In this document: in pieces, positions 1 through 29,158 of the stretch
Layout of the letters: every line of letters starts with the position of its first letter
Numbering within the stretch: position 1 is the stretch's first letter
Virus record (IMG/VR): IMGVR_UViG_2731957841_000003
Reading direction: 5' to 3' (one strand)
Length of the DNA stretch: 29,158 nt
From: a virus
Lineage: Duplodnaviria; Heunggongvirae; Uroviricota; Caudoviricetes
The notes under the pieces: model-generated
What the model was told of the DNA's origin: nothing
The model's database searches: none
Seen by the model: the letters and a program-made list of their open reading frames with translations, nothing else
Program-made: the position numbers and the translations under genes

Positions 1-79
1 GTCATAGAACTTCCATTATTCTCCTGAAGATAATAATCGCCAAATAAACCAATACTCAGCTTTACAATATACTAACTAA

Positions 80-113
80 CCGCAGAACGTTATTTCATAC
101 AACGTTTCTGCGG
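80..113 (-). terminator. Stem-loop (12-bp stem with one bulge) just downstream of the tail fibre gene; possible terminator or structured element
   Basis: Inverted repeat ccgcagaacgtt / aacgtttctgcgg with a 9-nt loop, about 200 nt downstream of the stf stop. No clean U-tract follows on either strand. Confidence 0.3.
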
Positions 114-311
114 CATATCACAAAACGATTACTCCATAACAGGGACAGCAGGCCACTCAATATCAGGTGCAGTTGATGTATCAACACGGTTCAGCAACAC
201 CCGATACTTCTTCCAGGCTTCCAGCAACGAGTTTTCTTCCTCCGTTGCGATCTCCAGCTCAACAACAGTCTGAACGTACCAGGAACAGCCTCCTTCAGGG
301 CTTGAAGGATA

Positions 312-3300
312 TCAATGTTCGCTTCCTGTTAACTGCCCGACAAGTGCAACCAGTTCGCTTACCTGATTTTCCAGAGTGCTGATCCGGGTGCCTGCTGTTG
401 CCATATTTTTACGTAGCGTTATGTTTTCCTCTTCCAGCGCGGTAACGCGACCATCTGTTTCACGGGCGACCTGAACAAGTAACCCCGTCACGGCGGAGTA
501 GTCAACATTAAGATAGCGAGTTTCTTCGCGTAGCTCGTTGCCGTCAACGGTCGGACCTTGCAACTCTTCACCATAATGAGTAAACGATCCCACAGCTTCA
601 GGTATCGCCTCCATTACTTCCTGTGCAATAACGCCAGCATAAGGCATTCCGTTTTCCTTGAGCGTGTAGGTGTACCCGTTCATTTTACGGATTGCTTTCG
701 TCGCGTCGCTGATAACGCGAATATCGTCTTTAAGGTCGCGGTCTGATGACTGATTCAGCGTTGTGCAATTAATAGCGCCATTTACATCAAACAACTGGCC
801 TGCTGATGTTTTTTGCGCATAAAACAGATACGCAGCAGACGTTCCAACCTCAAAAACGTTTTGTCGATCACTTGATCCCCATACTTTTGCGGCAAATGAT
901 AGTTCTGTATTACCTAAGTTCTGTAAAACAAAACGATTGCCAGTCCCTGATTGCTTTGTAAGGGTTAAATCAACAGTTGAGTTAACCTCATCCTTGTTGA
1001 TAGTGAGCGCCTGCGCTTTAGCCCCGTTAACAGCACCTGTTTTGAGTTGAACCGCGCCGTCATTACCATTTAGCAGTATCTCAGCTCCGCTAAAGAAATT
1101 TTTTAGCGACAGCATCTTACTTACGCCGACTGATGAACCCAACGCCCACGCGAGAGAATTACCGGTGCTATCAAACCCACGTACAAAGCAATCCATTTTG
1201 CTATAGTCTGACGTGCTTCCAAGGACATCAATCCGCCCTCCGCCAGATTTTAACGGGTTAGATGTGGTTAATGACCTGACAGCAAGATCGGTGGATGAAT
1301 TTAGATCGTCTACTGTTAGTAATTTCTTCCATTCCTGCATCGTTCCGTTTTCAACTGTTCTTCCCCAAAAACCGGAATTGCGGCCTCCGAACTGCACAGC
1401 ATAATTTTTACTAAATTGAACATGAATGCCGCCAAGAACCATAGAACCTGCCGGGCCGTTTGTACTGCCTGCGATTGGTCTAAATTTGTCGACGTTATCA
1501 GTATGCTGAGAGTTCCAGTCATGACCTGTTAATGTTGCGATTCCTGAGTTAGCTGTAATTAACCCAGACGCTTTAAGATTTTGCACATCAATTCTGTCGT
1601 TTGCGAAATTATATGCAATTGCGTTACTAACGCTTCCGGCATCATCATAATCGCGTTTCTGAATAAACCAGTCGCCAGCATTAGCAATGAGAGTATAAGT
1701 AGGCGTGTTAGCCGGGCGATCTGTTTCATTAAATCTTATTGCTGGGTTAGCGCTCCTTATTTGTAAAGGTTTTTCAACCGTTGATTTCAGTATCGCACTA
1801 TCTACAATTAAATTACCTTCTGAGTTAAGGTTTAGATATTTTGAAGCACCAGTTGAACCATCGTATGTAAACCTTATTGTTAATTGACCTGGCTCATTTG
1901 ATAAAGTCTCAACATACATATCAGCACCAAGACGCACAGTGCTGTCAGTTGCTAACAGTCTTGTATGGAGAATACCACTAGATGTGTATGTATTGGTCGA
2001 ATCACTATATCTATCAAGAAATAGACTGTTAAGTTGAGGGCTATTACTCCTGCCTAATCCAAGATTCGTTCTGGCACCATCAATAGTTGCCGCACCAGTG
2101 CCACCATGAGAAACATCAAGCGGTATCCATTCTTTTTGTGTATCGCTGTAACAACCCCATGATGAGGCGGTTAAACCCAGGCGCATGGATTTATCATGGT
2201 TATATAACCATGTTTCGCTATTCAATTGGTCAAGACGGTCCACTTCATTTTTGCGAGCGTGGCGTGTCCATTGCGGGCCTATTGTCGGACTCCAGCGATA
2301 GGTATAAAGCGAGCGAGTAGTCCATCCCTGAAATACACCTGTATACGCTGGTGTTCCATCTACCTGACTAATAAAACCAGTAAGATTACCTTCGCCTGAT
2401 GCAATAGACGGAAAACCTGTTGCGGAAGCAAAAATGCGCATAAAGCCAATATAACCGGATGGATCACCGGAAATATCAGGACAATTGCGCGGTGATGATC
2501 CCAAACCGATGTTAGCACCAACAATACCCTGAGCATGGTTGCGATAATTAAGTGCGTCCGCCGCAGATTTCGCCGCGTTTGTTTCACTGGATTTAGCATT
2601 AGTTTCGCTGGCTTTAGCGTTGGTTTCGCTGCTCTTTGCTGCTGCCTCGCTATTTTTCGCGTTGGTTTCTGATTTTTTGGCTGCTGTCGCGGAGTTTGCC
2701 GATGCAGTTTGTGAGTCTGCTGCCGCCTGTGCGCTGTTATCCGCATTCGTCTCAGACGTTTTTGCGGCCTTCGCGGAATTTCCTGCCGCCGTTGCCGAGG
2801 AAGCTGCACTACTGGCACTTGATGATGCGTTCGTTTCTGATGATTTCGCTGCCTCTTTTGAGGCCGCCGCATCCCGGGCTGAGGTGGCAGCTTCTGACGC
2901 TTTCGTGGTCGCGGTGGATGCAGAAGTGGCGGCTGATTGTTGTGACGCTGCCGCATTCGTTTCTGACGTTTTCGCCGCACCGGCACTGGTGGCCGCCGCG
3001 CTTTTTGAGGACTCTGCAGCGGCAGCACTTTTTGATGCTTCAGTAGCCTTTGTTGATGCCGTTCCTGCGCTGGAAGACGCTGACTGAGCCGACGTCGCGG
3101 CCTGCCCGGCTGATGTGCTGGCTGCACGTGCTGAGCCTGCAGCATCAGTCGCATGGGTTGCCGCCTCACGGGCTGATGTACCGGCATCGCTGGCTGACTT
3201 CTTCGCGGCTGCCGTGTTCTGTGCCACTGCGGACGCGTTACGCGCCACCTCTTCCACCATCAGTTCAAAGCGGCGCAGTGCCTCCGGACGGGCATCATCC

Positions 3301-3485
3301 TCCGTCATAGCACCGAGAAAATCATTCAGCGTACCCGGTTGTGAGTCTTCATACACGGTGATGGTCCCGGCATGCGATGGCGGGAACCATGTTATCCAGT
3401 GACGAGAAATACGTGTTCTGCTTACCGTTATCCGTTGTCTGTGTGCGGGGAGTTCTGGCTTTCGGTGCCAGCATCTGAGCCACAC
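312..3485 (-). CDS. stf: Side tail fibre protein (lambda Stf-like) with Ala/Ser/Thr-rich repetitive shaft and C-terminal intramolecular-chaperone-like domain; extreme N-terminus is chimeric
   Basis: 1057-aa ORF. From about residue 34 (FPPSHAGTITVYEDSQPGTLNDF...) it matches my recollection of lambda Stf; the first ~33 codons overlap gene I in another frame. Long KTSETNA-type repeats. C-terminal ~150 aa resemble the self-cleaving chaperone domain of endosialidase/L-shaped tail fibres (recollection). Confidence 0.85.
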   Translation of the reverse strand: MWLRCWHRKPELPAHRQRITVSRTRISRHWITWFPPSHAGTITVYEDSQPGTLNDFLGAMTEDDARPEALRRFELMVEEVARNASAVAQNTAAAKKSASDAGTSAREAATHATDAAGSARAASTSAGQAATSAQSASSSAGTASTKATEASKSAAAAESSKSAAATSAGAAKTSETNAAASQQSAATSASTATTKASEAATSARDAAASKEAAKSSETNASSSASSAASSATAAGNSAKAAKTSETNADNSAQAAADSQTASANSATAAKKSETNAKNSEAAAKSSETNAKASETNAKSSETNAAKSAADALNYRNHAQGIVGANIGLGSSPRNCPDISGDPSGYIGFMRIFASATGFPSIASGEGNLTGFISQVDGTPAYTGVFQGWTTRSLYTYRWSPTIGPQWTRHARKNEVDRLDQLNSETWLYNHDKSMRLGLTASSWGCYSDTQKEWIPLDVSHGGTGAATIDGARTNLGLGRSNSPQLNSLFLDRYSDSTNTYTSSGILHTRLLATDSTVRLGADMYVETLSNEPGQLTIRFTYDGSTGASKYLNLNSEGNLIVDSAILKSTVEKPLQIRSANPAIRFNETDRPANTPTYTLIANAGDWFIQKRDYDDAGSVSNAIAYNFANDRIDVQNLKASGLITANSGIATLTGHDWNSQHTDNVDKFRPIAGSTNGPAGSMVLGGIHVQFSKNYAVQFGGRNSGFWGRTVENGTMQEWKKLLTVDDLNSSTDLAVRSLTTSNPLKSGGGRIDVLGSTSDYSKMDCFVRGFDSTGNSLAWALGSSVGVSKMLSLKNFFSGAEILLNGNDGAVQLKTGAVNGAKAQALTINKDEVNSTVDLTLTKQSGTGNRFVLQNLGNTELSFAAKVWGSSDRQNVFEVGTSAAYLFYAQKTSAGQLFDVNGAINCTTLNQSSDRDLKDDIRVISDATKAIRKMNGYTYTLKENGMPYAGVIAQEVMEAIPEAVGSFTHYGEELQGPTVDGNELREETRYLNVDYSAVTGLLVQVARETDGRVTALEEENITLRKNMATAGTRISTLENQVSELVALVGQLTGSEH
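2560..3200 (-). repeat. Imperfect tandem coding repeats inside the tail fibre shaft (SETNA/KSAA-type units)
   Basis: Recurring DNA units such as gcgttggtttc[g/t]ctg / tttagc... on the plus strand, matching the repeated protein motifs ...KTSETNA...KSSETNA... Confidence 0.6.
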
Positions 3486-3909
3486 CGCCCAGGATCATAC
3501 TGGCCCCTGCCGCATACATGCCCGATACAGCCGCGGTACCCAGCCAGCCCACAGGGTTCCACCATGCCACCGCAATCAGCGCCGCACCCAGCACTGCCTG
3601 AAAAACACCGCCACTTTTAGCTCCCGCCAGACGCGGCACAATGTGGATCACGGCACCATTTGCCAGCGGCTCATTAAGACGGGCAGATAATTCATTTTCT
3701 CCTGCATCACGCCCGACAATGCGCACCTGATACCAGCCGTCGCTCAGTTTCTGACGAAACGCCGGGAGCTGTGTGGCCAGTGCGCGGATGGCTTCAGCCC
3801 CCGTTTTCACACGAAGGTCGATGCGGCGGCCAAATCGTTGTAAATCCCCGTAAAGGCAGATGCGTGCCATTCCCGGTGACGCCAGAGGGAGTGTGTGCGT
3901 CGCTGCCAT
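3349..3909 (-). CDS. I: Tail tip assembly protein I-like, C-terminus replaced after ...SSLDNMV (deletion junction)
   Basis: 186-aa ORF starting MAATHTLPLASPGMARICLYGDLQRFGRR..., which I recognise as lambda gpI. Lambda gpI is 223 aa by memory; here the frame diverges after DNMV and stops 11 codons later. Confidence 0.8.
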   Translation of the reverse strand: MAATHTLPLASPGMARICLYGDLQRFGRRIDLRVKTGAEAIRALATQLPAFRQKLSDGWYQVRIVGRDAGENELSARLNEPLANGAVIHIVPRLAGAKSGGVFQAVLGAALIAVAWWNPVGWLGTAAVSGMYAAGASMILGGVAQMLAPKARTPRTQTTDNGKQNTYFSSLDNMVPAIACRDHHRV

Positions 3910-4549
3910 TTGTCGGTGTACCTCTCTCGTTTACTCAGTTGTTCAGGAATATGGTGCAGCAGCTCACCGTCACCACAGTAAATGGCGGCATGATTCGGCA
4001 CCGATGAACCAAAACAGCACAGCAGCACGTCGCCAGGCTGCGCCTCTGTCAGTGGGACACGGTAAAAACCCGTTGCCTCCATATTGTCAAGATAGAGATT
4101 CTGGCCGTGACGCCACCAGTCATCCCCGCGATGAAAATCCGGCATCTCAATTCCCGCCAGATGGTAAGCGTCCCGGAACAGCGTGTAACAGTCCGTCACC
4201 CCGTGCTCAAAGCGCCGCCCGGTGAGATGCGGCACACAGAGGAATTTATGAATCGCCCCCGGCAGACCAGCCACCACGGCAAATCACTCTGCACCTGCAG
4301 CCGCCGGTCGGCCTCACTCAGCCAGGGCAGACCACCGGGGTGGCTGTGGACCAGCGCCACAATCTCTCCCTGCATTTCTGCCTGCAGCCAGTCTTCCGGC
4401 GACATACGGAAATACGCCTCCGGCTCACCGGAGATATTCACGCAGGGGAAATATCTTTCCCCCTCCGGCGTGCTTACCACGAAGCCGCACGACTCCGCTG
4501 GCGCACATCGCCGGGCGTGCGCCAGAATCGCTGATTCTGTCTGTGTCAT
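3807..4549 (-). pseudogene. K: Tail assembly protein K-like (MPN/JAMM HSHPGG motif plus NlpC/P60-like C-terminal part), split by a frameshift into ORFs 4196..4549 and 3807..4277
   Basis: N-terminal ORF ends ...DLPWWLVCRG then out-of-frame tail; C-terminal ORF continues ...IHKFLCVPHLTGRRFEHGVTDCYTLFRD... in another frame. The frame switch maps to the C5 run at 4256..4260. Confidence 0.7.
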
Positions 4550-4554
4550 GGGAT

Positions 4555-5253
4555 TTACTGCGAAAGTTTGTTAATGGAAAGGAAGCCGCCAAAGTTGCCG
4601 ACGTTATTGCGAAACTTACAGCCGCTCAGGCATTTGCTGCATTTATCCTTCGTGATATCGGACGTCGGCTGGTCATATTCATCCGCGACTGCCGGACCGT
4701 GATAACCGCACTCATCACCGCGATAGGTCCAGGTGCAGGTGTTGGCCAGCATGATACGTCCCGGAAAAACAGCGCCGTCCGTTTCCGTCGGTGTGGAGAG
4801 CACAAAGGAGGCACTGACCGCGCTCAGTTCGCTGCACTGCTCGATGCGCCAGCGGCTGATCACCTCCTGCTCCGGATCGGCGTCACTGTTTCCGTTGACG
4901 AAGTTCACCGCATCCAGAAAACGGGCGTAAACCTTACGCCGGACCACCGTTCCGCCGACCAGACTCTGCAGATCTTCCGCCATCCCGGTGATCATGCCGT
5001 GCAGGTTAGAGACCGTCAGTGTCGGACGGGCAGCACTGCCCTTGCCGTTCATCTCAAATCCACTCCCCTGAATGGGATAGGCCTGATACTGCCGACTCTG
5101 CCAGGTGACCGACTCACCTTTTTCGTTCTGCTCATTACAGAAAAAGTAGCGATCCCCGCCTACCTCGGTCAGGTCGATTTCCCAGAGCACCACGCTGGCC
5201 GACTGCTCCGCACGAATGCATTCATTCAGCGTTTCCTGTTGTATGTCCTGCAT
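4555..5253 (-). CDS. L: Minor tail protein L
   Basis: 232-aa ORF; sequence and length match my recollection of lambda gpL; position between M and K. Confidence 0.85.
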   Translation of the reverse strand: MQDIQQETLNECIRAEQSASVVLWEIDLTEVGGDRYFFCNEQNEKGESVTWQSRQYQAYPIQGSGFEMNGKGSAARPTLTVSNLHGMITGMAEDLQSLVGGTVVRRKVYARFLDAVNFVNGNSDADPEQEVISRWRIEQCSELSAVSASFVLSTPTETDGAVFPGRIMLANTCTWTYRGDECGYHGPAVADEYDQPTSDITKDKCSKCLSGCKFRNNVGNFGGFLSINKLSQ

Positions 5254-5591
5254 CAGATTACCACTTCGTCAAACTGACACGAAAAATCGGTATAGGTGAT
5301 ATGTTCTGTCGCTGACCACGTTCGACACACCACTCTGATTTTTCTGTTAATACCCGGCGGGCGCCAAAAAAAAGATTTATAGCCTTCATGCCGGGCTAAA
5401 AATTTTTCAAATGAATCACGTTCATTCGCCTCAACTTTGAAATCACAGGTGAAAACGCGCAGAGAATGATTAAGTCCATTTGGACTTCGTTGCTCATAAC
5501 CATCGCCAAATCTTACAGTTTTTATCGATGGTTTATTTTCTGTTTTCATTCCATCCTCTGGTAACCAGTGAAATTCTTCCGTATTAGCCAC
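5253..5591 (-). CDS. M: Minor tail protein M
   Basis: 112-aa ORF with ...VRFGDGYEQRSPNGLN... resembling lambda gpM; start overlaps the tape measure stop and its stop overlaps the L start. Confidence 0.8.
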   Translation of the reverse strand: MANTEEFHWLPEDGMKTENKPSIKTVRFGDGYEQRSPNGLNHSLRVFTCDFKVEANERDSFEKFLARHEGYKSFFWRPPGINRKIRVVCRTWSATEHITYTDFSCQFDEVVI

Positions 5592-8500
5592 TTAACATTC
5601 CCCCATCACGTCGCATATTTAACAGATTGCCCTGCACCCGCTGATCAACCATCCCCATAAGTGCTTTTATTGCCTGAGGGCCAATCTCTCCATTCTGGCC
5701 GTCATTTTGAATAGTGATTTGGTATACAGGGGCATAGGTAATATCTCCGCCTCCATTACCACTTTTACTATTAATAGCTCTGACACCAAGAGAACCATCG
5801 GAAGTTCGTGTTAATGGCATAATGGCTTCCGGACCAGCCTCACCAAAAACACCAGCCCCTCTTGCAAAAGCAAAAAATTGCGGGGAGTCATAAATACCGT
5901 TCGAATACGTGTTCAATGACGGAGACTCATAAACACCGCCCTTTGCATTCGGAATAAATTTACTAATAGCACTCCCGATAGTTCCTAAAATCCCCCCAGA
6001 AGAACTGTTACTAATGCTGTCGAAAATCCCAGTAATTGAAGCCTTTAATGCTATTCGACTAAGATCCGAAATCACGGAAGTAGCGAAAGAACGAAAATTT
6101 GCCTTGCCTGTCGTGACAAAATCACCCAGCGCATCGGTCATTCCATCAAACATCTGAGTCGTGGTTGATTTTATCTGCTCACTGATATCCTTAGTGTCAT
6201 CCAGCCAGTTATTGAATCCCTGGGAGGCACCACTAACCCAGTCTCCTGCCTGAATATCGAGCTGCTCGTTTTTCTGTCTGACAATTTCTTTTTCTCGTTC
6301 CAGAGCATCATTCAGAGCCTGCATTTTCTCCTGAAAAACATGATTTGACATCCCACGGGATTTATCTGCATAGTCACGTTCAAGTTGCAGACGCTGATTG
6401 TTATATTCACGTTCAATCCGCAGTAATTCCTGCTGGCGTTGCTGATTTTTATCGCCAACCCCATAACCAGCAATCTGAATATCATACCCCTGTTGACGAT
6501 TATCAATCGAAGCCTGCAATGAATCACGCCATGCAGCTATTTCGGCGGATTCCTTGATTAGCCTGTTATTTTTTTCAATCGCAACATTTTTCTCCATCAA
6601 CGCGGTTATTTCTTCCCGGTGTAAGAGAAGCGATTTCTGATCCTGGGTTAATTTCGATGACGGTCGTGACTCCAGGTCGGCAATCTGCTGACGCCACTTA
6701 ACCAGTTCCTGTTCAGAGGAACTTAATTTAACGGTTAATTCAGTTTGTGAACTTAGTAACGCATTCTGTTGATTCAGATGATCAATCATTCGTTGGGCAG
6801 CATCATCCGAATAACCTTTCGCCTTTGGTTGCTTTGGATCTTTATAACGTTCATTTATTTGAGCGATAAAATTATTATATTCTTCCTTTGAATACTGACT
6901 CTTTAGCTTTTCCAGTTTTGCAAGTTCACTAGCTCTCTGCTGCTCCCGGGTCTGATATTGTTTTGAAAAGGCATCTGCTCTCTGTCTGAGTTCAATTCCT
7001 TCCTGTTGTCGCTTGTTGTAATCGTTTATTGATGAATTTAGGACGTCCTGAGCAATTTTTTCTGCTTGAAGTACGCCCAATTGCTGCTTTAATCGTGCCA
7101 GCCTTTTATTTTGAGCTCCGCCATCTCCAATGCCACCTAACCCGAAAACTCCGGGTCGGGTATTTTTTCTATTTCATCAATTTGACGGAGAACATCTGAG
7201 ATTTTTTGATCAAGGGAGGCCTCACGGCCAATATCCAGCATGGAATCCCATGCCCATTTTGCGGAGTCTGCGACAGCTTTCCATGCAGTCTCAAGATAAC
7301 CAAGATTTTCTTTAATCTGGTTGGTGCGCTGGATCATTGAGGATGAGTATGCTTCTGTCGCAATGCGGGCGGCCTCCTGCTGGTTCCCTTCATCCTGTAG
7401 CGCCTTAATCTGGTTATAAGTCGCAATTGTCAGAAAATGGTACTGATCATTAAGTTTTGATATGGCACTGACAGGATCCTTTGCAATTTCATTGAAGTCA
7501 TTAACCAGTTGTTCGGTTGATATTCCTGTTACTTCGCTCGTTTTTACTATCGCTGTCGTCACTTGCTCCAGCGAACTGCTCGCTACCTTTCCCGAACGCA
7601 CAAGCTGGTTTAATACTGCCGCCGCAGCGCCAGTTGTCGAATCAGCCGCATTCCCGGCACGTTGAGCTATATCGGCCAATTGCCCGCTGGTTGTCCCCAA
7701 CTGATTTCCGGTAAGAATAAGAGATTTATTAAATTCGTCCTGCTCCTGAGAGCCTTTATAGTAAGCCAGCCCTAAGACGCCAACGGCTGCTGCGGCCAGG
7801 GTAAAAGGATTAATTAATCCCAGCACATAAGAACCAACACCTTTGATCGCCGGGCCAATCCCACCGAACATATCTTTTAGCTGGCCGCCCTGCTGCATTA
7901 ACACCATAAAAGGCGACTGACCAGTGGACAACCCAACAACAATATCCGTCATTTGTGCAGGCAACATGCGCATAGCAAAAGCCGTTTGTTTTGCCGACAT
8001 TCCGGTTTTGCTTAATTGAGATTGAGTAACCTCAAGCTCACTCCGCATAGCACGAAGTTTTCCAGAAAGTTCCTCATACATTTCAGGAGAGAGCATCCCC
8101 TTAGCTTTTGCTTCATTGAGCTGTTTCTGTTGTTCTACCAGACGATTAAAAGCAGTTCCGACAGGGTCAAGTTGAGCAATCAGACGTTGCAAAGCAGCAA
8201 CCTGTTCATCATGCGCTTTTGCTGCTTCTCGCTCTGCCTGAGCCTCTCCGGTAAGCTCTCGCCGTGTTTCCTGTATTTTTCGGCTATAATTCTCAAACTG
8301 AGAACCATTTATTTTCCCGGATGCAAACGCAGCATTAAGTTCATCCTGCTGTTGTTCAAGATTTCTTAGCGCCGCAGCCAGAGGGTCGATCTTGTCCAGC
8401 ATTCTTTGAAAGGCCTGAGCCTGCGCTTCCTGCTGGGCGGCAGCAAGTTTTCCGGCCTTCTCGGCTTCTCTCTGCGCTTGCGCAACCCCGCTCAATTCCT

Positions 8501-8816
8501 CTGTGGTTTCATTAAGTTTACGGACAAGAAATTCATATTCTTCTTTATCAATAAGCCCTTTATCGAAAAATTTCTTTAATTCAGAATAGCGTCGACCGAC
8601 AGTATCAATTGCGGCACCAACTGGATCAATAGCTGCTTTTAATTTTGCGAGCGCGTTCTTCTCATCTTCTGTTGCCTTAGTCACTTTCCCTGCGCTATTT
8701 GCAGCAGTTTCCCCGGCCTGCGTCATTTTGACTAATGAGGAGGTCAGATTGTCAGCATTATTTTTTGCTCCAGTGCTATCAATAATTATTGCGAGACGCG
8801 AGGTTTGCTCTGCCAT
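5584..8816 (-). pseudogene. H: Tail tape measure protein, interrupted by a frameshift (ORFs 7137..8816 and 5584..7080)
   Basis: Two long coiled-coil-rich ORFs in different frames, both open across 7140..7173. The region contains a T6/A6 homopolymer (7163..7168). Combined length of about 1060 aa and position upstream of M/L/K/I fit a tape measure protein. Confidence 0.75.
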
Positions 8817-8979
8817 TTATTAAAACTCCAGACAACAAAAAGCCCACCGAAGTGGGTTTCAGGCGACATAATAGTAGATATAGCGATTACGAGGCCACGC
8901 AATGCTTTTCTCCAGGAGCATCATCGATTTAATTAAAGACACCATCACATCTCTGTAACAGAGTGTACGTAATTAACAA

Positions 8980-9578
8980 CTACACACACTGATCCTGAAA
9001 ATACTGGTCATCCAGTGCAAAGATCACTGCTTCAAACTCATCGCGCTCAATCAATACCGGATGAGTGGCTAAATATTCATTTATCTCTGTCAGAGATAAA
9101 GGCAAAGGCACCCCGGTCATTCCAGCATAACGTCGGGCACGGGATATTACCGAATAGGCGTACAACAATTCCTTAAGCACCGGGTCTATTTCTGGTTCCG
9201 GTATCGGTGGCAACCTGAGTTTTTCTCGCTTCCATCTTGCCTTTTCCCCCCTTTCTCCCCCGAACTCCGATAACCACCGCTGGGCGGCTATGGCTTTTTT
9301 ATCGTATCCTGCTTCTGCTGCTCTTTACCCTGGGCGATGCTGGCTGCTTCTGCAAGGATCTGCCAGTACAACTCTGGATTCTGCTTAAGCAGCGCGATCC
9401 CTCGTTCTGGCGTATATTCCAGTGCAACCTCAGCACCATTAACCAGTTCACCAACCCCTTTCCAGTCTTTCAGCAGATAACGAGCAGCATTATCAATGAG
9501 TAAATCATCAACAGAATCTACCTCGGAAACCTTTGAAATATCAAACTCCTTCGTTCCGACGTGCAAACTGGCATCCAT
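8980..9578 (-). CDS. GT: Tail assembly chaperone GT-like fusion produced by a predicted -1 ribosomal frameshift at 9294..9300
   Basis: The -1 frame is open from 9324 down to 8980 and joins the G frame at the heptamer (mRNA ...AUA AAA AAG CCA UAG; -1 reading gives KKAIAAQRWLSEFGG...PPIPEPEIDPV...). Conserved G/GT arrangement upstream of tape measure genes. Confidence 0.55.
9288..9578 (-). CDS. G: Tail assembly chaperone, G-like (0-frame product)
   Basis: 96-aa ORF immediately upstream of the tape measure gene; ends ...DTIKKP* with an A_AAA_AAG slippery heptamer in frame 6 codons before the stop. Confidence 0.6.
   Translation of the reverse strand: MDASLHVGTKEFDISKVSEVDSVDDLLIDNAARYLLKDWKGVGELVNGAEVALEYTPERGIALLKQNPELYWQILAEAASIAQGKEQQKQDTIKKP
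9294..9300 (-). other. Putative programmed -1 frameshift slippery heptamer A_AAA_AAG
   Basis: Plus-strand CTTTTTT is AAAAAAG on the minus strand, in the X_XXY_YYZ register of the G ORF, with the -1 frame open downstream. Confidence 0.55.
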
Positions 9579-9598
9579 TTTCTCAATGTGACGACGGA

Positions 9599-9796
9599 TT
9601 AATGCATTACGGGAGCGATACTGATCGTTATCGCTGCTTCACCTTTCGCTCTGCCCTTACGGATGGCCGCATAAAAATCTGTCATTGCTTCCCGATTTTC
9701 TTTCAGTCGGTTCAGATCAACATCCAGAACGTCAGCGATTTGTTGTGCAGTCATCCGGCACGCTGCCAGAGACTCGACTTTCGAATACGGAATCAT
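9599..9796 (-). CDS. Small hypothetical protein with HTH-like segment (possible remnant of a packaging/terminase small subunit gene)
   Basis: 65-aa ORF (…MTAQQIADVLDVDLNRLKE…). Its 5' end overlaps the 3' end of the upstream ORF by 65 nt. Weak call. Confidence 0.25.
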   Translation of the reverse strand: MIPYSKVESLAACRMTAQQIADVLDVDLNRLKENREAMTDFYAAIRKGRAKGEAAITISIAPVMH

Positions 9797-10664
9797 TTGT
9801 CACCCCCATTGATATGCAGGGTGTCTTCTTCCTGTATTTTTCGTGAAGGATTTTTACTGCAGCGTTGTTCCAGGTGACCTGATGGTGAATGCGTTTATGG
9901 CTGGCACCCATCAGTGAAATTTTTACGCACGACGGCGCATACATGACGGAGTAAAAACTTTTAACGTAGGTTCCGGAATCCAGATACAGCTCGGTCATTC
10001 CGCCGCTGTTTTTCTGCGTCTGTTTCTGCCCTAACTGGACAGCACCGATCGTCATAAACAATTCACCACAGCGACCGAGATTCGTGTACGTATTCACATC
10101 CTCGTTAATGCGCCCCATGAATGAGAACGGTCGATCAACCGAACAGATAAAGCTGTTCATTGCCTTGCGTTTCACCCACGAAGCATGGCCGCCATTGTCA
10201 CCAAGAAAATCCCCGCCCTGCGACATAGCGATGGAAAGAGCAGGTATTGATTCGTAGTACGCCAGCATTTCAGAAAGGATCGCATCCAGTTTCCTTATCG
10301 GAAAATAGGCCTGGTCATAGTTGCGATCCACCCGAAACTGGAACTCGTGATAATCATCATCGAGCTGAATGAAGTATTTACACCCGACCAGTTTTGCCAG
10401 GTCGAAACAGGCATTACGGGCGTAAAAAATTGAGCGGCGGTCACAGAAATTATCGGCTTCGTCAAAACGACTGGCGATATCGGTTTTGGAAAACACCAGC
10501 ACCTGTTCACCAAATTCAGCCATGTACTGATGCCGTGTCTTATCTTCATCATCAACAACGATAAAAATTTTCCCGGTATAGCCAGCACGACGCAACGTCC
10601 GGTAAGTCAGAACTTTGTCTGGTCGCCCGTGAGTCAGAATAAAGGCGCAAAAATCATCACGCAT
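9732..10664 (-). CDS. Hypothetical protein, unknown function (possible GT-A-like fold: ...IFIVVDDED... and ...QLDDDY...)
   Basis: ORF listed as 317 aa; likely start is the ATG at 10664 (MRDDFCAF...) preceded by GGAGGAGGAGG, 2 nt after the ParB-like stop. No motif secure enough for a functional call. Confidence 0.5.
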   Translation of the reverse strand: MRDDFCAFILTHGRPDKVLTYRTLRRAGYTGKIFIVVDDEDKTRHQYMAEFGEQVLVFSKTDIASRFDEADNFCDRRSIFYARNACFDLAKLVGCKYFIQLDDDYHEFQFRVDRNYDQAYFPIRKLDAILSEMLAYYESIPALSIAMSQGGDFLGDNGGHASWVKRKAMNSFICSVDRPFSFMGRINEDVNTYTNLGRCGELFMTIGAVQLGQKQTQKNSGGMTELYLDSGTYVKSFYSVMYAPSCVKISLMGASHKRIHHQVTWNNAAVKILHEKYRKKTPCISMGVTNDSVFESRVSGSVPDDCTTNR

Positions 10665-11448
10665 ATTCCTCCTCCTCACCACCATGCATGATCTCCACCA
10701 TGCGCTGCGTCATCCGGACAAATCCATTTTCAATAGCCTGCTGATAATCAATGATCACCAGCGCCGACTCCTCGAAAAAACACTGAATTTCAGCGGGGGC
10801 GTGAGCGTAATAGTCCGCAATTCTGCTGAAATTAAACACCGTGTGACGTTCTGCCGCACACAGGAGGAATTTCTCAATATCAGGCTCAAGGGACGCCGAA
10901 CGTATCCGGCTGATCAGCTCCTGAGTTTTCGTATCGTCGTACAGTTCACTGATATCCGGTTTACCGCCCGACGGCTCATAAACAGGCGTATCAATTTTCG
11001 TCGTATACGGCTCCTCCTCATTTCCTGTACCGGGCAAAACATCCGTCAACAGTTCATCAATTTCTGTCGGGATGAAGCCTGTCAGGGAGACATCAAAATC
11101 AGCATTGATTAGGTCCGACAGCTCCATCCGCAACAGATCTTCATCCCAGCCAGCATTCATCGGCAGGCGATTATCTGCCAGGCGGTACGCCTTTTTCTGC
11201 TCATCCGTCAGGCCAGACAGAACAATGACCGGAACAGAATCCATTTTGAGCATTTCAGCCGCCATAACACGACCGTGACCCGCAATAATTTCGCCCTTTT
11301 CGTCAATCAGCACCGGATTAGTCCAGCCGAATTGCTTAATACTTTCTACCAGTTGTGCCACCTGCTCAGGGCTGTGCGTCCTGGCGTTGTGCGCATACGG
11401 TGACAATTCTTGTAATGGGCGATAGACTATCTTTAATTTCTCGCTCAT
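10657..11448 (-). CDS. ParB-like nuclease domain protein (ParB/Srx N-terminal domain)
   Basis: N-terminus ...LQELSPYAHNARTHSPEQVAQLVESIKQFGWTNPVLIDEKGEIIAGHGRVMAA... fits the ParB N-terminal domain signature; acidic C-terminus. Confidence 0.7.
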   Translation of the reverse strand: MSEKLKIVYRPLQELSPYAHNARTHSPEQVAQLVESIKQFGWTNPVLIDEKGEIIAGHGRVMAAEMLKMDSVPVIVLSGLTDEQKKAYRLADNRLPMNAGWDEDLLRMELSDLINADFDVSLTGFIPTEIDELLTDVLPGTGNEEEPYTTKIDTPVYEPSGGKPDISELYDDTKTQELISRIRSASLEPDIEKFLLCAAERHTVFNFSRIADYYAHAPAEIQCFFEESALVIIDYQQAIENGFVRMTQRMVEIMHGGEEEEYA

Positions 11449-11585
11449 ACAGCCTTGCTTTATGAATAAAACGCACCCCAGCAGCCAGTGCTACTGGGGG
11501 CGGAGGTGTTGCTGGTAAAGTTAGGTATTGGATCAATGAGTGAGTCAACATAATATTAAACTCACAATTATAAATCAGCCATATA

Positions 11586-13043
11586 TTAGGAGCGCCAAAA
11601 AAAACCTGAAAACAATATAATAACAGGATAAATTTCAAGGCGACCAAGAATCATAGCTATGCACATTAAATATTTTGCAATGTCATTAAGCACTCCGAAT
11701 GACGATGCAGTAGCCCCAAAACCTAATCCCATATTATTAATACATGCAGCCACTGTTGCAAATGATGTAAGAAAATCATATCCCATACCATTTAACACCA
11801 GTATAAAAAACACCGTAAAGAGAGTATAAAGAAAAAAGAAACTCCATACAGACCTCATTACACGATCTGTAACTATCTTCCCTCCTACATTTACACTCAA
11901 CAACGCTCTGGGATGAGAAAGCTGATTTATCTCGTGTTTGCTTTGTTTGAAAAGTATAAGAAATCGAAGTGACTTAATTCCACCACAAGTTGAACCTATA
12001 CATCCCCCAAAGAAACTTGACAACAGCAAAAACACTATCGTGTGCGTGGGCCAGCTTGCATAATCCTGCGTAGCTAAACCATTATCAGTGAGCATGGAGC
12101 TGGCAAGAAAAAACGAATGAATAAAACTTCCATGCAAGTCATACATACCTATATGCCAGACCTGGAAAGAGGTAACAATGATCACCCCTAAGGCTATTAA
12201 CAGAAAGAAACGAAGTTCAATATCTCTGATTAAAGGTTTTATCGTTTTCCTGCTAATAACAATATACCAAAGAGTGAAGTTGAAAGCCGATAGCAGGGAA
12301 AAAGAACCAGCCACCAGCTCAACCAAATAGTTATTAAAATATCCGATACTCTCGCTATGAGTTGAGAAACCACCAAGCGAAACTGTGGAAATCCCGTGAC
12401 AAATAGCATCAAACAAAGGCATTCCTGCAAGTCTATAACAGACAATACAAGCAATACCTAATAAAGAATAAGTTATCCACAGTGTCCGTGACGTATCGGC
12501 CAGGCGGGGAGTGAGTTTGTCATCCTTAAATGGCCCCGGCATTTCTGACTGATAAAGCTTTGCACCACCAATACCCAATAATGGCAATACAGCAACCGCC
12601 AGAACAATAACTCCTAAACCACCTATAAAATTTAACTGTGACCGATAGTACAAATATGCCCGAGGTAATGAACTAACATCATCAATTACAGTTGCTCCTG
12701 TTGTTGTTATTCCAGAAATCCCTTCAAACAGAGCATCAATGAACGTTAAATTAAGTTCTGAGTCAATCCATAAAGGGAATGCACTAATAACAGAAAACAA
12801 AATCCAAAACATTACAATTATAATAAACCCATCACGGGTACGTAATTGAATGCCAGATTTCTTAGTTGTATACCACGCTCCGCCACCAATACAAAAAAAT
12901 ATAACGAAAGTTATAAAGAAAACGAACAGGCTTTTTTCTTTATAAAACAATGCTACAACCATTGGTGGCAACATTGAAAGACTATAGAGCCAAACCAGGA
13001 ACCCACACATATGAGTAACAACTCTTACATGAGATGTATTCAT
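11586..13043 (-). CDS. trkG: Potassium uptake protein TrkG (Trk system membrane subunit), AT-rich prophage cargo
   Basis: 485 aa from MNTSHVRVVTHMCGFLVWLYSL...; polytopic hydrophobic protein; markedly AT-rich relative to flanking phage genes. K-12 Rac carries trkG (established). Confidence 0.9.
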   Translation of the reverse strand: MNTSHVRVVTHMCGFLVWLYSLSMLPPMVVALFYKEKSLFVFFITFVIFFCIGGGAWYTTKKSGIQLRTRDGFIIIVMFWILFSVISAFPLWIDSELNLTFIDALFEGISGITTTGATVIDDVSSLPRAYLYYRSQLNFIGGLGVIVLAVAVLPLLGIGGAKLYQSEMPGPFKDDKLTPRLADTSRTLWITYSLLGIACIVCYRLAGMPLFDAICHGISTVSLGGFSTHSESIGYFNNYLVELVAGSFSLLSAFNFTLWYIVISRKTIKPLIRDIELRFFLLIALGVIIVTSFQVWHIGMYDLHGSFIHSFFLASSMLTDNGLATQDYASWPTHTIVFLLLSSFFGGCIGSTCGGIKSLRFLILFKQSKHEINQLSHPRALLSVNVGGKIVTDRVMRSVWSFFFLYTLFTVFFILVLNGMGYDFLTSFATVAACINNMGLGFGATASSFGVLNDIAKYLMCIAMILGRLEIYPVIILFSGFFWRS

Positions 13044-13180
13044 ATCTAAATATTCTTTCAATTATAACCACCTTGCTGCAATATTATGATTATACTGTAT
13101 AAAATTTAACTCCTCTTAGATCTTACTTCACTGTTCCTTATGAAACAATCATCAAAATGAATCATATTGTAGTTAAGATT

Positions 13181-13645
13181 TTACTTTAAACACTGTTCGG
13201 TTATGTATTGCTGAGCACCTTCAAGTTGGGCCTGCATCATTACCAGTCGTTCCCGGAGGGTGAAATAATCCCGTTCAGCGGTGTCTGCCAGTCGGGGGGA
13301 GGCTGCATTATCCACGCCGGAGGCGGTGGTGGCTTCACGCACTGACTGACAGACTGCTTTGATGTGCAACCGACGACGACCAGCGGCAACATCATCACGC
13401 AGAGCATCATTTTCAGCTTTCGCATCAGCTAACTCCTTCGTGTATTTTGCATCGAGCGCAGCAACATCACGCTGACGCATCTGCATGTCAGTAATTGCCG
13501 CGTTCGCCAGCTTCAGTTCTCTGGCATTTTTGTCGCGCTGCTCTTTGTAGGCGGTGGCGTTATCACGGTAATGATTAACAGCCCATGACAGGCAGACGAT
13601 GATGCAGATAACCAGAGCATAAATAATCGCGGCGACTCTGCTCAC
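13181..13645 (-). CDS. Rz: Spanin inner-membrane subunit Rz (GTG start overlapping endolysin stop)
   Basis: (V/M)[29 protein letters not shown]... closely matches lambda Rz by recollection; GTGA start/stop overlap with the endolysin gene. Confidence 0.8.
13240..13425 (-). CDS. Rz1: Spanin outer-membrane lipoprotein Rz1, embedded in the +1 frame of Rz
   Basis: 61-aa [27 protein letters not shown]...PPPPP...; lipobox LVVVGC and proline-rich region; entirely inside Rz. Confidence 0.8.
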
Positions 13646-14175
13646 TGATCTATCCCCCAACAGGCTAATGCGCTTTCCTGGTCACGACGAATAACCTGTC
13701 CATAGCAGTTATTTGAACGTATGCGGCAATCGCGCCCACCATCTTTTATCCACCAGCGAATCGCCTCGCATGCACCCTTACGATCACCGGCATTCAGCCG
13801 CTTATAAAACGTCGACGGGAAACACTTACCGGGGCCAATGTTATAGGGACAAAATGACGCTATACCCGCTTTCTGTGGTTCGGTCAGTGGTACTTTAATA
13901 TTGCGCTCCACCCATGCCAGCGCCTTATCACGTTCAATAGCGTTAACCTGGTCGCATTTTTCCTTCGACAGCCTCATTCCCGGTATGACGGGCTTACCAT
14001 CCACCATTGTGGCACCACGACAGATGGTCCATATACCGGAACCATCGCGGTATGCCGTTGTGTGGTTACCTTCTTTTTCATCCAGAAACTGGTCGAGAAT
14101 ATCAGGCGCAGGCGCACCGACGGCAATCAGTGCCAGAACGGCAGCCGACAGGCCGTATCTGATTTTTGCGTTCAT
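13642..14175 (-). CDS. R: SAR endolysin (GH24 T4-lysozyme-like with N-terminal signal-anchor-release segment)
   Basis: 177-aa ORF with N-terminal hydrophobic [16 protein letters not shown] followed by ...[22 protein letters not shown]... lysozyme motif; sits in the lysis cassette. Confidence 0.85.
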
Positions 14176-14280
14176 GGATATTTATCAGGATTTATCGGTT
14201 TCTGAACCCTGGATATGTTTATCTGTCCCGGCCTGTTGAATCAGGCAAGGAATAGTTAAATACAATAGAGAGGATTGTTT

Positions 14281-14553
14281 ATGGACAATAGCACCATTTC
14301 TCTACAGGAGTTGCTCGACTGCATTTCCAAGCTTCGGGATGATGTAAATGCCCTTACTGTCGCATTTTCATATCTGGCATTCTCAATTCCCAAGGAACAA
14401 ATGCAACCAACACTGGCATCGCTCCAGCTTGAATCACTCAACCCCAAATGGTCCCAGCAACAACAAAATTCTTTCAAGTGGCTGGCGGTATTACTGGAAG
14501 AAAAATATGCTGGTGAAATTACCATTTCGGCGGAGTCTTCAGTGAACCAGTAA
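14281..14553 (+). CDS. Hypothetical 90-aa protein on the opposite strand inside the lysis cassette
   Basis: ATG at 14281 preceded by AGAGAGG; protein-like helical composition; its 3' end overlaps the 3' end of the DUF1327-like gene by 35 nt (convergent). Confidence 0.4.
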   Translation: MDNSTISLQELLDCISKLRDDVNALTVAFSYLAFSIPKEQMQPTLASLQLESLNPKWSQQQQNSFKWLAVLLEEKYAGEITISAESSVNQ

Positions 14554-14863
14554 TTCTTCCCGGCAGTTTTCCTTTGTAGGTTATCCACACACCCTGCGCC
14601 TCTAAAATTATGGGGCGCTTTTCCGGTGACTGCTCATCCCCTTCACATAACCCGGCAGCAACATCCAGGAAGACCTGTCTGATGCTCCTTCTGGCTGCTG
14701 CCTCATAAAACTCCAGCGCGGCACCTTCAACACGGTCCAGCGAGATGTCCAGGTCTAAAATTTCACCGTCAAAGCGTTTTTTGTCCCGTAACGCTAAAGT
14801 TACCGTAACTTTATTCTCAAAATTGCGGATCCCTTTCACAATCAGTTCATAGTTTTGAGTCAT
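14519..14863 (-). CDS. DUF1327-family lysis-cassette protein (YdfR-like)
   Basis: 114-aa ORF directly downstream of the holin (MTQNYELIVKGIRNFENKVTVTLALRDKKRFDGEI...); position and N-terminal sequence resemble YdfR-type proteins (recollection). Confidence 0.6.
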   Translation of the reverse strand: MTQNYELIVKGIRNFENKVTVTLALRDKKRFDGEILDLDISLDRVEGAALEFYEAAARRSIRQVFLDVAAGLCEGDEQSPEKRPIILEAQGVWITYKGKLPGRITGSLKTPPKW

Positions 14864-14867
14864 TGAA

Positions 14868-15083
14868 TTACTCTCCCCGTGCAGCCTTACGCTTATCTTC
14901 TTTAATCTTGAAATAAAGATTTGTCAGATACGTCAACAGGCCAAACACCAGACTACCCAGCACACCTATTGCTGCCCACTGTGAGGGCGTGACTCTATCG
15001 AGCAACTGTAAAAACCAGTAGCCAGCACTGCCTGCGGAGGTGCCATAGGCGACACCTGTTGTTAACTTATCCATGGATTTCAT
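14868..15083 (-). CDS. S: Pinholin (phage 21 S21-like class II holin) with dual-start motif MKSM
   Basis: [71 protein letters not shown], 71 aa; strong SD GAGGTGGGGG upstream; paired with a SAR endolysin. Confidence 0.85.
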
Positions 15084-15422
15084 AACCCCCACCTCGCAGA
15101 TGCGGGCGCTGTGTAATGGAAACAAAAAATGGCCACCAGCGGCCCGTAAAAAACACCCCGTCAAAAGCACCGGCATCCGCAGATGCCCTTTGCGTGGCGT
15201 TATTTGATGCGCGCCAGGTGTGGCGCAAAGAAATGAAATAAGACTTATCGAAAATTAAGGTTAATTTGATGATTTAAACCACTTCTGAAGCTTAGTAGTA
15301 TGAACATGTCCCCAGAAGGGGCCAATACTTATTATTCTTCATGGACTTTGTCCCGCGGTCTTAATCCGACGACCGCGCTACTTTTCACCCTCTCGCAAAT
15401 TGCTATCTAAAGGACGTTGTCC

Positions 15423-15455
15423 CACGAGTATTCCTGTATGCTCGTGTCTTTTTTT
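15423..15455 (+). terminator. Rho-independent terminator, plus strand
   Basis: 8-bp stem cacgagta/tatgctcgtg with 8-nt loop followed by TCTTTTTTTG. Confidence 0.6.
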
Positions 15456-15471
15456 GTCCTGAGAAAGGAAT

Positions 15472-15496
15472 AAAAAAAACCGCCAGATATGGCGGT
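15472..15496 (-). terminator. Rho-independent terminator, minus strand, downstream of the tRNA pair
   Basis: 7-bp stem accgcca/tggcggt with 4-nt loop; on the minus strand it is followed by a run of 7-8 U (plus-strand A-run 15472..15478). Confidence 0.6.
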
Positions 15497-15859
15497 TGGT
15501 CAATGCAAGGGATGAATTTTTTAATTGTTATTAAACCGAGGCGTCGGGTGCCTCCCGAAGTATTCCGTGCTGCATGGATACTGTGGTTTCCCGCTAAACC
15601 GACTCTTTAAACCACCCTCGCACTGAGGAGCGCCTCTGTGGTGCTTTTACAACACCAAAATGATGCATCACCGACCCTGCCAGGAAATACAAAATCTCCA
15701 CCGATAATGCACCATTCTGCTGCCGTAAAAAATTAGCACTGAGGCTACACCCGGCCTCAAATCATAGCCAGAGAACAGAATGCTTTTTCAAAACAACCTG
15801 CTCCCACGTAATAAAAAAATACGCCAGTGCCGTAATACAATAAGGCTTGTTTTAAATGC

Positions 15860-15934
<75 letters not shown>

Positions 15935-15937
15935 ATA

Positions 15938-16013
<76 letters not shown>

Positions 16014-16248
16014 ATTGGTTCTTCAGGGGAGCGATATCACCGAGCAAAGAAGAGTTCCCCCTCAGAACCGTTTTCGATGATACGATTTAATATTCCAATC
16101 GCAACAACACTTTGCGTCAAGCTATGTAAATTTATTTATGTATTTTTATTTTATGTGAACATTTCACCTTCACTTAAAATATACGCGACAATATATAAAC
16201 AAATTTATTTTGAAGGCAATATTAAATGTCGTTTCTTATATCACACCA

Positions 16249-16280
16249 CAATAACAACAAAACCCGCTTGATGGCGGGTT
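16249..16280 (-). terminator. Candidate tR'-like terminator about 90 nt downstream of the Q stop
   Basis: 7-bp stem aacccgc/gcgggtt with 6-nt loop; minus-strand downstream sequence is U-rich (UUUGUUGUUAUU). Confidence 0.4.
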
Positions 16281-16365
16281 CTATTAAAGTTTAATTGCGC
16301 TTGATTCGCCTCGCGATACAGCTTTGCGAAGCGTAGCAAAATTGAAGCAGTTTACGCGTAAAAAA

Positions 16366-16908
16366 TCAAGCCGTTTTTTGAGCGAATGATTCTCGCATGG
16401 GAATGTATAGCGCATACTCAGCAACGGCCAACCAATTAGCAATTCGCTTTTCGCATGTGCTAAAACACCACTCTGGGTGTGCATCATTTAGCAATTCAGC
16501 CATTTTGCGTTTGGTCATCCCCCGCCCCTCATACCGTTGCCGAAGGACGCTAATCAATCCTGGATGCTCTGCCAGCACCTCACTTATGACCCGATCAATA
16601 CATAACGCCTCTGCATCAGTACAATGCGCCAGCCAGCTCTTTTGCTTACCGTTAATCATATCCCGCAAAAAAGCCTCAAGTTCAGACTTGTTCAGACCTG
16701 CTTTTTTCATCCTCCGGAGCGCCTCGTTAATTGCCGTTTTTGTCAGCTTTTTAGAGGCCAACAACTGGTTGAACATATTCCCCGTCTTACCGCCGCCAAT
16801 ATACGACCAGCGCCCCCACATGCGCAGTTTTCCCTGAATCCAGACACTTTCCAGCGTGGTGAGACGAAGGTGTTCCCCGCTTTTGCCTGTATTTGTTGGG
16901 TAAATCAT
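16366..16908 (-). CDS. Late-gene antiterminator Q-like protein
   Basis: 180 aa from MIYPTNTGKSGEHLRLTTLESVWIQGKLRMWGRW...; ATGA overlap with the upstream DUF1364 gene; lies immediately upstream of terminator, tRNAs and lysis genes (classic Q position). Family assignment by context and partial motif recollection. Confidence 0.6.
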   Translation of the reverse strand: MIYPTNTGKSGEHLRLTTLESVWIQGKLRMWGRWSYIGGGKTGNMFNQLLASKKLTKTAINEALRRMKKAGLNKSELEAFLRDMINGKQKSWLAHCTDAEALCIDRVISEVLAEHPGLISVLRQRYEGRGMTKRKMAELLNDAHPEWCFSTCEKRIANWLAVAEYALYIPMRESFAQKTA

Positions 16909-17195
16909 AAATAACCTTCCTTTCTCCAGATTTCTTGCGTGCGAAAAACACCTTCTGCATGCATCAGGCGTAAATCTTCTTTGGTGTAATCGCTTGTTTT
17001 TACCCGCCCGTCGATTAAATCGTGGCATGAGCTACAGGCAATCGCCGCCTGCATATCGTGTGGTTTTGTCGCTGTTCCGCACGTTCCCGCCAGTCGGTAA
17101 TGCGCCAGCACAGACGTTTCCGGATCGTGATTGCTGTAGCCAAGAATTCTGACGGTGCACATCCGCCCCCGCGCCGCTTTACGTAAATCCACCAT
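16905..17195 (-). CDS. DUF1364-family protein (YbcO-like, Cys-rich putative nuclease)
   Basis: 96 aa with conserved Cys/His pattern (C...C...CSSCHD); translationally coupled to flanking genes (TAATG and ATGA overlaps); DLP12 ybcO occupies the equivalent position upstream of Q (recollection). Confidence 0.55.
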   Translation of the reverse strand: MVDLRKAARGRMCTVRILGYSNHDPETSVLAHYRLAGTCGTATKPHDMQAAIACSSCHDLIDGRVKTSDYTKEDLRLMHAEGVFRTQEIWRKEGYL

Positions 17196-17794
17196 TACGC
17201 AAACTCCAGCAGCTGCGCGGCCACATTTTCGACTTGTTCCGGAGAGGAAAATTTACGGAACAGAATCCAGTTCCACAGCACATTCAGAACAGATTTATAA
17301 ACCTGCTGAAACTCGGTTTCGTCCATATTCGCAAAAGCGATAGATTTTGCCCGACGCCCGCGGCTACCGTCCGGATAAAAATGTTCGGTGTAAAATCCAG
17401 CCTGAATGGTTACCCACTCGCGAAAAGCCTCAAACGACTTTAGCAATGCCGTATCCCGGGTTCTGCGTGTCGCAACTGTATTCAGATATTGCTCTGCGGC
17501 ATCACTCAGGGCTGGCGTGTGTTCCCGACCAACTGATTCGCACAAGTAATCCACGAAACCAGACAGCAGTTCTCGTTCGCGAGGTGTGATCGCCCCACCG
17601 ACCGGAGTCCAGTAATCGAATCCCAGTTGCAGGAGTTTGAAAAAACGCTTGTGGAATGCGTAGTTACGCACACGCTTAAAGTCTGCGTGTATCCACTCAC
17701 CTATTTTGATTTGATGCAGAAAATCGCAACTCTCCGGCGTCGCCGGGAGAAGTAAACCAGAAGAGGTTTGTTTGACCAGTTGTATATGCGCCAT
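17195..17794 (-). CDS. DUF1367-family lambdoid phage protein (YbcN/YdfU-like)
   Basis: 199-aa ORF; position upstream of DUF1364 and Q as in DLP12/Qin (recollection). Confidence 0.55.
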   Translation of the reverse strand: MAHIQLVKQTSSGLLLPATPESCDFLHQIKIGEWIHADFKRVRNYAFHKRFFKLLQLGFDYWTPVGGAITPRERELLSGFVDYLCESVGREHTPALSDAAEQYLNTVATRRTRDTALLKSFEAFREWVTIQAGFYTEHFYPDGSRGRRAKSIAFANMDETEFQQVYKSVLNVLWNWILFRKFSSPEQVENVAAQLLEFA

Positions 17795-18074
17795 TTCTCA
17801 ATCTCTCGATGGCGCAGCGCAGCAGATGCCAGTTGTTCAGGCTGACGAATAAAGTATAAATAAACTGGCTATGGTGTAAAGCCCCACATAGCATGAACAA
17901 ACACTACATATCAAATAGCTGGTACAAGGATAGAAATACGACACTTATTATTAAAAACGATTAGATAAATTACATTTTAATGTTATGCAAAAGTTCTTTT
18001 TTATCATAACATTTCAATAAAAGCATTACAGATGCAATCATCCCGTCATCATCAATTATTTAAGGTGGTTAAAC

Positions 18075-18161
18075 ATGGAAAATAACAAGTTCGCACATCT
18101 CGCTCCTTTTTTATCCGTAATCCTTTTCGCTTGTTGTTTTATATGGGCATTATTTTTATAA
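18075..18161 (+). CDS. 28-aa hydrophobic peptide (MENNKFAHLAPFLSVILFACCFIWALFL): possible small membrane protein or type I toxin-like peptide
   Basis: ATG preceded by AAGGTGG at 6-nt spacing; single predicted transmembrane helix; sits in an AT-rich intergenic stretch. Confidence 0.4.
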   Translation: MENNKFAHLAPFLSVILFACCFIWALFL

Positions 18162-18552
18162 AGTAGCCACATGATAAGTTGCTGGAATCATATTTCCCAC
18201 TCAAGTCATTAACATTTGATAAGATATATCTAAAAGGACGCCTTTACATTATTTATGCGTATATAATTTATTTATATACACAGTAAAGGTATCCTGGGAA
18301 AATATTTATCGTTAAAAAATACATCATAAATAATTAAGCTGAAATTTCAGAACACAACTAATACACACAATAAGGTTCAGTAACAGTAATCTATGTGGAC
18401 TACATCGAGATTTTTTGATTAAACTTTAATAACTTATTCCTAACACACAGAATGCATAAACTAAAAGTAAAACAAATAGTTATACGAAAAACAACCATAT
18501 TTATTCTATCTTCTCCTCTAATCAACATATCAATTATGTGTTTCATAACAGC

Positions 18553-18592
18553 TTGACATAACCCTCCAAAAGATGCATTTTTAATGCATGTT
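18553..18592 (+). promoter_or_regulatory. Putative promoter (-35 TTGACA at 18553..18558) with overlapping NsrR-type operator AAGATGCATTT-T-TAATGCATGTT (18570..18592)
   Basis: Perfect -35 hexamer; 11-1-11 inverted repeat with ATGCAT cores matching the NsrR consensus as I recall it; about 15 nt upstream of the SD of the yeaR-like gene. Confidence 0.55.
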
Positions 18593-18607
18593 TTGGAGGA
18601 GGTGGTT

Positions 18608-18946
18608 ATGACACACAAGAGAATTCCTAAAGATTGGGTAATCAAACGCTCAACTCCGTTCTTCACAAAAGAGAACGTACCTTCAGCGTTATTAACACAT
18701 CATAATACAGCAGCAGGTGTTTTTGGGCAGTTGTGCGTAATGGAAGGCACTGTAACATATTATGGTTTTACTGATGAGAATGCTACTGAACCGGAGATAA
18801 AAGTAGTCATTAATGCTGGCGCTTTTGCAACAAGCCCACCACAATACTGGCACCGTGTTGAACTAAGCGATGATGCTCAGTTTAATATTAACTTTTGGGT
18901 CGCTCCAGACTTCTCGGGCGAAAAAGTCTATAGCACCAAAAAATAG
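18608..18946 (+). CDS. YeaR-like DUF1971 protein (TehB-related)
   Basis: 112 aa from MTHKRIPKDWVIKRSTPFFTKENVPSALLTHH...; strong SD GGAGGAGGTGG; similar to E. coli YeaR as I recall it (...RSTPFWNKQTAPAG...); opposite strand to flanking phage genes. Confidence 0.7.
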   Translation: MTHKRIPKDWVIKRSTPFFTKENVPSALLTHHNTAAGVFGQLCVMEGTVTYYGFTDENATEPEIKVVINAGAFATSPPQYWHRVELSDDAQFNINFWVAPDFSGEKVYSTKK

Positions 18947-18975
18947 ATGATCATATTAAAAATGCTTTAACAGTC

Positions 18976-19012
18976 AGACCCGGCAGGGCTATCCCCGACG
19001 GGTCTCATTTTT
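18976..19012 (+). terminator. Candidate rho-independent terminator for the yeaR-like gene
   Basis: Stem agacccg/cgggtct (large loop) followed by CATTTTTG, 30 nt after the stop codon. Confidence 0.45.
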
Positions 19013-19566
19013 GTAAATATATTGGTTCTACATTGACAGGAGACTTCAACCATAAGAAGTAATCTGAATACTTGAGCAATAAATTTACTTAAGATTAATG
19101 AGCGCACCTTGCCGGACAAAGATAAACCAAGGTAACACCTTTTTTCTAGCCAGTATGTAATCAATCAGAAAGCCGCTCCATAAGAACAACAGCAAGACAA
19201 TAAATTGCCATTACAGCCGCAATAGCCAGCGCACATTTGAGAACCAGCACGACAACCCCCTGTATTAGACGCACACCAGTCCTGATAAATATGAGGCTGT
19301 ATCGTCAGTGATTCAATACAACTATTGGGTATAGTTTCTGTGATTTTATTCTGTAGAAATGGAACACAACAACCAGTCACCACCAGCACTTCCTTAAATG
19401 CTCTAAGTCAGAAACAAGCCAACATTTTAGTCCGCTTTGAGCGATCTGCAGACATTGCTAGCAGCCTTCTGTGTGAATTCTCAGGGAGCAGGTCGGCATA
19501 GCATCACGTTGAGGCTCTTACCCTACTTGTTCACACCAACCCTAACTCCACAGACTGATTCATAAA

Positions 19567-20568
19567 TTAGTAATCTGCGTGTTTCGCACTTTTCAGAAAT
19601 GCTTTCATATTTTCATTAGGTCGCTCAATTTCGAAGTTACTTCCATATAACTCTTGTAATTTTGGCCATAACTTACTTAATAACCCTCTCCTGCGATAAA
19701 ATGGATGTATCCAAACGGTAGATAGGTACGGAGAATTTGCATTTGAATTGTTTATTGTGACCAGCCCAACTAAACATTGTCGATAACCACTATTATCCAT
19801 TGATTGTATTTCTTCGACGAATGGATACGCGATTACATCAGTCCAACCATGATCGGTTGTATCCCATTGCATTCCGTCATGACATTCCTTCGACTGATAG
19901 CGGCGTAAAGCTACACACGCGAGCTTTTGCCAATCTGGAGAATTAATTGTGATCTCTTCATCGTATGACGCGCCTATTGGAGCGGGTATTGGTCTGATTA
20001 ATCCAGCATGGCATTCATCATAGAACTTCATGTTTCCCTCAGAAACGTTGTGTACGTTGGGTTGCTCCATGTGTGCGCCATTCAAAAATAGCTCTGATAG
20101 TAGTGTATCTACACTGTAATCTTTATTGATTATTGTCGGCTTAGAGTTTTTCTTATTAAGGCCGCGAGTAACGATTTTTTGATCAATGTTAACAACATGG
20201 AATAATCCGTCGGGGAGGCTAGCGAACCACGATGGGGCATCGGACCAGAATAGCATGCCTTTTGTACTTCTTAAGAGTTTAATTAAGTTAATACAAGCTT
20301 CTTCACTAGTCTTGCCGTTGATGCGAAGTATGTTAGGACTAAAGTAATATTCATCCATATCAGGGAATGCAGCTTCGCAAAACTCCTGTACATAATTTAG
20401 CACCTGGATTCTACAGAGATCATCATAGCTGGTAATAACTAAGGGGGTATCTTCATTACTATTATGATTATCAATAATGCAATCTATAGCGAGACTTACT
20501 GCTTTGCGTATCACTTCAGTTGAATCTAACGACTCTAAAAATTTTGTCTTTCGTGTGCGAATATCCAT
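19567..20568 (-). CDS. Hypothetical 333-aa protein with C-terminal GNAT-like acetyltransferase motif (second gene of AT-rich cargo cassette)
   Basis: C-terminal ...LSTVWIHPFYRRRGLLSKLWPKLQEL... resembles GNAT motif A (beta4-alpha3, R-x-x-G); N-terminal ~250 aa unassigned; AT-rich codon usage; 15-bp gap to upstream gene. Confidence 0.5.
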   Translation of the reverse strand: MDIRTRKTKFLESLDSTEVIRKAVSLAIDCIIDNHNSNEDTPLVITSYDDLCRIQVLNYVQEFCEAAFPDMDEYYFSPNILRINGKTSEEACINLIKLLRSTKGMLFWSDAPSWFASLPDGLFHVVNIDQKIVTRGLNKKNSKPTIINKDYSVDTLLSELFLNGAHMEQPNVHNVSEGNMKFYDECHAGLIRPIPAPIGASYDEEITINSPDWQKLACVALRRYQSKECHDGMQWDTTDHGWTDVIAYPFVEEIQSMDNSGYRQCLVGLVTINNSNANSPYLSTVWIHPFYRRRGLLSKLWPKLQELYGSNFEIERPNENMKAFLKSAKHADY

Positions 20569-20583
20569 GTATGACCTGCGCTA

Positions 20584-21606
20584 TTAAAATTCATGAATGA
20601 ACGGTTTGTCATCTGGTTGCAAAATGGTGGTTTTATTCGTTGCTACATTTAAACTGTTGTAGAGCATAATTGCCAGGTTCGATGCATTTTCAATCAGCGT
20701 TTCAAGATCCTGGTCTGTAATCACTACGAGGTTCCCTTCTTTATCCTTTCCACCACGATGCACTAAGTGATTTCGATTGAGGGTTGCCAATTCAATAGCT
20801 TCTATCGGACAGTCTTTTTGTACTTTTATATCGAATGTAGCTTCATAGCGGTCGATTACCTTTTTAGTGCTATGCCAGCTTGCACTGATCAAGTGTTCCT
20901 TGATTGACCTGATTAGCTCTCCCCTAATTTTCTCGATGGGTTCACCCTTGAAAGGCAACGCAGCAATATCTTTGCTTACTTTAAATTCAGTCTTACCTTT
21001 TTCTATACAATTGGCTATGTAGACATCATCTTTCTCTATAGAATTAATGAATAGCTCAACATAAAGCGTTTCCAAAGCTGTAATAACATTCGTGTAGAGC
21101 AAACTAAGCAAGTGGTTTTTTTGCTGTTGTTCAGTTTTATCTTTTGCAAGTTTTTTTATTTTATCGATATTATCAATGAATTTTAAATACGGATTACCGG
21201 AAGACGTTACAGCGTCGTAGATATCATCATCGTACCAATCATCTATATTATTTGAGTTTCCAGACCAGTCAAAACATTGTGTTTGTAATTCATCTACTAA
21301 TTCCTCAATATACTCAGATTTAACATATTGACCGAAGATGGATTGTAGTTCTTCGCTCGCATCATACGGCCCGCCATATATGTAAGCATAGCCACCTTCT
21401 CTACTTTCATACGGACAAGCATTTGCCGGATCTTCAAAGTTTTCAAAGAACCAGTTTTTCATTACTTCGAGTTGATCTTTTTTGCTTATGTATTTTAAAG
21501 ATTTTAGTGGAACTTTCTTTCCATTAACCTCGAAAACAATTTTCACGATGTAACGCTCCCTTGTATCAATTGCGCAACTATTATACCACAGCGAAATACA
21601 GGGCAT
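20584..21606 (-). CDS. Hypothetical 340-aa protein with C-terminal R-x4-H (HEPN-like) motif (first gene of AT-rich cargo cassette)
   Basis: ORF listed as 363 aa; preferred start is the ATG at 21606 (MPCISLWYNS...) preceded by AAGGAGG. C-terminal ...ELATLNRNHLVHRGG... carries R-x4-H; strongly AT-rich. Confidence 0.5.
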   Translation of the reverse strand: MPCISLWYNSCAIDTRERYIVKIVFEVNGKKVPLKSLKYISKKDQLEVMKNWFFENFEDPANACPYESREGGYAYIYGGPYDASEELQSIFGQYVKSEYIEELVDELQTQCFDWSGNSNNIDDWYDDDIYDAVTSSGNPYLKFIDNIDKIKKLAKDKTEQQQKNHLLSLLYTNVITALETLYVELFINSIEKDDVYIANCIEKGKTEFKVSKDIAALPFKGEPIEKIRGELIRSIKEHLISASWHSTKKVIDRYEATFDIKVQKDCPIEAIELATLNRNHLVHRGGKDKEGNLVVITDQDLETLIENASNLAIMLYNSLNVATNKTTILQPDDKPFIHEF

Positions 21607-21744
21607 AACCTGCCTCCTTAAACTAACATACCATGAGCCAGCAATGTCCGCTATTGGCACAAAGCGGACAACCACGCTAGCTCTCCCCTGTGCCAGAAAA
21701 ATGTCAATTTACATATGAACTAATGCTCTTTGATCTAGTAACGT

Positions 21745-22176
21745 CTATAAATACCGAAGATTTCCTTGATAAAATGCCAGTACACGTTTCATAACTTCAC
21801 TCTTCCGGCACTCGCGACAGATTATGTTCTGACGCCTGTCATAGCGGCGTATTTCTCCGTCTGGTAATGACCAGATAAGGTCAGGATCAACCACAACCGT
21901 TTTTTTCACCTTTGCCCTGGATAGTTTTTTGCGGGCGTTTTTCCAATCCTTACGAGCCTGTTCAGACGGGAATAACCCATAGCCAGAGTTGTATACATCG
22001 CCACTGGCAACCAACTCTCTGGCAAGAATGCTCATCAGATATCTTGTCGCACCTGTCTTGGCCTCCAGTTGCCTTAACGTCTCGCGCCCACTCTGGCGTA
22101 CCAACTCAACAACCTGCTCCTTAATTTTTTCACGCTCTTCCTGTGTAAAAACTTTTGCCATAAGCGCCTCCGGCAA
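21745..22176 (-). CDS. Hypothetical basic 143-aa protein (nin-region-like position)
   Basis: ORF contiguous with the upstream gene (stop/start adjacent at 22176/22177); lysine/arginine-rich; no recognisable motif. Confidence 0.45.
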   Translation of the reverse strand: MPEALMAKVFTQEEREKIKEQVVELVRQSGRETLRQLEAKTGATRYLMSILARELVASGDVYNSGYGLFPSEQARKDWKNARKKLSRAKVKKTVVVDPDLIWSLPDGEIRRYDRRQNIICRECRKSEVMKRVLAFYQGNLRYL

Positions 22177-22938
22177 TCACTTTTCCGACACAATACGACT
22201 GGAGGAATCGACAATCTGTCGGACAATATCCCGGTGCTTGTTCAGCTCCCGCAGCGCGGCGCAGACTCGCTCCCACTTCTGGACATGATTTTTCGCCCGA
22301 CGCAGTTCGCGGTTTGCCATATGCAGCGATGGTAAAACTAGGTCATCCGCTTGCGTTTCAGTAAACGATGGCAGCGACTGCACAATGTCCGCCACAGTTT
22401 CTGTTTTAATATCTTCCTGTGTTGCCGCTTCCTGTACTGGTAACGCAACACCGGCTGGCTGAGGAAAGGCTTTACCATCAGTTTCCGCTACCGATGCAGC
22501 TTTCGGCTCTGCTGGTAAATTATCGCCCGGCATGCAGTAACGAAATTTACCGTTCTGGTTTACGCGAATCAGGCGTCCTTTGCTGATTGCCATTGCCAGC
22601 GTTGAAGCAACTTTGCGGGATGTTGTACCGAACAGCGTAGCCAGTTCATCCGCCGTTTGTGGTCCGCGTTGTTCAATCGTCGCGGTTAAATCGCACTCTG
22701 AGATTTTCACTACAGTTGCCGTGGTGGTTTCTTCCGGCAGTTCTGCCTGCATTGGCTGTTCCTGCTGAACGTTGTTATCAGCCACACGCCAGGTGTACGC
22801 GCTTTTATCAACGAAACCAGCTTTTTTCAGTTCCCATAGTTCGTTCAGCACTTCTTCACGACTGATATCAAGTCGCGCAGCAAGTTCTATGGATGTGGCT
22901 TTTCCCATTGCTTTCAGTGCGTCAAAAACAGTCTCCAT
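22177..22938 (-). CDS. Hypothetical protein with two winged-helix-like segments, downstream of the DnaC-like gene
   Basis: Likely start ATG at 22938 ([43 protein letters not shown]...) preceded by GGGAGG; second similar segment [32 protein letters not shown]. Confidence 0.5.
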
Positions 22939-22960
22939 AAAAATTTCCTCCCGGTAAAAA

Positions 22961-23707
22961 TTACTTCTCAATTCCTGGCTGGACGACATTCGGACGCCAG
23001 CTCTCCCAGTTAAAATTCACCCATCGCCCGCCGTTCATGGTCATGCGATCCATAATCCGCTCGCCGAGCAATGTTTTCATGGCCTCATAGTTCAGGTTTG
23101 TCAGCATCCCCACGCTGCGCATCGACGCTGTCCGGCGATCAACAATCTGGTGCAGCACCACCTGCTCGTTTTTCGTCTCGCGCTGAATGCCAATTTCATC
23201 AAGAACCAGCAGATCCACTTCGCATAGTTCCCGCAAAAATTTTTCGCCTGACTGCCCATCGTCATAGCTGGCGTGCAGGGCACTCATAACATCAGCCACG
23301 GTAACCACAATCACTGTCTGAACGTCTTTCAGCAGGCGATTCCCGATAGCTGCCGCTAAGTGGTTCTTCCCGGTACCAGGTTTTCCGCTGAACGCAAAAT
23401 TTGTACACCCGGTCATCAGTTCATCAGCGATGGATTTCGCCTGACTCAACGCGTATCGCTGCGCTTCGTTCTGCACCTGGTAATTCGAAAACGAGCATTT
23501 GCGGTGCAATGGCTGGATGCCAGAGCGATTCAGAATTTTTTCCACCCGCAACTGACGATTCTGACGGTTGATCTCCTCACAACGTTTCTGGCCTTCGGAA
23601 AGTTGCCACTCGCGCCACTCCGCTACCGTCTTGAATGGCGCGGTTACATGTGACGGGGCCAGTCTGCGGATACGTTCAAGAACGTCGCCTGTCGCAATAT
23701 TTTTCAT
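22961..23707 (-). CDS. ydaV: DnaC/IstB-like replication helicase loader (YdaV-like)
   Basis: Walker [16 protein letters not shown] and Walker [10 protein letters not shown]; 248 aa. Confidence 0.85.
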
Positions 23708-23713
23708 GGTCAG

Positions 23714-24475
23714 TTACCCCCTGAAGCCTGGCGGGATCGCACTATCCGGTAACGAGACGGTGTTAACCTGTCGGAGTAACGTCTCAGGTCGAACACCTTT
23801 CGGCGCGAACAAGCCCTGGTATTCATTGGCGATGCTGTGTCGAATCACCTGCTCAGGTGAAAAACCCTGCTGGCGGAATTTTTCCAGCTCCCGTATCGCC
23901 CCGTTAGCGCCCTGCTCCGTTCGAATCGGTTTTCGCAATGCCTGGCGAAATTCAACCCACTCACGCCAAAGCGAGACAGAAATCCAGTTCGGCAAAGCAA
24001 TATCCAGAGGGTCAAACTTTTTGACACCTCGATTCCCCCGGGGGGGATTTAGGGGGGGATCTGTTTTTAGATCTTTATCTGTATCTTTATTAGTTGCCTT
24101 TGTGTTGACATCATGTTCAAACACCACTTCAACATCTGTTTGAACACCTGTTAAATTTCTCTCTTGTTTTGTTTGAACATCTGCTTCCTTTCTGCTTCTT
24201 CTGGCCTGAACAGATGCTTTTCCTGCGGCTGATTTTTTGGTTAATTTTTCCCTGACTGATGCCAGATCTTCCTCAATCCGAAGATGCACCCATTCCTCGC
24301 CGTTATCGCAAAAAAACTCCTGCAAGGATGGTTCAACATCAGCCCATCGCTCGTTAGTCAGACGGGCAATTTTTGCCAGCCTGTTTTTAGGTATTGGCTT
24401 TCCTGTTTGCCAGTAATTGAACATCAGCAACAAATACGCACCATGCTCCTCTGCTGAAGGGTAATCGTGTTTCAC
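23714..24475 (-). pseudogene. ydaU: DUF1376 replication protein (YdaU-like), 5'-truncated at a deletion junction
   Basis: ORF begins with GTG at 24475 ((M)[24 protein letters not shown]...) and an in-frame stop lies 2 codons upstream, so the usual N-terminal ~25-30 residues of this family are absent. K-12 YdaU is 285 aa by memory versus 253 here. Confidence 0.6.
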
Positions 24476-24476
24476 A

Positions 24477-26373
24477 CATCACTCGCACGGCTTCCGGTGC
24501 TAATGCTGGCGGCGGAAACCTCACCGATCGCGGCGAAGGTTTCGTACACGATCTGACGTCACTGGCGCGGGACGTAGCCACTGGCGTACTGGCCCGTTCA
24601 ATGGATCTGGACATCTATAACCTTCATCCGGCACACGCTAAACGCATTGAGGAAATTATCGCTGAAAATAAACCGCCCTTTTCTGTTTTCCGCGACAAAT
24701 TCATCACCATGCCTGGCGGGCTGGATTATTCCCGCGCCATCGTGGTTGCGTCCGTAAAAGAAGCACCAATTGGGATCGAGGTCATCCCCGCGCACGTCAC
24801 TGAATATCTGAACAAAGTACTGACTGAAACCGATCATGCCAACCCTGATCCGGAAATCGTGGATATTGCCTGCGGTCGCTCCTCTGCCCCGATGCCGCAG
24901 CGAGTAACAGAAGAAGGAAAACAGGATGATGAAGAAAAACCGCAACCATCTGGAACAACGGCAGTTGAACAGGGAGAGGCTGAAACAATGGAACCGGACG
25001 CAACTGAACATCATCAGGACACGCAGCCGCTGGATGCTCAGTCACAGGTAAATTCTGTTGATGCGAAATATCAGGAACTGCGGGCAGAACTCCATGAAGC
25101 CCGGAAAAACATTCCATCAAAAAATCCTGTCGATGCCGATAAATTGCTTGCTGCATCACGTGGTGAATTTGTTGACGGAATTAGCGACCCGAACGATCCG
25201 AAATGGGTAAAGGGGATCCAGACTCGCGATTGTGTGTACCAGAACCAGCCAGAAACGGAAAAAACCAGCCCGGATATGAATCAACCTGAGCCAGTAGTGC
25301 AACAGGAACCGGAAATAGCCTGCAATGCCTGCGGCCAGACTGGCGGGGATAACTGCCCTGACTGTGGTGCGGTGATGGGCGACGCAACATACCAGGAAAC
25401 ATTCGATGAAGAGAGTCAGGTTGAAGCTAAGGAAAATGATCCGGAGGAAATGGAAGGCGCTGAACATCCGCACAATGAGAATGCTGGCAGCGATCCGCAT
25501 CGCGATTGCAGTGATGAAACTGGCGAAGTCGCAGATCCCGTAATCGTAGAAGACATAGAGCCAGGTATTTATTACGGAATTTCGAATGAGAATTACCACG
25601 CGGGTCCCGGTGTCAGTAAGTCTCAGCTCGATGACATTGCTGATACTCCGGCACTGTATTTGTGGCGTAAAAATGCCCCCGTGGACACCACAAAGACAAA
25701 AACGCTCGATTTAGGAACCGCTTTCCACTGCCGGGTACTTGAGCCGGAAGAATTCAGTAACCGCTTTATCGTAGCACCTGAATTTAACCGCCGGACAAAC
25801 TCCGGAAAAGAAGAAGAGAAAGCGTTTCTGAGGGAATGCGCAAGCACAGGAAAAACGGTTATCACTGCCGAAGAAGGCCGGAAAATTGAACTCATGTATC
25901 AGAGCGTTATGGCTTTGCCGCTGGGGCAATGGCTTGTTGAAAGCGCCGGACACGCTGAATCATCAATTTACTGGGAAGATCCTGAAACAGCAATTTTGTG
26001 TCGGTGCCGTCCGGACAAAATTATCCCTGAATTTCACTGGATCATGGACGTGAAAACTACGGCGGATATTCAACGATTCAAAACCGCTTATTACGACTAC
26101 CGCTATCACGTTCAGGATGCATTCTACAGTGACGGTTATGAAGCACAGTTTGGAGTGCAGCCAACTTTCGTTTTTCTGGTTGCCAGCACAACTATTGAAT
26201 GCGGACGTTATCCGGTTGAAATTTTCATGATGGGCGAAGAAGCAAAACTGGCAGGTCAGCTGGAATATCACCGCAATCTGCGAACCCTGGCTGACTGCCT
26301 CAATACCGATGAATGGCCAGCTATTAAGACGTTATCACTGCCCCGCTGGGCTAAGGAATATGCAAATGACTAA
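24477..26373 (+). pseudogene. recE: Exonuclease VIII RecE, 5'-truncated (C-terminal ~2/3 retained; first in-frame ATG at 24601)
   Basis: 590-aa ORF from the 24601 ATG whose frame is open upstream to 24421; C-terminal nuclease region; TAA overlaps the recT ATG (ATGACTAA). K-12 RecE is 866 aa by memory. Confidence 0.75.
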
Positions 26374-27175
26374 GCAACCACCAATCGCAAAAGCCGATCT
26401 GCAAAAAACTCAGGGAAACCGTGCACCAGCAGCAATTAAAAATAACGACGTGATTAGTTTTATTAACCAGCCATCAATGAAAGAGCAACTGGCAGCAGCT
26501 CTTCCACGCCATATGACGGCTGAACGTATGATCCGTATCGCCACCACAGAAATTCGTAAAGTTCCGGCGTTAGGAAACTGTGACACTATGAGTTTTGTCA
26601 GTGCAATCGTACAGTGTTCACAGCTCGGACTTGAGCCCGGTAGCGCCCTCGGTCATGCATATTTACTGCCTTTTGGTAATAAAAACGAAAAGAGCGGTAA
26701 AAAAAACGTTCAGCTAATCATTGGCTATCGCGGCATGATTGATCTGGCTCGCCGTTCAGGTCAAATCGCCAGCCTGTCAGCCCGTGTTGTCCGTGAAGGT
26801 GACGAGTTTAATTTCGAATTTGGCCTTGATGAAAAGTTAATACACCGCCCAGGAGAAAACGAAGATGCCCCTGTTACCCACGTCTATGCTGTCGCAAGAC
26901 TGAAAGACGGAGGTACTCAGTTTGAAGTTATGACGCGCAAACAGATTGAGCTGGTGCGCAGCCAGAGTAAAGCTGGTAATAACGGGCCGTGGGTAACTCA
27001 CTGGGAAGAAATGGCAAAGAAAACGGCTATTCGTCGCCTGTTCAAATATCTGCCCGTATCAATTGAGATCCAGCGTGCAGTATCAATGGATGAAAAGGAA
27101 CCACTGACAATCGATCCTGCAGATTCCTCTGTATTAACCGGGGAATACAGTGTAATCGATAATTCAGAGGAATAA
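26366..27175 (+). CDS. recT: Recombinase RecT (single-strand annealing protein)
   Basis: 269 aa from [27 protein letters not shown]...; matches my recollection of K-12 RecT; canonical position after recE. Confidence 0.9.
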
Positions 27176-27230
27176 TTCAGCCTGGCGGTGTAATGCACCG
27201 CCAACTTGAAATATTTTTATGAGAAAAATT

Positions 27231-27380
27231 ATGAGATATGACAATGTTAAACCATGTCCATTTTGTGGTTGTCCATCAGTAACGGTGAAAGCCATTTCAG
27301 GATATTACCGAGCGAAGTGTAACGGATGCGAATCCCGAACCGGTTATGGTGGAAGTGAAAAAGAAGCACTCGAACGATGA
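27231..27380 (+). pseudogene. ralR: Restriction-alleviation protein/type I toxin RalR (Lar) with in-frame TGA at codon 50
   Basis: MRYDNVKPCPFCGCPSVTVKAISGYYRAKCNGCESRTGYGGSEKEALER then TGA; the same frame continues NKRTTGNNNGGVHV to a TAA at 27423..27425 overlapping the ydaC ATG, giving the 64 aa I recall for Lar. Confidence 0.6.
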
Positions 27381-27417
27381 AATAAACGAACCACTGGAAA
27401 TAATAATGGAGGTGTTC

Positions 27418-27606
27418 ATGTATAAAATTACCGCCACTATTGAAAAGGAAGGTGGCACTCCTACTAACTGGACAAGATATTCAAAATCTAAACTAACGAA
27501 ATCAGAATGCGAAAAAATGCTCTCAGGTAAAAAAGAAGCAGGCGTTTCCAGAGAGCAGAAAGTAAAACTGATAAATTTTAATTGCGAGAAACTTCAGTCC
27601 TCGTGA
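27418..27606 (+). CDS. ydaC: Rac-type small protein YdaC
   Basis: 62-aa ORF MYKITATIEKEGGTPTNWTRYSKSKL... with SD GGAGG at 5-nt spacing; position between ralR and xis. Confidence 0.7.
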   Translation: MYKITATIEKEGGTPTNWTRYSKSKLTKSECEKMLSGKKEAGVSREQKVKLINFNCEKLQSS

Positions 27607-27705
27607 ATTGCATTGTATTCAAATTAAAACTTCATAGCTGATTATTAATAATCAACATCGGGCGTCAATTTAAGTCTAACATTGGCGCCTGCCAGAGGTG
27701 ATGCG

Positions 27706-27921
27706 ATGGCACAAGTAATCTTTAATGAAGAGTGGATGGTTGAATACGGCCTGATGCTTCGCACTGGTCTGGGGGCCAGACAAATTGAAGCATACCGCCA
27801 GAACTGTTGGGTGGAAGGCTTCCACTTCAAACGAGTATCTCCTTTAGGGAAGCCAGACAGTAAGCGAGGGATTATCTGGTATAACTATCCAAAGATAAAT
27901 CAGTTTATCAAAGACTCATGA
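27706..27921 (+). CDS. xisR: Excisionase (XisR/YdaQ-like)
   Basis: 71 aa from [43 protein letters not shown]...; stop 1 nt before the int ATG. Confidence 0.75.
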
Positions 27922-27922
27922 T

Positions 27923-29158
27923 ATGTCTAAATTACCAACAGGTGTCGAGATTCGAGGTAAATACATTCGCATCTGGTTCATGTTTCGAGGAAAACGATGT
28001 CGGGAAACATTGAAAGGCTGGGAGGTTACTAACAGTAACATTAAAAAAGCTGGGAATTTAAGAGCGTTGATAGTTCATGAAATCAATTCCGGTGAGTTTG
28101 AGTATTTAAGACGTTTTCCCCAGCCCAGCACTGGGGCAAAAATAGTGACAACGAGGGTCATAAAAACGTTCGGGGAGCTTTGTGATATCTGGACAAAAAT
28201 TAAAGAAACAGAGTTAACAACAAACACAATGAAGAAAACGAAATCACAATTAAAAACACTCAGGATAATAATTTGTGAGAGTACTCCGATATCGCATATT
28301 CGTTATAGCGATATCTTAAACTACCGGAATGAACTGCTGCATGGAGAAACGCTTTACCTGGATAATCCAAGATCCAACAAAAAAGGAAGAACCGTGCGCA
28401 CAGTTGATAACTATATCGCCCTGCTCTGTTCGTTGTTACGTTTTGCGTATCAGTCGGGATTTATATCAACCAAACCATTTGAAGGAGTAAAGAAATTACA
28501 GAGAAACAGAATAAAGCCTGACCCGTTATCTAAAACAGAATTCAATGCATTAATGGAAAGTGAAAAAGGACAGAGCCAGAACTTGTGGAAATTTGCCGTA
28601 TACTCCGGGCTTCGTCACGGGGAACTGGCTGCTCTGGCGTGGGAGGATGTGGATTTCGAGAAGGGAGTTGTGAATGTCAGAAGAAACCTGACGATACTGG
28701 ATATGTTCGGTCCCCCAAAAACAAATGCGGGGATCCGGACGGTAACACTACTGCAGCCTGCTCTTGAAGCACTGAAGGAGCAATACAAACTGACCGGGCA
28801 TCATCGCAAAAGCGAAATCACTTTTTATCATCGGGAGTACGGCAGAACCGAAAAGCAAAAACTGCATTTTGTTTTCATGCCCAGAGTGTGTAACGGAAAA
28901 CAGAAACCTTATTACTCGGTAAGCAGTTTGGGTGCGAGATGGAATGCAGCAGTAAAACGTGCTGGTATTCGCCGCCGTAATCCGTACCATACGCGGCATA
29001 CTTTTGCCTGCTGGCTGTTGACGGCAGGAGCGAACCCGGCGTTTATAGCCAGCCAGATGGGGCATGAAACTGCGCAGATGGTGTATGAAATTTACGGTAT
29101 GTGGATTGATGACATGAACGACGAACAGGTAGCCATGTTGAATGCGCGGTTATCGTAG
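27923..29158 (+). CDS. intR: Tyrosine site-specific integrase (Rac IntR-like)
   Basis: 411-aa ORF with the C-terminal catalytic region ...HTRHTFACWLL...GHETAQMVYEIYGMW...; ends at the last base of the window. Confidence 0.9.
   Translation: MSKLPTGVEIRGKYIRIWFMFRGKRCRETLKGWEVTNSNIKKAGNLRALIVHEINSGEFEYLRRFPQPSTGAKIVTTRVIKTFGELCDIWTKIKETELTTNTMKKTKSQLKTLRIIICESTPISHIRYSDILNYRNELLHGETLYLDNPRSNKKGRTVRTVDNYIALLCSLLRFAYQSGFISTKPFEGVKKLQRNRIKPDPLSKTEFNALMESEKGQSQNLWKFAVYSGLRHGELAALAWEDVDFEKGVVNVRRNLTILDMFGPPKTNAGIRTVTLLQPALEALKEQYKLTGHHRKSEITFYHREYGRTEKQKLHFVFMPRVCNGKQKPYYSVSSLGARWNAAVKRAGIRRRNPYHTRHTFACWLLTAGANPAFIASQMGHETAQMVYEIYGMWIDDMNDEQVAMLNARLS

Follow-up and report, generated by a model that had tools for sequence, protein, structure and literature searches.

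A deletion scar between tail assembly gene I and side tail fibre gene stf in a Rac-type prophage of Escherichia coli

In the window analysed here, a stretch of 29,158 nt of viral DNA (IMG/VR record IMGVR_UViG_2731957841_000003), tail assembly gene I runs directly into the body of the side tail fibre gene stf, in a different reading frame and with J and lom missing between them. This arrangement raises the questions of whether the join is a genuine deletion, how many events produced it, and whether the fibre gene left behind could still be of any use.

The breakpoint between I and stf

The features at the junction are as follows (window positions):

3385..3388, minus strand: deletion junction, placed by a BLAST segment overlap at 3382-3388 and by three-way alignments in which the window was compared with I and stf of WI2 and with the four stf alleles nearest to its own.
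3349..3909, minus strand: I', the truncated tail assembly gene, 186 codons (BLASTP, tblastn, and Pfam).
3385-3909, minus strand: native part of I', 175 codons (alignment to WI2 I).
3352-3384, minus strand: 11 out-of-frame, stf-derived codons of I', PAIACRDHHRV (frame comparison).
3349-3351, minus strand: TGA stop codon of I' (ORF listing).
3349..3356, minus strand: GTGTATGA, containing a stf-frame GTG (3356-3354) that overlaps the I' stop; the start of the gene callers' 1014-aa product (start inspection).
312..3386, minus strand: 'stf, the side tail fibre gene without its 5' end, corresponding to residues 67-1090 of an intact protein of 1090 aa (BLASTP, tblastn, and Pfam).

The gpI homology was mapped by tblastn with the 215-aa I protein of WI2 to the minus strand at 3909..3385, where WI2 residues 1-175 are matched with 100% amino acid identity. 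By BLASTP, the ORF at 3349-3909 aligns with residues 1-183 of lambda gpI (75% identity, E 8e-99), and the alignment breaks off exactly at ...SSLDNMV (residue 175 of the query, residue 183 of the 223 in lambda). Stf homology sets in at 3386-3388 on the same strand and extends down to 315, in a frame one base off that of I; WI2 Stf residues 67-1090 map to 3386..315 with 97.7% identity by tblastn, and the BLASTP alignment of the stf-frame ORF with lambda orf-401 (Stf) begins at FPPSHAGTITVYEDS, corresponding to lambda F67, and shows 84% identity over 218 residues. The preliminary description had placed the end of gpI homology after SSLDNMV at about 3385 with Stf beginning right there in a different frame, and the ends of the BLASTP and tblastn alignments agree with it on both points. 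An 801-nt query across the junction, searched by megablast against phage and E. coli collections, was matched as two halves that overlap by only 5-7 nt. Pairwise alignment against lambda I and stf and against an intact Rac-like prophage thus located a breakpoint and gave no continuous ancestral gene.

The same description had read the locus as a deletion from I into stf that left J and lom missing, and the intact Rac-like prophage of E. coli WI2 (NZ_LT838200.1) bears this out, carrying exactly the expected genes between the two breakpoints. Window 3382-9639, with the tape measure gene, M, L, K, and I, is 99.3% identical to WI2 at the nucleotide level, and window 1-3388, with stf, is 97.8% identical; the corresponding WI2 segments lie 4,512 bp apart. 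These 4,512 bp comprise 123 nt of I (40 codons and the stop), a 60-nt spacer, J (3,399 nt, 1132 aa), a 66-nt spacer, lom (600 nt), a 64-nt spacer, and 200 nt of stf (66 codons plus 2 nt). The loss of the I 3' end, J, lom, and the beginning of stf was correctly foreseen, but the count of missing stf codons, put at about 60, is 66. WI2 also shares a flank with the window and related contigs, consisting of an Ea47-like gene and the sit operon (sitDCBA), and it alone of the two has full-length I (215 aa) and Stf (1090 aa) together with a 10-kb tail-tube, head, and terminase block. The I-J-lom-stf-tfa module of lambda resembles the window in gene order and in homology (75% for I', 84% for 'Stf) and differs from it in possessing J, lom, the last 40 residues of gpI, and residues 1-66 of Stf, none of which the window has. 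In tblastn searches of the whole 29-kb window with lambda and WI2 proteins, no homologue of J, Lom, V, G, or T was detected, so the hub gene J is indeed absent, as had been proposed.

Spread of the junction and its mode of formation

An error of assembly or sequencing, through a chimeric join or a collapsed repeat, could also give the appearance of an I'-'stf fusion, and the window does differ from other assemblies in the length of two homopolymers (C5/C6 at 4255-4260, T6/T7 at 7168), which are possible sequencing errors. However, the parental sequences share only 2-4 bp, leaving no repeat to collapse, and a 51-nt junction probe matched exactly in 17 of 18 independent contigs, which were drawn from NCBI, ENA, and Logan and include three NCBI assemblies and human-gut metagenome scaffolds. 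Among the carriers are GCA_958309085.1, GCA_958308775.1, GCA_903977555.1, and strain VL2732. Because the identical junction is present in these independently assembled contigs, from isolates and gut metagenomes alike, an artefact is excluded with near certainty. The exact 186-aa I' protein was found on eight contigs (Logan and ENA) and the exact 1014-aa 'Stf protein in 51 blocks of the searched collection, the carriers having been recovered only through exact-protein look-ups. The two halves are contiguous in 0 of 5,426 complete RefSeq E. coli genomes, and searches of JGI metagenome contigs and GTDB species-representative genomes with exact 43-nt and 24-nt junction patterns gave no match. The literature searched contains no description of the junction, and in GenBank its products are annotated only as hypothetical or partial proteins. 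We conclude that the I'-'stf join is a real deletion scar, the result of ordinary prophage decay.

The sequences at the join bear on how the deletion may have formed. ATGGTT had been proposed to lie on both sides, which did not hold up: lambda I reads AACATGGTTGCC and lambda stf reads GACGGTTTTCC (ACGGTT), and the sole stretch common to I-side and stf-side parents of the WI2 or lambda type is the 4-bp minus-strand GGTT. WI2 stf reads GAAGGGTTCCC at the breakpoint. Four stf alleles come nearest to that of the window (98.5-100% identity over 687 nt) and bear its CCATCGCATGCC signature, and all four have GAAGGCTTCCC (AAGGCTT); with these (GGC TTC) the overlap is TT only, 2 bp, and the crossover would then lie within TT at 3385-3386. 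Judged from these parents, the exact overlap would be either GGTT or, more probably, TT. Around it is an imperfect patch in which six of eight bases agree (GGTTGCCC on the I side, GGCTTCCC on the stf side). Because about 16% of random junctions would show an overlap of at least 2 bp by chance (P = 0.16) and about 1.6% one of at least 4 bp (P = 0.016), a microhomology-mediated mechanism appears plausible rather than established from the I'-'stf junction alone; for the element as a whole it is likewise plausible because the two other deletion junctions in the window have overlaps of 4 and 3 bp. WI2 is only a stand-in for the true parent, closer to the window on the I side than on the stf side, so the extent of microhomology (2 versus 4 bp) and the number of events are uncertain.

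Two or more events could have led to the same arrangement, for example if J or lom had first been deleted, or an IS inserted, and another deletion had come afterwards. Such a history has precedents in this prophage family: secondary deletions are nested beside existing junctions in contigs L024, L025, L018/L019, and L005/L006, the ydaY/ynaK junction of K-12 Rac apparently arose from a second junction of the window by a 1.55-kb loss, and IS5 is inserted in K-12 Rac lomR. Yet neither an intermediate nor an IS remnant was found at the I'-'stf junction, and all 17 carriers have the same join, which makes a several-step origin improbable. Recombination by a Pin-type invertase was also considered as the cause and rejected. 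Pin-type systems are known to act at the C-terminal variable region of the fibre, not at codon 67, and in the comparison with K-12 Rac the homology of the window stops short of the pinR region.

The reading we favour, with a probability of roughly 0.92, is that one illegitimate deletion of about 4.5 kb joined I codon 175 to stf codon 67, one base off, and persists as a passive scar in a decaying Rac prophage. This event, homology-independent or dependent on very short homology, would have removed the C-terminal 40 residues of gpI, the whole of J (the central fibre and hub), lom, and the first 66 residues of Stf in a single step, plausibly by slipped mispairing or alternative end-joining at GGTT/TT. 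It would have left an I' that ends after 11 nonsense codons and a 'stf with no ribosome-binding site of its own.

The truncated genes at the join

In I' the N-terminal domain is intact (Lambda_tail_I, PF06805, 83.9 bits, profile positions 2-83 of 83), and the C-terminal region is incomplete: the alignment ends at lambda V183 (WI2 V175), beyond which 11 unrelated residues stand in place of the last 40. In lambda gpI a plug domain (residues 159-175) is followed by β-strands that thread gaps in the hub domains of gpJ, the region lodging in gpJ being residues ∼176-223 (PMC11101478). The segment lost from I' corresponds to lambda gpI residues 184-223. An I'-Stf fusion protein made by frameshifting was rejected on inspection of the join, where stf lies in the +1 frame relative to I and no slippery sequence or other recognisable recoding signal is present.

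The stf-frame ORF comprises 1057 codons (3485-312) and is open up to a GTG at 3485 only by way of I sequence in the wrong frame. The match of 'Stf to phage_tail_N (PF08400) covers only profile positions 65-134 of 134, residues 1-66 being absent, and the C-terminal S74 intramolecular chaperone is present (Peptidase_S74, PF13884, 56 bits, 1-57 of 58). Residues 1-94 of lambda Stf form a six-stranded sheet with a helix, twelve copies of which make a collar at the gpV/gpM junction (PMC12617516). 'Stf has thus lost most of the 94-residue N-terminal fold that docks the side fibres. The gene callers' 1014-aa product, read from the GTG at 3356, is by exact-protein look-up identical to KRR53375.1, 'hypothetical protein EC2732_10290 [Escherichia coli VL2732]'.

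The preliminary description held that the fibre body lacks a start and a ribosome-binding site of its own. This stands insofar as no start preceded by a Shine-Dalgarno sequence was found in the stf frame near the junction, GTG 3356 included. No promoter-like site was found at the junction either, including any that the fusion itself might have created. Because both are lacking, expression of 'stf is unlikely, and the sole conceivable route would be reinitiation at GTG 3356, which overlaps the I' stop.

Could the headless fibre gene nevertheless have acquired a new role? The stf-frame GTG lies 5 nt upstream of the I' stop (GTGTATGA), and translation coupled to that of I' would yield a 1014-aa truncated fibre, self-chaperoned through its S74 domain, that might act without a tail, perhaps as an adhesin or by masking a receptor. 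The start/stop overlap is present, the product is predicted by gene callers, and every carrier has an intact 'stf ORF, whereas some carriers show later damage to I', K, and the tape measure gene. Set against this are the lack of both a Shine-Dalgarno sequence and a promoter-like site, and contig L024, which is without the upstream I' and the junction yet keeps 'stf, so that coupling to I' is not conserved. The conservation itself is an ascertainment effect: the 3-kb ORF is open and 100% conserved among carriers, but the look-up was by exact Stf sequence and the carriers differ by <0.12% overall, so the conservation is uninformative on selection. Likewise, dN/dS is uninformative with 0-9 substitutions among carriers in 9.3 kb and, by design of the look-up, zero in stf. 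We regard this neo-functional role as very improbable. Taken more broadly, that 'stf is other than dead cargo, whether as a GTG-started, tail-independent, self-chaperoned receptor-binding protein or as a reservoir of fibre shaft and tip sequence for infecting lambdoid phages, has only a slim chance of being correct. Recombinants between lambda and K-12 Rac in stf/tfa have been shown experimentally (PMC3945230), and by analogy 'stf could credibly serve incoming lambdoid phages as a passive recombination substrate.

Erosion of the Rac-type element

Gene content and nucleotide identity show that the window belongs to a Rac-type cryptic prophage of E. coli, which it covers from a tfa remnant to intR. 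The Rac-like context suggested by the preliminary description was confirmed by blastn against K-12 Rac (NC_000913.3), with 98.1-99.3% identity over 7882-9640, 11195-13618, 22489-24457, and 24455-29158. The Rac gene set is present at 98-99% identity to K-12 (intR-xisR-ralR-recT-recE', ydaU/ydaV, rzpR-trkG-ynaK, and ydaY-ynaA), and the window ends inside intR (27923-29158), so that ttcA lies outside it. Besides I' and 'stf, it retains the following tail genes:

132..275, minus strand: tfa remnant, last 48 codons only (tblastn, lambda Tfa residues 147-194; a partial pseudogene in the WI2 annotation).
3807..4549, minus strand: gene K (JAB and NlpC/P60), two ORFs after a one-base loss, C5 versus C6, at 4255-4260 (Pfam Prok-JAB, NLPC_P60).
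4555..5253, minus strand: gene L, minor tail protein L, intact, 100% amino acid identity to WI2 (Pfam Phage_tail_L).
5253..5591, minus strand: gene M, minor tail protein, intact (Pfam Phage_min_tail, tblastn).
5584..8816, minus strand: tape measure gene, split by a one-base loss (T6 versus T7) near 7168 (Pfam TMP_2/TMP_4/Tape_meas_lam_C).

K is intact (247 aa) in most other junction carriers, and only contigs L002/L003 share its frameshift. Every other carrier examined has an unbroken tape measure ORF of 1077 aa, the window's frameshift recurring in none of the 11 contigs that cover the position (0/11). Nine other junction carriers have both the C6 and T7 runs (the latter at ∼7162-7168) and both ORFs intact. 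The two frameshifts would be either late mutations or homopolymer sequencing errors. L002/L003 differ from the window at further homopolymers, at 9251, 11604, 11837, 12899, and 12937, and some of these differences may likewise stem from sequencing errors.

Two other deletion junctions are present in the window. At 9636-9639 (GCTT overlap), the ydaY 5' end is joined to a point 10 kb away in WI2, with loss relative to WI2 of the tail tube, tail terminator, P22-like capsid, portal, and terminase genes. In K-12, the ydaY/ynaK junction has the same left breakpoint, including the C at 9640, and the arrangement there seems to have arisen from one like that of the window through the loss of another 1.55 kb (∼9641-11194, TTC overlap). 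At 24455-24457 (TGA overlap), ydaU' is joined to 'recE, with loss relative to K-12 Rac of 4.5 kb containing the recE 5' part, racC, ydaE, kilR, sieB, ydaF/G, racR, ydaS, and ydaT; the result is a Rac variant without the repressor/immunity region and without kilR. Because J, V, and the head, terminase, and tail-tube genes are absent, we infer from gene content that neither a tail nor a virion could be produced from the element.

Two gene pairs in the window were noted in passing. In a segment absent from K-12 Rac, adjacent minus-strand ORFs of 333 and 363 aa (19567-21675) have sub-threshold Pfam matches only (GNAT acetyltransferase; HEPN/RES N-terminal domain) and no match in a PADLOC scan; they may be an accessory or toxin-like pair. 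On the minus strand at 9732-11448, a TET-associated glycosyltransferase-like gene (PF20691, 317 aa) adjoins a gene for a 263-aa ParB_N protein that also matches the PADLOC 'Type II methyltransferase' model and is the full-length form of the truncated ynaK of K-12. The two may constitute a DNA-modification module.

Other carriers of the 'stf allele have undergone further deletions: window 3373-4049, with I' and the junction, is lost from L024, which keeps 'stf; 3454-3917, inside I', from L025; 7299-9201 and 9417-10602 from L018/L019; and 4058-25345 from L005/L006. Compared side by side, these nested deletions form a stepwise erosion series of the tail module. K-12 Rac, which is the same element in the same chromosomal neighbourhood, also lacks head genes and J through internal deletions, but by an independent J-removing event (ynaA'-'lomR, within the ynaA/tmpR'-'lomR-stfR region). 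It has lost the tape-measure 3' end, M, L, K, I, J, and the lom 5' end, followed by insertion of IS5 into lomR, and it keeps a full-length stfR with its N-terminus, tfaR, pinR, and the racR-ydaST-kilR-sieB genes that the window is without. The window, in contrast, keeps the tape measure gene, M, L, K, and I' and an S74-type fibre, and has lost the I 3' end, J, lom, and the stf 5' end. An independent I'-'lom fusion with J deleted is present in a lambdoid prophage remnant of E. coli H3 (NZ_CP028732.1, L012, locus 4650-5630); as in the window, the deletion begins in the 3' part of I and removes J, but it ends inside lom, the stf N-terminus is kept, and the prophage and locus are different (near yciE/ompW). 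The H3 fusion shows that a deletion has begun in the 3' part of I more than once.

Taken together, the I'-'stf junction is a new allele within a well-known phenomenon, the erosion of lambdoid prophages by deletion. No evidence points to a new function, and the significance of the junction beyond annotation and strain typing is small. The deletion explains automatic calls of a 1014-aa 'hypothetical protein' (KRR53375.1) and a 153/186-aa 'tail assembly protein', both of which should be flagged as pseudogene fragments. The junction is also a clean, unique marker of one E. coli Rac lineage, present in many draft and gut-metagenome assemblies and in none of the 5,426 complete genomes. Together with the nested deletions, it constitutes a small, well-resolved erosion series with 2-4-bp overlaps that could serve as a worked example of prophage decay.

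Follow-up and report, generated by a model that had tools for sequence, protein, structure and literature searches.

A one-base contraction at a homopolymer run, perhaps an assembly under-call, splits the tape measure gene of a decayed Rac-type Escherichia coli prophage

The window, the whole stretch of 29,158 nucleotides analyzed here, carries in order intR (27923..29158, plus strand), recT, a truncated recE, trkG (11586..13061, minus strand), ydaY', a tape measure gene, M, L, K, I' and a tail fibre gene. The tape measure gene is divided between two minus-strand reading frames. An ORF of 559 amino acids at 8816..7137 ends at a TAG codon (7139..7137), and a second frame, −1 relative to the first, is open from 7173 down to 5584, its upper bound being a TGA codon at 7176..7174. 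The first possible start within this downstream frame is a TTG at 7080, upstream of which no Shine-Dalgarno sequence was found. The features of the split gene are as follows.

7137..8816, minus strand: upstream tape measure ORF of 559 amino acids, comprising the N-terminal half and 9 out-of-frame residues (IPDPEFSG*, after ...EIEK), with Pfam domain TMP_2
5584..7173, minus strand: downstream tape measure frame (−1), the C-terminal half, with Pfam domains TMP_4 and Tape_meas_lam_C
7140..7173, minus strand: the sole interval in which both frames are open, between the stops at 7137..7139 and 7174..7176
7163..7168, minus strand: A6 run (T6 on the plus strand), the lesion, identified from the sequence and from the A7 of relatives as a one-base contraction of A7

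Pfam family membership was judged by the curated cut-offs. The upstream ORF matches PF06791 (TMP_2) with E = 3e-82 and 275.7 bits (cut-off 30.2), and the downstream frame matches both PF24622 (TMP_4; 1e-24, 86.9 bits, cut-off 27) and PF09718 (Tape_meas_lam_C; 1e-26, 92.9 bits, cut-off 23). The ORFs at 8816..7137 and 5584..7080, described in the initial annotation as fragments of one tape measure gene, are located correctly, and as these domains are distributed over both of them, the pair is no product of chance but a single tape measure gene of the lambda type, cut in two. The gene also occupies the position usual for its family, with ydaY' and a tail assembly chaperone ORF upstream and with Phage_min_tail, Phage_tail_L, K and I downstream, collinear with the related locus L007. 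Instead of the single uninterrupted ORF typical of the family, it has a stop after codon 559, and the window therefore holds a frameshifted allele.

Since only positions 7140..7173 are open in both frames, any frame-restoring indel is confined to this interval, and the A6 run on the coding strand is the sole homopolymer of six or more bases within it. The co-open segment and the tttttt at 7163..7168 had been singled out before, and all of these coordinates were borne out. Adding one A rejoins the ORFs, as had been proposed, and yields a protein without stops; its length, 1077 amino acids, replaces the earlier estimate of about 1060 codons. In the window allele, the frame is broken after residue 551.

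A megablast search returned 10 phage-record matches at 98.4–99.7% identity, none of which carries A6. In Escherichia phage vB_EcoS-473R12, Salmonella phage SPF_0923 and E. coli WI2, the gene is one CDS of 3234 nt and 1077 codons. Alignment to intact tape measure genes, the check originally suggested, uncovers exactly one indel in the 3.2-kb gene, three relatives reading GATGAAATAG-AAAAAAA-TACCC where the window has six A's. The repaired window protein differs from those of the phages and WI2 at 5–17 residues. The three genes, lambda gpH-type tape measure genes of Rac-type prophages (WP_000840625.1 in WI2), resemble the window gene in their TMP_2, TMP_4 and Tape_meas_lam_C domains, in their location between a ydaY-type chaperone pair and M-L-K-I, and in a nucleotide identity of 98.5–99.7%; they differ from it in having A7 and an intact frame, where the window has A6 and a frame broken after residue 551. 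Judged by these alignments, the ancestral run is A7 and the window allele a one-base contraction. An intact ancestral allele and a single lesion at a run, as would be seen in a pseudogene made by homopolymer slippage, were both found.

Conservation of the run among more distant homologues was examined by tblastn against phages. The Pseudomonas, Vibrio and Gifsy-2 alignments end at query residues 39–50, just short of the site. One homologue spans it, that of a Flyfo siphovirus with 37% identity, in which Lys-Asn is written AAG AAT and no run is present; deep conservation of the A-run was rejected on this evidence.

The surrounding prophage has lost far more than a reading frame. Comparison with fuller relatives locates three deletion junctions, and a second frameshift lies in the K gene.

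9636..9639: deletion junction, about 10 kb lost (terminase, portal, capsid, head-tail and tail tube genes; positions 2000..12001 of L007 are absent), also in contigs L102 and L103
3382..3388: deletion junction, about 4.5 kb lost (3' end of I, J, lom and 5' end of the tail fibre gene), also in contigs L102–L108
24455..24457: deletion junction, about 4.3 kb lost (5' part of recE, racC, kilR, sieB, the repressor region, ydaT and the 5' end of ydaU)
3807..4549, minus strand: K gene fragments (4196..4549 and 3807..4277); one added G gives a 247-aa protein
4256..4260, minus strand: G5 run (C5 on the plus strand), a G6-to-G5 frameshift in the K (C40 peptidase) gene, common to the window, L102 and L103

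Decay of the tail module thus extends well beyond two frameshifts, to three multi-kb deletions. The best whole-region match (98.8% identity) still has J, and the 9637 junction was found neither in the 5426 complete E. coli genomes nor in any IMG/VR contig. None of the 4111 complete E. coli genomes with a match to the stretch around the K lesion carries it; since three assemblies (the window, L102 and L103) do, the lesion is a real, inherited step of decay. Further loss has occurred within the lineage, as contigs L105 and L106 fuse position 25346 straight to 4057 and thereby lack another 21 kb. The prophage is a badly decayed, defective Rac-type E. coli prophage that is dead already and from which no tails are possible with either A6 or A7. 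As no tail tube or tip is left for the protein to work with, the tape measure gene is under no selection here, and with head genes, tail tube and J absent and K broken, A6 has no functional consequence, be it an error or a real mutation.

The comparison that bears most directly on the status of the missing base is that with contigs of the same lineage. The 3385 junction gives rise to a lineage-specific I' fusion protein, and a search with this protein retrieved contigs L102 (SRR2070768) and L103 (SRR30896079). Both span window positions 13285..3051 and share with the window two deletion junctions (9637 and 3385) as well as the K G5 lesion. Over 10.2 kb there are 0 SNPs between the window and these contigs, yet both carry A7 and an intact tape measure ORF of 1077 amino acids, to which the repaired window protein is identical (0 of 1077 residues differ). 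A6 against A7 is the sole window-specific difference. All remaining differences are one-base contractions on the side of L102 or L103, and at the five other homopolymers where one of them deviates, the window has the length found in unrelated genomes. Because these contigs under-call other runs, their A7 is not an over-call. A second search for the lineage, via a lineage-specific antisense ORF over the K lesion, again retrieved only L102 and L103, and no other assembly of the lineage with A6 was found. Within the lineage, the tape measure A6 is therefore private to the window's assembly. The lesion is not common to independent assemblies of the lineage, the two available ones reading A7, and the discrepancy with the same clone is confined to homopolymer length and accompanied by no substitution, as for a sequencing or assembly error. 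On these sequence comparisons, the two frameshifts of the tail module are not equivalent, the K lesion being lineage-wide and real and the tape measure A6 private.

The frequency of A6 was gauged with an 80-nt query spanning the site, which matched 702 complete E. coli genomes. Three of them (0.4%) have A6; the other 699 do not, and every sampled non-identical match spans one extra base. IMG/VR, GTDB and metagenomes were counted with a pattern accepting A6 or A7. Neither the 52 loci in IMG/VR viral contigs nor the single locus among GTDB representative genomes (E. ruysiae only) has A6, so that 53 of 53 read A7, and A6 occurs at 2 of 31 loci in metagenome contigs. When all loci are aligned, 89 have A7 and 14 have A6, eight of the latter having been fetched via the truncated product; no A8 is found among the 103.

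The three complete genomes with A6 are E. coli WP5-S17-ESBL-10 (NZ_AP022105.1), 6EVA (NZ_CP138428.1) and cS100a (NZ_CM176582.1), and PGAP labels the tape measure gene in each a “frameshifted” pseudogene. Annotation of the A6 frameshift therefore exists already in other genomes. These pseudogenes share with the window gene the A6 at the same run, the length of 3233 nt and the first stop at codon 560. They differ in belonging to other haplotypes, with 13–19 differences from the window in the gene, and to much fuller prophages that retain J, lom, tail tube and capsid; their A6 alleles are independent events or errors in other lineages.

Across all occurrences, A6 alleles lie on at least 3–4 haplotype backgrounds, each with an A7 neighbour 0–7 SNPs away over 1.8 kb, which indicates that A6 arises repeatedly. 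Strains from Japan and Malawi (L004 and L006) are 100% identical over 13.8 kb, A6 included, and by this identity A6 is genuinely inherited in at least one occurrence, the clone that they represent. A metagenome contig assembled with SPAdes at roughly 11x coverage has A6 as well. Eight public contigs encode the exact truncated product of 559 amino acids, and in five of these eight, further homopolymers within a few kb are also short by one base, which marks the A7 tract as a site of recurrent under-calling. The A7 run is a hotspot of mutation and of miscalling alike.

We favor, with a confidence somewhat above even, the reading that the split is an ordinary, non-programmed one-base homopolymer contraction from A7 to A6, private to this assembly, with an under-call as its likeliest source. 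The assembly would then have under-called the homopolymer length, and the actual DNA would probably have A7 and an intact tape measure gene. As written, A6 would put ribosomes out of frame after Lys-551, with a stop nine codons later, and would leave the C-terminal 526 codons, with TMP_4 and Tape_meas_lam_C, without a usable start. One indel together with zero substitutions since the split from L102 and L103 is the signature of homopolymer miscalling. The rarity of A6 in unbiased samples speaks for an under-call as well. In long-read assemblies of bacteria, wrong homopolymer length is the residual error met most often (PMC8812927), and many of the frameshift pseudogenes that have been reported are artefacts of assembly (PMC11017572). 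The lesion resembles the homopolymer errors of long-read, 454 or Ion Torrent assemblies in the loss of one base from a 7-nt run without substitutions, and in the under-calling of the same site in several visibly noisy assemblies. It differs from such errors in that the window is free of further private homopolymer discrepancies over its 29 kb. The two remaining homopolymer differences of the window recur in independent assemblies; apart from the K and tape measure frameshifts, the only such difference from a relative is A4 at 18595, a natural variant also present in five complete genomes. Since its other homopolymers match unrelated genomes or independent assemblies, the window contains at most one error in 29 kb. 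This otherwise clean record counts in favor of a genuine, very recent slipped-strand deletion from A7 to A6 in the DNA of the isolate, which would make the gene a true pseudogene and one more step of decay. Such a deletion would persist in the remnant, where the gene is under no selection; the terminase-to-tail-tube block, the J-lom region and the immunity region are gone, K is truly frameshifted, and the 25346-to-4057 fusion in L105 and L106 shows a lineage still decaying. In addition, the A7 is among the two longest runs in the tape measure gene, the same change is inherited in the L004/L006 clone, and A6 recurs on several haplotype backgrounds. A real deletion has to contend with L102 and L103, which read A7 although no SNP in 10.2 kb separates them from the window, and with the visible noise of many other assemblies in which A6 is called at the site. 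Moreover, as it evolved toward the window's lineage, the region acquired roughly one frameshift for every 45 substitutions, so that a real indel without any substitution is a priori an event of a few percent. A real deletion is thus a serious but tentative alternative, with a likelihood well short of even, and from the lineage comparison we infer that the missing base is rather an assembly miscall, a judgement held a little more firmly than an even one. The earlier proposal that the K and tape measure frameshifts together indicate either tail-module decay or homopolymer error proves apt in both its parts, as K is real decay and the tape measure A6 leans toward error.

Readings in which the two frames have a function must be weighed against the same data, and two further features bear on them.

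7135..7161, minus strand: small hairpin of 8+3 bp, starting 1 nt past the A-run and the U that follows it; the 76-nt fold (7100..7175) has −17.6 kcal/mol and z = −0.76 against 200 shuffles
9294..9300, minus strand: heptamer A_AAA_AAG, in phase, where ydaY' ends; the −1 frame stays open as far as 8980

Full-length tape measure protein could be made from the A6 allele by programmed or adventitious recoding, either through a −1 slip of the ribosome on the A-run or through an A added by RNA polymerase. The shift required is indeed −1, a Lys codon AAA in the P-site is able to re-pair with AAA in the −1 frame, a hairpin comes after the run, and low-level, unselected slippage at A-rich sites is known in E. 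coli (PMC5009743). A −1 site is recognized by an in-phase X_XXY_YYZ heptamer, a more-stable-than-chance structure 5–9 nt downstream and a conserved two-frame arrangement, and none of the three is found here. The zero frame reads ATA GAA AAA ATA, the hairpin follows after 1 nt and its fold is no better than that of shuffled sequences, and these three results led us to reject a programmed −1 frameshift with a stimulatory structure. The two-frame arrangement is not conserved either, with 699 of 702 genomes lacking A6 and all IMG/VR and GTDB loci reading A7, and the homologue with 37% identity has no run at all. In bacteria, the runs at which transcription slips efficiently are described as about 9 A or T long (PMC5009743), a length that the 6-nt run does not reach, and the tail tube and J, with which the tape measure protein would work, are deleted. 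Recoding is therefore very improbable, and trace-level, unselected slippage at A6 is the most that could occur. The split does recall the programmed −1 frameshift of the lambda tail assembly chaperones G/GT (Levin et al. 1993; Xu et al. 2004; both as cited in PMC5009743), in that a −1 change takes place at an A-rich run in the tail module. Sites of the G/GT type belong to the chaperone gene, which precedes the tape measure gene; here the site is apparently the heptamer at 9294..9300, which looks like the standard programmed frameshift of the chaperone pair and has the layout reported for lambda G/GT (PMC5009743). The ORF downstream of this heptamer matches PF23812 (Phage_TAC_18) at 20.8 bits, below the Pfam cut-off of 27. 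The tape measure site is unlike it in being out of phase, in lacking a conserved two-frame state and in being in frame in nearly all relatives.

A function might instead be sought in the A7 tract itself, as a phase-variable on/off switch or, because the intact allele reads GAA AAA AAT and thus has an in-phase A_AAA_AAT heptamer, as a site generating a truncated isoform. A6 does recur on several haplotypes. In a contingency locus, both tract lengths would be common in populations, with expansions as well as contractions; here the off state is confined to 0.4% of complete genomes, no A8 allele occurs among 103 loci, the tract is short for such a locus, and the run is missing from the diverged homologue. 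For the truncated isoform, the hairpin spacing is wrong. A switch or isoform of this kind is hardly credible, and it is highly doubtful that the A7 tract is in any form a selected hypermutable or slippery site, as an A7/A6 switch or as the source of a −1 truncated N-terminal isoform via A_AAA_AAT; if it were, the A6 allele of the window would count as leaky, not null. Least credible of all is that the two ORFs form a functional two-gene tape measure, a version to which we assign almost no weight. Whole Pfam domains are kept in each ORF, but the upstream product ends in 9 out-of-frame residues, the downstream frame can start only at the TTG at 7080, the gene is a single ORF in relatives and in the same-lineage contigs, and PGAP marks the A6 allele as frameshifted in three genomes. 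Since no start codon with a ribosome-binding site serves the second ORF, the functional split was rejected.

The split matters chiefly for annotation, in which the locus should be called a single gene, frameshifted as it stands or intact should the reads give A7, rather than two. The tape measure split implies no new biology. What the locus does provide is a clean internal control within one tail module, in which the shared K frameshift is real and the private tape measure frameshift may be an artefact. Pseudogene counts in prophage remnants thus mix true decay with homopolymer miscalls.

A further frameshift lies in the K gene, which encodes a C40 peptidase, where a run of six G residues has been shortened to five and the reading frame is divided in two.

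4256..4260, minus strand: G6-to-G5 frameshift in the K gene
4196..4549 and 3807..4277, minus strand: K gene fragments split by the G6-to-G5 change

The shortened run is common to L102 and L103, two contigs of the same prophage lineage, yet it was found in 0 of the 4111 complete E. coli genomes matching the K stretch. Because of this distribution, K is a genuine, lineage-specific pseudogene, in contrast to the tape measure lesion.

Two other homopolymers differ between the window and its relatives. At 11837, within trkG, the window and unrelated genomes carry T6, versus T5 in the same-lineage Logan contigs L102 and L103, where trkG is consequently split; either the two contigs under-call this run systematically, or the sub-lineage carries a real mutation. 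At 18595, adjoining the DUF1971 gene, the window has A4 compared with A5 in the relative NCTC10444. As five complete E. coli genomes share A4, the shorter run at this position is a natural variant.

Compared with fuller Rac-type prophages, the window has undergone three multi-kb deletions, each with an overlap of 3-7 nt at its junction.

3382..3388: deletion junction, J-lom lost
9636..9639: deletion junction, head and tail-tube block lost
24455..24457: deletion junction, recE-5'/immunity block lost

The deletion at 3385 altered the 3' end of the I gene, resulting in an I' ORF (3349..3909) that crosses the junction and is adjoined by a 5'-truncated tail fibre gene. In L105 (ERR14980390) and L106 (ERR14980339), two further contigs with this junction, window positions 25465..25346, in the recE region, are fused directly to 4057..202. 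The join of 25346 to 4057 implies either a same-lineage variant from which another 21 kb has gone, the tape measure gene with it, or a chimeric contig.

The tail assembly chaperone region contains a candidate frameshift site, and a glycosyltransferase-like ORF lies nearby.

9288..9578 and 8980..9213, minus strand: chaperone-region ORFs, upstream ydaY' and downstream ORF
9294..9300, minus strand: in-phase A_AAA_AAG heptamer at the end of ydaY'
9732..10685, minus strand: PF20691 TAGT ORF (E=3e-35), annotated as 'hypothetical' in relatives

The 3' end of ydaY' reads ...ATA AAA AAG CCA TAG, placing the heptamer in phase two codons ahead of the stop codon, and about 100 codons of open -1 frame extend from it. 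The arrangement resembles the programmed frameshift that is standard for tail assembly chaperones of the G/GT type; the Phage_TAC_18 match of the downstream ORF falls below the cut-off. PF20691 TAGT, a TET-associated glycosyltransferase family, is here encoded inside a Rac-type prophage, adjoining a ParB_N/ynaK-like gene (10657..11448, minus strand).

In L001 (ON470581 with four sister phage records, all partial), the tape measure gene is split at another place: a substitution, rather than the A-run, creates the first stop, which falls at codon 833, so that breaks in this gene are not restricted to one site.

What the first reader, a model, noticed from the sequence alone, without database searches (positions are those of the whole stretch)
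8980..9578. Predicted programmed -1 ribosomal frameshift (A_AAA_AAG) generating a G/GT-type tail assembly chaperone pair
The 96-aa ORF upstream of the tape measure gene ends 6 codons after an in-register A AAA AAG heptamer, and the -1 frame is open from that point for a further ~100 codons down to 8980 (KKAIAAQRWLSEFGG...IPEPEIDPVLKELLYAYS...). This reproduces the conserved G/GT frameshift of long-tailed phages and suggests the chaperone pair is intact even though neighbouring genes are damaged.
Basis: partly seen in the sequence, partly recalled or inferred. Interest (0 to 1): 0.5.

Follow-up and report, generated by a model that had tools for sequence, protein, structure and literature searches.

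The report
Relic tail-chaperone frameshift in Rac prophage
The slippery site and the second reading frame are real and belong to the well-known phage tail-chaperone frameshift, but here they sit in ydaY, a gene fragment of the defective Rac prophage of E. coli that has lost its beginning, so this is an ordinary relic and not an intact working pair.

Summary
An in-register A_AAA_AAG lies at 9300-9294 on the minus strand. The -1 frame is open from it for 104 codons, to the stop at 8982-8980. The 0-frame stop follows after one codon, not six.

The claim that the pair is intact is wrong. The window is a Rac-type defective prophage and the ORF is ydaY. Intact relatives encode a 149-aa protein just after the tail tube gene. 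Here codons 1-33, the native start, the tail tube gene and all head genes are deleted. The 96-aa ORF starts at internal Met54, and the tape measure gene is frameshifted.

I found no conserved stimulatory RNA structure. This is a known mechanism, unannotated in this family, and of low interest.

The parts
9294..9300 (-). Slippery heptamer A_AAA_AAG, in register with the ydaY/G frame (codons ATA AAA AAG).
   Evidence: The same codon position holds AAAAAAG or GGGAAAG in nearly all homologues.
9288..9638 (-). ydaY remnant, equal to codons 34-149 of the tail assembly chaperone G plus the TAG stop (9290..9288). It is preceded in frame by TGA at 9641..9639.
   Evidence: tblastn against the intact G matches residues 34-149 at 98%. 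PHROG 313 'tail assembly chaperone' scores E 7.7e-29 for the 96-aa ORF and 4.9e-46 for the intact 149-aa protein. PGAP names it 'protein YdaY'.
9288..9578 (-). It uses the first canonical start after the junction, which is internal Met54 of G.
   Evidence: the intact protein reads ...RRHIEKMDASLHVG....
8980..9294 (-). T reading frame (-1 relative to G): 104 sense codons from 9294 to 8983, plus TAG at 8982..8980. It is reachable only by a shift at the heptamer.
   Evidence: PHROG 1189 E 5.6e-36. Pfam Phage_TAC_18 matches below threshold in 7 of 13 members. dN/dS is 0.18 for the linker and 0.11 for the core in this frame only.
9639..9640 (-). Deletion junction. A small ORF that lies upstream of the terminase small subunit gene is joined to G codon 34, with microhomology AAGC. 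All head genes, the tail tube gene and the 5' end of G are lost.
9267..9293 (-). Local hairpin directly 3' of the heptamer (11 pairs; -14.7 kcal/mol for the 45-nt segment). It is not significant and not conserved outside the E. coli clade.
   Evidence: z -1.09, 24 of 200 shuffles fold as well. The alignment fold gives -3.1 kcal/mol with essentially no covariation.
5584..8816 (-). Tape measure gene downstream of T, split into 559-aa and 498-aa ORFs by loss of one A in an A7 run at 7168. Intact relatives encode 1077 aa.
8843..8856 (-). Terminator-like hairpin (CCCACTTCGGTGGG followed by CTTTTTGTTG) in the 163-nt spacer between the T stop and the tape measure start.

Best explanation
The window is a Rac-type defective lambdoid prophage of E. 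coli, and 8980-9638 on the minus strand is what remains of its tail assembly chaperone cassette.

In the intact phage, gene G (149 aa, named 'YdaY' by PGAP) lies between the tail tube gene and the tape measure gene. Most ribosomes terminate just after the heptamer and make G. A minority slip back one base on A_AAA_AAG, with both lysine tRNAs re-pairing on AAA AAA, and continue for 104 codons to make a 252-aa GT fusion. By analogy with lambda, the G part binds the tape measure protein and the T part recruits the tail tube protein, with the two products made in a fixed ratio from one message.

Shown here: the site, the open frame, their conservation, coding selection on the -1 frame, and the genomic position. 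Inferred: that slippage actually happens, its efficiency, and the binding roles.

In this window the signal and the T frame survive unchanged. However, a deletion has removed G codons 1-33 with its start, the tail tube gene and the head genes, and the tape measure gene is frameshifted. The cassette is therefore a non-functional relic. At most, a truncated 96-aa G' and a 199-aa G'T could be made from internal Met54.
For: Identity of the locus. trkG, ynaK, ydaY and the RalA sRNA are all present.

Synteny. Intact relatives have tail tube, then G (149 aa), then a -1 ORF, then a 1077-aa tape measure protein.

Conservation of the site. All 96 loci fetched by similarity to G, and the window itself, have a heptamer at the same codon. 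It is A_AAA_AAG in most and G_GGA_AAG in Raoultella, Serratia and Pantoea, which changes Lys to Gly while keeping the site slippery. The one exception is G_GGG_AAG in Pectobacterium. The 0-frame stop lies 1, 7, 25 or 35 codons downstream. Acinetobacter phage TRS1, a separately fetched phage record, also has G_GGA_AAG there, and its chaperone CDS is already annotated as a two-piece join. Erwinia phage Gungnir39 and two Pseudomonas phages lack a canonical heptamer there (see evidence against).

Coding selection. The -1 frame protein is conserved from the first codon after the heptamer. dN/dS is 0.18 over codons 1-30 and 0.11 over codons 31-95, against 1.5-2.3 in the other frames. There are 0 stops in the -1 frame against 17 and 18 in the others. 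Three homologues have no ATG, GTG or TTG in the first 45 codons.

Literature. [quoted passage not shown]

Truncation. tblastn covers only residues 34-149, and the junction sequences are. The G model places strands 13-16 and 29-33 in the deleted part.

Damaged partners. There are one-base losses in the tape measure gene and in the K gene.
Against: No experiment shows the frameshift product for this family. No conserved downstream stimulatory structure or clearly placed upstream Shine-Dalgarno-like element was found, so the efficiency is unknown.

A few relatives lack a canonical heptamer at the homologous codon. These are Pectobacterium L093 (G_GGG_AAG), Erwinia phage Gungnir39 (C_GCA_AAG followed by TAA) and the Pseudomonas phages (G_GAA_AAG).

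The one-base 'damage' in the tape measure and K genes lies in homopolymer runs and could be sequencing error. If so, the tail module would be less decayed than stated. The G truncation is a large deletion and cannot be such an error.
Confidence: 0.88

Rival explanations
1. One reading: an intact and potentially functional G/GT chaperone pair that survives in a damaged prophage.
For: The heptamer and the full 104-codon T frame match those of intact phages, with 3 amino-acid differences in T. The retained part of G is 98% identical to the intact protein.
Against: G lacks codons 1-33 and its native start. The ORF begins at Met54, so 53 of 149 residues are missing, including two predicted beta strands of the core sheet. 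The tail tube gene, whose product would be T's client, is deleted, and the tape measure gene is frameshifted. K-12 carries the same truncated ydaY.
Confidence: 0.03
2. T is an ordinary separate gene with its own start, as current annotation has it: 'hypothetical protein' of 61-66 aa in the annotated records seen, or the 77-aa TTG ORF at 9213..8980 listed mechanically here. On this view no frameshift is involved.
For: PGAP and phage depositors annotate a short separate ORF. Database proteins for T start at many different internal codons.
Against: The 30 codons between the heptamer and any candidate start are conserved as protein (dN/dS 0.18) and free of stops in 11 of 11 diverged loci. L070, L091 and L096 have no ATG, GTG or TTG in the first 45 codons. 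The called starts are inconsistent between records. The heptamer is conserved at the exact point where conservation of the -1 frame begins.
Confidence: 0.05
3. The frame change is made by RNA polymerase slippage on the A run (transcriptional realignment) and not by the ribosome.
For: The site contains six consecutive A residues. A and T runs are known slippage sites for RNA polymerase (PMC3711429).
Against: Reported transcriptional slippage needs longer runs: more than 7 A or more than 8 T (PMC3711429). Family members replace the site with G_GGA_AAG, which has only three A residues but is a classical ribosomal heptamer. The site is conserved in triplet register, as ribosomal slippage requires.
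Confidence: 0.03
4. A chance coincidence of a common heptamer with an accidentally open frame.
For: AAAAAAG is not enriched in the window (15 observed against 10.7 expected).
Against: Only 0.2% of shuffles of the stretch keep the -1 frame open. The site and the frame are conserved down to 55% protein identity and in Acinetobacter phage TRS1.
Confidence: 0.01

Closest known systems
Bacteriophage lambda gpG / gpGT (programmed -1 frameshift at G_GGA_AAG; Levin 1993 and Xu 2004, 2013, 2014, as summarised in PMC5009743)
   Same: The gene pair lies between the tail tube gene and the tape measure gene. The -1 shift occurs near the 3' end of G on a lysine-codon heptamer. The extension is about 100 residues and has no start of its own. 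Neither system shows a required downstream structure. Some members of this family use lambda's exact heptamer.
   Different: No sequence similarity to lambda G or T was detected; only PHROG 313 and 1189 and a weak Phage_TAC_18 match were found. In this clade the 0-frame stop follows one codon after the site. The window copy is truncated at its 5' end and has no client proteins.
HK97 tail assembly chaperone (PDB 2OB9)
   Same: It is the best structural match of the predicted G fold among 48,164 solved chains, with 79 residues aligned at 3.3 A rmsd. It is also a frameshifting chaperone of a lambdoid siphovirus.
Acinetobacter phage vB_AbaS_TRS1 tail assembly chaperone TRS1_18/19
   Same: Its T domain is 37.5% identical to the window's T. 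The heptamer G_GGA_AAG sits at the equivalent ...VGK... codon, followed by a 110-codon -1 frame. The frameshifted product is annotated as a joined CDS.
   Different: It comes from a distant host and carries a full-length G. The 0-frame continues for 26 codons after the site.
E. coli K-12 ydaY (b1366) in cryptic prophage Rac
   Same: It is the same gene fragment, with G codons 34-149, the same heptamer and the same open 104-codon T frame, followed by a tape measure remnant (ynaA).
   Different: K-12 has a larger deletion on the left, so ynaK is cut to 87 aa and abuts ydaY. Its tail genes are more decayed. In K-12 the T frame is not annotated at all.
E. coli dnaX tau/gamma frameshift (A_AAA_AAG)
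   Same: It uses an identical heptamer and the same slippage of lysine tRNAs (PMC3711429; PMC5009743).
   Different: dnaX has an upstream Shine-Dalgarno-like stimulator and a downstream hairpin, and shifts at about 50% to give a shorter product. Here no conserved stimulators were found, and the shift lengthens the protein.

Membership tests
G/GT-type tail assembly chaperone with programmed -1 frameshift | Two overlapping ORFs located between the major tail (tube) gene and the tape measure gene. | tested here: met
   Met in intact relatives L001 and L002, which have tail tube, then G, then T, then tape measure. In the window only the tape measure side remains, because the tube gene is deleted.
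G/GT-type tail assembly chaperone with programmed -1 frameshift | [quoted passage not shown] | tested here: met
   A_AAA_AAG lies at 9300-9294. The same codon holds AAAAAAG or GGGAAAG in all of the loci fetched by similarity to G except L093 (GGGGAAG), and GGGAAAG in Acinetobacter phage TRS1. Three more distant phages (Gungnir39 and two Pseudomonas phages) have non-canonical sites.
G/GT-type tail assembly chaperone with programmed -1 frameshift | The downstream ORF is in the -1 frame, is coding from the shift site onward, and has no conserved initiation site of its own. | tested here: met
   dN/dS is 0.18 for the linker and 0.11 for the core in the -1 frame only. There are 0 stops. Three of 11 diverged loci have no start codon in the first 45 codons.
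G/GT-type tail assembly chaperone with programmed -1 frameshift | Sequence or fold relationship of the upstream product to known tail assembly chaperones. | tested here: met
G/GT-type tail assembly chaperone with programmed -1 frameshift | The frameshift fusion protein is actually produced, at a low fixed ratio to G. | not testable with these tools
   This needs a reporter assay or mass spectrometry. No paper in the searchable library links ydaY to frameshifting.
Functional (intact) chaperone pair in this window | A complete G reading frame with its native start and N-terminal domain. | tested here: not met
   Only residues 34-149 are encoded. TGA at 9641-9639 precedes them, and the first start codon is Met54.
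Functional (intact) chaperone pair in this window | Presence of the client genes, namely the tail tube protein and an intact tape measure protein. | tested here: not met
   The tail tube gene is absent. The tape measure gene is split by loss of one base at 7168.
Frameshift sites with RNA stimulators (dnaX or IS911 type) | A conserved downstream hairpin or pseudoknot 5-9 nt after the heptamer. | tested here: not met
   The consensus fold of 12 diverged sequences gives -3.1 kcal/mol. The single-sequence z-scores for 11 sequences range from -1.6 to +1.3. The window's own hairpin has z -1.09 and is specific to its clade.

The most novel reading that the evidence does not exclude
The truncated cassette is kept because it is useful to the host. 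A 96-aa G' and a 199-aa G'T, made from Met54 through the still-perfect slippery site, would retain the T domain that binds tail tube protein and part of the tape-measure-binding domain. They could poison tail assembly of superinfecting Rac-like or lambdoid phages, acting as a dominant-negative chaperone that serves as a prophage-encoded defence. The many independent Rac deletions that end inside the 5' part of G or at the start of the T core would then reflect selection and not chance.
Probability: 0.03. Interest if true: 0.6.

Novelty: new member of a known kind. Interest (0 to 1): 0.15.

Why it matters
The practical value is for annotation. In RefSeq and GenBank records of Rac-like prophages and phages, the upstream gene is named only 'protein YdaY' or 'hypothetical protein'. 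The -1 ORF is called as a short hypothetical protein with inconsistent starts, or, in K-12, not called at all.

The comparative data here justify annotating YdaY-family genes of intact phages as tail assembly chaperone G, with a ribosomal-slippage GT product. They also justify annotating K-12 ydaY as a 5'-truncated pseudogene of that chaperone.

Biologically this adds one more family to the conserved G/GT frameshift. It gives a tidy example of the heptamer switching between A_AAA_AAG and G_GGA_AAG while its position stays fixed. It changes nothing about how the mechanism is understood.

Tried and rejected
Downstream stimulator. I folded 124 nt and 45 nt after the site in the window and in 10 homologues, and ran an alignment fold of 12 sequences. 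There was no significant or shared structure.

Upstream Shine-Dalgarno-like element. An AGGA lies 6 nt upstream of the heptamer in many members. It is absent in L092, L093 and L094 and is confounded by the conserved Q-E/D-T codons (by inspection). From my own knowledge, the dnaX stimulator is spaced about 10 nt upstream, so the spacing here would be short. I did not pursue this.

Profile search of the G alignment against PDB sequences gave no hit even at E 10.

Foldseek of the T model against the PDB gave nothing below E 2.8.

Pfam and NCBIfam scans of G gave no hit in the local copies. The precomputed label PF27119 is not in the local Pfam, so its name could not be read.

Rfam over the whole window found nothing in or near the cassette.

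Literature searches for ydaY together with frameshift or Rac prophage found nothing relevant.

The alternative in-register heptamer G_GGA_AAA, 30 nt upstream, is present in some homologues only. In the window it reads G_GGT_AAA and is not slippery, so I rejected it as the site.

I also considered whether the ORF could be read as a fusion with the upstream 65-aa ORF. It cannot: the frames differ, and a TGA at 9641-9639 closes the G frame.

Full report
**What is in the sequence.** All features are on the minus strand. The 96-aa ORF 9578..9288 ends ...GAT ACG ATA AAA AAG CCA TAG. The heptamer A_AAA_AAG (9300..9294) is therefore in the X_XXY_YYZ register of the ORF, and the 0-frame stop follows after a single codon. 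The -1 frame opens nine codons before the heptamer. From the shift point it reads AIAAQRWLSEFGGERGEK...FALDDQYFQDQCV for 104 codons, to TAG at 8982..8980. The heptamer alone is unremarkable: there are 15 in the window against 10.7 expected. An open -1 frame of that length is rare: 44 of 20000 shuffles keep it open, and the other two frames carry 9 and 6 stops.

**Where the window comes from.** The region matches 1256 of 5426 complete E. coli genomes, where the ORF is annotated 'ydaY: protein YdaY' next to a tape measure gene. The window also carries trkG, ynaK and the RalA sRNA. This is the cryptic prophage Rac. K-12 MG1655 has ynaK, then ydaY, then a 470-nt stretch with no annotation, then ynaA (a tape measure fragment).

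**What the intact version looks like.** In complete Rac-like prophages and phages (E. coli strain 190, L001; Salmonella phage SPF_0923, L002) the order is tail terminator, tail tube, a 149-aa protein, a short -1 ORF, a 1077-aa tape measure protein, then the M, L, K, I and J homologues.
- The 149-aa protein matches PHROG 313 'tail assembly chaperone' (E 4.9e-46). The window's ORF matches only profile positions 72-149.
- The T frame matches PHROG 1189 (function unknown). It also matches Pfam Phage_TAC_18 below threshold in 7 of 13 family members.
- The T model (pLDDT 82, helical) has no solved counterpart.

**Comparative test of the frameshift.** I fetched 80 viral contigs and 14 genomes that encode relatives of G, down to 55% identity, and also looked at several annotated phages.
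- Every locus fetched by similarity to G has a heptamer at the same codon of the conserved C-terminal motif T-V/I-(K/G)-K. It is A_AAA_AAG in Escherichia, Salmonella, Shigella, Citrobacter, Siccibacter and Scandinavium. It is G_GGA_AAG in Raoultella, Serratia and Pantoea, and also in Acinetobacter phage TRS1. The amino acid changes from Lys to Gly while the site stays slippery.
- The 0-frame stop varies between 1, 7, 25 and 35 codons downstream. The conserved element is therefore the heptamer, not the stop.
- The exceptions are G_GGG_AAG in one Pectobacterium contig, C_GCA_AAG followed directly by TAA in Erwinia phage Gungnir39, and G_GAA_AAG in Pseudomonas phages. All three keep the A_AAG half-site.
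- The -1 frame protein is conserved from its very first codon (A-I/L-E/A-A-Q-x-W-L-x-E-F-G-G-E...).
- Over the 30 codons between the heptamer and the T core, dN/dS is 0.18 in the -1 frame, against 1.6 and 1.5 in the other frames. That frame has no stop in 11 diverged loci, against 17 and 18 stops in the others. Three loci have no ATG, GTG or TTG in the first 45 codons.
- T therefore cannot be an independently initiated gene, although annotation pipelines call it as one with inconsistent starts. TRS1's homologue is already annotated as a joined frameshift product.
- Both heptamers are described as highly shift-prone in E. coli, and the G/GT mechanism and its roles are established for lambda (PMC5009743). 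HK97-like chaperone frameshifts measured in reporters gave 6-7% (PMC3711429).

**Stimulatory elements.** In the window an 11-pair hairpin starts directly after the heptamer. It is no better than 24 of 200 shuffles (z -1.09), it degrades within the E. coli clade and it is absent elsewhere. An alignment fold of 12 sequences gives -3.1 kcal/mol with essentially no covariation. I conclude that the heptamer acts alone, as (from my own knowledge of Levin et al. 1993) it does in lambda. The efficiency is unknown.

**Transcriptional slippage.** This is unlikely. The A run is only six long, and other family members use GGGAAAG.

**Why the pair is not intact here.**
- Homology between the window and intact loci begins at 9639, which corresponds to G codon 34.
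- Upstream of that point the window continues with the 5' part of a 69-aa ORF that normally precedes the terminase small subunit gene. The junction is GGTGAAGC|AGCGATAAC, with AAGC present in both parents. About 10 kb has been lost, comprising the terminase genes, portal, capsid, connector and tail tube genes and the first 33 codons of G.
- An in-frame TGA (9641-9639) closes the G frame, and the first start codon is the internal Met54 at 9578. The missing part contains two predicted strands (13-16 and 29-33) of the chaperone's beta sheet.
- The tape measure gene has lost one A from an A7 run at 7168, which splits it into 559-aa and 498-aa ORFs. The K homologue has lost one G from a G6 run at 4260. 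These could in principle be sequencing errors. The G truncation cannot.
- The K-12 type of Rac carries the identical truncation of G.

**Verdict.** For the YdaY family the frameshift is strongly supported by comparative evidence, and it is not annotated in most records. This makes it a new member of a known kind and useful for annotation. In this window it is a relic inside a pseudogene of a defective prophage. Interest is low.

The only more adventurous reading I cannot exclude is that the truncated G' and G'T products are expressed and interfere with tail assembly of incoming phages. Nothing here supports that beyond the preservation of the site and frame, which a recent deletion explains equally well.

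Noticed in passing
window 9639-9640 and 11195 (minus strand); L089 2499-2501; L102: The window and K-12-type Rac have different left deletion endpoints: a small ORF before the terminase small subunit gene here, and the inside of ynaK in K-12. Yet both share the same right endpoint, to within 1-3 nt, at G codon 34. Either K-12's deletion happened second and ended exactly at the older junction, or this spot is a hotspot.
   Followed up: partly
proteins P0012, P0013, P0016, P0022, P0025, P0043 (fused into G codons about 26-45) and P0122-P0125 (fused to T at PEPEIDPV): The protein database holds many distinct Rac-type deletion alleles in which various upstream genes (ynaK, terminase genes, a 93-aa ORF, G's own N-terminus) are fused in frame. 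The fusion points fall within a narrow stretch of G or at exactly the same residue of T. The clustering of right-hand endpoints is unexplained. Gene callers favour in-frame fusions, which may bias what is seen.
   Followed up: partly
window 9353-9344 and 9318-9309 (minus strand); protein P0009: A 10-nt direct repeat GCAGAAGCAG occurs twice, 35 nt apart, just upstream of the heptamer. P0009 (240 aa, E. coli) reads ...QILAEA|GYDKKAIAAQ.... This is what a deletion between the two repeats would give: a hard-wired in-frame G-T fusion with no need for slippage.
   Followed up: partly
window 8843-8856 (minus strand), within the 163-nt spacer 8817-8979: A terminator-like hairpin (CCCACTTCGGTGGG followed by CTTTTTGTTG) lies between the T stop and the tape measure start, inside what should be one late operon. 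It is kept, with a slightly longer stem, in Salmonella phage SPF_0923. Its function was not examined.
   Followed up: no
window 7168 and 4260: The tape measure and K (C40 peptidase) genes are each broken by loss of a single base in a homopolymer run (A7 to A6, and G6 to G5) relative to intact prophages. These may be real decay or sequencing error.
   Followed up: partly
L093 2920-2926; L100 about 1985-1995; L098 and L101 (site ...CTG GAA AAG CCA...): Some relatives lack a canonical heptamer at the homologous codon: G_GGG_AAG in Pectobacterium, C_GCA_AAG followed directly by TAA in Erwinia phage Gungnir39, and G_GAA_AAG in Pseudomonas phages. The conserved -1 frame still begins there. This suggests slippage of a single tRNA on A_AAG, in one case next to a stop codon.
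   Followed up: partly
window 27424-27602 (minus strand); 15863-16013 (minus strand): The RalA antitoxin sRNA of Rac is present (225 bits), and two adjacent tRNA genes lie inside the prophage.
   Followed up: no
window 9732-10685 (minus strand): A 317-aa ORF between ynaK and the deletion junction matches PHROG 842, 'beta-glucosyl-HMC-alpha-glucosyltransferase' (E 7e-104), and one PGAP record names the gene there 'GREB1-related protein'. It is absent from K-12 Rac.
   Followed up: no

Follow-up and report, generated by a model that had tools for sequence, protein, structure and literature searches.

One of the closest described counterparts of the locus considered here is 5mYOX176/ParB176 (O'Toole et al., PNAS 2026, PMC13229309), in which a phage ParB with a nucleotide-binding N-terminal domain and a C-terminal domain, and without a DNA-binding domain, is encoded next to its cognate DNA-modifying enzyme, often with terminase genes as neighbours. 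The enzyme, a DNA thymine dioxygenase, has been shown to act on dsDNA only with the help of this ParB, an activator that is obligatory and specific to its cognate enzyme, and the commonest neighbours of ParB-dependent thymine dioxygenase-type enzymes are glycosyltransferases, ParBs, and terminases (PMC13229309). ParB_N domains are also found fused to DNA methyltransferases (phrog_498, PADLOC MTase_II), and these fusions are often encoded between lysis/replication and terminase genes. The TAGT family of glycosyltransferases takes its name from a linkage to TET/JBP enzymes, which make the acceptor hydroxyl, and the only DNA acceptors known to us for the family are hydroxymethyl-pyrimidines. Characterised members glycosylate hydroxymethyl-pyrimidines in DNA (PMC7968844), and phage T6 has been reported to encode a member that likely adds a second glucose to glucosylated hydroxymethylcytosine (PMC13390438).

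The window, by which we mean the whole stretch of 29,158 nucleotides analysed, is a degraded Rac-type prophage of E. coli. The initial annotation had listed a ParB/Srx-domain gene, a 310-aa gene, and an overlapping 65-aa ORF, and all three minus-strand ORFs are present where it placed them: a ParB-like gene that is a full-length ynaK (10657-11448, 263 aa), a TAGT-family GT-A glycosyltransferase gene (9732-10664, 310 aa), and a chimeric small ORF (9599-9796, 65 aa) that overlaps the 3' end of the TAGT gene. Judged from sequence, all three are real genes; their homologues number in thousands. The three ORFs are flanked on one side by trkG (11586-13061) and the Rz and endolysin genes (13181-14175), and on the other by a 5'-truncated, ydaY-like tail assembly chaperone gene (9288-9578, minus strand; phrog_313, E 7.7e-29) and a second truncated tail chaperone ORF (8980-9213). 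A consensus scan placed a terminator-like hairpin (11476-11499, minus strand; 10 pairs, seven of them G-C, with a T-rich tail) downstream of the trkG stop and ahead of the start of the ParB gene.

The ParB-like protein matched PF02195 (E 1.2e-6; 28.9 bits, cut-off 26.3) and phrog_620 (E 1e-90). Its first ~135 residues make up a ParB/Srx nucleotide-binding-type N domain, which also matched phrog_498, the family of ParB_N-DNA methyltransferase fusions (E 1e-50), and the PADLOC MTase_II model was matched in its own N-terminal part only (E 2.5e-38). In a PDB profile search, residues 3-134 only matched the nucleotide-binding domains of Noc and Spo0J (E 7e-13), with the motif AGHGR aligned to GERR and ADN to EN, and nuclease-type ParB structures were matched weakly (E 5e-4). 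Across five distant orthologues G57, D92, and N93 are invariant and R60 is not (it is T in phage NTR1). By these alignments, the N domain is of the CTPase type. A linker with an invariant Y..P.YEP motif leads from this domain into a C-terminal "TAGT-partner" region (10660-11022, minus strand; aa 143-263), and within the C-terminal ~110 aa residues ~165-245 form a helical partner domain for which neither a Pfam family nor a PDB fold match was found; its fold yields no clue to function. Moreover, the PDB profile search detected no recognisable DNA-binding domain, including a parS-binding HTH domain. The features of a ParB for chromosome or plasmid partition, namely a central HTH parS-binding domain, a C-terminal dimerisation domain, and a ParA partner, were not found. 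(Note that PGAP labels "ynaK" a pseudogene in related genomes; because the 263-aa ORF is unbroken and does not differ from that of the intact prophage L001, the label seems to have arisen in annotation.)

The neighbouring 310-aa protein matched PF20691 (TAGT) over residues 15-229 of the 317-aa ORF (E 3.3e-35; 122.3 bits against a cut-off of 27.5) and phrog_842 (E 7e-104). It has a GT-A fold and the DxD metal/nucleotide-sugar motif, and its DDD motif is invariant, which bears out the tentative suggestion in the initial annotation of a nucleotide-sugar transferase fold. Its best structural matches in BFVD are TAGT-domain phage proteins, glycogenin and protein glycosyltransferases are among its top structural neighbours, PGAP names it "GREB1-related protein", and none of the PADLOC defence-system models matched it. 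The longest ORF starts with an ATG at 10685 (317 aa); the start supported by PGAP, as well as by the PHROG alignment, is the ATG at 10664 (310 aa), which overlaps the ParB stop by 8 nt. The TAGT-family GT-A identity rules out that the protein is a fragment of a terminase or portal.

Both genes had been thought to occupy the slot of the missing terminase and head genes. That placement does not hold, because intact Rac-like phages have the order trkG, ParB, TAGT, small ORF, TerS, TerL, with the pair directly upstream of TerS/TerL. The alignment with these relatives shows the window's ParB and TAGT genes to be untouched native phage genes just upstream of a deletion. Window positions 9636-13644 match L001 20001-24009, window positions up to 9639 match L001 positions up to 9223, and measured against phage vB_EcoS-666R9 the deletion is 10,005 bp long; the presumed loss of the head module is thereby confirmed, with its boundaries fixed to the nucleotide. 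From this alignment, the ~10.0-kb loss is shown to have come from one illegitimate deletion across a 4-bp microhomology (9636-9639; GCTT on the plus strand, AAGC in the direction of transcription), which is abutted by an inverted repeat with a 7-bp stem and an 8-nt loop (9614-9635). The deletion starts at codon 55 of the small pre-TerS ORF and ends at codon 15 of the chaperone gene, removing most of the pre-TerS gene, TerS, TerL, the portal, minor head protein, scaffold, and capsid genes, the head-tail genes, the tail tube gene, and the first 15 codons of the chaperone (132 aa in its native form). Consistent with the reported absence of terminase, portal, and capsid genes, tblastn of the window with 11 proteins for packaging, head, and tail tube, taken from an intact relative, gave no match even at E<=1. 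The junction was found in one piece in none of 5,426 complete E. coli genomes, and a 33-mer spanning it was not found in one-genome-per-species contigs.

The 65-aa ORF consists of the first 54 native codons of the pre-TerS gene followed by 11 out-of-frame tail-chaperone codons and a stop. In intact relatives the native ORF (83 aa, or 69 aa by PGAP) is in frame with a 364-aa TerS (Terminase_2), one stop codon lying between them, and the 65-aa product matched phrog_309, annotated as terminase small subunit (E 8.6e-16), and no Pfam family. Thus, of the idea that the region is a remnant of the packaging module, only the part concerning this ORF, a cut pre-TerS gene, stands on the sequence comparison; the ParB and TAGT genes are native and intact. 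The deletion itself is ordinary prophage decay, of value as a clean example at the nucleotide level.

It also explains the identity of two genes of the cryptic Rac prophage of K-12, which is of the same prophage type and has the same gene order: K-12 ynaK is the first ~81 codons of the window's ParB gene, and K-12 ydaY corresponds to the truncated chaperone gene of the window. The chaperone-side endpoint of the K-12 ynaK|ydaY deletion lies at the same nucleotide position as that in the window, beside the inverted repeat, whereas its other end is 1.9 kb further upstream, so that neither the ParB C-terminus nor TAGT nor the small ORF survives in K-12. ParB and TAGT are intact in the window, which nevertheless carries other lesions: racR-kilR is deleted, and tail gene K and the tape measure gene are frameshifted. 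Most of the module is carried by 851 of the 5,426 complete E. coli genomes (~16%). Its loss from Rac remnants is frequent (K-12 and many chimeras in which ParB residues 1-~165 are joined to other sequence), which argues that it brings the host no obvious benefit.

Beyond Rac-like prophages the two genes travel together. Both were present in all 89 loci fetched, and in 88 of these a ParB-homologue ORF lies directly upstream of, or overlaps, the TAGT ORF on the same strand (the exception, L085, has its ParB homologue 3 kb upstream); of 28 phage records with the partner domain, all 28 also carry TAGT. The records of Lactobacillus phages phi jlb1 and c5, Nocardia phage NTR1, a Porphyromonas phage, and the haloarchaeal virus HHTV-2 are likewise annotated with ParB ahead of TAGT, at 27-48% identity. 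These homology-based surveys show a strictly co-occurring module in phages of five bacterial phyla and one archaeal virus. In large lytic phages a stand-alone partner domain adjoins a TAGT gene, or two of them, within a replication module (DnaB, primase, PolA, clamp, RecA), as seen in 7 of 7 metagenomic contigs and likewise in 191-kb Vibrio phages; N6/N4 DNA methyltransferases lie nearby in three of the 7 contigs, and some lytic-phage loci encode further tailoring enzymes (CofD with a nucleotidyltransferase, a radical SAM enzyme, a fused SAM methyltransferase). Searches of the literature on ynaK/Rac, TAGT/GREB1/ParB, and HHTV-2 returned no published study of the pair. (ParB genes may already be noted as neighbours of TAGT in Iyer et al. 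2013, NAR, where the family was reportedly defined and which lay outside these searches.)

We reasoned by analogy that the pair is a ParB-assisted module for post-replicative glycosylation of phage DNA, a reading to which we assign a probability of roughly one half. In intact phages the module would be transcribed with the late genes, just ahead of the packaging genes, with TAGT translationally coupled to ParB. The C-terminal domain of ParB would dock or activate the TAGT enzyme while the N domain keeps the complex on double-stranded phage DNA, and TAGT would then move sugar from a nucleotide-sugar donor to newly replicated phage DNA before it is packaged, where the sugar would presumably blunt host nucleases. 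ParB-dependent thymine dioxygenases and ParB_N-methyltransferase fusions offer parallels, and as in the former a ParB without a DNA-binding domain stands beside a putative DNA-modifying enzyme. Comparison with other loci favours the earlier alternative of a DNA-modification or accessory pair. Several observations weigh against our reading, namely the missing DNA-binding domain, the partner fold that offers no clue, and the loss of the module from Rac remnants. Another is that in the only precedent put to the test a stable ParB-enzyme complex could not be trapped (PMC13229309).

In the window itself the pair is probably a silent passenger, given the loss of its immunity region and head genes, the frameshifts in two tail genes, and the terminator-like hairpin that lies between trkG and the pair. 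Expression by read-through from the moron trkG is disfavoured by that hairpin, as identified in the consensus scan.

A further point against DNA glycosylation concerns the acceptor. The records of the window and of the 38.7-kb genome of a related phage carry no annotation of a TET/JBP-type dioxygenase or a hydroxymethylase, which argues that the known acceptors of the family are missing there. None was among the 25 most frequent of 78 Pfam families in 139 neighbour ORFs from 27 diverse loci, a ranking in which a lone occurrence could go unseen, and no source of hydroxymethyl-pyrimidine was found within +-8-10 kb in the 7 lytic-phage contigs. It is conceivable, if rather improbable, that TAGT and the partner domain glycosylate DNA without prior hydroxymethylation, either at a canonical base or another DNA position, or after the conserved Tyr/Thr motif of the partner has been glycosylated first. 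Such a route would yield sugar-modified genomes, or a glycosylated DNA-bound protein, chemically unlike the T-even, base-J, and TET-dependent pathways. Roughly every sixth complete E. coli genome would have it, as would viruses that infect Bacteria and others that infect Archaea.

The want of a hydroxylated DNA base in the annotations and the neighbour Pfam survey is also what one would expect if the substrate were a protein. According to this explanation, which we regard as doubtful, TAGT acts on its own ParB partner, at the Tyr/Thr-containing Y..P.YEP motif of its flexible linker and in the manner of glycogenin, or on a terminase or virion protein, and ParB is a substrate or adaptor instead of a DNA tether. 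GREB1, a eukaryotic member of the family, O-GlcNAcylates a protein, which counts against action on DNA (PMC7968844), and in temperate phages the pair adjoins structural genes. Furthermore, in the model of the partner fragment the invariant Y6, P13, and Y15 fall within the N-terminal 20 residues, which are of lower confidence (block means of 48 and 66), as would fit a docking or acceptor peptide. R59, H60, Y72, E84, and D92 of the C-terminal domain are invariant too. However, the likeness of TAGT to glycogenin and protein glycosyltransferases resides in the GT-A fold, which cannot tell acceptors apart, and the N domain of ParB belongs to the type that occurs in fusions with DNA methyltransferases. 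Moreover, in large lytic phages the pair lies within replication modules, far from structural genes, and in three contigs beside DNA methyltransferases.

The position of the pair in temperate phages, 0-1.6 kb upstream of TerL, would also suit a packaging accessory, with ParB helping terminase as a nuclease or in DNA recognition (as HNH proteins do in cos phages, or in place of TerS) and the glycosyltransferase secondary. In NTR1 the pair comes right before TerL in a record without an annotated TerS, and in c5 its genes are the first after cos. Yet the association spans at least four TerL Pfam types and further divergent TerLs, which argues that the position (the start of the late/packaging operon), and not a specific partner, is what the loci share; a separate TerS is present at most of them, stand-alone partner and TAGT genes lie in replication modules rather than beside terminase, and nuclease-type ParB structures are matched only weakly. 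We thus consider this explanation unlikely. The idea that lysogens express the pair as a defence, hyper-glycosylating incoming T-even hydroxymethylcytosine DNA or otherwise acting on superinfecting phage, is suggested by the T6 enzyme likely acting on glucosylated hydroxymethylcytosine (PMC13390438), the neighbouring moron trkG, and an earlier proposal that prophage glycosyltransferases could modify invading DNA (bioRxiv 10.1101/2023.12.21.572611), but is very improbable given the strong terminator-like hairpin between trkG and the pair, its late-gene position, the lack of a PADLOC match for TAGT, its presence in strictly lytic large phages, and its frequent deletion from Rac remnants.

The ParB-TAGT module is widespread and uncharacterised: ~16% of complete E. 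coli genomes carry most of it, in phages without an annotated means of making the known acceptor, and its TAGT is always accompanied by a partner domain that matches no Pfam family or PDB fold. Glycosylation of phage DNA by this module, if confirmed, could bring to light a DNA modification or an acceptor chemistry that is new, or could widen the newly found role of ParB-like activators from dioxygenases to glycosyltransferases. Compared with known systems, the window pair resembles 5mYOX176/ParB176 in the layout of its ParB, which likewise lacks a DNA-binding domain, in the adjoining enzyme gene, and, in intact relatives, in the nearby terminase genes. With the TAGT/JGT/GREB1 family (PF20691, which includes the T6 enzyme) the window protein shares a strong profile match, the GT-A fold, and the invariant DDD; the linkage to TET/JBP is missing here, and a further difference is that members of its clade have a dedicated partner protein and end in a conserved extension of ~80 aa at the C-terminus. 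Finally, the ParB_N-methyltransferase fusions join the same ParB N subtype to a DNA-modifying enzyme, whereas in the window pair the enzyme is a separate polypeptide and a glycosyltransferase, apparently recruited through an extra C-terminal domain.

Every gene in the part of the window around 9599-11448 lies on the minus strand, and profile searches (Pfam, PHROG) were used to identify the products. In order of transcription, the endolysin and Rz genes (14175-13181) are followed by trkG (13061-11586), by a gene for a 263-aa protein, here ParB (11448-10657), with a ParB N-terminal domain (PF02195, E 1.2e-6; phrog_620, E 1e-90), and by a 317-aa ORF (10685-9732; phrog_842, E 7e-104) that likely starts at the ATG at 10664 to give a 310-aa product. 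The initial annotation had guessed that this product is a nucleotide-sugar transferase, and it indeed belongs to a glycosyltransferase family, PF20691 (E 3.3e-35). Pfam names this family TAGT, 'TET-associated glycosyltransferase'; PGAP calls the 310-aa protein 'GREB1-related protein'. Next come a 65-aa ORF (9796-9599) matching phrog_309, 'terminase small subunit' (E 8.6e-16), a 96-aa ORF (9578-9288) matching the C-terminal part of a tail assembly chaperone (phrog_313), a 77-aa ORF (9213-8980), and two ORFs (8816-7137 and 7080-5584) that jointly make up one tape-measure protein. (Note that in strains PF9285 (L001 21556-21813) and AR_0061 (L002 14159-14416) PGAP places a 258-bp C-terminally incomplete pseudogene, 'ynaK', where there is an intact 263-aa ParB ORF, leaving ~0.5 kb of the gene without annotation; the pseudogene label seems to be an artefact of the annotation.)

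Rac-type prophages share 99-100% identity with the region, which is matched by 1,624 of 5,426 complete E. coli genomes, and at least 80% of window 9400-11700 is present in 851 of them. As intact references we used the PF9285 prophage and phage vB_EcoS-666R9, in both of which the order is lysis genes, trkG, ParB, TAGT, a small ORF, TerS (364 aa, Terminase_2), TerL, portal, minor head protein, scaffold-like DUF6651, major capsid, head-tail genes, tail tube, tail chaperone and tape measure. Because of this shared order, ParB and TAGT, which had been thought to occupy the terminase slot, belong natively just upstream of the terminase and do not replace it. Between the window and the intact prophage, ParB shows no difference and TAGT a single residue change. 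(In the intact relatives the 83-aa small ORF and TerS share a reading frame (L001 18812-20161, minus strand; L096 22597-23904), with only one stop codon and one further codon between them; this could be a separated TerS N-terminal domain, an old nonsense mutation or read-through.)

The suspected loss of the head module was confirmed by comparison with these relatives, which places its boundaries at window 9636-9639. The window aligns to the PF9285 prophage on either side of a single junction, at which, in the direction of transcription, GCGAAAGGTGAAGC is joined to AGCGATAACG; the native small ORF runs from GGTGAAGC into CGAG and the native chaperone gene from GGTGGTAAGC into AGCG. Thus, the crossover fell within the 4-bp microhomology at those four positions. 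The deletion measures 10,005 bp against the vB_EcoS-666R9 genome and 10,781 bp against PF9285, where an extra IS1 is present. It left 54 of the 83 codons of the small ORF, followed by 11 foreign codons, and removed the first 15 codons of the chaperone gene; the 11 deleted proteins have no match elsewhere in the window (tblastn, E<=1). This deletion is ordinary prophage decay. Compared to the intact prophage, tail gene K (C40 peptidase) and the tape-measure gene are frameshifted by 1-nt deletions near 4255 and near 7162, respectively, the latter giving ORFs of 559 and 498 aa. A second large deletion, at ~24457, joins ydaU to the interior of recE with loss of ydaT, ydaS, racR, ydaF, sieB, kilR and the 5' part of recE, and the prophage therefore lacks the repressor region.

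The head module has been lost from Rac remnants by at least three distinct routes. A third independent deletion, in strain AR_0061 (L002 12241-12654), has fused an internal part of the tail-tube gene to the small ORF, with the joint at window position 9687. In K-12, ynaK is the first ~81 codons of ParB, the rest being gone; this deletion (ynaK to ydaY) and that of the window start 1.9 kb apart, but their endpoints in the chaperone gene differ by no more than 2 nt (window 9614-9639; L097 ~5625-5635), where an inverted repeat, AGCGATA-N8-TATCGCT (7-bp stem, 8-nt loop), directly adjoins the shared endpoint. The explanation is either a deletion hot spot associated with the hairpin or a second deletion that turned a window-like form into the K-12 form. 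In many E. coli proteins in the database, the first ~58-63% of ParB (up to ~165 residues) is fused to an unrelated phage protein: Lom, an NlpC/P60 tail protein, the TerL C-terminal domain or a tail-fibre assembly protein (P0073, P0078, P0079, P0083, P0100, P0112 and P0114), which suggests repeated independent deletions from one spot inside the ParB gene. (Window 17500-21700 is a low-GC island (GC 0.34-0.41) that differs from the corresponding PF9285 region, with a DUF1971 (TehB-like) gene (18584-18946, plus strand), a 333-aa ORF with a sub-threshold GNAT match and a 363-aa ORF with a sub-threshold HEPN/RES N-terminal-domain match, the last two without a PADLOC match; it may be a cargo or defence island.)

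The pair formed by the two genes extends well beyond Rac. By tblastn, TAGT is present in 36 of 50,697 phage records; besides Rac-like phages, it has homologues of 27-47% identity in Lactobacillus gasseri phage phi jlb1, L. delbrueckii phages c5, phiLdb, Ld17 and LL-Ku, Nocardia phage NTR1, Porphyromonas phages, 191-kb Vibrio phages and haloarchaeal virus HHTV-2. In phi jlb1, c5, NTR1, a Porphyromonas phage and HHTV-2 the gene immediately 5' overlaps TAGT by a few bases and encodes a full-length ParB orthologue, 32-42% identical, C-terminal half included, in all except the more distant Porphyromonas copy. When 80 IMG/VR loci and these phage loci were scanned with HMMs of both proteins, both genes were found in 89 of 89 and were on the same strand, directly adjacent or overlapping, in 88; in the exception, L085, ParB is 3 kb upstream and TAGT is fused to a class-I SAM-dependent methyltransferase (6001-7719). 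TerL follows the pair by 0-1.6 kb and is of at least four Pfam types (Terminase_6N, Terminase_3, TerL_ATPase/nuclease and GpA), besides further divergent TerLs. This variety favours conservation of the pair's place at the start of the packaging operon over a dedicated terminase partnership.

Only residues 3-134 of ParB resemble the solved nucleotide-binding domains of ParB, Noc and Spo0J (E 7e-13; AGHGR aligns with GERR, and ADN with EN), and comparison with these structures revealed neither an HTH domain nor a canonical C-terminal domain. The Vibrio phages carry, upstream of TAGT, an ORF for a 139-aa protein without a Pfam domain that matches the C-terminal ~120 residues of ParB only (149 bits). 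A profile of this region recovered 1,467 proteins from a word-indexed database, mostly stand-alone and of 125-150 aa. Run exhaustively against 1.84 billion proteins, it recovered 1,418 cluster representatives (50% identity), and in the best 150 of these the domain is always C-terminal, in proteins of ~130-200 or ~240-310 aa. No Pfam family covers the domain, and no PDB fold matches it. TAGT is also present in 28/28 phage records with this domain, which is the predicted specific partner of TAGT. In the seven stand-alone contigs examined, the domain is encoded within replication modules (DnaB, primase, PolA, clamp, RecA), where it adjoins one or two TAGT genes, with N6/N4 DNA methyltransferases nearby in three contigs. 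Some carry inserted tailoring enzymes, in the orders partner-CofD-nucleotidyltransferase-TAGT or TAGT-partner-radical SAM-TAGT (L094 8001-11713, L101 10001-13723 and L099 9072-12289), and such variants, the L085 fusion included, suggest elaborated, possibly phosphorylated or methylated, glycan products.

DNA is the most likely target of the pair, by analogy, because TAGT relatives act on DNA, the wider module is located among replication and DNA-methylase genes, and the ParB N domain is of the DNA-methyltransferase-fused subtype (phrog_498, E 1e-50; PADLOC MTase_II, E 2.5e-38). The characterised relatives comprise the base-J glucosyltransferase and phage glycosyltransferases whose substrates are hydroxymethyl-pyrimidines (PMC7968844), and T6 is reported to have a TAGT-family enzyme that likely adds a second glucose onto glucosylated hydroxymethylcytosine (PMC13390438). 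The partner domain would recruit or activate TAGT, the N domain would hold it on phage dsDNA late in infection, and the DNA would be glycosylated before packaging. This reading has most trouble with the acceptor: the annotation of the related 38.7-kb phage genome lists no dioxygenase or hydroxymethylase, none belongs to the 25 commonest Pfam families of 139 neighbouring ORFs in 27 diverse loci, and none lies within 8-10 kb on either side in the lytic-phage contigs. The acceptor is therefore unconventional, or the target is not DNA. The serious rival is that TAGT glycosylates protein; GREB1 is a protein O-GlcNAc transferase (PMC7968844), and an invariant tyrosine/threonine-containing motif in the partner protein's flexible linker resembles a docking or acceptor peptide. 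A terminase helper or nuclease role fits the position of the pair in temperate phages but not the replication-module context of the stand-alone form. Defence expressed from the lysogen is unlikely given a terminator-like hairpin (10-bp stem) between trkG and ParB, the lack of a PADLOC match for TAGT and the frequent absence of the pair from Rac remnants (K-12 ynaK; the ParB chimeras).

Both protein families are already named in databases, and ParB-like proteins are known to accompany DNA-modifying enzymes (bioRxiv 10.1101/2023.12.21.572611; PMC13229309). In the literature searched, which did not include the founding TAGT paper (Iyer et al. 2013), we found no description of the strict pairing of this TAGT clade with a dedicated partner domain, of the two architectures of that domain (ParB_N-fused in temperate phages, stand-alone in large lytic phages), of a distribution reaching a haloarchaeal virus as well as E. 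coli prophages, or of a pair without any hydroxymethyl-pyrimidine source. The pair is easily testable in E. coli. The mechanism proposed for the pair has a direct functional precedent in the ParB-dependent thymine dioxygenase system, in which dioxygenase activity on dsDNA requires, in a cognate-specific manner, a ParB-like phage protein that has a nucleotide-binding domain at the N-terminus and a further domain at the C-terminus but no DNA-binding domain (O'Toole et al., PNAS 2026; PMC13229309), and the commonest neighbours of enzymes of this type are glycosyltransferases (31%), ParBs (27%) and terminases (19%) (PMC13229309).

Follow-up and report, generated by a model that had tools for sequence, protein, structure and literature searches.

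The two terminators that face each other between the phage tRNA genes and the pinholin gene of this prophage are probably the ends of a mobile non-coding cassette, which, as judged from sequence comparison, would carry an antisense sRNA gene together with a late-strand terminator serving as its insulator. The cassette is ~295 bp long and lies at about 15203–15497 of the window, by which we mean the whole analyzed stretch of 29,158 nucleotides (IMG/VR record IMGVR_UViG_2731957841_000003). Its host element is a Rac-type lambdoid E. coli prophage. We find the cassette in ~300 of 5,426 complete E. coli genomes and in 85 IMG/VR contigs, as 63 unique variants at 57–100% identity, and it is hardly ever annotated in genomes. 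The carriers are Rac-type and other prophages of diverse E. coli, among them strains from dogs, chickens and humans as well as E. coli W (NC_017664.1, 1515517–1515846); strain 19KM1766N has a 100% identical copy. Late-region tRNAs always lie on one side of it and lysis genes on the other, no matter which type of Q/methylase or holin adjoins it. Five features are kept across the 63 variants: a promoter-like element, a 5′ hairpin, a core hairpin, a distal plus-strand terminator (terminator 2) and the late-strand terminator.

An exact 18-mer search of 596 Gb gave no evidence for the cassette beyond Escherichia: outside E. coli it returned E. ruysiae and 12 unrelated metagenome-assembled or other genomes, where ~17 chance matches are expected. 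The core sequence, searched in literature full text in both orientations as DNA and as the sense strand in RNA form, occurs in no paper. In several loci, extra genes (TerB, DUF3927) are inserted beside the cassette. In DLP12 of K-12, nmpC lies antisense between quuD and essD; this IpeX/nmpC region has no match to the cassette by blastn or by our reciprocal model R1, and only the start of essD is common to the two.

Facing terminators in the late region

On the late (minus) strand, the order is Q (16366–16908), a PR′-like promoter, a tR′-like terminator (16286–16255), tRNA-Thr, tRNA-Gly, the cassette and the pinholin gene (14868–15083), followed by YdfR, SAR lysozyme and Rz. The features of the cassette and its flank are the following.

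15273–15278, plus strand: promoter-like −35 hexamer TTTAAA; conserved, predicted
15296–15301, plus strand: promoter-like −10 hexamer TAGTAT (TAATAT in other variants); predicted start near 15308
15307–15324, plus strand: 5′ stem-loop GUCCCC-AGAA-GGGGC, from folding and alignment A1
15325–15342, plus strand: U-rich conserved stretch AAUACUUAUUAUUCUUCA, predicted single-stranded; candidate seed or Hfq site
15343–15353, plus strand: small hairpin GGAC-UUU-GUCC, first copy of a 15-nt direct repeat
15354–15385, plus strand: core hairpin CGCGGUC-UUAAUCCGAC-GACCGCG followed by CUAC-UUUU (candidate terminator 1); conserved, covarying
15412–15422, plus strand: second small hairpin GGAC-GUU-GUCC, second copy of the repeat
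15423–15456, plus strand: terminator 2, stem 15423–15446, then UCUUUUUUUG; scanner call and conservation
15468–15497, minus strand: late-strand intrinsic terminator, stem 15497–15478, U-run to 15468; outer cassette boundary
15498–15720, minus strand: possible sense RNA body ending at the 15497–15468 terminator; weak, sub-threshold resemblance to STnc100/PasD/EcOnc27
15292–15342, minus strand: truncated 16-codon remnant of a late-strand mini-ORF; overlaps the promoter and 5′ part of the plus unit

Both facing hairpins are real. The earlier note had placed terminators at 15423–15455 and 15472–15496, essentially correctly, and a terminator scanner finds both sites. The plus-strand stem has nine pairs, one of them G·U, with a loop of 6, and is followed by TCTTTTTTTG to 15456; the minus-strand stem has eight pairs, five of them G-C, with a loop of 4, and is followed by TTTTTTATTC to 15468. 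Each hairpin has a U-run on one side only, the form of an intrinsic terminator. They do face each other, as had been noted, with about 12–15 nt between the RNA 3′ ends and 31 nt between the stems.

The 779-nt spacer between tRNA and holin (15082–15860) contains five terminator-like sites against 1.1 ± 1.1 in shuffled sequence, whereas eight such sites in the wider 4 kb, with 4.6 ± 2.0 expected, are unremarkable. The 4-kb count alone is not significant; significance attaches only to the spacer-restricted count and to conservation, and it is because both hairpins are conserved in homologous loci that we regard them as more than chance. Terminator 2 is present in 51 of 58 unique variants; its plus strand is more stable than the complement in 50 of these 51, by a mean of 5.3 kcal/mol, and two of its pairs are changed on both sides, with U·G in 16 and 5 sequences. 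The minus-strand terminator is found in 61 of the 63 variants. Its stem is invariant, so that covariation says nothing either way and its function rests on form and position only; the homology of several loci ends exactly at its outer edge, 15497.

In a lysogen, the minus-strand terminator would stop ordinary polymerases arriving from PR′, from the tRNAs or from a sense-strand RNA, shielding the sRNA gene from head-on transcription and keeping read-through off the lysis genes. After induction, Q-modified, terminator-resistant polymerase would pass the facing terminator and the other hairpins and continue to the holin. Such Q-dependent read-through, anticipated in the earlier note, would follow from the gene order and from a promoter scan that found no minus-strand promoter between 15497 and the holin; it draws on the established biology of lambda Q.

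The predicted plus-strand sRNA gene

The other half of the cassette would be a plus-strand sRNA gene, antisense to the late operon, with a sigma-70-type promoter (TTTAAA-17-TAGTAT, 15273–15301) and a start near 15308. The predicted RNA has a 5′ stem-loop, a U-rich single strand and two tandem copies of a module made of a small hairpin, a terminator hairpin and a U-run. We infer the transcription of this unit, its start site, Hfq dependence, insulation and function. In the promoter search that had been suggested, no plus-strand promoter in the locus reaches the scanner threshold, but a conserved TTTAAA-17-TA(G/A)TAT element is present. In the form T(T/G)TAAA-17 nt-TA(G/A)TAT, it occurs in 61 of 63 unique variants, with hexamers that are almost invariant and a spacer that is always 17 nt long while its sequence varies. 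The element matches 8 of 12 consensus positions, which leaves it under the scanner threshold. Its position moves the probable start of the unit from 15190, as previously suggested, to near 15308.

Folding, suggested earlier for 15190–15460 and done here for the predicted RNA (15308–15456), gives a z score of −4.98 on the plus strand vs. −2.65 for the complement. In alignment A1, 95.1% of cells are paired, compared with 40–53% in slid controls, and three pairs are changed on both sides; the corresponding values in alignment A3 are 94.4%, 31–45% in controls and four pairs. These compensatory changes mostly separate a few variant lineages and so amount to few independent events, and the shuffle control ignores kinship. 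Strand bias points the same way in A1, where 29 G·U cells fit the plus strand only vs. 14 A·C cells. Compensatory and G·U pairs, together with the promoter-like element and the upstream structures, argue for the earlier proposal of a plus-strand unit ending at 15423–15456.

Each helix contributes to this pattern. The 5′ stem-loop (helix 1 of A1) is 93.6% paired, with one pair that is C-G in 17 and U-A in 12 sequences and with many U·G pairs. The first small hairpin is 99.3% paired in A1, and it belongs to a direct repeat (15343–15357 and 15412–15426) whose copies are identical at 13 of 15 positions, where none is expected by chance. In the second small hairpin (helix 1 of A3), both partners have changed at two pairs (G-C 16/U-A 5; A-U 15/G-C 7). 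In the core hairpin, two stem pairs change on both sides (C-G 21/U-A 14; C-G 13/U-A 9) around an invariant loop. The core was also considered as a tRNA-like element and rejected; ARAGORN finds the two known tRNAs only. Between the first two hairpins, 15325–15342 is unpaired in both the minimum-energy and centroid folds and has a column conservation of 0.87–0.98 over the 63 variants, so that we infer a candidate seed or Hfq site. By column conservation over the same variants, the most conserved stretch is 15343–15385, and the variable part of the cassette runs from the core to terminator 2.

Terminator 1, the travelling of the minus-strand terminator with the cassette and the match of the layout to described convergent prophage sRNA pairs go beyond the earlier note. 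The scanner does not call terminator 1 because of its unusually large loop (10 nt). In the window it has only four U's, 4 nt from the stem, and fits the form of an intrinsic terminator loosely; here it would probably leak. Variants B and C have T6–T8 after the core hairpin, and in variant C this hairpin is the only plus-strand terminator candidate, the core and T5–6 directly facing the sense terminator. Because the U-run of terminator 1 is short and displaced in the window variant, most transcripts would be expected to end at terminator 2, giving an RNA of ~148 nt, with a possible ~78-nt form if terminator 1 works.

By analogy with AgvB/AsxR and PasA, the predicted sRNA would most likely act in trans through Hfq. 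Its full complementarity to the leader of the late transcript would also allow an action in cis. A search for trans targets within the window found none: complementary matches of at least 9 nt number 2 against ~6 expected, and seed complementarity is at chance level.

Alternative readings of the conserved sequence

It is useful to ask whether the conservation belongs instead to the late strand, a reading that we consider unlikely. Here the core and the GGAC-AAA-GUCC hairpins would form a structured leader before a 32-codon mini-ORF (start at 15342, consensus MKNNKYWPPSGDMFILLSFRSGLNPQINLNFR) for a small late protein or leader peptide ahead of the holin, or for the toxin of a type-I-like toxin/antisense pair, and the plus-strand hairpins would be secondary. 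This frame is open for exactly 32 codons in 46 of the 63 unique variants, an ATG-to-GTG change retains the start, and pooled pN/pS is 0.41, vs. 0.48–0.93 in the other five frames. Third codon positions are slightly more variable (mean pairwise differences of 4.7/3.8/5.9). However, this periodicity is weak, one opposite-strand frame scores 0.48, and the frame is cut to 16 codons in the window and broken in 17 of 63 variants (27%). Four representative full-length peptides are absent from a collection of ~15 billion proteins, and two peptides scanned against Pfam and PHROGs gave no significant match. There is no good Shine-Dalgarno sequence, the GGGA sitting inside an invariant hairpin, and no promoter of its own was found between 15467 and 15386.

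The pattern of change within the mini-ORF also speaks against this reading. Its invariant codons (GGT TTA AAT and ATA YTA) are the −35 and −10 hexamer sites and show no synonymous change, while the codons between the hexamers change non-synonymously; the most conserved stretch, 15343–15385, lies outside the frame. The G·U bias and the U-runs likewise favor the plus strand. In type I toxin-antitoxin systems, a constitutive antisense RNA overlaps the 5′ end of a small, usually hydrophobic toxin ORF that has an mRNA of its own. The plus-strand RNA would similarly cover the start codon and leader of the mini-ORF, yet the peptide is not hydrophobic, unlike typical toxins of this type. The overlap of the promoter and 5′ part of the plus unit with a late-strand ORF open in so many variants is an observation that speaks against our main reading.

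Alternatively, the cassette could be a self-insulated cis-antisense lysis switch rather than the usual trans-acting sRNA, which we rate as improbable. In a lysogen, the plus-strand RNA, transcribed from a promoter of its own under the protection of the facing terminator, would pair with late read-through across the structured leader and the start of the mini-ORF. Leaky holin/endolysin expression would thereby be silenced, or a small late peptide with toxic action neutralized; once the prophage is induced, Q-modified polymerase would swamp the locus and override the antisense RNA. If true, this would be a new and widespread lysis-safety module that travels with different holin families.

A third reading, to which we give little credence, takes the hairpins as mere punctuation. 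Two terminators would have stayed behind, back to back, where a moron was inserted; the one on the plus strand would be all that is left of an antisense gene, its 3′ end, on the pattern of nmpC/lc-type morons, and no functional plus-strand RNA would be made today. Lambdoid Q–S regions do hold morons in both orientations (nmpC in K-12 DLP12 is an example), the TerB and DUF3927 genes sit next to the cassette in several loci, and the lack of a promoter at scanner threshold fits as well. However, a relic would decay, and yet the ~150 nt upstream of terminator 2 are the most conserved non-coding sequence of the spacer. Helices, a promoter-like element of fixed spacing and plus-specific G·U pairs have been maintained while the variants diverged to 57% identity, and the loci of the 63 variants contain no plus-strand protein gene that ends at terminator 2.

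It is quite improbable that the plus unit is a very diverged member of the AgvB/AsxR/EcOnc03 group, ~55 nt long, with a variable 5′ seed and transcribed from a promoter immediately 5′ of terminator 2. In its location, orientation and convergent partner the unit is like AgvB/AsxR, and the region from the core to terminator 2 is variable, like the 5′ ends of anti-sRNAs. By eye, a short motif resembling the conserved 3′ part of the family (CATGNNNTTGNCC) can be read immediately ahead of the terminator stem and within the core, as well as in unit 2 of variant B and AsxR. The Rfam AgvB/AsxR models, which score 88–97 bits on Sakai controls, nonetheless give no match at E up to 10 in a 211-nt search, even with lax filters. 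Model R1 in turn has no match to AgvB, AsxR or EcOnc03, and blastn finds nothing. No promoter-like hexamers are evident at 15386–15415, and the strongest conservation lies upstream, beyond a 55-nt unit.

Finally, an mRNA for a 36-aa peptide (MNMSPEGANTYYSSWTLSRGLNPTTALLFTLSQIAI, 15300–15410) is effectively refuted by the comparison, and we reject this ORF as a gene: although the frame exists in the window (36 aa plus stop, not the 37 codons at 15301–15414 first reported) and the peptide or a 41-aa version is annotated in a few genomes, its ATG (15300–15302), which overlaps the −10 hexamer upstream of the predicted start, is replaced by ATC, ATA or ATT in 21 of 63 variants, 1-nt indels shorten it to 21 or 11 aa in 30, the 36-aa frame is kept in only 5, and it has neither a Shine-Dalgarno sequence nor a Pfam or PHROG match. 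The earlier fallback, an sRNA in place of the ORF, was thus the right choice.

Relation to known prophage RNAs

The convergent arrangement is already known from Shiga-toxin-type prophages; the sequence family of the cassette is not. Tree et al. (2014) described pairs of convergent sRNA genes at the lambdoid moron site, which follows PR′, in E. coli O157 Sakai, where a sense STnc100/EcOnc27-type RNA faces the antisense anti-sRNAs AgvB, AsxR and EcOnc03 (PMC4104026). With Rfam models, we recovered such pairs, STnc100(+) adjoining AgvB or AsxR(−), in Sp5, Sp9 and Sp10. Those of Sp5/Sp10 abut within 1–2 nt (STnc100 2423–2628(+) with AsxR 2630–2682(−) in locus L021; STnc100 2728–2920(+) with AgvB 2921–2982(−) in locus L023), and that of Sp9 (L022) is likewise abutting. 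The cassette lies where these pairs do, downstream of Q/PR′ and upstream of the lysis genes, and more exactly after Q/PR′/tR′ and the phage tRNAs. In both cases, only a few nucleotides separate two opposed Rho-independent terminators, the antisense partner has a small gene to itself (a predicted one in the cassette), and the pair moves between prophages as a unit.

The differences lie in sequence and in the RNAs themselves. The cassette has no detectable sequence or profile similarity to the Sakai pairs: model R1 and blastn found nothing in the Q–S regions of Sakai Sp3, Sp4, Sp5, Sp9, Sp10 and Sp11. Membership in AgvB/AsxR (RF02702, RF02703) would be marked by a gathering score and a conserved ~42-nt 3′ region (GUAUCUCAUGC..UUGCCCGAACCCAYUCGGGC-UUUU), and neither 15260–15470 nor 14800–16500 gives a match at E up to 10. 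AgvB and AsxR are 51–60 nt long with a variable 5′ seed of 14–18 nt, whereas the cassette RNA is predicted at ~148 or 78 nt from a start near 15308, a separate short unit starting near 15400 being improbable; the cassette has two tandem terminator modules and a conserved middle, the Sakai anti-sRNAs a conserved 3′ part and a variable 5′ end. Unlike in Sakai, the pair stands directly before the holin leader with no esterase gene between.

On the late strand, remote kinship with STnc100/PasD/EcOnc27 is possible but unproven. The STnc100 model (RF02076) matches 15468–15663(−) over its full length at 22 bits, E 0.0068 in a 341-nt search, which is below the gathering score of 47 and does not amount to membership; controls score 129–208 bits and PasD itself 38–41. 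A PasD/EcOnc27 model built here gives 9.9 bits (E 1.3) in the window, and in nine homologous loci its best match falls at the syntenic position with 10–22 bits. The motif CGGGAGGCACCCG at 15545–15568 is common to the sense-RNA region and STnc100/PasD/EcOnc27. This region folds with a z score of −2.8, and its sequence varies between loci. Permissive Rfam scans of 14800–16500, 15260–15470 and 15440–15780 gave no plus-strand match and, on the minus strand, only sub-threshold STnc100-type matches; at gathering thresholds, the whole window yields RalA and the two tRNAs only.

PasA and PasC, Hfq-dependent prophage sRNAs of EPEC E2348/69 (Pearl Mizrahi et al. 2021, PMC8550237; Zhu, Shabalina & Storz 2026, preprint 10.64898/2026.05.13.724894), resemble the cassette in being antisense to late genes and directly beside the holin/lysozyme operon. 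PasA adjoins the holin and has a major 85-nt and a minor 236-nt form from two successive terminators (PMC8550237). These forms are observed, while the two forms of the cassette RNA are predicted from the modules at 15354–15385 and 15423–15456. PasA has a sense-strand partner, PasD, upstream, as the cassette faces a possible late-strand RNA. By sequence, the cassette is no member of this group, which is marked by a conserved 3′ end and a seed overlapping the terminator stem: blastn at word size 7 gives chance matches, R1 misses the PasA/PasC loci, PasD has no similarity to the cassette by blastn or R1, and EPEC PP2, PP4 and PP5 have no homology to it by the same two means. Expression and Hfq binding have been shown for the Pas sRNAs, which are concentrated in EPEC/EHEC; the cassette, whose RNA is predicted, is found across diverse E. 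coli, in prophages of the Rac type and others.

AgvB counteracts GcvB and AsxR counteracts FnrS, the Pas sRNAs have target sets of their own, and prophage sRNAs at the PR′ site are among the most abundant Hfq ligands in EHEC/EPEC, rewiring core-genome regulation. If the predicted sRNA is expressed, this class would extend beyond the Stx-type phages of pathogens to Rac-type and other prophages, would concern ~5% of complete E. coli genomes, including commensal, animal and laboratory-relevant strains (E. coli W, for instance), and would gain a sequence family missed by Rfam 15 and by genome annotation. Because the cassette carries its facing terminator and recombines as a unit before unrelated holins, it suggests that protection from late-operon read-through is built into such sRNA genes.

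Among temperate phages, lambda OOP against cII and P22 sar against ant are cis-antisense RNAs. Like them, the predicted sRNA would be short, start from a promoter of its own, end at an intrinsic terminator and run against a phage operon to whose transcript it is fully complementary; OOP and sar overlap a defined coding target, whereas the late-strand sequence opposite the predicted sRNA is a leader, either non-coding or with a dubious mini-ORF, some 230 nt upstream of the holin. The late region itself follows a logic known from the PR′–tR′ short transcripts, lambda 6S RNA and StxS of Stx phages (Sy et al. 2020, PMC7547250) and IsrK of Gifsy-1 (PMC4825925), in which a terminator stops constitutive transcription in the lysogen and Q-modified polymerase reads through. 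The locus offers a tangible example of a terminator that late transcripts have to overcome on their way to the lysis genes. A PR′–tR′-type short unit is present in the window at about 16368–16250(−), 750 nt upstream of the cassette; it lies on the late strand, whereas the cassette is a separate antisense gene, as predicted here, with a second, downstream late-strand terminator.

Facing terminators within the late operon

Our analysis places the locus in a Rac-type lambdoid prophage of E. coli, an identity confirmed by its match to the RalA antitoxin sRNA. The tRNA-to-holin spacer, a mosaic of four segments by blastn, is 100% identical to that of strain 19KM1766N and four further genomes. The features are listed below in late-strand gene order.

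DUF1367 and DUF1364, minus strand, ahead of Q
16366-16908, minus strand, Q, DUF1133-type
16368-16340, minus strand, PR'-like promoter TTGATT-17-TTCAAT directly after the Q stop, rated good promoter-like
16286-16255, minus strand, strong tR'-like terminator about 80 nt past the PR'-like promoter
16013-15938, minus strand, tRNA-Thr
15934-15860, minus strand, tRNA-Gly
Between tRNA-Gly and EssD, spacer of 779 nt
15646-15859, spacer segment, tRNA-proximal stretch
15498-15645, spacer segment, variable stretch
About 15203-15497, spacer segment, cassette
15497-15468, minus strand, late-strand terminator, AACCGCCA-TATC-TGGCGGTT plus TTTTTTATTC
15423-15456, plus strand, terminator 2, CACGAGTAT-TCCTGT-ATGCTCGTG plus TCTTTTTTTG
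15117-15209, spacer segment, "holin leader"
Start 15083, minus strand, EssD, S21-like pinholin
YdfR, SAR lysozyme, Rz/Rz1 and trkG, minus strand, after EssD
27424-27602, minus strand, RalA antitoxin sRNA, 225 bits

The promoter and terminator that follow Q are the expected PR'-tR' unit. Thus, the facing terminators belong to the late operon, at the site that holds stx in Stx phages and "morons" in other phages. The stretch 16368-16250 (minus strand) is a candidate short constitutive transcript comparable to lambda 6S RNA, StxS and IsrK, with weak Rfam matches to STnc370, isrK and OrzO-P.

A terminator scan recovered both facing hairpins where the earlier note had read them. Each has a U-run on one strand only, and the spacer holds five terminator-like sites versus 1.1 ± 1.1 in shuffles. 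Terminator 2, whose stem takes at least four different sequences, is kept in 51 of 58 variants, and its plus strand is more stable than the complement in 50 of those 51, by a mean of 5.3 kcal/mol, because of G.U pairs. The outer base of the minus-strand terminator is position 15497, and in six loci homology ends precisely there; thus, this terminator moves with the plus-strand unit and not with the late-strand sequence upstream.

The spacer contains other hairpins as well. A pair of late-strand terminator-like hairpins in the holin leader (15187-15172 and 15144-15131) lies only 50-100 nt ahead of the holin start codon. A third (15760-15739, minus strand) lies about 100 nt past tRNA-Gly. The long hairpin after it (15644-15731, minus strand) is almost perfectly paired, gives rise to chance miRNA-precursor matches and would make up the 5' part of a putative sense RNA. 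The holin leader itself is 82-89% conserved directly upstream of unrelated holin families, and TerB/DUF3927 separates it from the cassette in two of the compared loci, L012 and L015. The 41-aa plus-strand ORF that PGAP calls across it (15116-15241), present on >1,000 contigs, is probably spurious.

Anatomy and distribution of the cassette

In an alignment of 63 unique cassette variants (identity to the window, 57-100%), conservation is highest at 15330-15380 (0.95-0.98) and declines to either side. The core forms the hairpin CGCGGUC-UUAAUCCGAC-GACCGCG; its loop never varies, and two stem pairs change on both sides (C-G 21/U-A 14; C-G 13/U-A 9). Its 3' flank reads CUAC-UUUU in the window's cassette type, variant A, and T6-T8 in variants B and C. 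Variant C has no second plus-strand terminator; there the core hairpin stands directly opposite the late-strand terminator and a tRNA. The U-runs and this layout identify the core hairpin as a first terminator (terminator 1), which falls below the scanner rules because of its 10-nt loop.

Three elements precede the core: a 5' stem-loop, one pair of which is C-G in 17 sequences and U-A in 12; a U-rich segment for which no pairing is predicted; and the small hairpin GGAC-UUU-GUCC. Further upstream, 61 of the 63 variants retain a promoter-like T(T/G)TAAA-17 nt-TA(G/A)TAT, with invariant 17-nt spacing, nearly invariant hexamers and variable spacer sequence (mean non-consensus counts 0.2, 5.9 and 3.3). 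From this element, transcription is predicted to begin near 15308, which is the base of the 5' stem-loop. The segment 15412-15456 repeats the plan of small hairpin, terminator hairpin and U-run, ending in terminator 2. The 15-mer GGACNTTGTCCCRCG recurs as a direct repeat (15343-15357 and 15412-15426, plus strand; 13/15 identical, 69 nt apart; none expected by chance), each copy preceding a terminator hairpin, and a covariance model of the first unit finds the second as its next-best match in the window (E 0.31). The two terminator modules resemble a tandem duplication that has diverged.

The analysis shows the structures, their conservation and their strand bias. In structure alignments of two cassette parts, 95.1% of cells are paired in A1 (slid controls, 40-53%; three pairs changed on both sides) and 94.4% in A3 (31-45%; four such pairs). 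Since most of these compensatory changes distinguish three or four variant lineages from one another, they represent few independent events. The first unit has 29 plus-strand-only G.U cells versus 14 A.C cells, and the window's 15308-15456 folds with z = -4.98 on the plus strand versus -2.65 on the minus strand.

Homologues of the 331-nt region occur in 300 of 5,426 complete E. coli genomes (identity 100% to about 72%) and in only 2 of 50,697 phage records. The core 18-mer matches 85 IMG/VR contigs and, outside E. coli, only E. ruysiae and a chance-level count of unrelated sequences. In all 17 annotated loci the cassette lies between late-region tRNAs and lysis genes. Its flanks vary. Upstream there is a DUF1133 Q, another type of Q or a DNA methylase; downstream there is a pinholin, a two-holin/M15 or GH108 cassette, TerB/DUF3927 or an LT-II toxin region. 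The LT-IIb enterotoxin prophage SerU-LTIIb (KU052038; locus L002) has the spacer twice (787-1224 and 2498-3241), one copy full with the cassette and one partial beside a duplicated tRNA/holin segment.

Coding potential of the two strands

Examination of the coding ALTERNATIVES of both strands revealed an unexpected late-strand mini-ORF, starting at 15342 at the CAT of the core. Exactly 32 codons are open in 46 of 63 variants (MKNNKYWPPSGDMFILLSFRSGLNPQINLNFR), including loci L005, L010 and L012, and an ATG/GTG change preserves the start codon; in the window, a 1-nt deletion shortens it to 16 codons (15342-15292, minus strand). Its pN/pS is 0.41 versus 0.48-0.93 in other frames, and codon-position differences are 4.7/3.8/5.9, a weak coding signal. 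Its invariant codons coincide exactly with the two promoter-like hexamers and show no synonymous variation, and conservation is highest outside the mini-ORF. Four representative peptide variants were not found in a ~15-billion-protein collection, and two that were scanned gave no significant Pfam or PHROG match. We do not take this mini-ORF to explain the locus but retain it as a minor rival or an additional layer. The plus-strand ORF that the earlier note had offered as a coding candidate (15300-15410) does not hold up. Its start codon shares bases with the -10 hexamer, and 21 variants have ATC, ATA or ATT in place of the ATG. In a further 30, one-nt indels within the 5' stem-loop cause a frameshift; 36 aa are retained in only 5.

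Proposed role and known prophage sRNA loci

The preferred reading remains a plus-strand sRNA gene with a facing terminator, and the earlier proposal of such a unit is supported as far as sequence reaches. In a lysogen, the predicted sigma-70 promoter would produce RNA from about 15308, most of which should stop at 15456 (about 148 nt), since terminator 1 is probably weak in the window's variant. The late-strand terminator would halt unmodified polymerase arriving from PR' read-through, the tRNA region or a putative sense RNA, shielding the sRNA gene from head-on collisions and keeping transcription away from the lysis genes. In lambda, Q-modified polymerase passes terminators. Given this biology, and since no minus-strand promoter was found between 15497 and the holin, Q-modified polymerase would ignore this terminator and the neighbouring hairpins after induction. 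No candidate sRNA target stands out inside the window; by analogy, a trans-acting, Hfq-dependent role would be the default, and the RNA may act in cis as an antisense to the late leader. The locus is of moderate interest, mainly because the cassette is widespread, unannotated and has its own putatively insulating terminator.

In Sakai prophages Sp3, 4, 5, 9, 10, 11, 15 and 17, the region downstream of Q-antiterminated PR' "carried convergent sRNA genes", and among Hfq ligands the antisense partners AgvB, AsxR and EcOnc03 rank highest in abundance (Tree et al. 2014, PMC4104026). Our Rfam positive control found STnc100 (146-208 bits) abutting opposite-strand AgvB or AsxR (57-97 bits) in Sp5, Sp9 and Sp10. 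In EPEC, PasA (85- and 236-nt forms) and PasC are antisense and adjoin the holin, and PasD, related to STnc100, lies upstream on the sense strand (PMC8550237).

Membership of the plus-strand unit in these named families fails: a 211-nt search gave no Rfam match even at E 10, and neither blastn nor the covariance model of the plus-strand sRNA, R1, matched six Sakai prophages, three EPEC prophages or K-12 DLP12. Among the papers open to full-text search, none contains the core sequence. The best non-self match of the sRNA model, in Sakai Sp5 (L021 6083-6175, minus strand; 12.6 bits, E 0.24), is not significant; it occupies a ~135-nt intergenic gap downstream of an IS629-disrupted esterase gene, comprises, in antisense orientation, a 5' hairpin, a U-rich stretch and a U7 terminator, and the holin lies beyond the fetched stretch. 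The putative late-strand RNA body scores only 22 bits with STnc100 (gathering score 47) and 9.9 bits with the PasD/EcOnc27 model. In nine homologous loci the best match, with 10-22 bits, falls at the corresponding position, and there is a shared CGGGAGGCACCCG hairpin; the body may be remotely akin to the STnc100/PasD type, short of established membership. In strain FDAARGOS_1262 (L016 1117-1319, minus strand, and 1501-1709), a bona fide STnc100 (129 bits), with no AgvB/AsxR partner detected adjoining it, stands in series with the cassette; thus, a single late region can contain both types of element. In position, orientation and geometry, the window matches the Sakai convergent pairs and the EPEC Pas sRNAs. 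Judged by its sequence, the locus is a new family within this known kind of prophage sRNA locus.

Follow-up and report, generated by a model that had tools for sequence, protein, structure and literature searches.

The locus studied here raises the question of whether a very short hydrophobic open reading frame (ORF) in an AT-rich gap of a prophage is a gene at all and, if so, whether its product belongs with the type I toxins or with the small membrane regulators. The window, i.e., the whole stretch of DNA analyzed, comprises 29,158 nucleotides of a virus of the Caudoviricetes (IMG/VR record IMGVR_UViG_2731957841_000003). An earlier note had described in it a 28-codon ORF with an AAGGTGG Shine-Dalgarno (SD) sequence and a single predicted transmembrane helix, placed in an otherwise ORF-free, AT-rich gap. 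Inspection of the sequence and of the ORF list revealed that the 28-codon ORF and its SD are exactly as described: on the plus strand, with the stop included, the frame runs from an ATG at 18075 to a TAA at 18159-18161, and the SD lies 6 nt upstream of the ATG (Table 1). A longer version is impossible, since an in-frame TAA (18018-18020) precedes the ORF and no ATG, GTG or TTG follows it. The mean Kyte-Doolittle hydropathy was 2.52 for residues 9-28 and -1.39 for residues 1-8, so that the peptide is predicted to form a single hydrophobic helix reaching the C-terminus, in agreement with the transmembrane helix claimed before. The description of the gap was only partly borne out. It is AT-rich (G+C fraction of 0.30 at 18001-18400 and 0.34 at 18401-18800), but at a cut-off of 60 aa it is not free of ORFs, as two mechanical minus-strand ORFs overlap its edges, at 17697-17900 (67 aa) and 18400-18666 (88 aa, GTG start); neither of them is annotated in RefSeq.

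Table 1. Positions of the features in and around the conserved module, with identities between lineages for the segments compared
Feature	Position	Strand	Description
Promoter-like TTTACA-16-TATACT	17853..17880	-	Faces DUF1367-YbcO-Q, divergent from the peptide gene; outside the module
Whole conserved module (~240 bp)	17921..18163	+	GTACAAG to two bases past the stop; flanking DNA differs between lineages
Near-invariant non-coding upstream block TTATTATTAAAAACGATTAGATAAATTACATTTTAATGTTATGCAA	17945..17990		More conserved than the ORF; 89-96% identity
Candidate promoter P1, -10 TATTAT	17946..17951	+	Hexamer invariant in 46/46 modules; PWM match in 8/8 representatives
Predicted hairpin H1 (RNAalifold)	17980..18012	+	Invariant arm ATGTTATG (17980-17987) pairs with CATAACAT (18005-18012)
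H1 loop and 3' arm	17991-18014		50-62% identity
Candidate antisense promoter Pas, CTGTAA-17-TATGAT	18003..18031	-	-10 TATGAT at 18008-18003; leftward across the invariant block
Candidate promoter P2, -10 TAACAT (weak)	18007..18012	+	-35 ATGCAA at 17985-17990, 16-nt spacer; 8/8 representatives, score 3.5-5.7
Leader	about 18015-18057		45-60% identity
SD to ATG	about 18058-18077		71-81% identity
Shine-Dalgarno AAGGTGG	18062..18068	+	6 nt 5' of the ATG
28-codon ORF	18075..18161	+	Encodes MENNKFAHLAPFLSVILFACCFIWALFL; polar N-terminal octapeptide, then a 20-residue hydrophobic helix
ORF, segment compared	18078-18158		79-84% identity

The combination of ORF and SD is unlikely to be a chance feature of the gap. 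A comparable ORF was found in 8 of 3000 (0.3%) dinucleotide-preserving shuffles of the 813-bp gap (17795-18607), counting both strands and requiring an ATG ORF of 20-50 codons, an SD match of at least 5 nt and an 18-residue window with a Kyte-Doolittle value of at least 2.2. The loss of the ORF in related prophages, for instance through a frame-disrupting indel, had been named by the earlier note as the outcome that would speak against a gene. Searches for relatives gave the opposite result, with every copy intact and purifying selection clear. About 277 copies were recovered, representing 27 DNA alleles and 21 peptide variants, although some contigs overlap between the scans and the viral, metagenome and genome sets are non-independent samples; every one was intact at 28 codons, and no frameshift or nonsense allele was found among them. 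A peptide-pattern scan of IMG/VR identified 192 relatives, of which 80 were retrieved. The scan anchored on the upstream non-coding block is independent of the ORF: of 80 loci examined from its exact pattern, three were unrelated chance matches, and in all 77 genuine copies (77/77) the block was accompanied by the intact 28-codon ORF. The metagenome scan yielded 75 full-length copies, all intact, and two more cut by contig ends.

The substitutions among these copies are distributed as in a coding sequence. Between lineages pS was 0.42-0.62 and pN 0.08-0.18, with pN/pS of 0.12-0.38, and the variable columns at codon positions 1, 2 and 3 numbered 6, 9 and 17, respectively. The annotated frame was open in 15/15 alleles, while each of the other five frames was open in 0-8 of the 15. 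A Fisher test of synonymous versus nonsynonymous changes between the window and locus L043 gave p = 8.5e-6. As judged from these alignments, this is how a translated gene evolves under purifying selection. The start signal was likewise retained: the SD is kept as AAGGTGA/G in the 46 unique versions of the module, with AAAGTGA or AAAGCGA in one lineage and AAGGTAG in L043. In the peptide, residues M1, N3, N4, H8, P11, L13, S14, I16, F18, W24, F27 and L28 are invariant, C21 is nearly invariant and most variants have a pair of cysteines. All 21 variants end in W-A-L-F-L, and there is no charged residue after K5 and H8. The variable positions did not form a significant stripe on one face of the helix (P = 0.24), so that the case for a specific interface depends only on the number of invariant residues.

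These data also bear on the reading that the ORF arose by chance in T-rich DNA or is what remains of the signal peptide of a gene that a cargo insertion truncated. AT-rich, T-rich DNA easily encodes strings rich in Phe, Leu and Ile, the window allele carries LFAC, which resembles a lipobox, and a weak NCBIfam match to a lipoprotein signal region was obtained (E = 0.046). Against such an origin stand the shuffle frequency of 0.3%, the purifying selection and universal intactness, a stop codon that lies inside the conserved segment in every lineage, and the absence of a lipobox from the majority lineage (FVLC, with Leu at -1). We consider this reading scarcely credible, and the conservation data have effectively refuted it. 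A bacterial lipoprotein was rejected as well, since the lipobox [LVI][ASTVI][GAS]C is not present (it reads FVLC or FVFC in the majority lineages, where position -1 is Leu or Phe) and the mature part would be just 8-9 hydrophobic residues long. A start codon with an SD, conservation of the frame and purifying selection, the features by which small-protein genes are recognized (Hemm/Storz), were all found here, and the comparisons support the ORF as a real gene for a small peptide with a single predicted transmembrane segment.

The gene is widespread in Escherichia. Of 5426 complete E. coli genomes, 850 to 1175 gave a match to the region by megablast/blastn, and the same 28-codon ORF is found in about 22% of complete genomes of the species. 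Some 700 of the matching genomes are only 72-75% identical to the window, and these diverged copies have an intact 28-codon ORF with the same start and stop and the SD AAGGTGA, many of the differences being synonymous. In addition to E. coli, the gene is present in Shigella flexneri and E. ruysiae, in IMG/VR contigs, in gut and food metagenome contigs, and in four GenBank phages (vB_EcoS-683R6, -666R9, -613R10, and -673R7). None of these four phages carries an annotation of the gene, and the small CDS annotated within this gap in ON470614.1 is another ORF, located on the opposite strand. Similarly, no annotated feature covered the ORF in 60 sampled E. coli genome matches. No small hydrophobic ORF, homologous or analogous, was found beside the DUF1367 loci of Salmonella, Citrobacter, Pantoea, Erwinia, Serratia, Klebsiella, and others, and the K-12 Qin prophage (ydfU-rem-hokD) showed no trace of the module. 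Two apparent plasmid matches were records of 4.8-4.9 Mb, hence chromosomes.

Database searches placed the peptide in no existing family. The window allele had no match by hmmscan against Pfam and NCBIfam at E <= 10, and the hok-linked variant had one irrelevant match per library, namely Lp6.6 lipoprotein (E = 0.046) and Sec20 (E = 0.36). PADLOC gave no match, PHROGs gave matches only at E >= 0.1, and an exact look-up of four peptide variants in a collection of 15 billion proteins found none of them. Rfam at E <= 1 recovered from the window only two tRNAs and noise, with no match in the gap. Neither the peptide nor its fragments were found in the searchable full-text literature, the peptide is absent from the Ribo-seq supplement of O157:H7 Sakai, a single strain that may or may not carry the module, and it was not found in Fozo et al. 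2010 (PMC2887945). A literature search on IteA/IteS, encoded by one of the cargo types described below, likewise turned up nothing relevant. As far as sequence comparison goes, the peptide is a new family of a known kind, the small hydrophobic prophage proteins, so far without annotation, name or family. The gene-calling program Prodigal has a minimum gene length of 90 nt, of which the 87-nt ORF falls short, and this would explain its absence from annotations and databases.

Genomic context analyses revealed that the window is a defective Rac-type lambdoid prophage. Its plus strand carries the integrase, recT and recE, and its minus strand carries the replication genes, DUF1627, DUF977 and two cargo genes, then DUF1367, YbcO and a Q-type antiterminator (DUF1133), after which come tRNA-Thr and tRNA-Gly. 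There is no immunity region between the first replication gene (start 24475) and recE (start 24601). The peptide gene is flanked by the replication module and the nin/Q module, in an orientation opposed to the early-right operon. After 446 nt it is followed on the plus strand by a gene for a DUF1971 (TehB-N-like) protein. A holin or antiholin function was rejected because the gene is not part of a lysis cassette (essD and rrrD, the lysis genes of the related locus L001, are about 3 kb to the left, past Q and the tRNAs and on the opposite strand) and because the C-terminus is uncharged.

Comparison of loci showed that the ORF, its SD and the upstream block belong to a sharply delimited module. 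Its left limit was set at about 17921, since the DNA of L043 and L265 is unrelated beyond that point. On the right, homology between lineages ends 1-2 nt past the stop codon, and different cargo begins there; in the roughly 700 diverged genome matches it ends at query position 213, corresponding to 18162 in the window, one base past the stop codon. A homology break exactly at the stop codon is the outcome expected from selection against recombinants that damage the ORF. Five unrelated downstream contexts were found past the stop codon among the loci compared: a convergent hok (45 loci), an AT-rich spacer followed by DUF1971 (39 loci, including the window), iteAS behind a bidirectional terminator (2 loci), a 689-aa ATPase (L098) and a unique context (L043). 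The cargo varies even within these classes, as seen farther along the slot in L003 (TPR and DUF262 genes) and L033 (a 587-aa NTPase). The upstream contexts are likewise several, and the module is borne by two different backbones, DUF1367-YbcO-Q and the Qin-type YdfU(DUF968)-RusA-Q. The promoter-like sequence outside it (Table 1) is kept in both, and about 60 bp around that sequence are also conserved in Salmonella and Citrobacter. IS2 or IS3 is inserted near the module in individual genomes. The module is intact even in decayed prophages, such as the window, which lacks the immunity region, and L265, a remnant adjoining yobA-holE. On the loci compared, it is the conserved nin/Q-side border of a cargo (defense/moron) hotspot. 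This arrangement is similar to the P2/P4 prophage defense hotspots with flanking core genes (Rousset et al. 2022, PMC9122126) in that a conserved element borders a slot exchanging unrelated defense or moron cargo between similar prophages. It differs in that the border is a micro-gene module of 240 bp, resides in lambdoid (Rac/Qin-type) prophages and has its homology break no more than 2 nt from the stop.

The variable downstream DNA bears on the reading of the ORF as a leader peptide or uORF acting in cis on the DUF1971 gene, whether through attenuation or through translational coupling. The two genes share a strand in the window lineage, where 446 nt separate them and no convincing terminator is present in between. 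Moreover, the DUF1971 gene has a strong SD-sequestering hairpin of its own and is thus clearly under some translational control. In most lineages, however, the downstream DNA differs and is usually convergent, with hok or iteS encoded on the opposite strand, so there is no fixed same-strand downstream gene. In the iteAS type a bidirectional terminator follows directly after the ORF, the peptide sequence is conserved despite the differing downstream DNA, and a gap of 446 nt is too long for coupling. The leader-peptide reading was rejected as very improbable. A transcriptional insulator, in which a convergent unit would shield Q from cargo read-through, was also discarded because it leaves the selection on amino acids unexplained.

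The upstream region was analyzed in an alignment of 46 unique versions of the module (215-222 nt), in which the lineages were compared segment by segment. This revealed two conserved islands separated by near-neutral DNA (Table 1). The first island, the upstream block, probably holds a promoter, an operator and/or the 5' end of the mRNA, as judged from its conservation. No second or complementary copy of it exists in the window. The predicted hairpin H1 begins within the block, and every pair of it is kept in 46/46 sequences; the observed G-C/G-U and U-A/U-G switches preserve pairing in plus-strand RNA only. Its cells were paired in 99.1% of cases, compared with 20-54% when the partners were slid, and the covariation amounts to few events. 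The plus-strand-only pairing, again through few events, mildly favors a transcription start upstream of 17980, i.e., candidate promoter P1. A second hairpin just 5' of the SD (AATCCT/AGGATT versus AACCCT/AGGGTT) proved not to be general, as many alleles have a C-A mismatch and the sequence differs in other lineages.

The same data were used to weigh the reading that the module is a conserved nucleic-acid element, be it a structured RNA, a regulatory RNA or a DNA site bordering the cargo slot, and that the ORF has no functional peptide. This reading could account for the conservation of the upstream block at the nucleotide level, for the invariant synonymous sites in the ORF (CCT TTT TTA and the terminal TTT TTA TAA) and for the RNAalifold pairing of the SD and AUG with codons 8-14. 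That SD-sequestering helix, however, was rejected: it shows no covariation beyond controls, and synonymous recoding leaves the accessibility of the SD unchanged. The SD/AUG pairing probability was 0.57-0.74, no different from that of 300 synonymous recodings per lineage. The folding of the leader and mRNA compared with shuffles gave z = -1.08 to +1.44, and the native mRNAs were less structured than their synonymously recoded controls. Third-position substitutions with pN/pS of 0.12-0.38 are unexpected from non-coding constraint, just one frame is preserved, and all alleles have exactly 28 codons with conserved start, stop and SD. A purely nucleic-acid function is therefore regarded as improbable.

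No strong sigma-70 promoter conserved inside the module was found by a simple scan and a PWM scan, and all promoter assignments given here are consensus matches only. Candidate P1 scored 6.6-7.8 with the -35 TTGCTG of hok-linked lineages and 2.0 with the TACAAG of the window lineage; it would put the transcription start near 17958, with a leader of about 118 nt. P2 is a weaker alternative on the same strand. On the minus strand, candidate Pas scored 7.3-8.1 in the window lineage and 2.9-4.3 in hok-linked lineages and is absent in L043, while hok-linked lineages have a candidate TTTCCA-16-TATGAT just 5' of the SD, facing the block. The block also contains TAGATAAATT, a 9/10 match to TCGATAAATT, which we take to be the H-NS nucleation motif, and silencing of the module by H-NS seems likely in DNA of 30% G+C.

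The resemblance to type I toxins pointed out in the earlier note was confirmed for size and hydrophobicity; conserved antisense RNA signals, a structured leader, a charged C-terminus and a toxin-family match were not found. A type I toxin-antitoxin module would consist of a membrane-depolarizing toxin whose translation is repressed by an antisense or divergent sRNA pairing with the invariant 5' block, and the system would stabilize the prophage or abort phage infection once the RNA decays. The most conserved element of the module is indeed non-coding and lies 85-130 nt upstream of the start codon. RNAs of the IstR-1 or OrzO type pair with their targets in such an upstream region, and the block is similar in this to the sites of sRNA pairing in type I systems with divergently encoded RNAs. 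The minus-strand candidates CTGTAA-17-TATGAT (window lineage) and TTTCCA-16-TATGAT (hok-linked lineages) face the block. The peptide is a hydrophobic one of less than 60 aa with a predicted transmembrane helix, and at 28 aa its size and hydrophobicity are like those of Ibs, ShoB, ZorO, TisB and DinQ (PMC2887945). In addition, the module resides on a prophage and often beside hok, and prophage-borne type I systems stabilize their prophages (PMC12648545).

Several observations are opposed to such a system. A search for an overlapping antisense promoter or sRNA, as suggested in the earlier note, returned weak and unconserved candidates: neither antisense promoter is well conserved, other lineages scoring 1.8-4.3 or having no promoter, and no conserved minus-strand promoter with a score of at least 5 was found inside the module by consensus scans, which cannot exclude an RNA. 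No conserved antisense promoter was found within or downstream of the ORF either, nor was an intrinsic terminator for an antisense RNA or an Rfam match in the gap. The block has no complementary copy elsewhere in the window, the wobble pairs of hairpin H1 favor the plus strand, and the leader is unstructured with the SD not occluded. The peptide has no polar or charged C-terminus and no match to Hok, Ldr, Ibs, TisB or other toxin models. A cluster of charged or bulky C-terminal residues was a toxin search criterion of Fozo et al. 2010 (PMC2887945), and the peptide lacks it in 21/21 variants. The strong, exposed SD and the unstructured mRNA argue for transcriptional control and for a product whose synthesis is tolerated. 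The argument that toxins decay and the 28-codon ORF does not was dropped, as the neighboring hok is likewise intact in 71/72 loci. Taken together, the sequence evidence does not support a classical type I toxin, and we consider such a module possible but doubtful. The peptide may still be toxic at high dose.

The peptide was also compared with known systems. It shares with the type I toxins IbsC, ShoB, ZorO, TisB, DinQ, LdrD and Hok (19-52 aa) a very small size, a single hydrophobic helix, a conserved non-coding region upstream, and the properties of being often missed by annotation and often located on mobile elements. It differs from them in its unrelated sequence, in the lack of any conserved antisense RNA gene found, in the unstructured leader with exposed SD, in a helix that extends to the C-terminus without a charged or polar tail, and in a gene that is single-copy and not tandem. 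AcrZ, MgtS, MgrB, KdpF, CydX and PmrR (Hemm/Storz class) are similar to it in having at most 50 aa, one transmembrane helix, a strong SD and specific residues conserved within the helix. Binding to a larger membrane protein is the known or presumed mode of action of such small inner-membrane regulators (review PMC12648545). Those six are, however, core chromosomal proteins with known partners, whereas the 28-residue peptide is prophage-borne, restricted to Escherichia and Shigella, and non-homologous to them. On the sequence features compared, a putative small membrane regulator fits the evidence better than a type I toxin.

The reading that we favor is that the gene encodes a single-pass inner-membrane micro-protein which is expressed in the lysogen and protects it or modulates the host. 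We give it about even odds (a probability of roughly 0.5), which makes it the most likely reading, with a type I-like toxin as its main rival. The ORF would be a genuine translated small gene and the founder of a new family of 28-residue single-pass inner-membrane peptides in Rac/Qin-type lambdoid prophages of Escherichia and Shigella. Together with its SD and the 46-nt upstream control block, it forms a unit of about 240 bp kept intact by selection. Transcription would start from the module's own weak AT-rich promoter, probably silenced by H-NS. The orientation opposite to the early-right operon suggests that the peptide is produced during lysogeny and that convergent transcription turns its production off in lytic growth, and the unstructured mRNA with its exposed strong SD suggests that control is transcriptional. 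The peptide is predicted to insert N-in/C-out. It may act through sequence-specific contacts with a membrane protein or with itself and not through generic membrane damage, as suggested by the invariant residues, the near-invariant C21 and the pair of cysteines in most variants. Blocking of an inner-membrane phage entry factor and tuning of a transporter are possible roles.

Precedents for lysogen protection at the inner membrane by small prophage proteins are DicB (PMC6832061) and SieA (PMC10883804), and proteins of this type act on inner-membrane proteins, blocking incoming phage DNA (PMC6832061, PMC10883804). Qin DicB, P22 SieA, HK97 gp15 and T4 Imm have in common with the peptide the coding by a (cryptic) lambdoid prophage, and they are expressed independently of the lytic genes, as the peptide would be. 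They are, however, far larger (62 to >150 aa) and unrelated to it in sequence, and DicB is cytoplasmic. Among our observations, only the orientation against the early-right operon and the position at a defense hotspot are consistent with superinfection exclusion or lysogen protection, and an exclusion function for a peptide of 28 aa would be pure conjecture. Tentatively, and with low odds, the module may represent an unrecognized self-contained membrane-acting prophage system, either a type I-like toxin with an RNA-docking block or an effector of superinfection exclusion or abortive infection.

Although about 22% of complete E. coli genomes and some inducible phages carry the gene, it has so far gone without annotation, name or family, which indicates that even in the best-studied species there are still hidden conserved coding genes that fall short of the minimum length set by gene callers. 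Since it marks the border of the slot to the base, the module would be a practical anchor for mining the hotspot and its hok, iteAS, NTPase and other defense-type cargo. If the peptide were toxic or phage-excluding, it would rank with the smallest known effectors of its kind, and it would come along with a clearly delimited regulatory element to dissect.

The region on the right side of the peptide gene represents a cargo hotspot, in which the genes carried differ by genome and comprise hok, iteAS, TPR together with DUF262, a 587-aa NTPase, or a 689-aa ATPase. In the window, this slot encodes DUF1971 and two further proteins, one of 333 aa that weakly matches GNAT and one of 363 aa that weakly matches HEPN/RES-NTD, and a PADLOC analysis returned no match for any of these three proteins. 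The genes of the 333- and 363-aa proteins are flanked by an imperfect inverted repeat whose two copies show 72% complementarity, and which may correspond to the termini of an inserted cassette carrying both genes. Regarding the loci in which hok is the linked cargo, the hok gene of one of them (L044) has lost its stop codon, extending the frame to 95 aa, while hok is intact in the remaining 71.

Folding analysis of the start of DUF1971, the next plus-strand gene after the peptide gene, revealed a very stable hairpin (-26.1 kcal/mol, z = -5.84), in which CCCUCCAAAA is paired with the Shine-Dalgarno (SD) strand UUUUGGAGG. The start codon itself is engaged in this structure, as GGUUAUG, which includes the AUG, is base-paired to CAUAACC. 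Related loci retain the hairpin, and the change from CCCTC/GAGG to CCATC/GATG provides at least one instance of compensation. The structure may act as a translational switch for DUF1971.

Coordinates of the features in the window and in related loci carrying the 28-codon ORF
Feature	Sequence	Position	Strand	Remarks
Hairpin over DUF1971 start codon and adjoining 5' side	Window	18557-18610	+	Folding energy -26.1 kcal/mol
Cargo hotspot	Window	18162-21700		Right side of peptide gene; also loci L002-L005, L033, L098
46-nt imperfect inverted repeat	Window	19417-19462 and 21637-21682		Flanks 333-aa and 363-aa gene pair
tRNA-Gly(TCC) and tRNA-Thr(TGT)	Window	15860-16013	-	Between Q gene and lysis region
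TTTACA-16-TATACT, promoter-like	Window	17853-17880	-	Directly upstream of DUF1367
hok	L044	2719-3006		Oriented sub-region coordinates
IS3-family element	L004	2737-3950		Inserted at SD, SD duplicated
IS2	L033	about 1120-2393		Oriented sub-region; directly upstream of conserved block
Prophage remnant (apparent)	L265	1-6084		L043-type allele class, most diverged; on 204-kb metagenome contig

In other genomes, IS elements were found inserted within or next to the module (loci L004 and L033), and in both cases the 28-codon ORF is still intact. The ORF is likewise intact in L265, which looks like a prophage remnant, its neighbors being a trkG-like gene and the chromosomal genes yobA-yebZ-yebY-holE. 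The prophage of the window is itself defective and has lost its immunity region: a gap of just about 125 bp (24475-24601) separates the start of the first replication gene from that of recE, and it contains neither a repressor nor a cro, kil or sieB region.

The two tRNA genes of the window have a counterpart in phage vB_EcoS-683R6, where tRNA-Gly(TCC) and tRNA-Thr(TGT) occupy a similar position. The promoter-like site preceding DUF1367, which is oriented divergently relative to the peptide gene, is conserved in both prophage backbones, and approximately 60 bp around it are also conserved in Salmonella and Citrobacter. This site may be an internal promoter of the nin/Q genes.

Follow-up and report, generated by a model that had tools for sequence, protein, structure and literature searches.

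The window considered here, that is, the whole stretch of viral DNA that was analysed (29,158 nucleotides), represents a Rac-type prophage at ttcA/intR, in agreement with an earlier note on this DNA that had described the unit under study as prophage-borne. This unit is a small plus-strand cassette located between the nin/Q and replication modules, on the opposite strand to its neighbours, and E. coli LD39-1 and LSN03-016011/A have identical cassettes in their own Rac-type prophages, likewise at ttcA/intR. The genes to its left (16366-17794, minus strand) encode a DUF1133 Q-like antiterminator, a DUF1364 protein and a DUF1367 protein, while those to its right, also on the minus strand, comprise two unannotated cargo ORFs, a DUF977/Ren-like gene, a DUF1627 gene, a DnaC-like loader and an O-like/YdaU replication protein. 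The earlier note had the remainder of the prophage transcribed from the minus strand, which is true for positions 312-24475 but not for the recE/recT/int arm (24601-29158), which is encoded on the plus strand. The cassette falls within a low-GC island (17.8-21.7 kb) of 28-44% GC, compared with about 50% in the flanking phage modules. To judge from its sequence, the cassette thus has the attributes of a moron, since it appears to be an autonomous unit inserted between phage modules and is of atypical composition.

All elements of the cassette that the earlier note had listed (the TTGACA hexamer, an 11-1-11 repeat over the -10 region, a strong Shine-Dalgarno sequence, a 112-aa ORF, and a hairpin with a U-tract) were found in place. 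The -35 hexamer TTGACA (18553-18558, plus strand) is read directly from the sequence, and the inferred -10 hexamer CATTTT (18576-18581, plus strand) lies 17 bp from it; the latter is weak, with 3 of 6 consensus matches, although A-11 and T-7 are kept. A candidate NsrR-type operator (18570-18592), likewise read directly and then scored with a matrix, consists of the inverted repeat AAGATGCATTT-T-TAATGCATGTT, in which 9 of the 11 arm positions are complementary and positions 7-12 coincide with the -10 hexamer. The strong Shine-Dalgarno region GGAGGAGGTGG (18595-18605, plus strand) contains a GGAGG that ends 8 nt before the ATG at 18608, from which a 112-aa DUF1971 (STM1808-type) ORF extends on the plus strand to 18946, including its stop codon (18944-18946). 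The cassette is closed by a terminator-like structure (18976-19012, plus strand), in which the hairpin AGACCCG...CGGGTCT (18976-19005) is followed by CA-TTTTT, with TTTTT at 19008-19012.

It should be noted that a simple promoter scan called no plus-strand promoter, either at the cassette or upstream of it, and that a strict terminator scan did not call the cassette hairpin and U-tract; that a generic scan called neither element is attributed to the -10 being only CATTTT. With a folding energy of -19.4 kcal/mol (z = -1.9), equalled by 7 of 200 shuffled sequences, the terminator is plausible but modest. A related hairpin plus T-run is present in phage 666R9, which carries a divergent allele. 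From the position of the -35 and -10 hexamers, we infer a transcription start near 18588. Translation from 18608 is favoured by the RefSeq records of identical prophages and by all orthologues, while an in-frame upstream ATG at 18584 lies inside the operator and lacks a Shine-Dalgarno sequence. Several public gene calls (proteins P0001 and P0002) nevertheless begin at 18584, giving products of 120-121 aa (MHVLEEVVMTHK...).

To evaluate the candidate operator, a symmetric NsrR position weight matrix was derived from Table 4 of Mehta et al. 2015 (PMC5320621), using 18 sites listed there, namely the ChIP-seq-positive 11-1-11 sites of CFT073 together with the validated yeaR and ygbA sites. The earlier note had proposed an NsrR-type operator and would have been refuted by a poor score; the site at 18570-18592 scores 26.9 bits, compared with 30.0 bits for ytfE (leave-one-out), 24.2 for hcp, 22.0 for yeaR, 21.8 for ygbA and 18.3 for hmp. 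Set among 26 distinct CFT073 sites, it ranks second of 27, with only ytfE scoring higher, and the next best NsrR match anywhere in the 29-kb window reaches 14.4 bits. The exact tail probability of 26.9 bits per position is 1.5e-10 under genome composition and 3.8e-9 under the local AT-rich composition. The predicted operator spans both the -10 hexamer (operator positions 7-12) and the predicted transcription start, so that holo-NsrR bound there would occlude RNA polymerase in a classical occlusion arrangement. No NarL heptamers (TACYYMT) were found between 17755 and 19054, and no FNR boxes near the cassette promoter. Hence this promoter, unlike that of yeaR, looks responsive to NsrR only, and YeaR-style nitrate activation is not supported.

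Homology searches with the protein revealed a closely knit subfamily (73-82% identity) with representatives in Salmonella, Klebsiella, Raoultella, Kluyvera, Citrobacter, Leclercia and the Vibrionaceae, and 80 orthologue loci from representative genomes were compared, of which about 52 from the Enterobacterales could be scored. At nearly all of these 52 or so loci, the highest-scoring NsrR match within the roughly 12-kb locus is centred 27-39 bp upstream of the ATG, with scores that are mostly 24-31 bits, so the operator proposed in the earlier note not only ranks high among published E. coli sites but is also conserved in position. The promoter is equally recognizable: 55 distinct orthologous promoters share a -35-like hexamer (TTGACA, TTTACA, TTGACG or TTGCCT), a spacing of 17-18 bp and a -10 at operator positions 7-12, where TATTTT, TATATT or CATATT takes the place of the CATTTT of this prophage, and GGAGG or AGGAG is found at the equivalent Shine-Dalgarno place. 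This conserved layout supports the proposed promoter despite its weak -10. Most Vibrionaceae orthologue loci have no NsrR site, which indicates that the gene is not tied to NsrR everywhere. In the Citrobacter loci (L025-L050), the NsrR site that precedes the DUF1971 orthologue lies within a palindrome of about 39 bp (GCATCTATAAGATGTATATTAAATGCATCTTATAGATGC), whose outer arms resemble additional partial NsrR half-sites and may reflect extended or multimeric NsrR binding. Taken at the level of sequence, the prophage cassette looks like a whole promoter-operator-gene unit captured from an enterobacterial chromosome.

The encoded protein aligns well with Pfam DUF1971 (PF09313), scoring 92 bits against a cutoff of 23.1, with residues 14-94 covering profile positions 1-80 of 80. 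Its fold is a small cupin-type beta-barrel, like that of the solved structures 3DL3, 3BB6 and the N-domain of 3M70. Among solved structures, that of Aliivibrio fischeri, 3DL3, matches best (E = 3.5e-59, about 80% identity), with the E. coli YeaR structure 3BB6 far behind (E = 1.6e-24, 43% identity). The designation as a YeaR/DUF1971 paralogue in the earlier note therefore holds for the DUF1971 family but not for a close relationship to YeaR, from which the prophage gene also departs in having neither yoaG nor NarL heptamers. A much closer relative is the Salmonella homologue P0014, which is 79% identical over its full length with no gaps and whose gene lies directly downstream of dsbB in the order dadA-ycgB-fadR-nhaB-dsbB. 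Because dsbB is STM1807 (PMC4143323), the adjoining Salmonella gene is STM1808, a listed member of the NsrR regulon (PMC7527575); tehB homologues were in addition predicted as NsrR targets in enterobacteria by Rodionov et al. 2005 (PMC1274295). An alignment of 13 sequences shows the histidines H31, H32 and H82 to be invariant, and the prophage protein has all three. STM1808 is reportedly a zinc metalloprotein dependent on H32 and H82, and is said to promote the growth of Salmonella under nitrosative stress and in mice. On these sequence comparisons, the family assignment is refined from a YeaR paralogue to an STM1808-type DUF1971 protein.

The name "TehB family protein", which is carried by some RefSeq records and by PDB entry 3dl3, raises the question of whether the gene is instead a tellurite-resistance determinant unrelated to NO. 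There is a weak match to the NCBIfam TehB equivalog over the N-terminal domain, yet it scores 49 bits against a cutoff of 303 and covers only model positions 11-106 of 289, and the likeness extends only to the N-terminal DUF1971 domain of Haemophilus TehB. TehB is a SAM-dependent methyltransferase, and the SAM-methyltransferase domain is absent here. As the TehB model is matched over its N-terminal domain alone, the protein is not a TehB methyltransferase; membership of that family is effectively refuted by the sequence, and a role in tellurite resistance unconnected to NO is extremely improbable.

The inverted repeat described in the earlier note is present, but it is the core of a longer quasi-palindrome, 17+3+17 in organization (18563-18599), with the arms CCTCCAAAAGATGCATT (18563-18579) and AATGCATGTTTTGGAGG (18583-18599). 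The arms, each of 17 nt, show 94% complementarity, and the right one takes in the Shine-Dalgarno sequence. This arrangement allows for a different mode of control, in which the palindrome, as an RNA hairpin, would mask the Shine-Dalgarno sequence, replacing or accompanying regulation by NsrR. For example, read-through transcripts from upstream would be silenced at translation, while transcripts from the cassette's own promoter, which would lack the left arm, would be translated. Folded as RNA, the full palindrome has an energy of -22.9 kcal/mol (z = -5.3) with CCUCC paired to GGAGG, and three other alleles fold at -16.9 to -19.7 kcal/mol. Among the 12 equal-length alleles that were analysed for pairing (out of 13 operator-region alleles in 38 phage and prophage copies), both partners are altered in three pairs; at two positions of the outer stem the change is from C-G to A-U. 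This covariation is not significant, however, as at least as many two-sided pairs arise in 135 of 500 shuffles, and a covariation score at least as high in 37 of 500. In addition, pairs 16-46 and 17-45 of the outer stem are open in 5 of the 12 alleles, one allele folds no better than its shuffles (z = -1.0), the Shine-Dalgarno sequence is not paired with an upstream arm in the chromosomal orthologues, and the predicted start at about 18588 lies inside the hairpin, with no plus-strand promoter found by the scan upstream. Given the non-significant covariation and an outer stem that is broken in 5 of 12 alleles, the hairpin is a minor rival to control by NsrR, and we regard it as unlikely.

The same region is unusually variable among otherwise almost identical copies. 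Positions 18562-18600 form a hotspot with 5.5-12% divergence, whereas the flanks show no more than 3% and the coding sequence about 0-1%. Between the window and locus L083, for instance, 5 of the 16 differences over 1.5 kb fall within these 39 bp and none within the coding sequence (hypergeometric P = 3e-5), and allele families that are set apart by 5 operator positions have identical coding sequences. Three allele families can be distinguished (GATG/GGAGG, CACG/TGAGG and GGTG/ATGGG), two of which create a perfect TATAAT inside the operator, and the outer 7 bp of the quasi-palindrome are not conserved in about 40% of alleles. Across alleles, NsrR scores range from about 18 to 28 bits, the lowest being 18.2, and the commonest allele among the IMG/VR phages has a weaker site of 20.0 bits; the alleles designated A, B and C score 26.9, 20.0 and 26.2 bits. 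A weaker commonest allele and an unusually polymorphic operator indicate that purifying selection on operator strength may not be strong. The hotspot might stem from adjustment of NsrR affinity, from template switching at the palindrome or from conversion patches.

Such variability is what might be expected if the NsrR-like site were an inherited relic or belonged to another regulator, with the gene being constitutive, silent (e.g., silenced by H-NS) or controlled by a phage protein. The modest scores of the commonest allele and of the 18.2-bit allele point in this direction, as do the 760 bp upstream of the cassette, which have a GC content of 28-30%; low GC is typical of H-NS targets. Against a relic, all alleles score about at or above the hmp site (18.3 bits), which is a validated NsrR target, and the NsrR protein that would read them is identical between E. 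coli strains (PMC5320621). Moreover, the motif is the NsrR consensus and is also found at non-phage chromosomal orthologues, which makes a phage-specific repressor unlikely. We therefore consider it improbable that the site is a relic or serves a different regulator.

Comparison with the intact prophage of LSN03-016011/A shows how far the window has decayed. About 10 kb of head and tail genes are absent, so that most morphogenesis genes are gone, and a further 3.8 kb or so is missing that comprises ydaT, ydaS, racR, kilR and the N-terminal part of recE, i.e., the immunity region; relative to locus L120, the deletion junctions lie at window positions 9636 and 24455. With its immunity region and early promoters missing, the window prophage is cryptic. 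Retained in this decaying prophage are trkG, the lysis genes, the nin/Q genes and the intact DUF1971 cassette. The Rac prophage of E. coli K-12 lacks the cassette through a large deletion from ydaW to rzpR, which is probably why the gene has gone unstudied.

Two further features of the surrounding low-GC DNA deserve mention in their own right. Directly to the right of the cassette is a variable cargo slot (19444-21643), where homology to Rac-type prophages ends at about 19444-19478 and resumes at about 21643 at a DUF977/ydaW-like gene. In the window, the slot is occupied by a 333-aa ORF (19567-20568) and a 363-aa ORF (20584-21675), both on the minus strand, one of which is weakly GNAT-like and the other weakly HEPN/RES-NTD-like (sub-threshold Pfam matches), and LD39-1 and LSN03-016011/A carry unrelated hypothetical genes at the same place. 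PADLOC returned no match for these two ORFs or for the DUF1971 protein. On its gene content, the slot looks like a hotspot for defence or accessory genes. To the left, in an unannotated spacer of about 760 bp with 28-30% GC between the DUF1367 gene and the DUF1971 promoter, lies a 28-codon ORF, MENNKFAHLAPFLSVILFACCFIWALFL (18075-18161, plus strand), which is strongly hydrophobic and has a good Shine-Dalgarno sequence, AAGGTGG, 6 nt upstream. It is intact in 37 of 37 related prophage copies, with a mixture of synonymous and non-synonymous changes, and matches no Pfam or NCBIfam family; judged by its sequence, it could encode a small membrane protein or a type-I-toxin-like peptide. An Rfam search of positions 17000-20000 at a permissive E-value gave no match.

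The cassette is present in 466 of 5426 complete E. coli genomes; NCTC9066, LD39-1 and APEC 102026 are among the natural carriers, and WP_000149055.1 is an accession of its protein. Among deposited phages, 3 of 50,697 records contain it in the same context (vB_EcoS-666R9, -673R7 and -613R10), and the 36 IMG/VR loci used here were all chosen because they carry it. The protein forms its own PHROG, of unknown function, and the plasmid collection yielded only distant homologues of the chromosomal type. Searches of the accessible literature on NsrR with DUF1971, on NsrR with prophage or moron, and on DUF1971 found neither a description of the prophage gene nor data on NsrR binding or derepression by NO for this cassette, and a cold-plasma transcriptome preprint does not mention it.

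Taken together, these data lead us to propose, with a probability of roughly 0.7, that the host NO sensor NsrR controls a self-contained moron of a Rac-type lambdoid prophage, whose product is an STM1808-type DUF1971 cupin. The interpretation of the earlier note is thereby supported, with its family assignment refined: its claims of a prophage location, a DUF1971 protein and an NsrR-type operator are borne out, and responsiveness to NO is predicted from them. In the mechanism that we envisage, the sigma-70 promoter (TTGACA, 17 bp, CATTTT) would be active on its own, and holo-NsrR, bearing its Fe-S cluster, would bind the 23-bp operator and exclude RNA polymerase. Nitrosylation of the NsrR cluster by NO would cause the protein to leave the DNA, allowing synthesis of an mRNA with a short leader (about 20 nt) and a strong Shine-Dalgarno sequence that would end at the hairpin and U-tract. 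The product, presumably a small metal-binding cupin, may then add to the nitrosative-stress tolerance of the lysogen, as reported for Salmonella STM1808.

The orientation of the cassette suggests a more elaborate scenario. The cassette points head-on into the early-right transcript, which must cross positions 19012-18553 on its way toward the nin genes and the Q-like antiterminator. An NsrR roadblock, or convergent transcription derepressed by NO, could in principle couple the late genes and lysis to host NO; the very strong operator, replicated during induction, could titrate scarce NsrR and so derepress the host regulon; and the operator polymorphism could represent tuning of this coupling. 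We offer this scenario as speculation and consider it quite improbable.

If the proposal of an NsrR-controlled moron is confirmed, then a Rac-type prophage supplies about 9% of sequenced E. coli with a third DUF1971 protein, pre-wired to the host NO sensor. The cassette would also illustrate cleanly how a phage can capture a complete unit of a host regulon (promoter, operator and gene), and how such a unit can persist in an otherwise decaying prophage. That would be relevant to the part that cryptic prophages play in stress tolerance, for instance in the inflamed gut or inside phagocytes. We would like to stress that the proposal is not conceptually new, as NsrR-regulated DUF1971 genes and host-regulated morons are both established.

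Among known systems, the closest counterpart is STM1808, whose product (113 aa, compared with 112 aa here) shares 79% identity and the invariant H31, H32 and H82 with the prophage protein, and whose gene has its own NsrR operator of 26.5 bits overlapping the -10 in the same promoter layout. The two differ in that STM1808 is chromosomal (dadA-ycgB-fadR-nhaB-dsbB) rather than prophage-borne, whereas the E. coli copy resides on a Rac-type phage; in the -35 hexamer, which is TTGTTT with 18-bp spacing in Salmonella and the consensus TTGACA in the prophage; and in the operator, which is highly polymorphic in the prophage copy. E. coli YeaR resembles the prophage protein in belonging to the DUF1971 family, in its cupin fold and in its regulation by NsrR, which is predicted for the prophage gene, the yeaR-yoaG operon being activated by NarL and repressed by NsrR. 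It is, however, only 43% identical, and the prophage gene is followed not by yoaG but by a terminator and non-coding DNA, has a promoter with no NarL heptamer or FNR box, and carries a much stronger operator (26.9 versus 22.0 bits). The Aliivibrio fischeri "TehB" of structure 3DL3 differs in being chromosomal, and the Aliivibrio loci have no upstream NsrR site. Classical lambdoid morons under host control include bor and lom of lambda and sodC of Gifsy-2. The cassette is like these in possessing its own predicted promoter and terminator, in its place between phage modules, in its atypical GC content, and in being, as we would expect for this cassette, expressed from the prophage to the likely benefit of the host; it differs from them in that the regulatory input can here be named from the sequence, as a predicted NsrR operator.

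What the first reader, a model, noticed from the sequence alone, without database searches (positions are those of the whole stretch)
19567..21744. AT-rich two-gene cargo cassette: HEPN-like motif protein plus GNAT-like protein (candidate undescribed defence or toxin system)
Two co-directional genes separated by 15 bp (20584..21606, then 19567..20568) sit between the replication genes and the Q-proximal genes, a classic accessory slot in lambdoid phages. Both are markedly more AT-rich than the surrounding phage backbone, which suggests horizontal acquisition. The first protein ends with ...LATLNRNHLVHRGG..., an R-x4-H arrangement as in HEPN RNase active sites. The second has a C-terminal segment ...VWIHPFYRRRGLLSKLW... 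that looks like GNAT motif A, the fold used by tRNA-acetylating toxins; neither long N-terminal region resembles anything I recognise. I am not aware of a characterised defence system with this architecture. A TTGACA -35-like hexamer (minus strand, 21702..21707) and a 7-bp inverted repeat (about 21645..21672) lie upstream.
Basis: partly seen in the sequence, partly recalled or inferred. Interest (0 to 1): 0.85.

Follow-up and report, generated by a model that had tools for sequence, protein, structure and literature searches.

The report
Known phage-defence cassette DS-33 (HEPN nuclease)
The two AT-rich prophage genes are a real anti-phage defence cassette, but it has already been tested and published as "DS-33"; there the HEPN nuclease gene alone gave the protection and the GNAT-like gene was dispensable.

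Summary
Two co-directional minus-strand genes, 15 nt apart and AT-rich (36-39% GC against 50% upstream), sit after the replication genes of a Rac-like E. coli prophage. Gene A starts at GTG 21546, not ATG 21606.

The defence interpretation is right, but the cassette is not undescribed. It is DS-33 of DefensePredictor (DeWeirdt et al., bioRxiv 2025, Science 2026). A is identical to DS-33A (320/320) and B matches DS-33B at 332/333. The published plaque data show 2-6 logs of protection against T7, T3, Bas67 and Bas26. Protection is lost with ΔHEPN or R258A and kept with ΔGNAT.

Comparative genomics agrees. A is usually a solo gene in defence islands. B occurs solo, survives deletion of A, and is frameshifted in some strains where A is intact. 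The A-B pair is nonetheless co-inherited from E. coli to Aeromonas.

New here:
- The tested B allele carries L289 at a Pro that is invariant in 44/44 homologues; the window has the common P289.
- The cassette is bounded by 33-nt hairpin-forming inverted repeats in several different genomic backbones.

The RNA target, the trigger and B's role remain unknown.

The parts
20584..21546 (-). Gene A (DS-33A, WP_014639476.1), 320 aa. Residues ~1-115 are the HEPN/RES N-terminal domain 1. Residues ~140-308 are a RiboL-PSP-type HEPN domain. The start codon is GTG.
20755..20775 (-). HEPN catalytic motif R258-N-H-L-V-H263-R264 of A.
   Evidence: The motif is present in every full-length homologue checked, down to 26-29% identity; R258, H263 and R264 are invariant across the 53 aligned sequences. 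Coordinates checked. R258A abolishes defence in DefensePredictor Table S7.
19567..20568 (-). Gene B (DS-33B family, WP_000354966.1), 333 aa. It has an orphan alpha/beta N-terminal domain (~1-200) and a C-terminal GNAT acyltransferase fold (~200-333).
   Evidence: ORF. AF2 pLDDT is 90.6. Foldseek PDB hits are all acetyltransferases, with probability 0.85-1.0 (1.0 for most). The C-terminal half alone scores 20.9 bits against PF00583, just above the cutoff of 20.7. 332/333 identical to the tested DS-33B.
19684..19713 (-). GNAT beta4/motif A segment WIHPFYRRRG of B. It includes P289 (19702-19704), which is Leu in the published tested allele.
   Evidence: W286, H288 and P289 are each in 44/44 homologues and R292 in 45/45. 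The window allele is on >=1000 contigs and the L289 allele on 31.
21556..21588 (-). Candidate promoter and translation signals of A: extended -10 TGgTATAAT (21588-21580) and ribosome-binding site AAGGGAG (21562-21556).
   Evidence: Read from the sequence. Conserved in Erwinia and, upstream of B, in the A-deleted locus L096. Function is inferred, not shown.
21637..21669 (-). Upstream boundary arm, a 33-nt hairpin-forming element: GTCCGCTTTGTGCCAATAGCGGACATTGCTGGC.
   Evidence: the repeat finder pair I1. Local alignment score is 31 against 17.4 +/- 2.3 in shuffles, reached by 1 of 500. It folds at -26.8 kcal/mol, z -2.7. Homology with Erwinia begins exactly here. Present in L001, L010, L090-L093, L096, L097 and L102.
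19430..19462 (+). Downstream boundary arm, the inverted copy of the same 33-nt element: GTCCGCTTTGAGCGATCTGCAGACATTGCTAGC.
   Evidence: Homology with Erwinia and L094 ends at this arm.

Best explanation
The cassette is the published anti-phage system DS-33, carried as cargo in a Rac-like prophage.

Gene A is the defence effector. It is a single-chain HEPN ribonuclease whose N-terminal NTD1 domain most likely keeps the nuclease silent and senses infection. On infection by T7-like phages (T7, T3, Bas67) or the T5-like phage Bas26, the HEPN site (R258/H263, probably formed across a dimer) is proposed to cleave RNA and stop phage production, probably by abortive infection.

Gene B is a GNAT-fold acyltransferase with a lineage-specific N-terminal domain. 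It travels with A in one clade but is not needed for the protection measured. It is most likely an accessory or independent module.

Shown: domain folds, motif invariance, identity to DS-33, the published defence phenotype, and its dependence on gene A and on R258.

Inferred: RNase activity, the RNA target, dimerisation, the sensor role of NTD1, and abortive infection.
For: Identity to DS-33:
- A is 320/320 and B 332/333 identical to DS-33A/B.
- DS-33 is marked defensive=TRUE.

Published log10 protection, replicate 1 / replicate 2:
- Wild type: T7 3.8/2.6, T3 3.3/2.4, Bas67 4.0/2.0, Bas26 5.0/5.9, T5 0.8/0.1.
- ΔHEPN: all <=0.54.
- R258A: all <=0.78.
- ΔGNAT: T7 4.8/4.3, T3 3.3/3.3, Bas67 4.0/3.3, Bas26 5.0/4.9.

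A is a HEPN protein:
- E159, R258, H263 and R264 are invariant.
- Pfam HEPN_RiboL-PSP and HEPN_RES_NTD1 hit family members.

NTD1 is a reusable module:
- NTD1 is joined to other C-terminal modules in about 50 alphaproteobacterial loci, as expected of a reusable sensor or adaptor domain.

A usually stands alone, in defence contexts:
- Among the 28 loci matching most of A's length in the scan of one genome per species, only one (Erwinia) has B.
- In Yersinia, solo A sits beside an ApeA-type HEPN gene and a P2-like portal gene.
- In E. coli, a 71%-identical A is solo in a small mobile island.
- Aeromonas A-B loci lie next to TIR and SIR2-STALD genes.
Against: - No biochemical data exist for DS-33. 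The paper's main text does not discuss it, so RNase activity, target, trigger and abortive infection are all inferred from the family.
- The window protein itself scores below Pfam's cutoff for PF18870 (22 bits against 27.4) and does not hit PF18735 on its own.
- Foldseek against the PDB found nothing for A.
- The claim that B is dispensable rests on a B allele with L289 at an otherwise invariant Pro, on five phages, and on plasmid expression in MG1655.
- A and B have been co-inherited with equal dS and purifying selection from E. coli to Aeromonas. This is not what a mere passenger gene would be expected to show.
Confidence: 0.8

Rival explanations
1. This is an obligate two-component system. 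HEPN and GNAT would work together, for example as a toxin-antitoxin pair or a sensor-effector pair, and both would be needed for defence.
For: - The operon is tight, with a 15-nt spacer conserved from E. coli to Aeromonas.
- dS is equal for both genes and both are under purifying selection.
- The tested B allele may be a hypomorph, because it carries L289 at an invariant Pro.
Against: - ΔGNAT keeps full protection in two replicates.
- The ΔGNAT strain is viable, so B is not an essential antitoxin of A.
- A is solo in most lineages.
- B is solo in Shewanella, Neptunicella and a Serratia ICE.
- A was deleted with B kept in L096/L097.
- B is frameshifted while A is intact in E. coli EC2.
Confidence: 0.07
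2. B is a modulator of A. It would be an acyltransferase that dampens the HEPN nuclease, by analogy with MntA AMPylating HepT, or that tunes its activation threshold. It would not be required for defence as such.
For: - ΔGNAT protection is at least that of wild type in 9 of 10 phage-by-replicate comparisons, higher in 6, with a mean gain of about 0.5 log.
- The pair is co-inherited over long divergence.
- GNAT motifs A and B are intact in the window allele.
Against: - The effect is small and could reflect plasmid or operon expression.
- B persists under purifying selection without A (omega 0.25 in L096).
- B occurs in genomes that lack any A relative next to it.
- No interaction or acetylation data exist.
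Confidence: 0.15
3. B is an independent cargo gene, either a separate defence or counter-counter-defence function or another fitness factor. On this reading it merely shares a mobile cassette and a promoter with A.
For: - Solo B lies between PD-Lambda-4_A and PD-T4-3 in L096.
- Solo B occurs in a Serratia ICE and in a Shewanella phage-like region.
- B is under purifying selection when solo.
- Its DefensePredictor log-odds is weakly positive (1.08).
- The B family is small and tied to mobile elements: 66 clusters and 21 representatives in 1.84 billion proteins.
Against: - ΔHEPN, which still carries B, gave no protection against the five phages tested.
- No PADLOC hit.
- No phenotype of any kind is known for B.
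Confidence: 0.45
4. The cassette is a prophage-stabilising toxin/addiction module, and phage defence is a side effect of over-expression.
For: - The cassette sits among other prophage toxins such as YdaT, RalR, KilR and HokD.
Against: - A alone is tolerated in MG1655, since the ΔGNAT strain is viable.
- No antitoxin-like gene (MNT, RHH) is present.
- The phage specificity (T7-like phages and Bas26 strongly, T5 weakly) and the dependence on R258 point to triggered immunity.
- A relatives cluster with known defence genes.
Confidence: 0.05

Closest known systems
DS-33 (working name 'GNAT') of DefensePredictor, DeWeirdt et al., bioRxiv 10.1101/2025.01.08.631726; Science 2026 (PMC13092281)
   Same: It is the same cassette. 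A is 320/320 identical (WP_014639476.1) and B is 332/333 identical. Gene order and the 15-nt spacing are the same. It is validated against T7, T3, Bas67 and Bas26, and it needs the HEPN gene and R258.
   Different: The window carries the common B allele (P289, WP_000354966.1). The tested clone carried L289 (WP_000354965.1). The paper gives no mechanism and does not discuss the system in its text.
PD-T4-2 (Vassallo et al. 2022): PD-T4-2_A DUF262/ParB-like plus PD-T4-2_B RiboL-PSP-HEPN
   Same: A's HEPN domain is a remote relative of PD-T4-2_B. The paper's HHpred result gives probability 96.1 over 55% of A. Both belong to the RiboL-PSP HEPN family, which Anantharaman et al. 2013 describe as distantly related to AbiD/AbiF.
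   Different: There is no DUF262/ParB partner here. A carries an NTD1 domain that PD-T4-2_B is not reported to have. The PADLOC PD-T4-2 models do not match A at E<=1. The phage range also differs: T7-like phages and Bas26 here, T4 for PD-T4-2.
Type VII toxin-antitoxin HepT/MntA (HEPN-MNT)
   Different: The neighbour is a GNAT acyltransferase, not an MNT nucleotidyltransferase. It is not needed to keep cells alive, because ΔGNAT is viable. A has an extra N-terminal domain and is about 2.5 times the size of HepT.
GNAT tRNA-acetylating toxins (TacT, AtaT, ItaT, KacT)
   Same: B has a GNAT fold, with motif A (R-x-x-G) and a motif B-like N-x-x-M-x-x-F.
   Different: B is 333 aa with a 200-aa orphan N-terminal domain, and there is no RHH antitoxin gene. 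Its best structural matches are HAT1, MYST, ESCO1, AAC and SSAT rather than these toxins. Toxicity is untested.

Membership tests
DS-33 (DefensePredictor) | Proteins WP_014639476.1 plus WP_000354965.1 in this order | tested here: met
   A is 320/320 identical. B is 332/333, differing only at P289L. PGAP gives the same accession for A and WP_000354966.1 for B.
DS-33 (DefensePredictor) | Confers anti-phage protection when expressed in E. coli | not testable with these tools
   Taken from the paper's Tables S6/S7 for the near-identical clone. It was not measured for this window's allele.
HEPN superfamily | Four-helix up-down HEPN fold | tested here: met
HEPN superfamily | Rx4-6H motif in the last core helix, plus a conserved polar or acidic residue in the first helix | tested here: met
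   R258, H263 and R264 are invariant, and so is E159 in ALET.
HEPN superfamily | Metal-independent RNase activity | not testable with these tools
   The only evidence is genetic: R258A loses defence.
Pfam PF18735 HEPN_RiboL-PSP | Match to the family HMM above its threshold | tested here: inconclusive
   The window protein alone gives no hit at E<=1. 26 of 53 aligned family members hit, with best E 7e-11. [quoted passage not shown]
Pfam PF18870 HEPN_RES_NTD1 | Match to the family HMM above its threshold (27.4 bits) | tested here: inconclusive
   The window protein scores 22.2 bits (E 1.9e-4), below the cutoff. 49 of 53 family members hit at E<0.01.
PD-T4-2 | Adjacent DUF262/ParB-like PD-T4-2_A gene | tested here: not met
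   The neighbours are DUF977 and the GNAT protein. No DUF262 is present.
PD-T4-2 | Match to the PADLOC PD-T4-2_B model | tested here: not met
   No PD-T4-2 model is listed at E<=1. Only the paper's remote HHpred similarity exists.
GNAT acyltransferase superfamily (gene B) | GNAT fold with motif A (R/Q-x-x-G-x-G/A) and motif B | tested here: met
   Foldseek gives probability 0.85-1.0 (1.0 for most) to many GNAT enzymes. The C-terminal half scores 20.9 bits against PF00583, above the cutoff of 20.7. R292 is invariant, G295 is in 37/45 homologues, and N318/M321/F324 are conserved. The final G/A of motif A is Leu or Lys.
GNAT acyltransferase superfamily (gene B) | Acyl-CoA-dependent transfer activity | not testable with these tools
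GNAT-RHH toxin-antitoxin (TacT/AtaT type) | Small single-domain GNAT toxin with an adjacent RHH antitoxin | tested here: not met
   B is 333 aa with an extra N-terminal domain. No RHH or other small gene lies beside it.
Type VII TA HepT/MntA | MNT nucleotidyltransferase partner that neutralises the HEPN toxin | tested here: not met
   No NTP_transf_2/MNT domain is found in B or in the neighbours. The ΔGNAT strain is viable.

The most novel reading that the evidence does not exclude
The GNAT protein may be a working part of the system whose role was masked in the only published test. That clone carried a rare allele (L289, seen on 31 contigs against at least 1000 for P289) with a substitution at a Pro that is invariant in the GNAT core. 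With the common allele, B could acylate and restrain the HEPN nuclease, which would be an acetylation-based counterpart of HepT/MntA AMPylation. Alternatively it could add a second layer of defence. In this reading the whole unit moves between prophages and defence islands as a cassette bounded by 33-nt hairpin inverted repeats.
Probability: 0.15. Interest if true: 0.6.

Novelty: already known. Interest (0 to 1): 0.3.

Why it matters

What remains useful is narrower:
1. DS-33 has no published mechanism. The family analysis here points to a single-chain NTD1-HEPN sensor-nuclease that is usually a stand-alone gene. That suggests how to test its trigger and its target.
2. The conclusion that the GNAT gene is dispensable rests on a rare allele mutated at an invariant residue, so it should be repeated with the common allele found in this window.
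3. The hairpin inverted repeats that bound the cassette in unrelated backbones may show how such defence cargo is exchanged between prophages and defence islands.

Tried and rejected
- PADLOC models gave only weak, unrelated hits for A and none for B.
- NCBIfam gave nothing meaningful.
- PHROGs places both proteins in 'unknown function' families, phrog_17908 and phrog_16994.
- The INPHARED phage collection does not hold the cassette; only the DUF977 flank matched.
- Profile searches against PDB sequences found nothing for A or B.
- A full-text search for the WP accessions found no paper. The match came only from the supplementary tables.
- A search for 'RiboL-PSP' found one irrelevant paper.
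- Rfam gave no credible RNA family in 18900-21900.
- A phmmer search of B's N-terminal 200 aa against 1.84 billion representatives found only B-family proteins, so it gave no functional lead.
- No target-site duplication was seen next to the inverted-repeat arms (read).
- The arms were not found in the Aeromonas A-B loci or in solo-A loci.
- I rejected the idea that B is an antitoxin of A, and the idea that the pair is a GNAT-RHH or HepT/MntA system. The reasons are in the membership table.
Full report
**What is in the sequence**

The window is a Rac-like E. coli prophage. Related genomes carry intR/xisR next to ttcA, recET, kilR, sieB, ydaT, trkG and the lysis genes.

On the minus strand, after DnaC, DUF1627 and DUF977, lie two co-directional ORFs separated by 15 nt. 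A ends at 20584 but starts at GTG 21546 (320 aa), not at ATG 21606. The evidence for that start:
- The GTG and its AAGGGAG ribosome-binding site are conserved in E. coli, Erwinia, Aeromonas and Yersinia.
- The ATG is CAC in Erwinia.
- All homologues begin at this position.
- PGAP calls the same start.

The genes are AT-rich: 36.1% and 39.1% GC, with GC3 of 0.35/0.36. The replication genes upstream are at 49.9% GC with GC3 of 0.48-0.61. The AT-rich stretch runs on downstream to about 18000.

TTGACA has no -10 partner, and the promoter scan of the region found no more sites than shuffled sequence.

**What the proteins are**

Protein A. On its own it gives only a sub-threshold Pfam hit to HEPN_RES_NTD1 (22 bits). 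Its family is clearer. Of 53 aligned relatives, down to 26% identity, 49 hit PF18870 and 26 hit PF18735, which is HEPN_RiboL-PSP. UniRef names the exact sequence a RiboL-PSP-HEPN protein.

- The R-[NH]-[HD]-x-[VI]-H motif is present in every full-length relative checked.
- E159 (in ALET), W224, H225, R258, H263 and R264 are invariant across the 53 aligned sequences, as is a GGP motif in the N-terminal domain.
- The AlphaFold model has pLDDT 88.
- Foldseek against the PDB found nothing.

Protein B. Its model has pLDDT 90.6. It has a C-terminal GNAT fold: Foldseek gives probability 0.85-1.0 (1.0 for most) to HAT1, MYST, ESCO1, AAC and SSAT enzymes. The C-terminal half alone just passes the Pfam Acetyltransf_1 threshold (20.9 bits against 20.7).

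Its N-terminal 200 residues are an orphan domain. A full phmmer scan of 1.84 billion representative proteins found only 21 hits; the full-length ones are all B-family proteins of about 330 aa.

**It is already known**

The supplementary tables of DefensePredictor (DeWeirdt et al., bioRxiv January 2025; Science 2026; PMC13092281) list a system with working name 'GNAT', called DS-33. It consists of WP_014639476.1 and WP_000354965.1 from an E. coli contig and is marked defensive=TRUE. A in the window is identical to DS-33A (320/320). B differs from DS-33B at one residue.

Table S7 gives two replicate plaque assays. Values are log10 protection, replicate 1 / replicate 2.

| Construct | T7 | T3 | Bas67 | Bas26 | T5 |
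|---|---|---|---|---|---|
| Wild type | 3.8 / 2.6 | 3.3 / 2.4 | 4.0 / 2.0 | 5.0 / 5.9 | 0.8 / 0.1 |
| ΔGNAT | 4.8 / 4.3 | 3.3 / 3.3 | 4.0 / 3.3 | 5.0 / 4.9 | 1.7 / 0.5 |
| ΔHEPN | all values <=0.54 | | | | |
| R258A | all values <=0.78 | | | | |

Bas67 is a Berlinvirus (Autographiviridae) and Bas26 an Epseptimavirus (Demerecviridae).

The main text of the paper does not discuss DS-33. It says only that four validated systems contain HEPN domains. The paper's own HHpred column links A remotely (probability 96.1) to PD-T4-2_B, the RiboL-PSP-HEPN component of PD-T4-2. Its partner PD-T4-2_A is a DUF262 protein. The PADLOC models do not detect A or B.

**Is it a two-gene system?**

Comparative genomics says mostly no, in agreement with the ΔGNAT result.

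- A scan of one genome per species returned 28 loci matching most of A's length. Only the closest one (Erwinia, 93%) has B.
- Relatives of A at 76% (Aeromonas taiwanensis), 75% (Yersinia alsatica), 71% (E. coli, in a small resolvase/AlpA island) and 63% identity are solo. So are the distant ones in other phyla.
- The Yersinia copy sits beside an ApeA-type HEPN gene (ApeA_NTD1 plus HEPN_Apea) and a P2-like portal gene.
- B relatives are solo in Shewanella, Neptunicella and a Serratia conjugative element.
- In two viral contigs, B (86%) is preceded by A's promoter region and by a remnant of A, its first ~3 and last ~11 codons (...PFILEF*). A was therefore deleted and B kept. One of these loci lies between PD-Lambda-4_A and PD-T4-3.
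- The opposite also occurs: in E. coli EC2, B is frameshifted while A is intact.

The pair is nonetheless not accidental.

- In Aeromonas, A (87%) and B (79%) keep the same 15-nt spacing and sit next to TIR and SIR2-STALD genes.
- dS is about equal for the two genes in each comparison.
- Both genes are under purifying selection, with omega 0.13-0.20 for A and 0.23-0.36 for B.

So A and B are separable modules that have been co-inherited as one operon in one clade.

**How it most likely works**

A is a single-chain immune nuclease. The N-terminal NTD1 domain is also found joined to other C-terminal modules. About 50 alphaproteobacterial loci have NTD1 followed by a 'GIGHNNPPE' segment and a hydrophobic tail, and one Streptomyces protein has a HEPN-like segment in front of it. 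The Pfam name also records fusions to RES domains.

That modularity suggests NTD1 is the regulatory or sensing part and HEPN the effector. By analogy with other HEPN systems, activation on infection would lead to RNA cleavage and arrested translation. Genetics shows only that gene A and R258 are needed. RNase activity, the target, dimerisation, the trigger and abortive infection are all inferred.

B is probably an active acyltransferase. Motif A, R292 and the motif B-like N318/M321/F324 are conserved. Its substrate is unknown. My estimates for B's role:

| Reading | Probability |
|---|---|
| Independent or accessory cargo | about 0.45 |
| Modulator of A | about 0.15 |
| Obligate partner of A | about 0.07 |

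**New points from this analysis**

1. The only difference between the window's B and the tested DS-33B is P289L, inside WIHPFYRRRG. All 44 homologues with a residue at this position have Pro. The window allele is seen on at least 1000 contigs and the tested allele on 31. The finding that B is dispensable may therefore have been obtained with an impaired B. ΔGNAT also gave equal or higher protection in 9 of 10 comparisons.
2. The cassette is bounded by a 33-nt inverted repeat (21637-21669 and 19430-19462), and each arm is itself a hairpin. The alignment score is 31 against 17.4 +/- 2.3 in shuffles, reached by 1 of 500. Homology with the Erwinia locus starts and stops at the arms. The arms flank the cassette in a Rac-like prophage, in the Qin-like prophage of strain S88, in Erwinia, and in the defence island L096, where they enclose B, an IS element and PD-T4-3. 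They are absent from Aeromonas and from solo-A loci. I saw no target-site duplication.
3. The same prophage slot holds a different 195-aa gene in strain RM13745, so it is a variable cargo site.

**Verdict**

The defence interpretation is right, but 'undescribed' and 'two-gene system' are not. The cassette is in 205 of 5426 complete E. coli genomes, where it is still annotated as 'hypothetical protein'.

As a finding it is already known. The residual interest lies in the unknown mechanism, the allele caveat for the GNAT gene, and the inverted-repeat cassette boundaries.

Noticed in passing
window 21637-21669 (-) and 19430-19462 (+); also L001, L010, L090-L098, L102: A 33-nt hairpin-forming inverted repeat (GTCCGCTTTGnGCnAnnnGCnGACATTGCTnGC) bounds the A-B cassette exactly. 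It recurs around the cassette in different backbones: Rac-like and Qin-like prophages, the Erwinia chromosome, and a defence island. No transposase and no target-site duplication were seen.
   Followed up: partly
L096 4817-5002 and L097 4876-5002 (IMG/VR contigs): Solo-B loci keep A's promoter region and a 13-codon remnant of A (start fused to ...PFILEF*). A was therefore cleanly deleted from an ancestral A-B cassette while B stayed under purifying selection (omega 0.25).
   Followed up: yes
L096 736-4329 and 7909-8697: The solo-B locus is a defence island. A full-length PD-Lambda-4_A (E=0) lies upstream, and a PD-T4-3 GIY-YIG protein (E 1e-22) lies inside the same pair of inverted-repeat arms, after an IS3-family insertion.
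   Followed up: partly
window 19702-19704 (B codon 289): The window has Pro. The published tested DS-33B has Leu at this position, which is Pro in all 44 homologues with a residue there. The Leu allele is rare (31 contigs against at least 1000).
   Followed up: yes
L101 468-1470 (E. coli EC2, NZ_CP058571.1): B is annotated as a frameshifted pseudogene while A is intact. The three wastewater strains with 99.9% identity and a 1-nt longer match may carry the same lesion.
   Followed up: partly
A family C-termini (P0001-P0115); L038-L089: 81 of 108 full-length A-family proteins end in Phe as their very last residue. Many NTD1-only alphaproteobacterial relatives end in Pro-Phe after a 'GIGHNNPPE' motif and a hydrophobic tail. 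The meaning is unknown.
   Followed up: no
L012 3338-4699 (-) (Yersinia alsatica): A solo A relative (75%) sits next to an ApeA-like HEPN protein (ApeA_NTD1 plus HEPN_Apea). An Ogr-like zinc-finger gene and a P2 Q-portal-like gene follow, which suggests the P2 defence hotspot.
   Followed up: partly
L103 1888-2475 (E. coli RM13745): The same slot, between DUF977 and hokD, holds an unrelated 195-aa hypothetical protein (WP_050940328.1) instead of the A-B cassette. The slot is a variable cargo site.
   Followed up: no
window 18001-18946: A very AT-rich stretch (28.6% GC at 18001-18500) and an opposite-strand DUF1971 gene (18584-18946, + strand) lie just downstream of the cassette. This may be a further acquired gene.
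   Followed up: no
P0197 (570 aa): One protein matched residues 160-199 of B in 10 separate stretches. It appears to be a repeat protein built from the IRPIPAP-containing segment.
   Followed up: no

Follow-up and report, generated by a model that had tools for sequence, protein, structure and literature searches.

The recE/ydaU junction of a Rac-family prophage in Escherichia coli as the likely scar of a 4.3-kb immunity-region deletion

The window, i.e., the whole 29,158-nucleotide stretch of viral DNA analysed here, carries near its right-hand end a recE gene and a ydaU-like gene that abut divergently, each lacking its 5′ portion (Table 1). To the right of this pair, recT overlaps the end of recE as it does in K-12, and the excisionase and integrase genes follow, with the last base of the window (29158) closing the intR stop codon. 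Contigs that are 100% identical across the junction run on into a ttcA family gene (PF01171) and dbpA, again as in K-12; in one of these loci (L007), int is followed by the ttcA family (PF01171) and DbpA. To the left, ydaV comes after the ydaU remnant and no longer has the PR-type promoter that natively precedes it. The prophage is also defective elsewhere, with a 10-kb deletion of the head and terminase genes and a frameshift in the tape-measure gene. The neighbouring cargo pair gave only sub-threshold matches in PADLOC and Pfam.

Table 1. Features at and around the recE/ydaU junction (positions in the window).
Feature	Positions	Strand	Extent and basis
ydaV (DnaC/IstB-like ATPase), intact	22961–23707	−	Pfam IstB_IS21/Bac_DnaA; annotation of relatives
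ydaU remnant (DUF1376)	23714–24454	−	nt 118–858, codons 40–285 and stop; alignment to K-12, LD27-1 and CH4799
Retained first 7 nt (CTGCTGA) of the 11-nt repeat CTGCTGACAAA	24451–24457	+	Comparison with L004 and K-12
Deletion junction	24455–24457	.	TGA common to both parents: ydaU nt 115–117 (antisense), recE nt 683–685
Antisense recE DNA, six codons GTG AAA CAC GAT TAC CCT	24458–24475	−	Start of the chimeric 253-aa "YdaU" ORF
recE remnant	24458–26373	+	nt 686–2601, codons 229–866
Longest conventionally initiated ORF, RecE 277–866 (590 aa)	24601–26373	+	ORF list; complete PD-(D/E)XK nuclease domain
recT, intact, 269 aa	26366–27175	+	Pfam RecT; collinear with NCTC10444 recT, 99.94% identity
xisR and intR, intact	27706–29158	+	Collinear with NCTC10444 xisR/intR; attachment-site end

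The Rac prophage of K-12 (NC_000913.3, 1,411,899–1,434,958) resembles the window in having intR-xisR beside ttcA and in its gene order of int, xis, rcbA/DUF1187, ralR/RalA, recT and recE, followed further on by ydaU, ydaV and ydaW/DUF1627. The recE-recT-ralR/RalA and ydaU-ydaV-ydaW modules both keep this order, nucleotide identity to K-12 is about 99% (99.1% in recE, 99.4% in ydaU-ydaV), and the window holds a match to RalA (Rfam RF02694, 225 bits). Unlike the window, K-12 Rac retains racC, ydaE, kilR, kilS, sieB, ydaF, ydaG, racR, ydaS and ydaT, and its recE and ydaU genes are full-length. The window in turn keeps more of the late genes (tail and lysis) than K-12, but has its own 10-kb head/terminase deletion. 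The closest collinear relative found is a prophage of E. coli NCTC10444 (NZ_LR134092.1, about 2,724,000–2,763,809), which shares the same cargo pair, trkG, TAGT and ParB-like genes. It differs from the window in possessing a 4,341-bp immunity segment, a 10,001-bp head/terminase segment and an uninterrupted tape-measure gene. This intact Rac-like prophage has the locus label L004, to which the L004 coordinates below refer.

On the right side of the junction, the recE sequence of the window is identical to that of NCTC10444 from nt 683 onwards (1946/1946 nt by blastn). The initial annotation held that recE lacks roughly its N-terminal third and that its frame is open only from 24421, and both the reading frame and the alignment agree: a TGA at 24418–24420, 12 codons upstream of the junction, closes the frame. 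The loss amounts to 682 of 2601 nt (26%) when counted to the junction and to 32% when counted to the first usable ATG, Met277 at 24601, which is the earliest ATG, GTG or TTG in the frame. The full-length 866-aa RecE, with its N-terminal region and native start, is absent from the window. Its C-terminal nuclease domain (K-12 residues about 564–866) is present whole, as had been supposed for the exonuclease-bearing part of the protein. Pfam places PF12684 (DUF3799, PD-(D/E)XK) at the C-terminus of the recE frame (E = 2.8e-26), and residues 4–265 of PDB 3H4R align to residues 329–590 of the 590-aa ORF (E = 4e-177). This 590-aa "exonuclease VIII" is the product of a 5′-truncated pseudogene and not a natural short form; analogous recE alleles are tagged "incomplete; missing N-terminus" by PGAP.

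On the left side, ydaU matches NCTC10444 at 757 of 758 positions up to L004 30765 (blastn). The gene has lost the first 114 of its 858 nt (38 codons), and its mapping to K-12 begins at ydaU nt 115. As the match to PF07120 (DUF1376) begins only at position 18 of the 86 in the profile, the ORF is N-terminally incomplete. The minus-strand ORF (23714–24475) opens, as first described, at a GTG at 24475 with a stop two codons upstream, a TGA according to the frame and the ORF list. This GTG and the five codons that follow it are antisense recE DNA, and the 253-aa ORF is therefore chimeric. It consists of MKHDYP, which does not occur in full-length YdaU, joined to YdaU residues 39–285. The six residues replace residues 1–38 of the 285-aa YdaU, corresponding to residues 1–21 of the 268-aa form that starts MAALPYMQ. 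The only repeat family near the junction is a 12-nt motif inside ydaU, which is unrelated to the join.

The observation being structural, alignment was used to test it in place of a chance model. Mapping of the breakpoint on Rac-like prophages, which the initial annotation had proposed as a check, was carried out by nucleotide alignment to NCTC10444 and K-12. The join runs from 24454 through the shared TGA to 24458. The breakpoint thus falls within the interval of 24400–24620 first proposed for it; its placement near 24476 was off by about 20 bp, the true join lying further to the left. In the blastn comparison, window positions 16304–24457 align to L004 22611–30765 (98.4% identity) and positions 24455–29158 to L004 35107–39810 (99.94%). 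The two blocks overlap by 3 nt, have the same orientation and are collinear with NCTC10444, and matches to recE alone start at window position 24455 (position 76 of the query).

A single collinear segment of 4,341 bp, L004 30766–35106, is absent from the window. According to the annotation of the intact relative, it comprises ydaU nt 1–114, ydaT, a cro-like HTH gene, a cI-like (RacR-type) HTH gene, a ydaG-like ORF, ydaF, sieB, kilR, ydaE, racC and recE nt 1–682. Its K-12 counterpart spans 1,416,705–1,421,232, where the annotated gene order is the same as in NCTC10444 and includes racR, ydaS and ydaT; the separation of recE and ydaU by immunity genes in K-12, as stated in the initial annotation, is correct. 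The initial annotation had allowed that both genes might be naturally short and adjacent in intact relatives, or that the intervening genes might lie elsewhere in the prophage. Intact relatives carry both genes at full length with the immunity region between them, and neither the deleted DNA nor its proteins were found elsewhere in the whole window by blastn and tblastn.

RecE homologues do differ in size, down to forms made up of nothing but the nuclease domain (PMC11611040), so that a short RecE and a short YdaU could be imagined to stand head to head in a functional phage that never suffered a deletion. This has next to no probability here. The flanks are 99.9–100% identical to the full-length genes up to one abrupt breakpoint, the DUF1376 match begins at profile position 18, the start of the ORF is antisense recE DNA, and the prophage is otherwise defective. 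Since the Rac immunity region, with its racR/cI-type repressor and divergent cro- and cII-type genes, has been deleted, the window represents a deletion derivative and not a different family. The site is very probably the mark left by a 4.3-kb deletion within a lambdoid prophage of the Rac family that sits beside ttcA in E. coli.

Carriers of the same junction argue that it is real. The junction 30-mer was recovered at five loci (L007, L008, L010, L011 and L012) in four records with three different distal contexts; the records are two ENA metagenome scaffolds and two NCBI genomes, one of them on a 4.66-Mb contig. These loci are 99.99–100% identical to the window over 7–11 kb. In an exact-protein look-up of NCBI, ENA and Logan, the chimeric YdaU′ protein (UniParc UPI00070DD110) was found on 67 contigs, and it was solely by this route that the junction came to light outside the window. 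Carrier strains include GCA_033843385.1, GCA_012601775.1 and E. coli VL2732. A mis-assembled or chimeric contig from a genome that is intact at this point could be suspected, given that a single sequence was supplied and that the junction is missing from several collections: a 161-nt query did not find it in 5,426 complete RefSeq E. coli genomes, and the 30-mer was absent from JGI metagenome contigs and from IMG/VR. Recurrence of the 30-mer in independently assembled records, the 67 contigs with the junction-specific protein and the analogous junctions in finished genomes leave such an artefact a negligible probability. The absence from these collections indicates instead that the junction is confined to a small clade. 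A shallow clade of E. coli has inherited the allele and has since undergone further deletions. Not one base on the recE side is substituted in comparison with intact relatives, so the event is too young for selection to be tested.

Illegitimate recombination at short homologies is suggested by the sequence around the breakpoints. A direct repeat of 11 nt, CTGCTGACAAA, lies at L004 30759–30769 and 35088–35098 and is present in K-12 as well. In the intact prophages, one copy spans the ydaU breakpoint and the recE copy ends 8 nt before the first retained base of recE. When pairs of 80-nt windows are drawn at random from this region, 0.18% of them share a word of at least 11 nt. No IS element, att-like repeat or long repeat was found around the junction. 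The flanks are collinear, the bases shared are few, and neither an IS nor a site-specific recombination site is present, which is the pattern of a short-homology deletion. Because the join itself, where only 3 nt are shared, is slightly offset from the 11-nt repeat, the role of the repeat is inferred. A RecA-independent event is proposed, in which the repeat would have aligned the two deletion ends. The product would correspond to a precise repeat-mediated deletion minus a further 15 nt between two TGA triplets, and this extra loss may reflect sloppy resolution of the same event or a second small slip. The initial annotation attributed the loss of the repressor, the kil function and the divergent promoters to one deletion. 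The loss of the genes is evident from the alignment; a single event is the simplest reading, but is unproven because the junction looks like a repeat-guided deletion with the additional 15-nt loss.

Five other junctions cross the same module: the LD27-1 type, CH4799, FDN-24/FDN-9, CP61_Sichuan and a locus in GCA_900479895.1 (L009). These are recE′/ydaU′ or recE′/ydaT′ joins and, like the window, all lack the repressor/cro/cII/kil core and carry a 5′-truncated recE. The LD27-1 type is present in 9 complete genomes and its YdaU′ protein on 212 contigs. Microhomology at the joins of these alleles measures 2–10 nt. In contrast to the window, their breakpoints in L004 coordinates are 30820/35009, 31039/34743, 30790/35644 and 30207/34842, and in L009 cargo-region DNA is joined to recE nt 690. 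As breakpoints, flanking haplotypes and distal contexts differ, most of the alleles are independent events. As the recE breakpoint of L009 is only 7 nt away, a secondary origin of L009 from the window allele was considered; this was rejected as unsupported, since the left flank of L009 is only 94.6% identical to the window, and such proximity has a chance of roughly 0.2 with six alleles. Members of the 268-aa YdaU cluster were likewise discarded as additional deletion alleles, since they arise from placing the start at Met18 in the 285-aa annotation. The right-hand breakpoints seen (recE nt 319–1220) all precede the nuclease domain, but this apparent sparing comes from a similarity search ranked by coverage, in which deletions into the domain would be lost from sight amid thousands of matches to recE alone.

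The deleted intervals are nested in L004 (CH4799, 31040–34742; LD27-1 type, 30821–35008; window, 30766–35106), which raises the question of whether an older and smaller immunity-region deletion was enlarged across its own junction in successive steps. FDN-24, which has the flanking context of LD27-1 with a larger deletion, fits such a series, as do the extra 15 nt lost in the window and the speed with which the window-type clade gains further deletions (L008 and L012). Stepwise enlargement is nevertheless rather unlikely. The recE side of the window is 100% identical to recE of the NCTC10444 type, from which LD27-1, CH4799 and FDN-24 differ by 13–20 substitutions, so the window allele did not descend from any of them. 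Moreover, the hypothetical intermediate joined precisely at CTGCTGACAAA, with the predicted allele ...CTCCTCTGCTGACAAAAGAGTGGATGAAGGG..., was not among the 5,426 complete genomes.

The consequences of the deletion would be considerable for the prophage itself. The repressor, the Cro/CII-type switch, both divergent early promoters with their operators, the Kil function and SieB exclusion would all have been lost together. A prophage without this switch could neither be induced nor poison the cell, and its repressor would no longer be needed. With the native promoters gone, the ′recE-recT and ′ydaU-ydaV-DUF1627-DUF977 remnants are probably silent. For ′recE-recT and ′ydaU-ydaV, this view draws on promoter loss and on a crude consensus scan, in which no promoter-like site was detected on either strand in 23900–24900 or on the plus strand in 21173–27134, and site counts were at chance level. 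Because the RecE nuclease domain is complete and RecT intact, the recombinase activity would be latent rather than destroyed.

Among the classical sbcA and recE-suppressor alleles of K-12 are deletions by which recE becomes fused to sequences upstream of it. The present deletion, in taking away the repressor and the 5′ part of recE, might similarly have brought recT and the nuclease-coding part of recE under the control of a new promoter or into a translational fusion, creating a constitutive RecE′T recombinase. Retention of the whole nuclease domain and of recT would suit this, and in genetic tests RecE of full length can be replaced by its nuclease domain alone (PMC11611040). Such an activating rearrangement is very improbable in the window. 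The stop upstream of the junction and the late first start codon speak against a fusion, no Shine–Dalgarno-like motif stands just before 24601 (CCCGTTCA), the plus strand lacks promoter-like sites in the interval scanned, the DNA upstream consists of ydaU and ydaV in antisense, and two terminator-like hairpins lie on the plus strand at 24349–24377. No new promoter or fusion was found at the junction, and, as far as the sequence and the promoter scan show, recE is neither in frame with an expressed upstream ORF nor under an active promoter.

Loss of this module has precedents. In K-12, racR is essential, and its removal is tolerated only when ydaS-ydaT and the intergenic operator region go with it; one viable engineered deletion spanned sieB to ydaU (Krishnamurthi et al. 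2017, PMC5700373). The same study found kilR and ydaS missing from most of 154 E. coli genomes, with ydaS always accompanied by racR and recE conserved. Joint loss of racR, ydaS and kilR from Rac has been described before. The window deletion removes the same gene set as the engineered racR deletions and goes beyond them, with kilR, racC and the 5′ end of recE also gone. Whereas the engineered deletions have designed end points, the window holds a natural allele with short-homology ends inside recE and ydaU. A comparison can also be made with "grounded" prophages, which have lost their att sites or recombinase and retain immunity (Ramisetty and Sudhakari 2019, PMC6379469). Both kinds have been made permanently harmless to the host by mutation and then decay; unlike grounded prophages, the window prophage has int, xis and the att-side end intact and has lost the immunity switch.

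A more ambitious proposal is that immunity-region deletions in Rac form a recurrent, selected and possibly self-catalysed escape route rather than random decay. On failure of repression, the early-left operon would make RecE and RecT together with Kil and YdaS/T; RecET-promoted joining at short homologies, here at CTGCTGACAAA, would delete the toxic switch, and in the cells that survive, the nuclease domain of RecE, RecT and YdaU/V would be preserved as latent assets of the host. It would fit that the same core is missing at six or more distinct junctions, that the right-hand breakpoints seen in the coverage-ranked search all precede the nuclease domain, and that ydaS/T without the repressor occurs in no allele seen. 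Little credence is given to this proposal. The deletion is real and inherited, yet it is an ordinary case of prophage decay.

This scar leaves the current understanding of Rac unchanged. For annotation, it identifies the 253-aa "YdaU family protein" (UPI00070DD110) as a deletion chimera. It provides a prophage disarmed by loss of its switch while integrase and excisionase are kept, and a natural counterpart of the K-12 result, in which the Rac repressor is lost only along with the genes it represses. Carrier strains are expected to have no Rac immunity, no SieB exclusion, no KilR and no stress-linked RacR/YdaST circuit, and would be natural controls for studies of that circuit.

A Rac-type lambdoid prophage of E. 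coli makes up the window, in the orientation opposite to the K-12 map. Its junction region was aligned with K-12 Rac, two similarly truncated strains and the Rac-like prophage of E. coli NCTC10444 (locus L004), the closest intact relative found. Window positions 16304-24457 correspond to L004 22611-30765, and positions 24455-29158 to L004 35107-39810 in unchanged orientation. The two blocks overlap by 3 bases, and the join is therefore 24454 / TGA (24455-24457) / 24458. This agrees with a 161-nt query spanning the join, whose recE-only matches begin exactly at 24455. The initial annotation had placed the abutting truncated ends of recE and the ydaU-like gene near 24476; the ends do abut, at a join about 20 bp to the left. 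It had also read a recE frame shut by a stop at 24418-24420 and a minus-strand ORF starting at GTG 24475 with a TGA two codons upstream, and both readings agree with the sequence. The missing interval runs from 1,416,705 to 1,421,232 in K-12 coordinates, with nt 1-114 of ydaU and nt 1-682 of recE absent from the window, and the DUF1376 match on the ydaU-type ORF begins only at profile position 18. Both genes are truncated members of their families.

Features of the window prophage and junction alleles across the Rac immunity module (window coordinates unless L004 is named)
Feature	Position	Strand	Remarks
Tape-measure gene	5584-8816	minus	frameshifted, break near 7140-7167; ORFs of 559 and 498 aa
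Second deletion junction	9636-9639		GCTT common to both parents; relative to NCTC10444
TAGT and ParB_N-domain genes	9732-13061	minus	adjoin trkG
Lysis/late-regulation variant	13645-16303		non-collinear with NCTC10444
Two tRNA genes	15863-15934, 15941-16013	minus	within 13645-16303
Two-gene cargo	19567-21606	minus	333 aa and 340 aa; between DUF1971 and DUF977 genes
DUF977 gene	21745-22176	minus	
DUF1627/ydaW-type gene	22177-22989	minus	
ydaV	22961-23707	minus	
DUF1376/ydaU-type ORF	23714-24475	minus	
recE-type frame	open from 24421, stop 26373	plus	first ATG 24601
recT	26366-27175	plus	
ralR with RalA sRNA, xisR, intR	3′ of recT	plus (group)	intR ends at last base of window
Short ralR variant	27231-27380		49-53 aa
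RalA antitoxin sRNA	27424-27602	minus	full-length (Rfam RF02694, 225 bits); opposite DUF1187-type ORF
Window allele	L004 30765 / 35107		3 nt shared (TGA); chimeric YdaU′ on 67 contigs (NCBI, ENA, Logan)
LD27-1 type	L004 30820 / 35009		4 nt shared (TAAT); 9 complete genomes; YdaU′ on 212 contigs
CH4799	L004 31039 / 34743		4 nt shared; 144 nt of ydaT kept
FDN-24 / FDN-9	L004 30790 / 35644		2 nt shared; flanking context as LD27-1
CP61_Sichuan	L004 30207 / 34842		10 nt shared; Rac variant, ~95% identical
GCA_900479895.1 (L009)	cargo-region DNA / recE nt 690		5 nt shared (TAATC); left flank 94.6% identical to window

The segment missing relative to the NCTC10444-type prophage is 4,341 bp long. It holds the ydaU 5′ end, ydaT, a cro-like HTH gene, a divergent cI-like HTH gene, a ydaG-like ORF, ydaF, sieB, kilR, ydaE, racC and the recE 5′ end. 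K-12 Rac has the same gene order, with racR, ydaS and ydaT; RacR is viewed as the repressor of the Rac immunity region, and YdaS and YdaT as the counterparts of Cro and CII (PMC5917428). The content of the segment in the intact relative and in K-12 upholds the earlier proposal that the deletion took the repressor, the kil function and both divergent early promoters. The two genes could instead be naturally short and adjacent in intact relatives, or the intervening genes could lie elsewhere in the prophage. NCTC10444 and K-12 keep both genes at full length with the immunity region between them, and searches of the rest of the window with the deleted DNA (blastn) and with its eleven protein products (tblastn) gave no match. 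As both alternatives fail, the deletion interpretation stands.

Both flanks of the join are collinear with the intact prophage, and no IS element or long repeat was found at it. K-12 and other intact prophages have an 11-nt direct repeat, CTGCTGACAAA, one copy of which spans the ydaU breakpoint, and the other, in recE, ends 8 nt before the first kept recE base. A shared word of at least 11 nt occurs in only 0.18% of random 80-nt window pairs from the junction region. The observed junction is what a deletion exactly at the repeat would leave, less another 15 nt between two TGA triplets, and it has the characteristics of a short-homology deletion. The proposed mechanism is that illegitimate recombination at short homology would have produced the deletion, with an imprecise resolution or a small slip afterwards. 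The junction is compatible with one step and with two; the precise repeat-joined intermediate has no record among 5,426 complete genomes.

The exact junction was not found in the 5,426 complete RefSeq E. coli genomes, JGI metagenome contigs or IMG/VR. The chimeric YdaU′ protein specific to it is present on further contigs (table), and a junction 30-mer occurs in five fetched loci drawn from four records: a pair of ENA metagenome scaffolds and a pair of NCBI genomes, of which one has the junction on a 4.66-Mb contig. Over 7-11 kb these loci match the window at 99.99-100% identity, and they show three distal contexts: that of the window (L007, L010 and L011), an extra 8.9-kb deletion of window 13333-22199 (L008, ENA ERZ28601619 scaffold_69), and the replacement of all beyond window 21197 by chromosomal genes (L012). 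As the junction occurs in several records with differing distal contexts, an assembly artefact can be rejected. The clade marked by the junction is shallow, and the junction cannot be younger than the further losses of L008 and L012. On the recE side the window and intact relatives agree at every base (1946/1946 nt); therefore, the event is recent and selection tests on the remnant are uninformative. The L008 deletion, at 3600-3602 (window equivalents 13332 and 22200), fuses DUF1627 to a lysis gene, and outside it L008 is 100% identical to the window. This locus shows ongoing rapid decay within the clade.

Five further junctions were found across the same immunity module. Descent of the window allele from the LD27-1, CH4799, FDN-24 or L009 alleles is ruled out by the flanking haplotypes. 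In L009, DNA upstream of the DUF1971 gene is joined to recE at UINK01000010.1 5862-5866 (window equivalents 18523 and 24462). This independent, larger deletion takes the cargo pair, DUF977, DUF1627, ydaV, ydaU and the immunity region, and its recE breakpoint, 7 nt from that of the window, is probably a coincidence (a chance of ~0.2 among six alleles). The repressor is lost along with the cro/cII-type genes and kilR in 6/6 alleles, and ydaS/T are kept without it in 0/6. This agrees with K-12 genetics, in which racR is essential and deletable only along with ydaS-T and the operator region (PMC5700373). Among 154 genomes, kilR and ydaS are missing in most strains, ydaS is always alongside racR and recE is widely retained (PMC5700373). 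Since the K-12 genetics and this survey match the alleles, the general co-loss pattern is already published; the window's specific allele apparently has no description in the literature searchable here. Joins of the recE′/ydaU′ or recE′/ydaT′ type are rare (13/5,426 complete genomes), and PGAP already marks analogous alleles as 5′-truncated recE pseudogenes. The apparent sparing of the nuclease domain is qualified by the ranking of the allele search by coverage, which would hide deletions into that domain.

Of the recE frame, codons 229-866 remain. With the ATG of codon 228 lost to the deletion, the first conventional start left is Met277 (RecE numbering) at 24601. A PD-(D/E)XK domain match confirms the nuclease domain initially assigned to the C-terminus, and the remnant contains the complete crystallised domain (PDB 3H4R). 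This domain can genetically substitute for full-length RecE, and the N-terminal region mainly boosts linear-linear recombination (PMC11611040). The remnant is predicted to be intrinsically not dead. On the opposite strand, the GTG at 24475 and the next five codons are recE DNA in antisense, and thus the 253-aa “YdaU” is a chimera, consisting of MKHDYP and YdaU residues 39-285. Inside the ydaU remnant, at 24128-24428, a 12-nt motif, TTGAACATCTGY, occurs five times (copies 83-100% identical), three of them within 57 bp. By analogy with lambda O, the copies could be putative iterons of a replication origin inside an initiator-like gene.

The remnant operons are without their native promoters. A consensus scan of both strands of 23900-24900 and of the plus strand from 21173 to 27134 detected no sigma-70-like site, and overall counts were at chance level. 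The recE frame has no in-frame start codon 5′ of 24601 and no Shine–Dalgarno-like sequence ahead of it. Given the lack of a promoter-like site, an earlier start and a Shine–Dalgarno sequence, ′recE-recT and ′ydaU-ydaV are probably silent. A minor rival explanation is that the junction is an sbcA-like fusion activating recE; the sequence does not support this, and the sbcA-type hallmarks are absent at the junction.

The immunity deletion is one among several decay events in this prophage. At the second junction, 10,001 bp of the NCTC10444-type prophage (L004 5686-15686) are absent, comprising the ydaY start and the tail tube, head, portal and large and small terminase genes. The intact 1077-aa tape-measure protein matches the window (tblastn) in frame -3 and then frame -2. 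Because of the head and terminase loss, the tape-measure frameshift and the non-collinear lysis segment, the prophage is multiply defective. The integrase and excisionase genes, intR and xisR, are intact.

The cargo pair has only sub-threshold Pfam matches (GNAT; HEPN/RES N-terminal domain 1) and no credible PADLOC match. Near this position, DUF262, NACHT, SIR2 or ATP-dependent nuclease genes occur in other Rac variants, so the pair may be a putative defence or toxin module, so far uncharacterised, at a hotspot for cargo genes. The TAGT (TET-associated glycosyltransferase, PF20691) and ParB_N genes of this Rac variant may together make up a DNA-modification module; K-12 retains only the ynaK fragment.

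The window prophage lacks the immunity region expected of the Rac family because that region is deleted. “Grounded” prophages have lost att sites or the recombinase and keep immunity (PMC6379469), whereas here the recombinase is kept and the switch is lost. The allele is of use mainly to annotation and to studies of the RacR/YdaST circuit, for which it is a natural control. The repressor, operators and early promoters of the prophage are inferred to be gone, as are the Cro/CII switch, KilR and SieB. Neither induction nor toxicity is expected of such a prophage, and its host should gain from it neither Rac immunity nor SieB exclusion.
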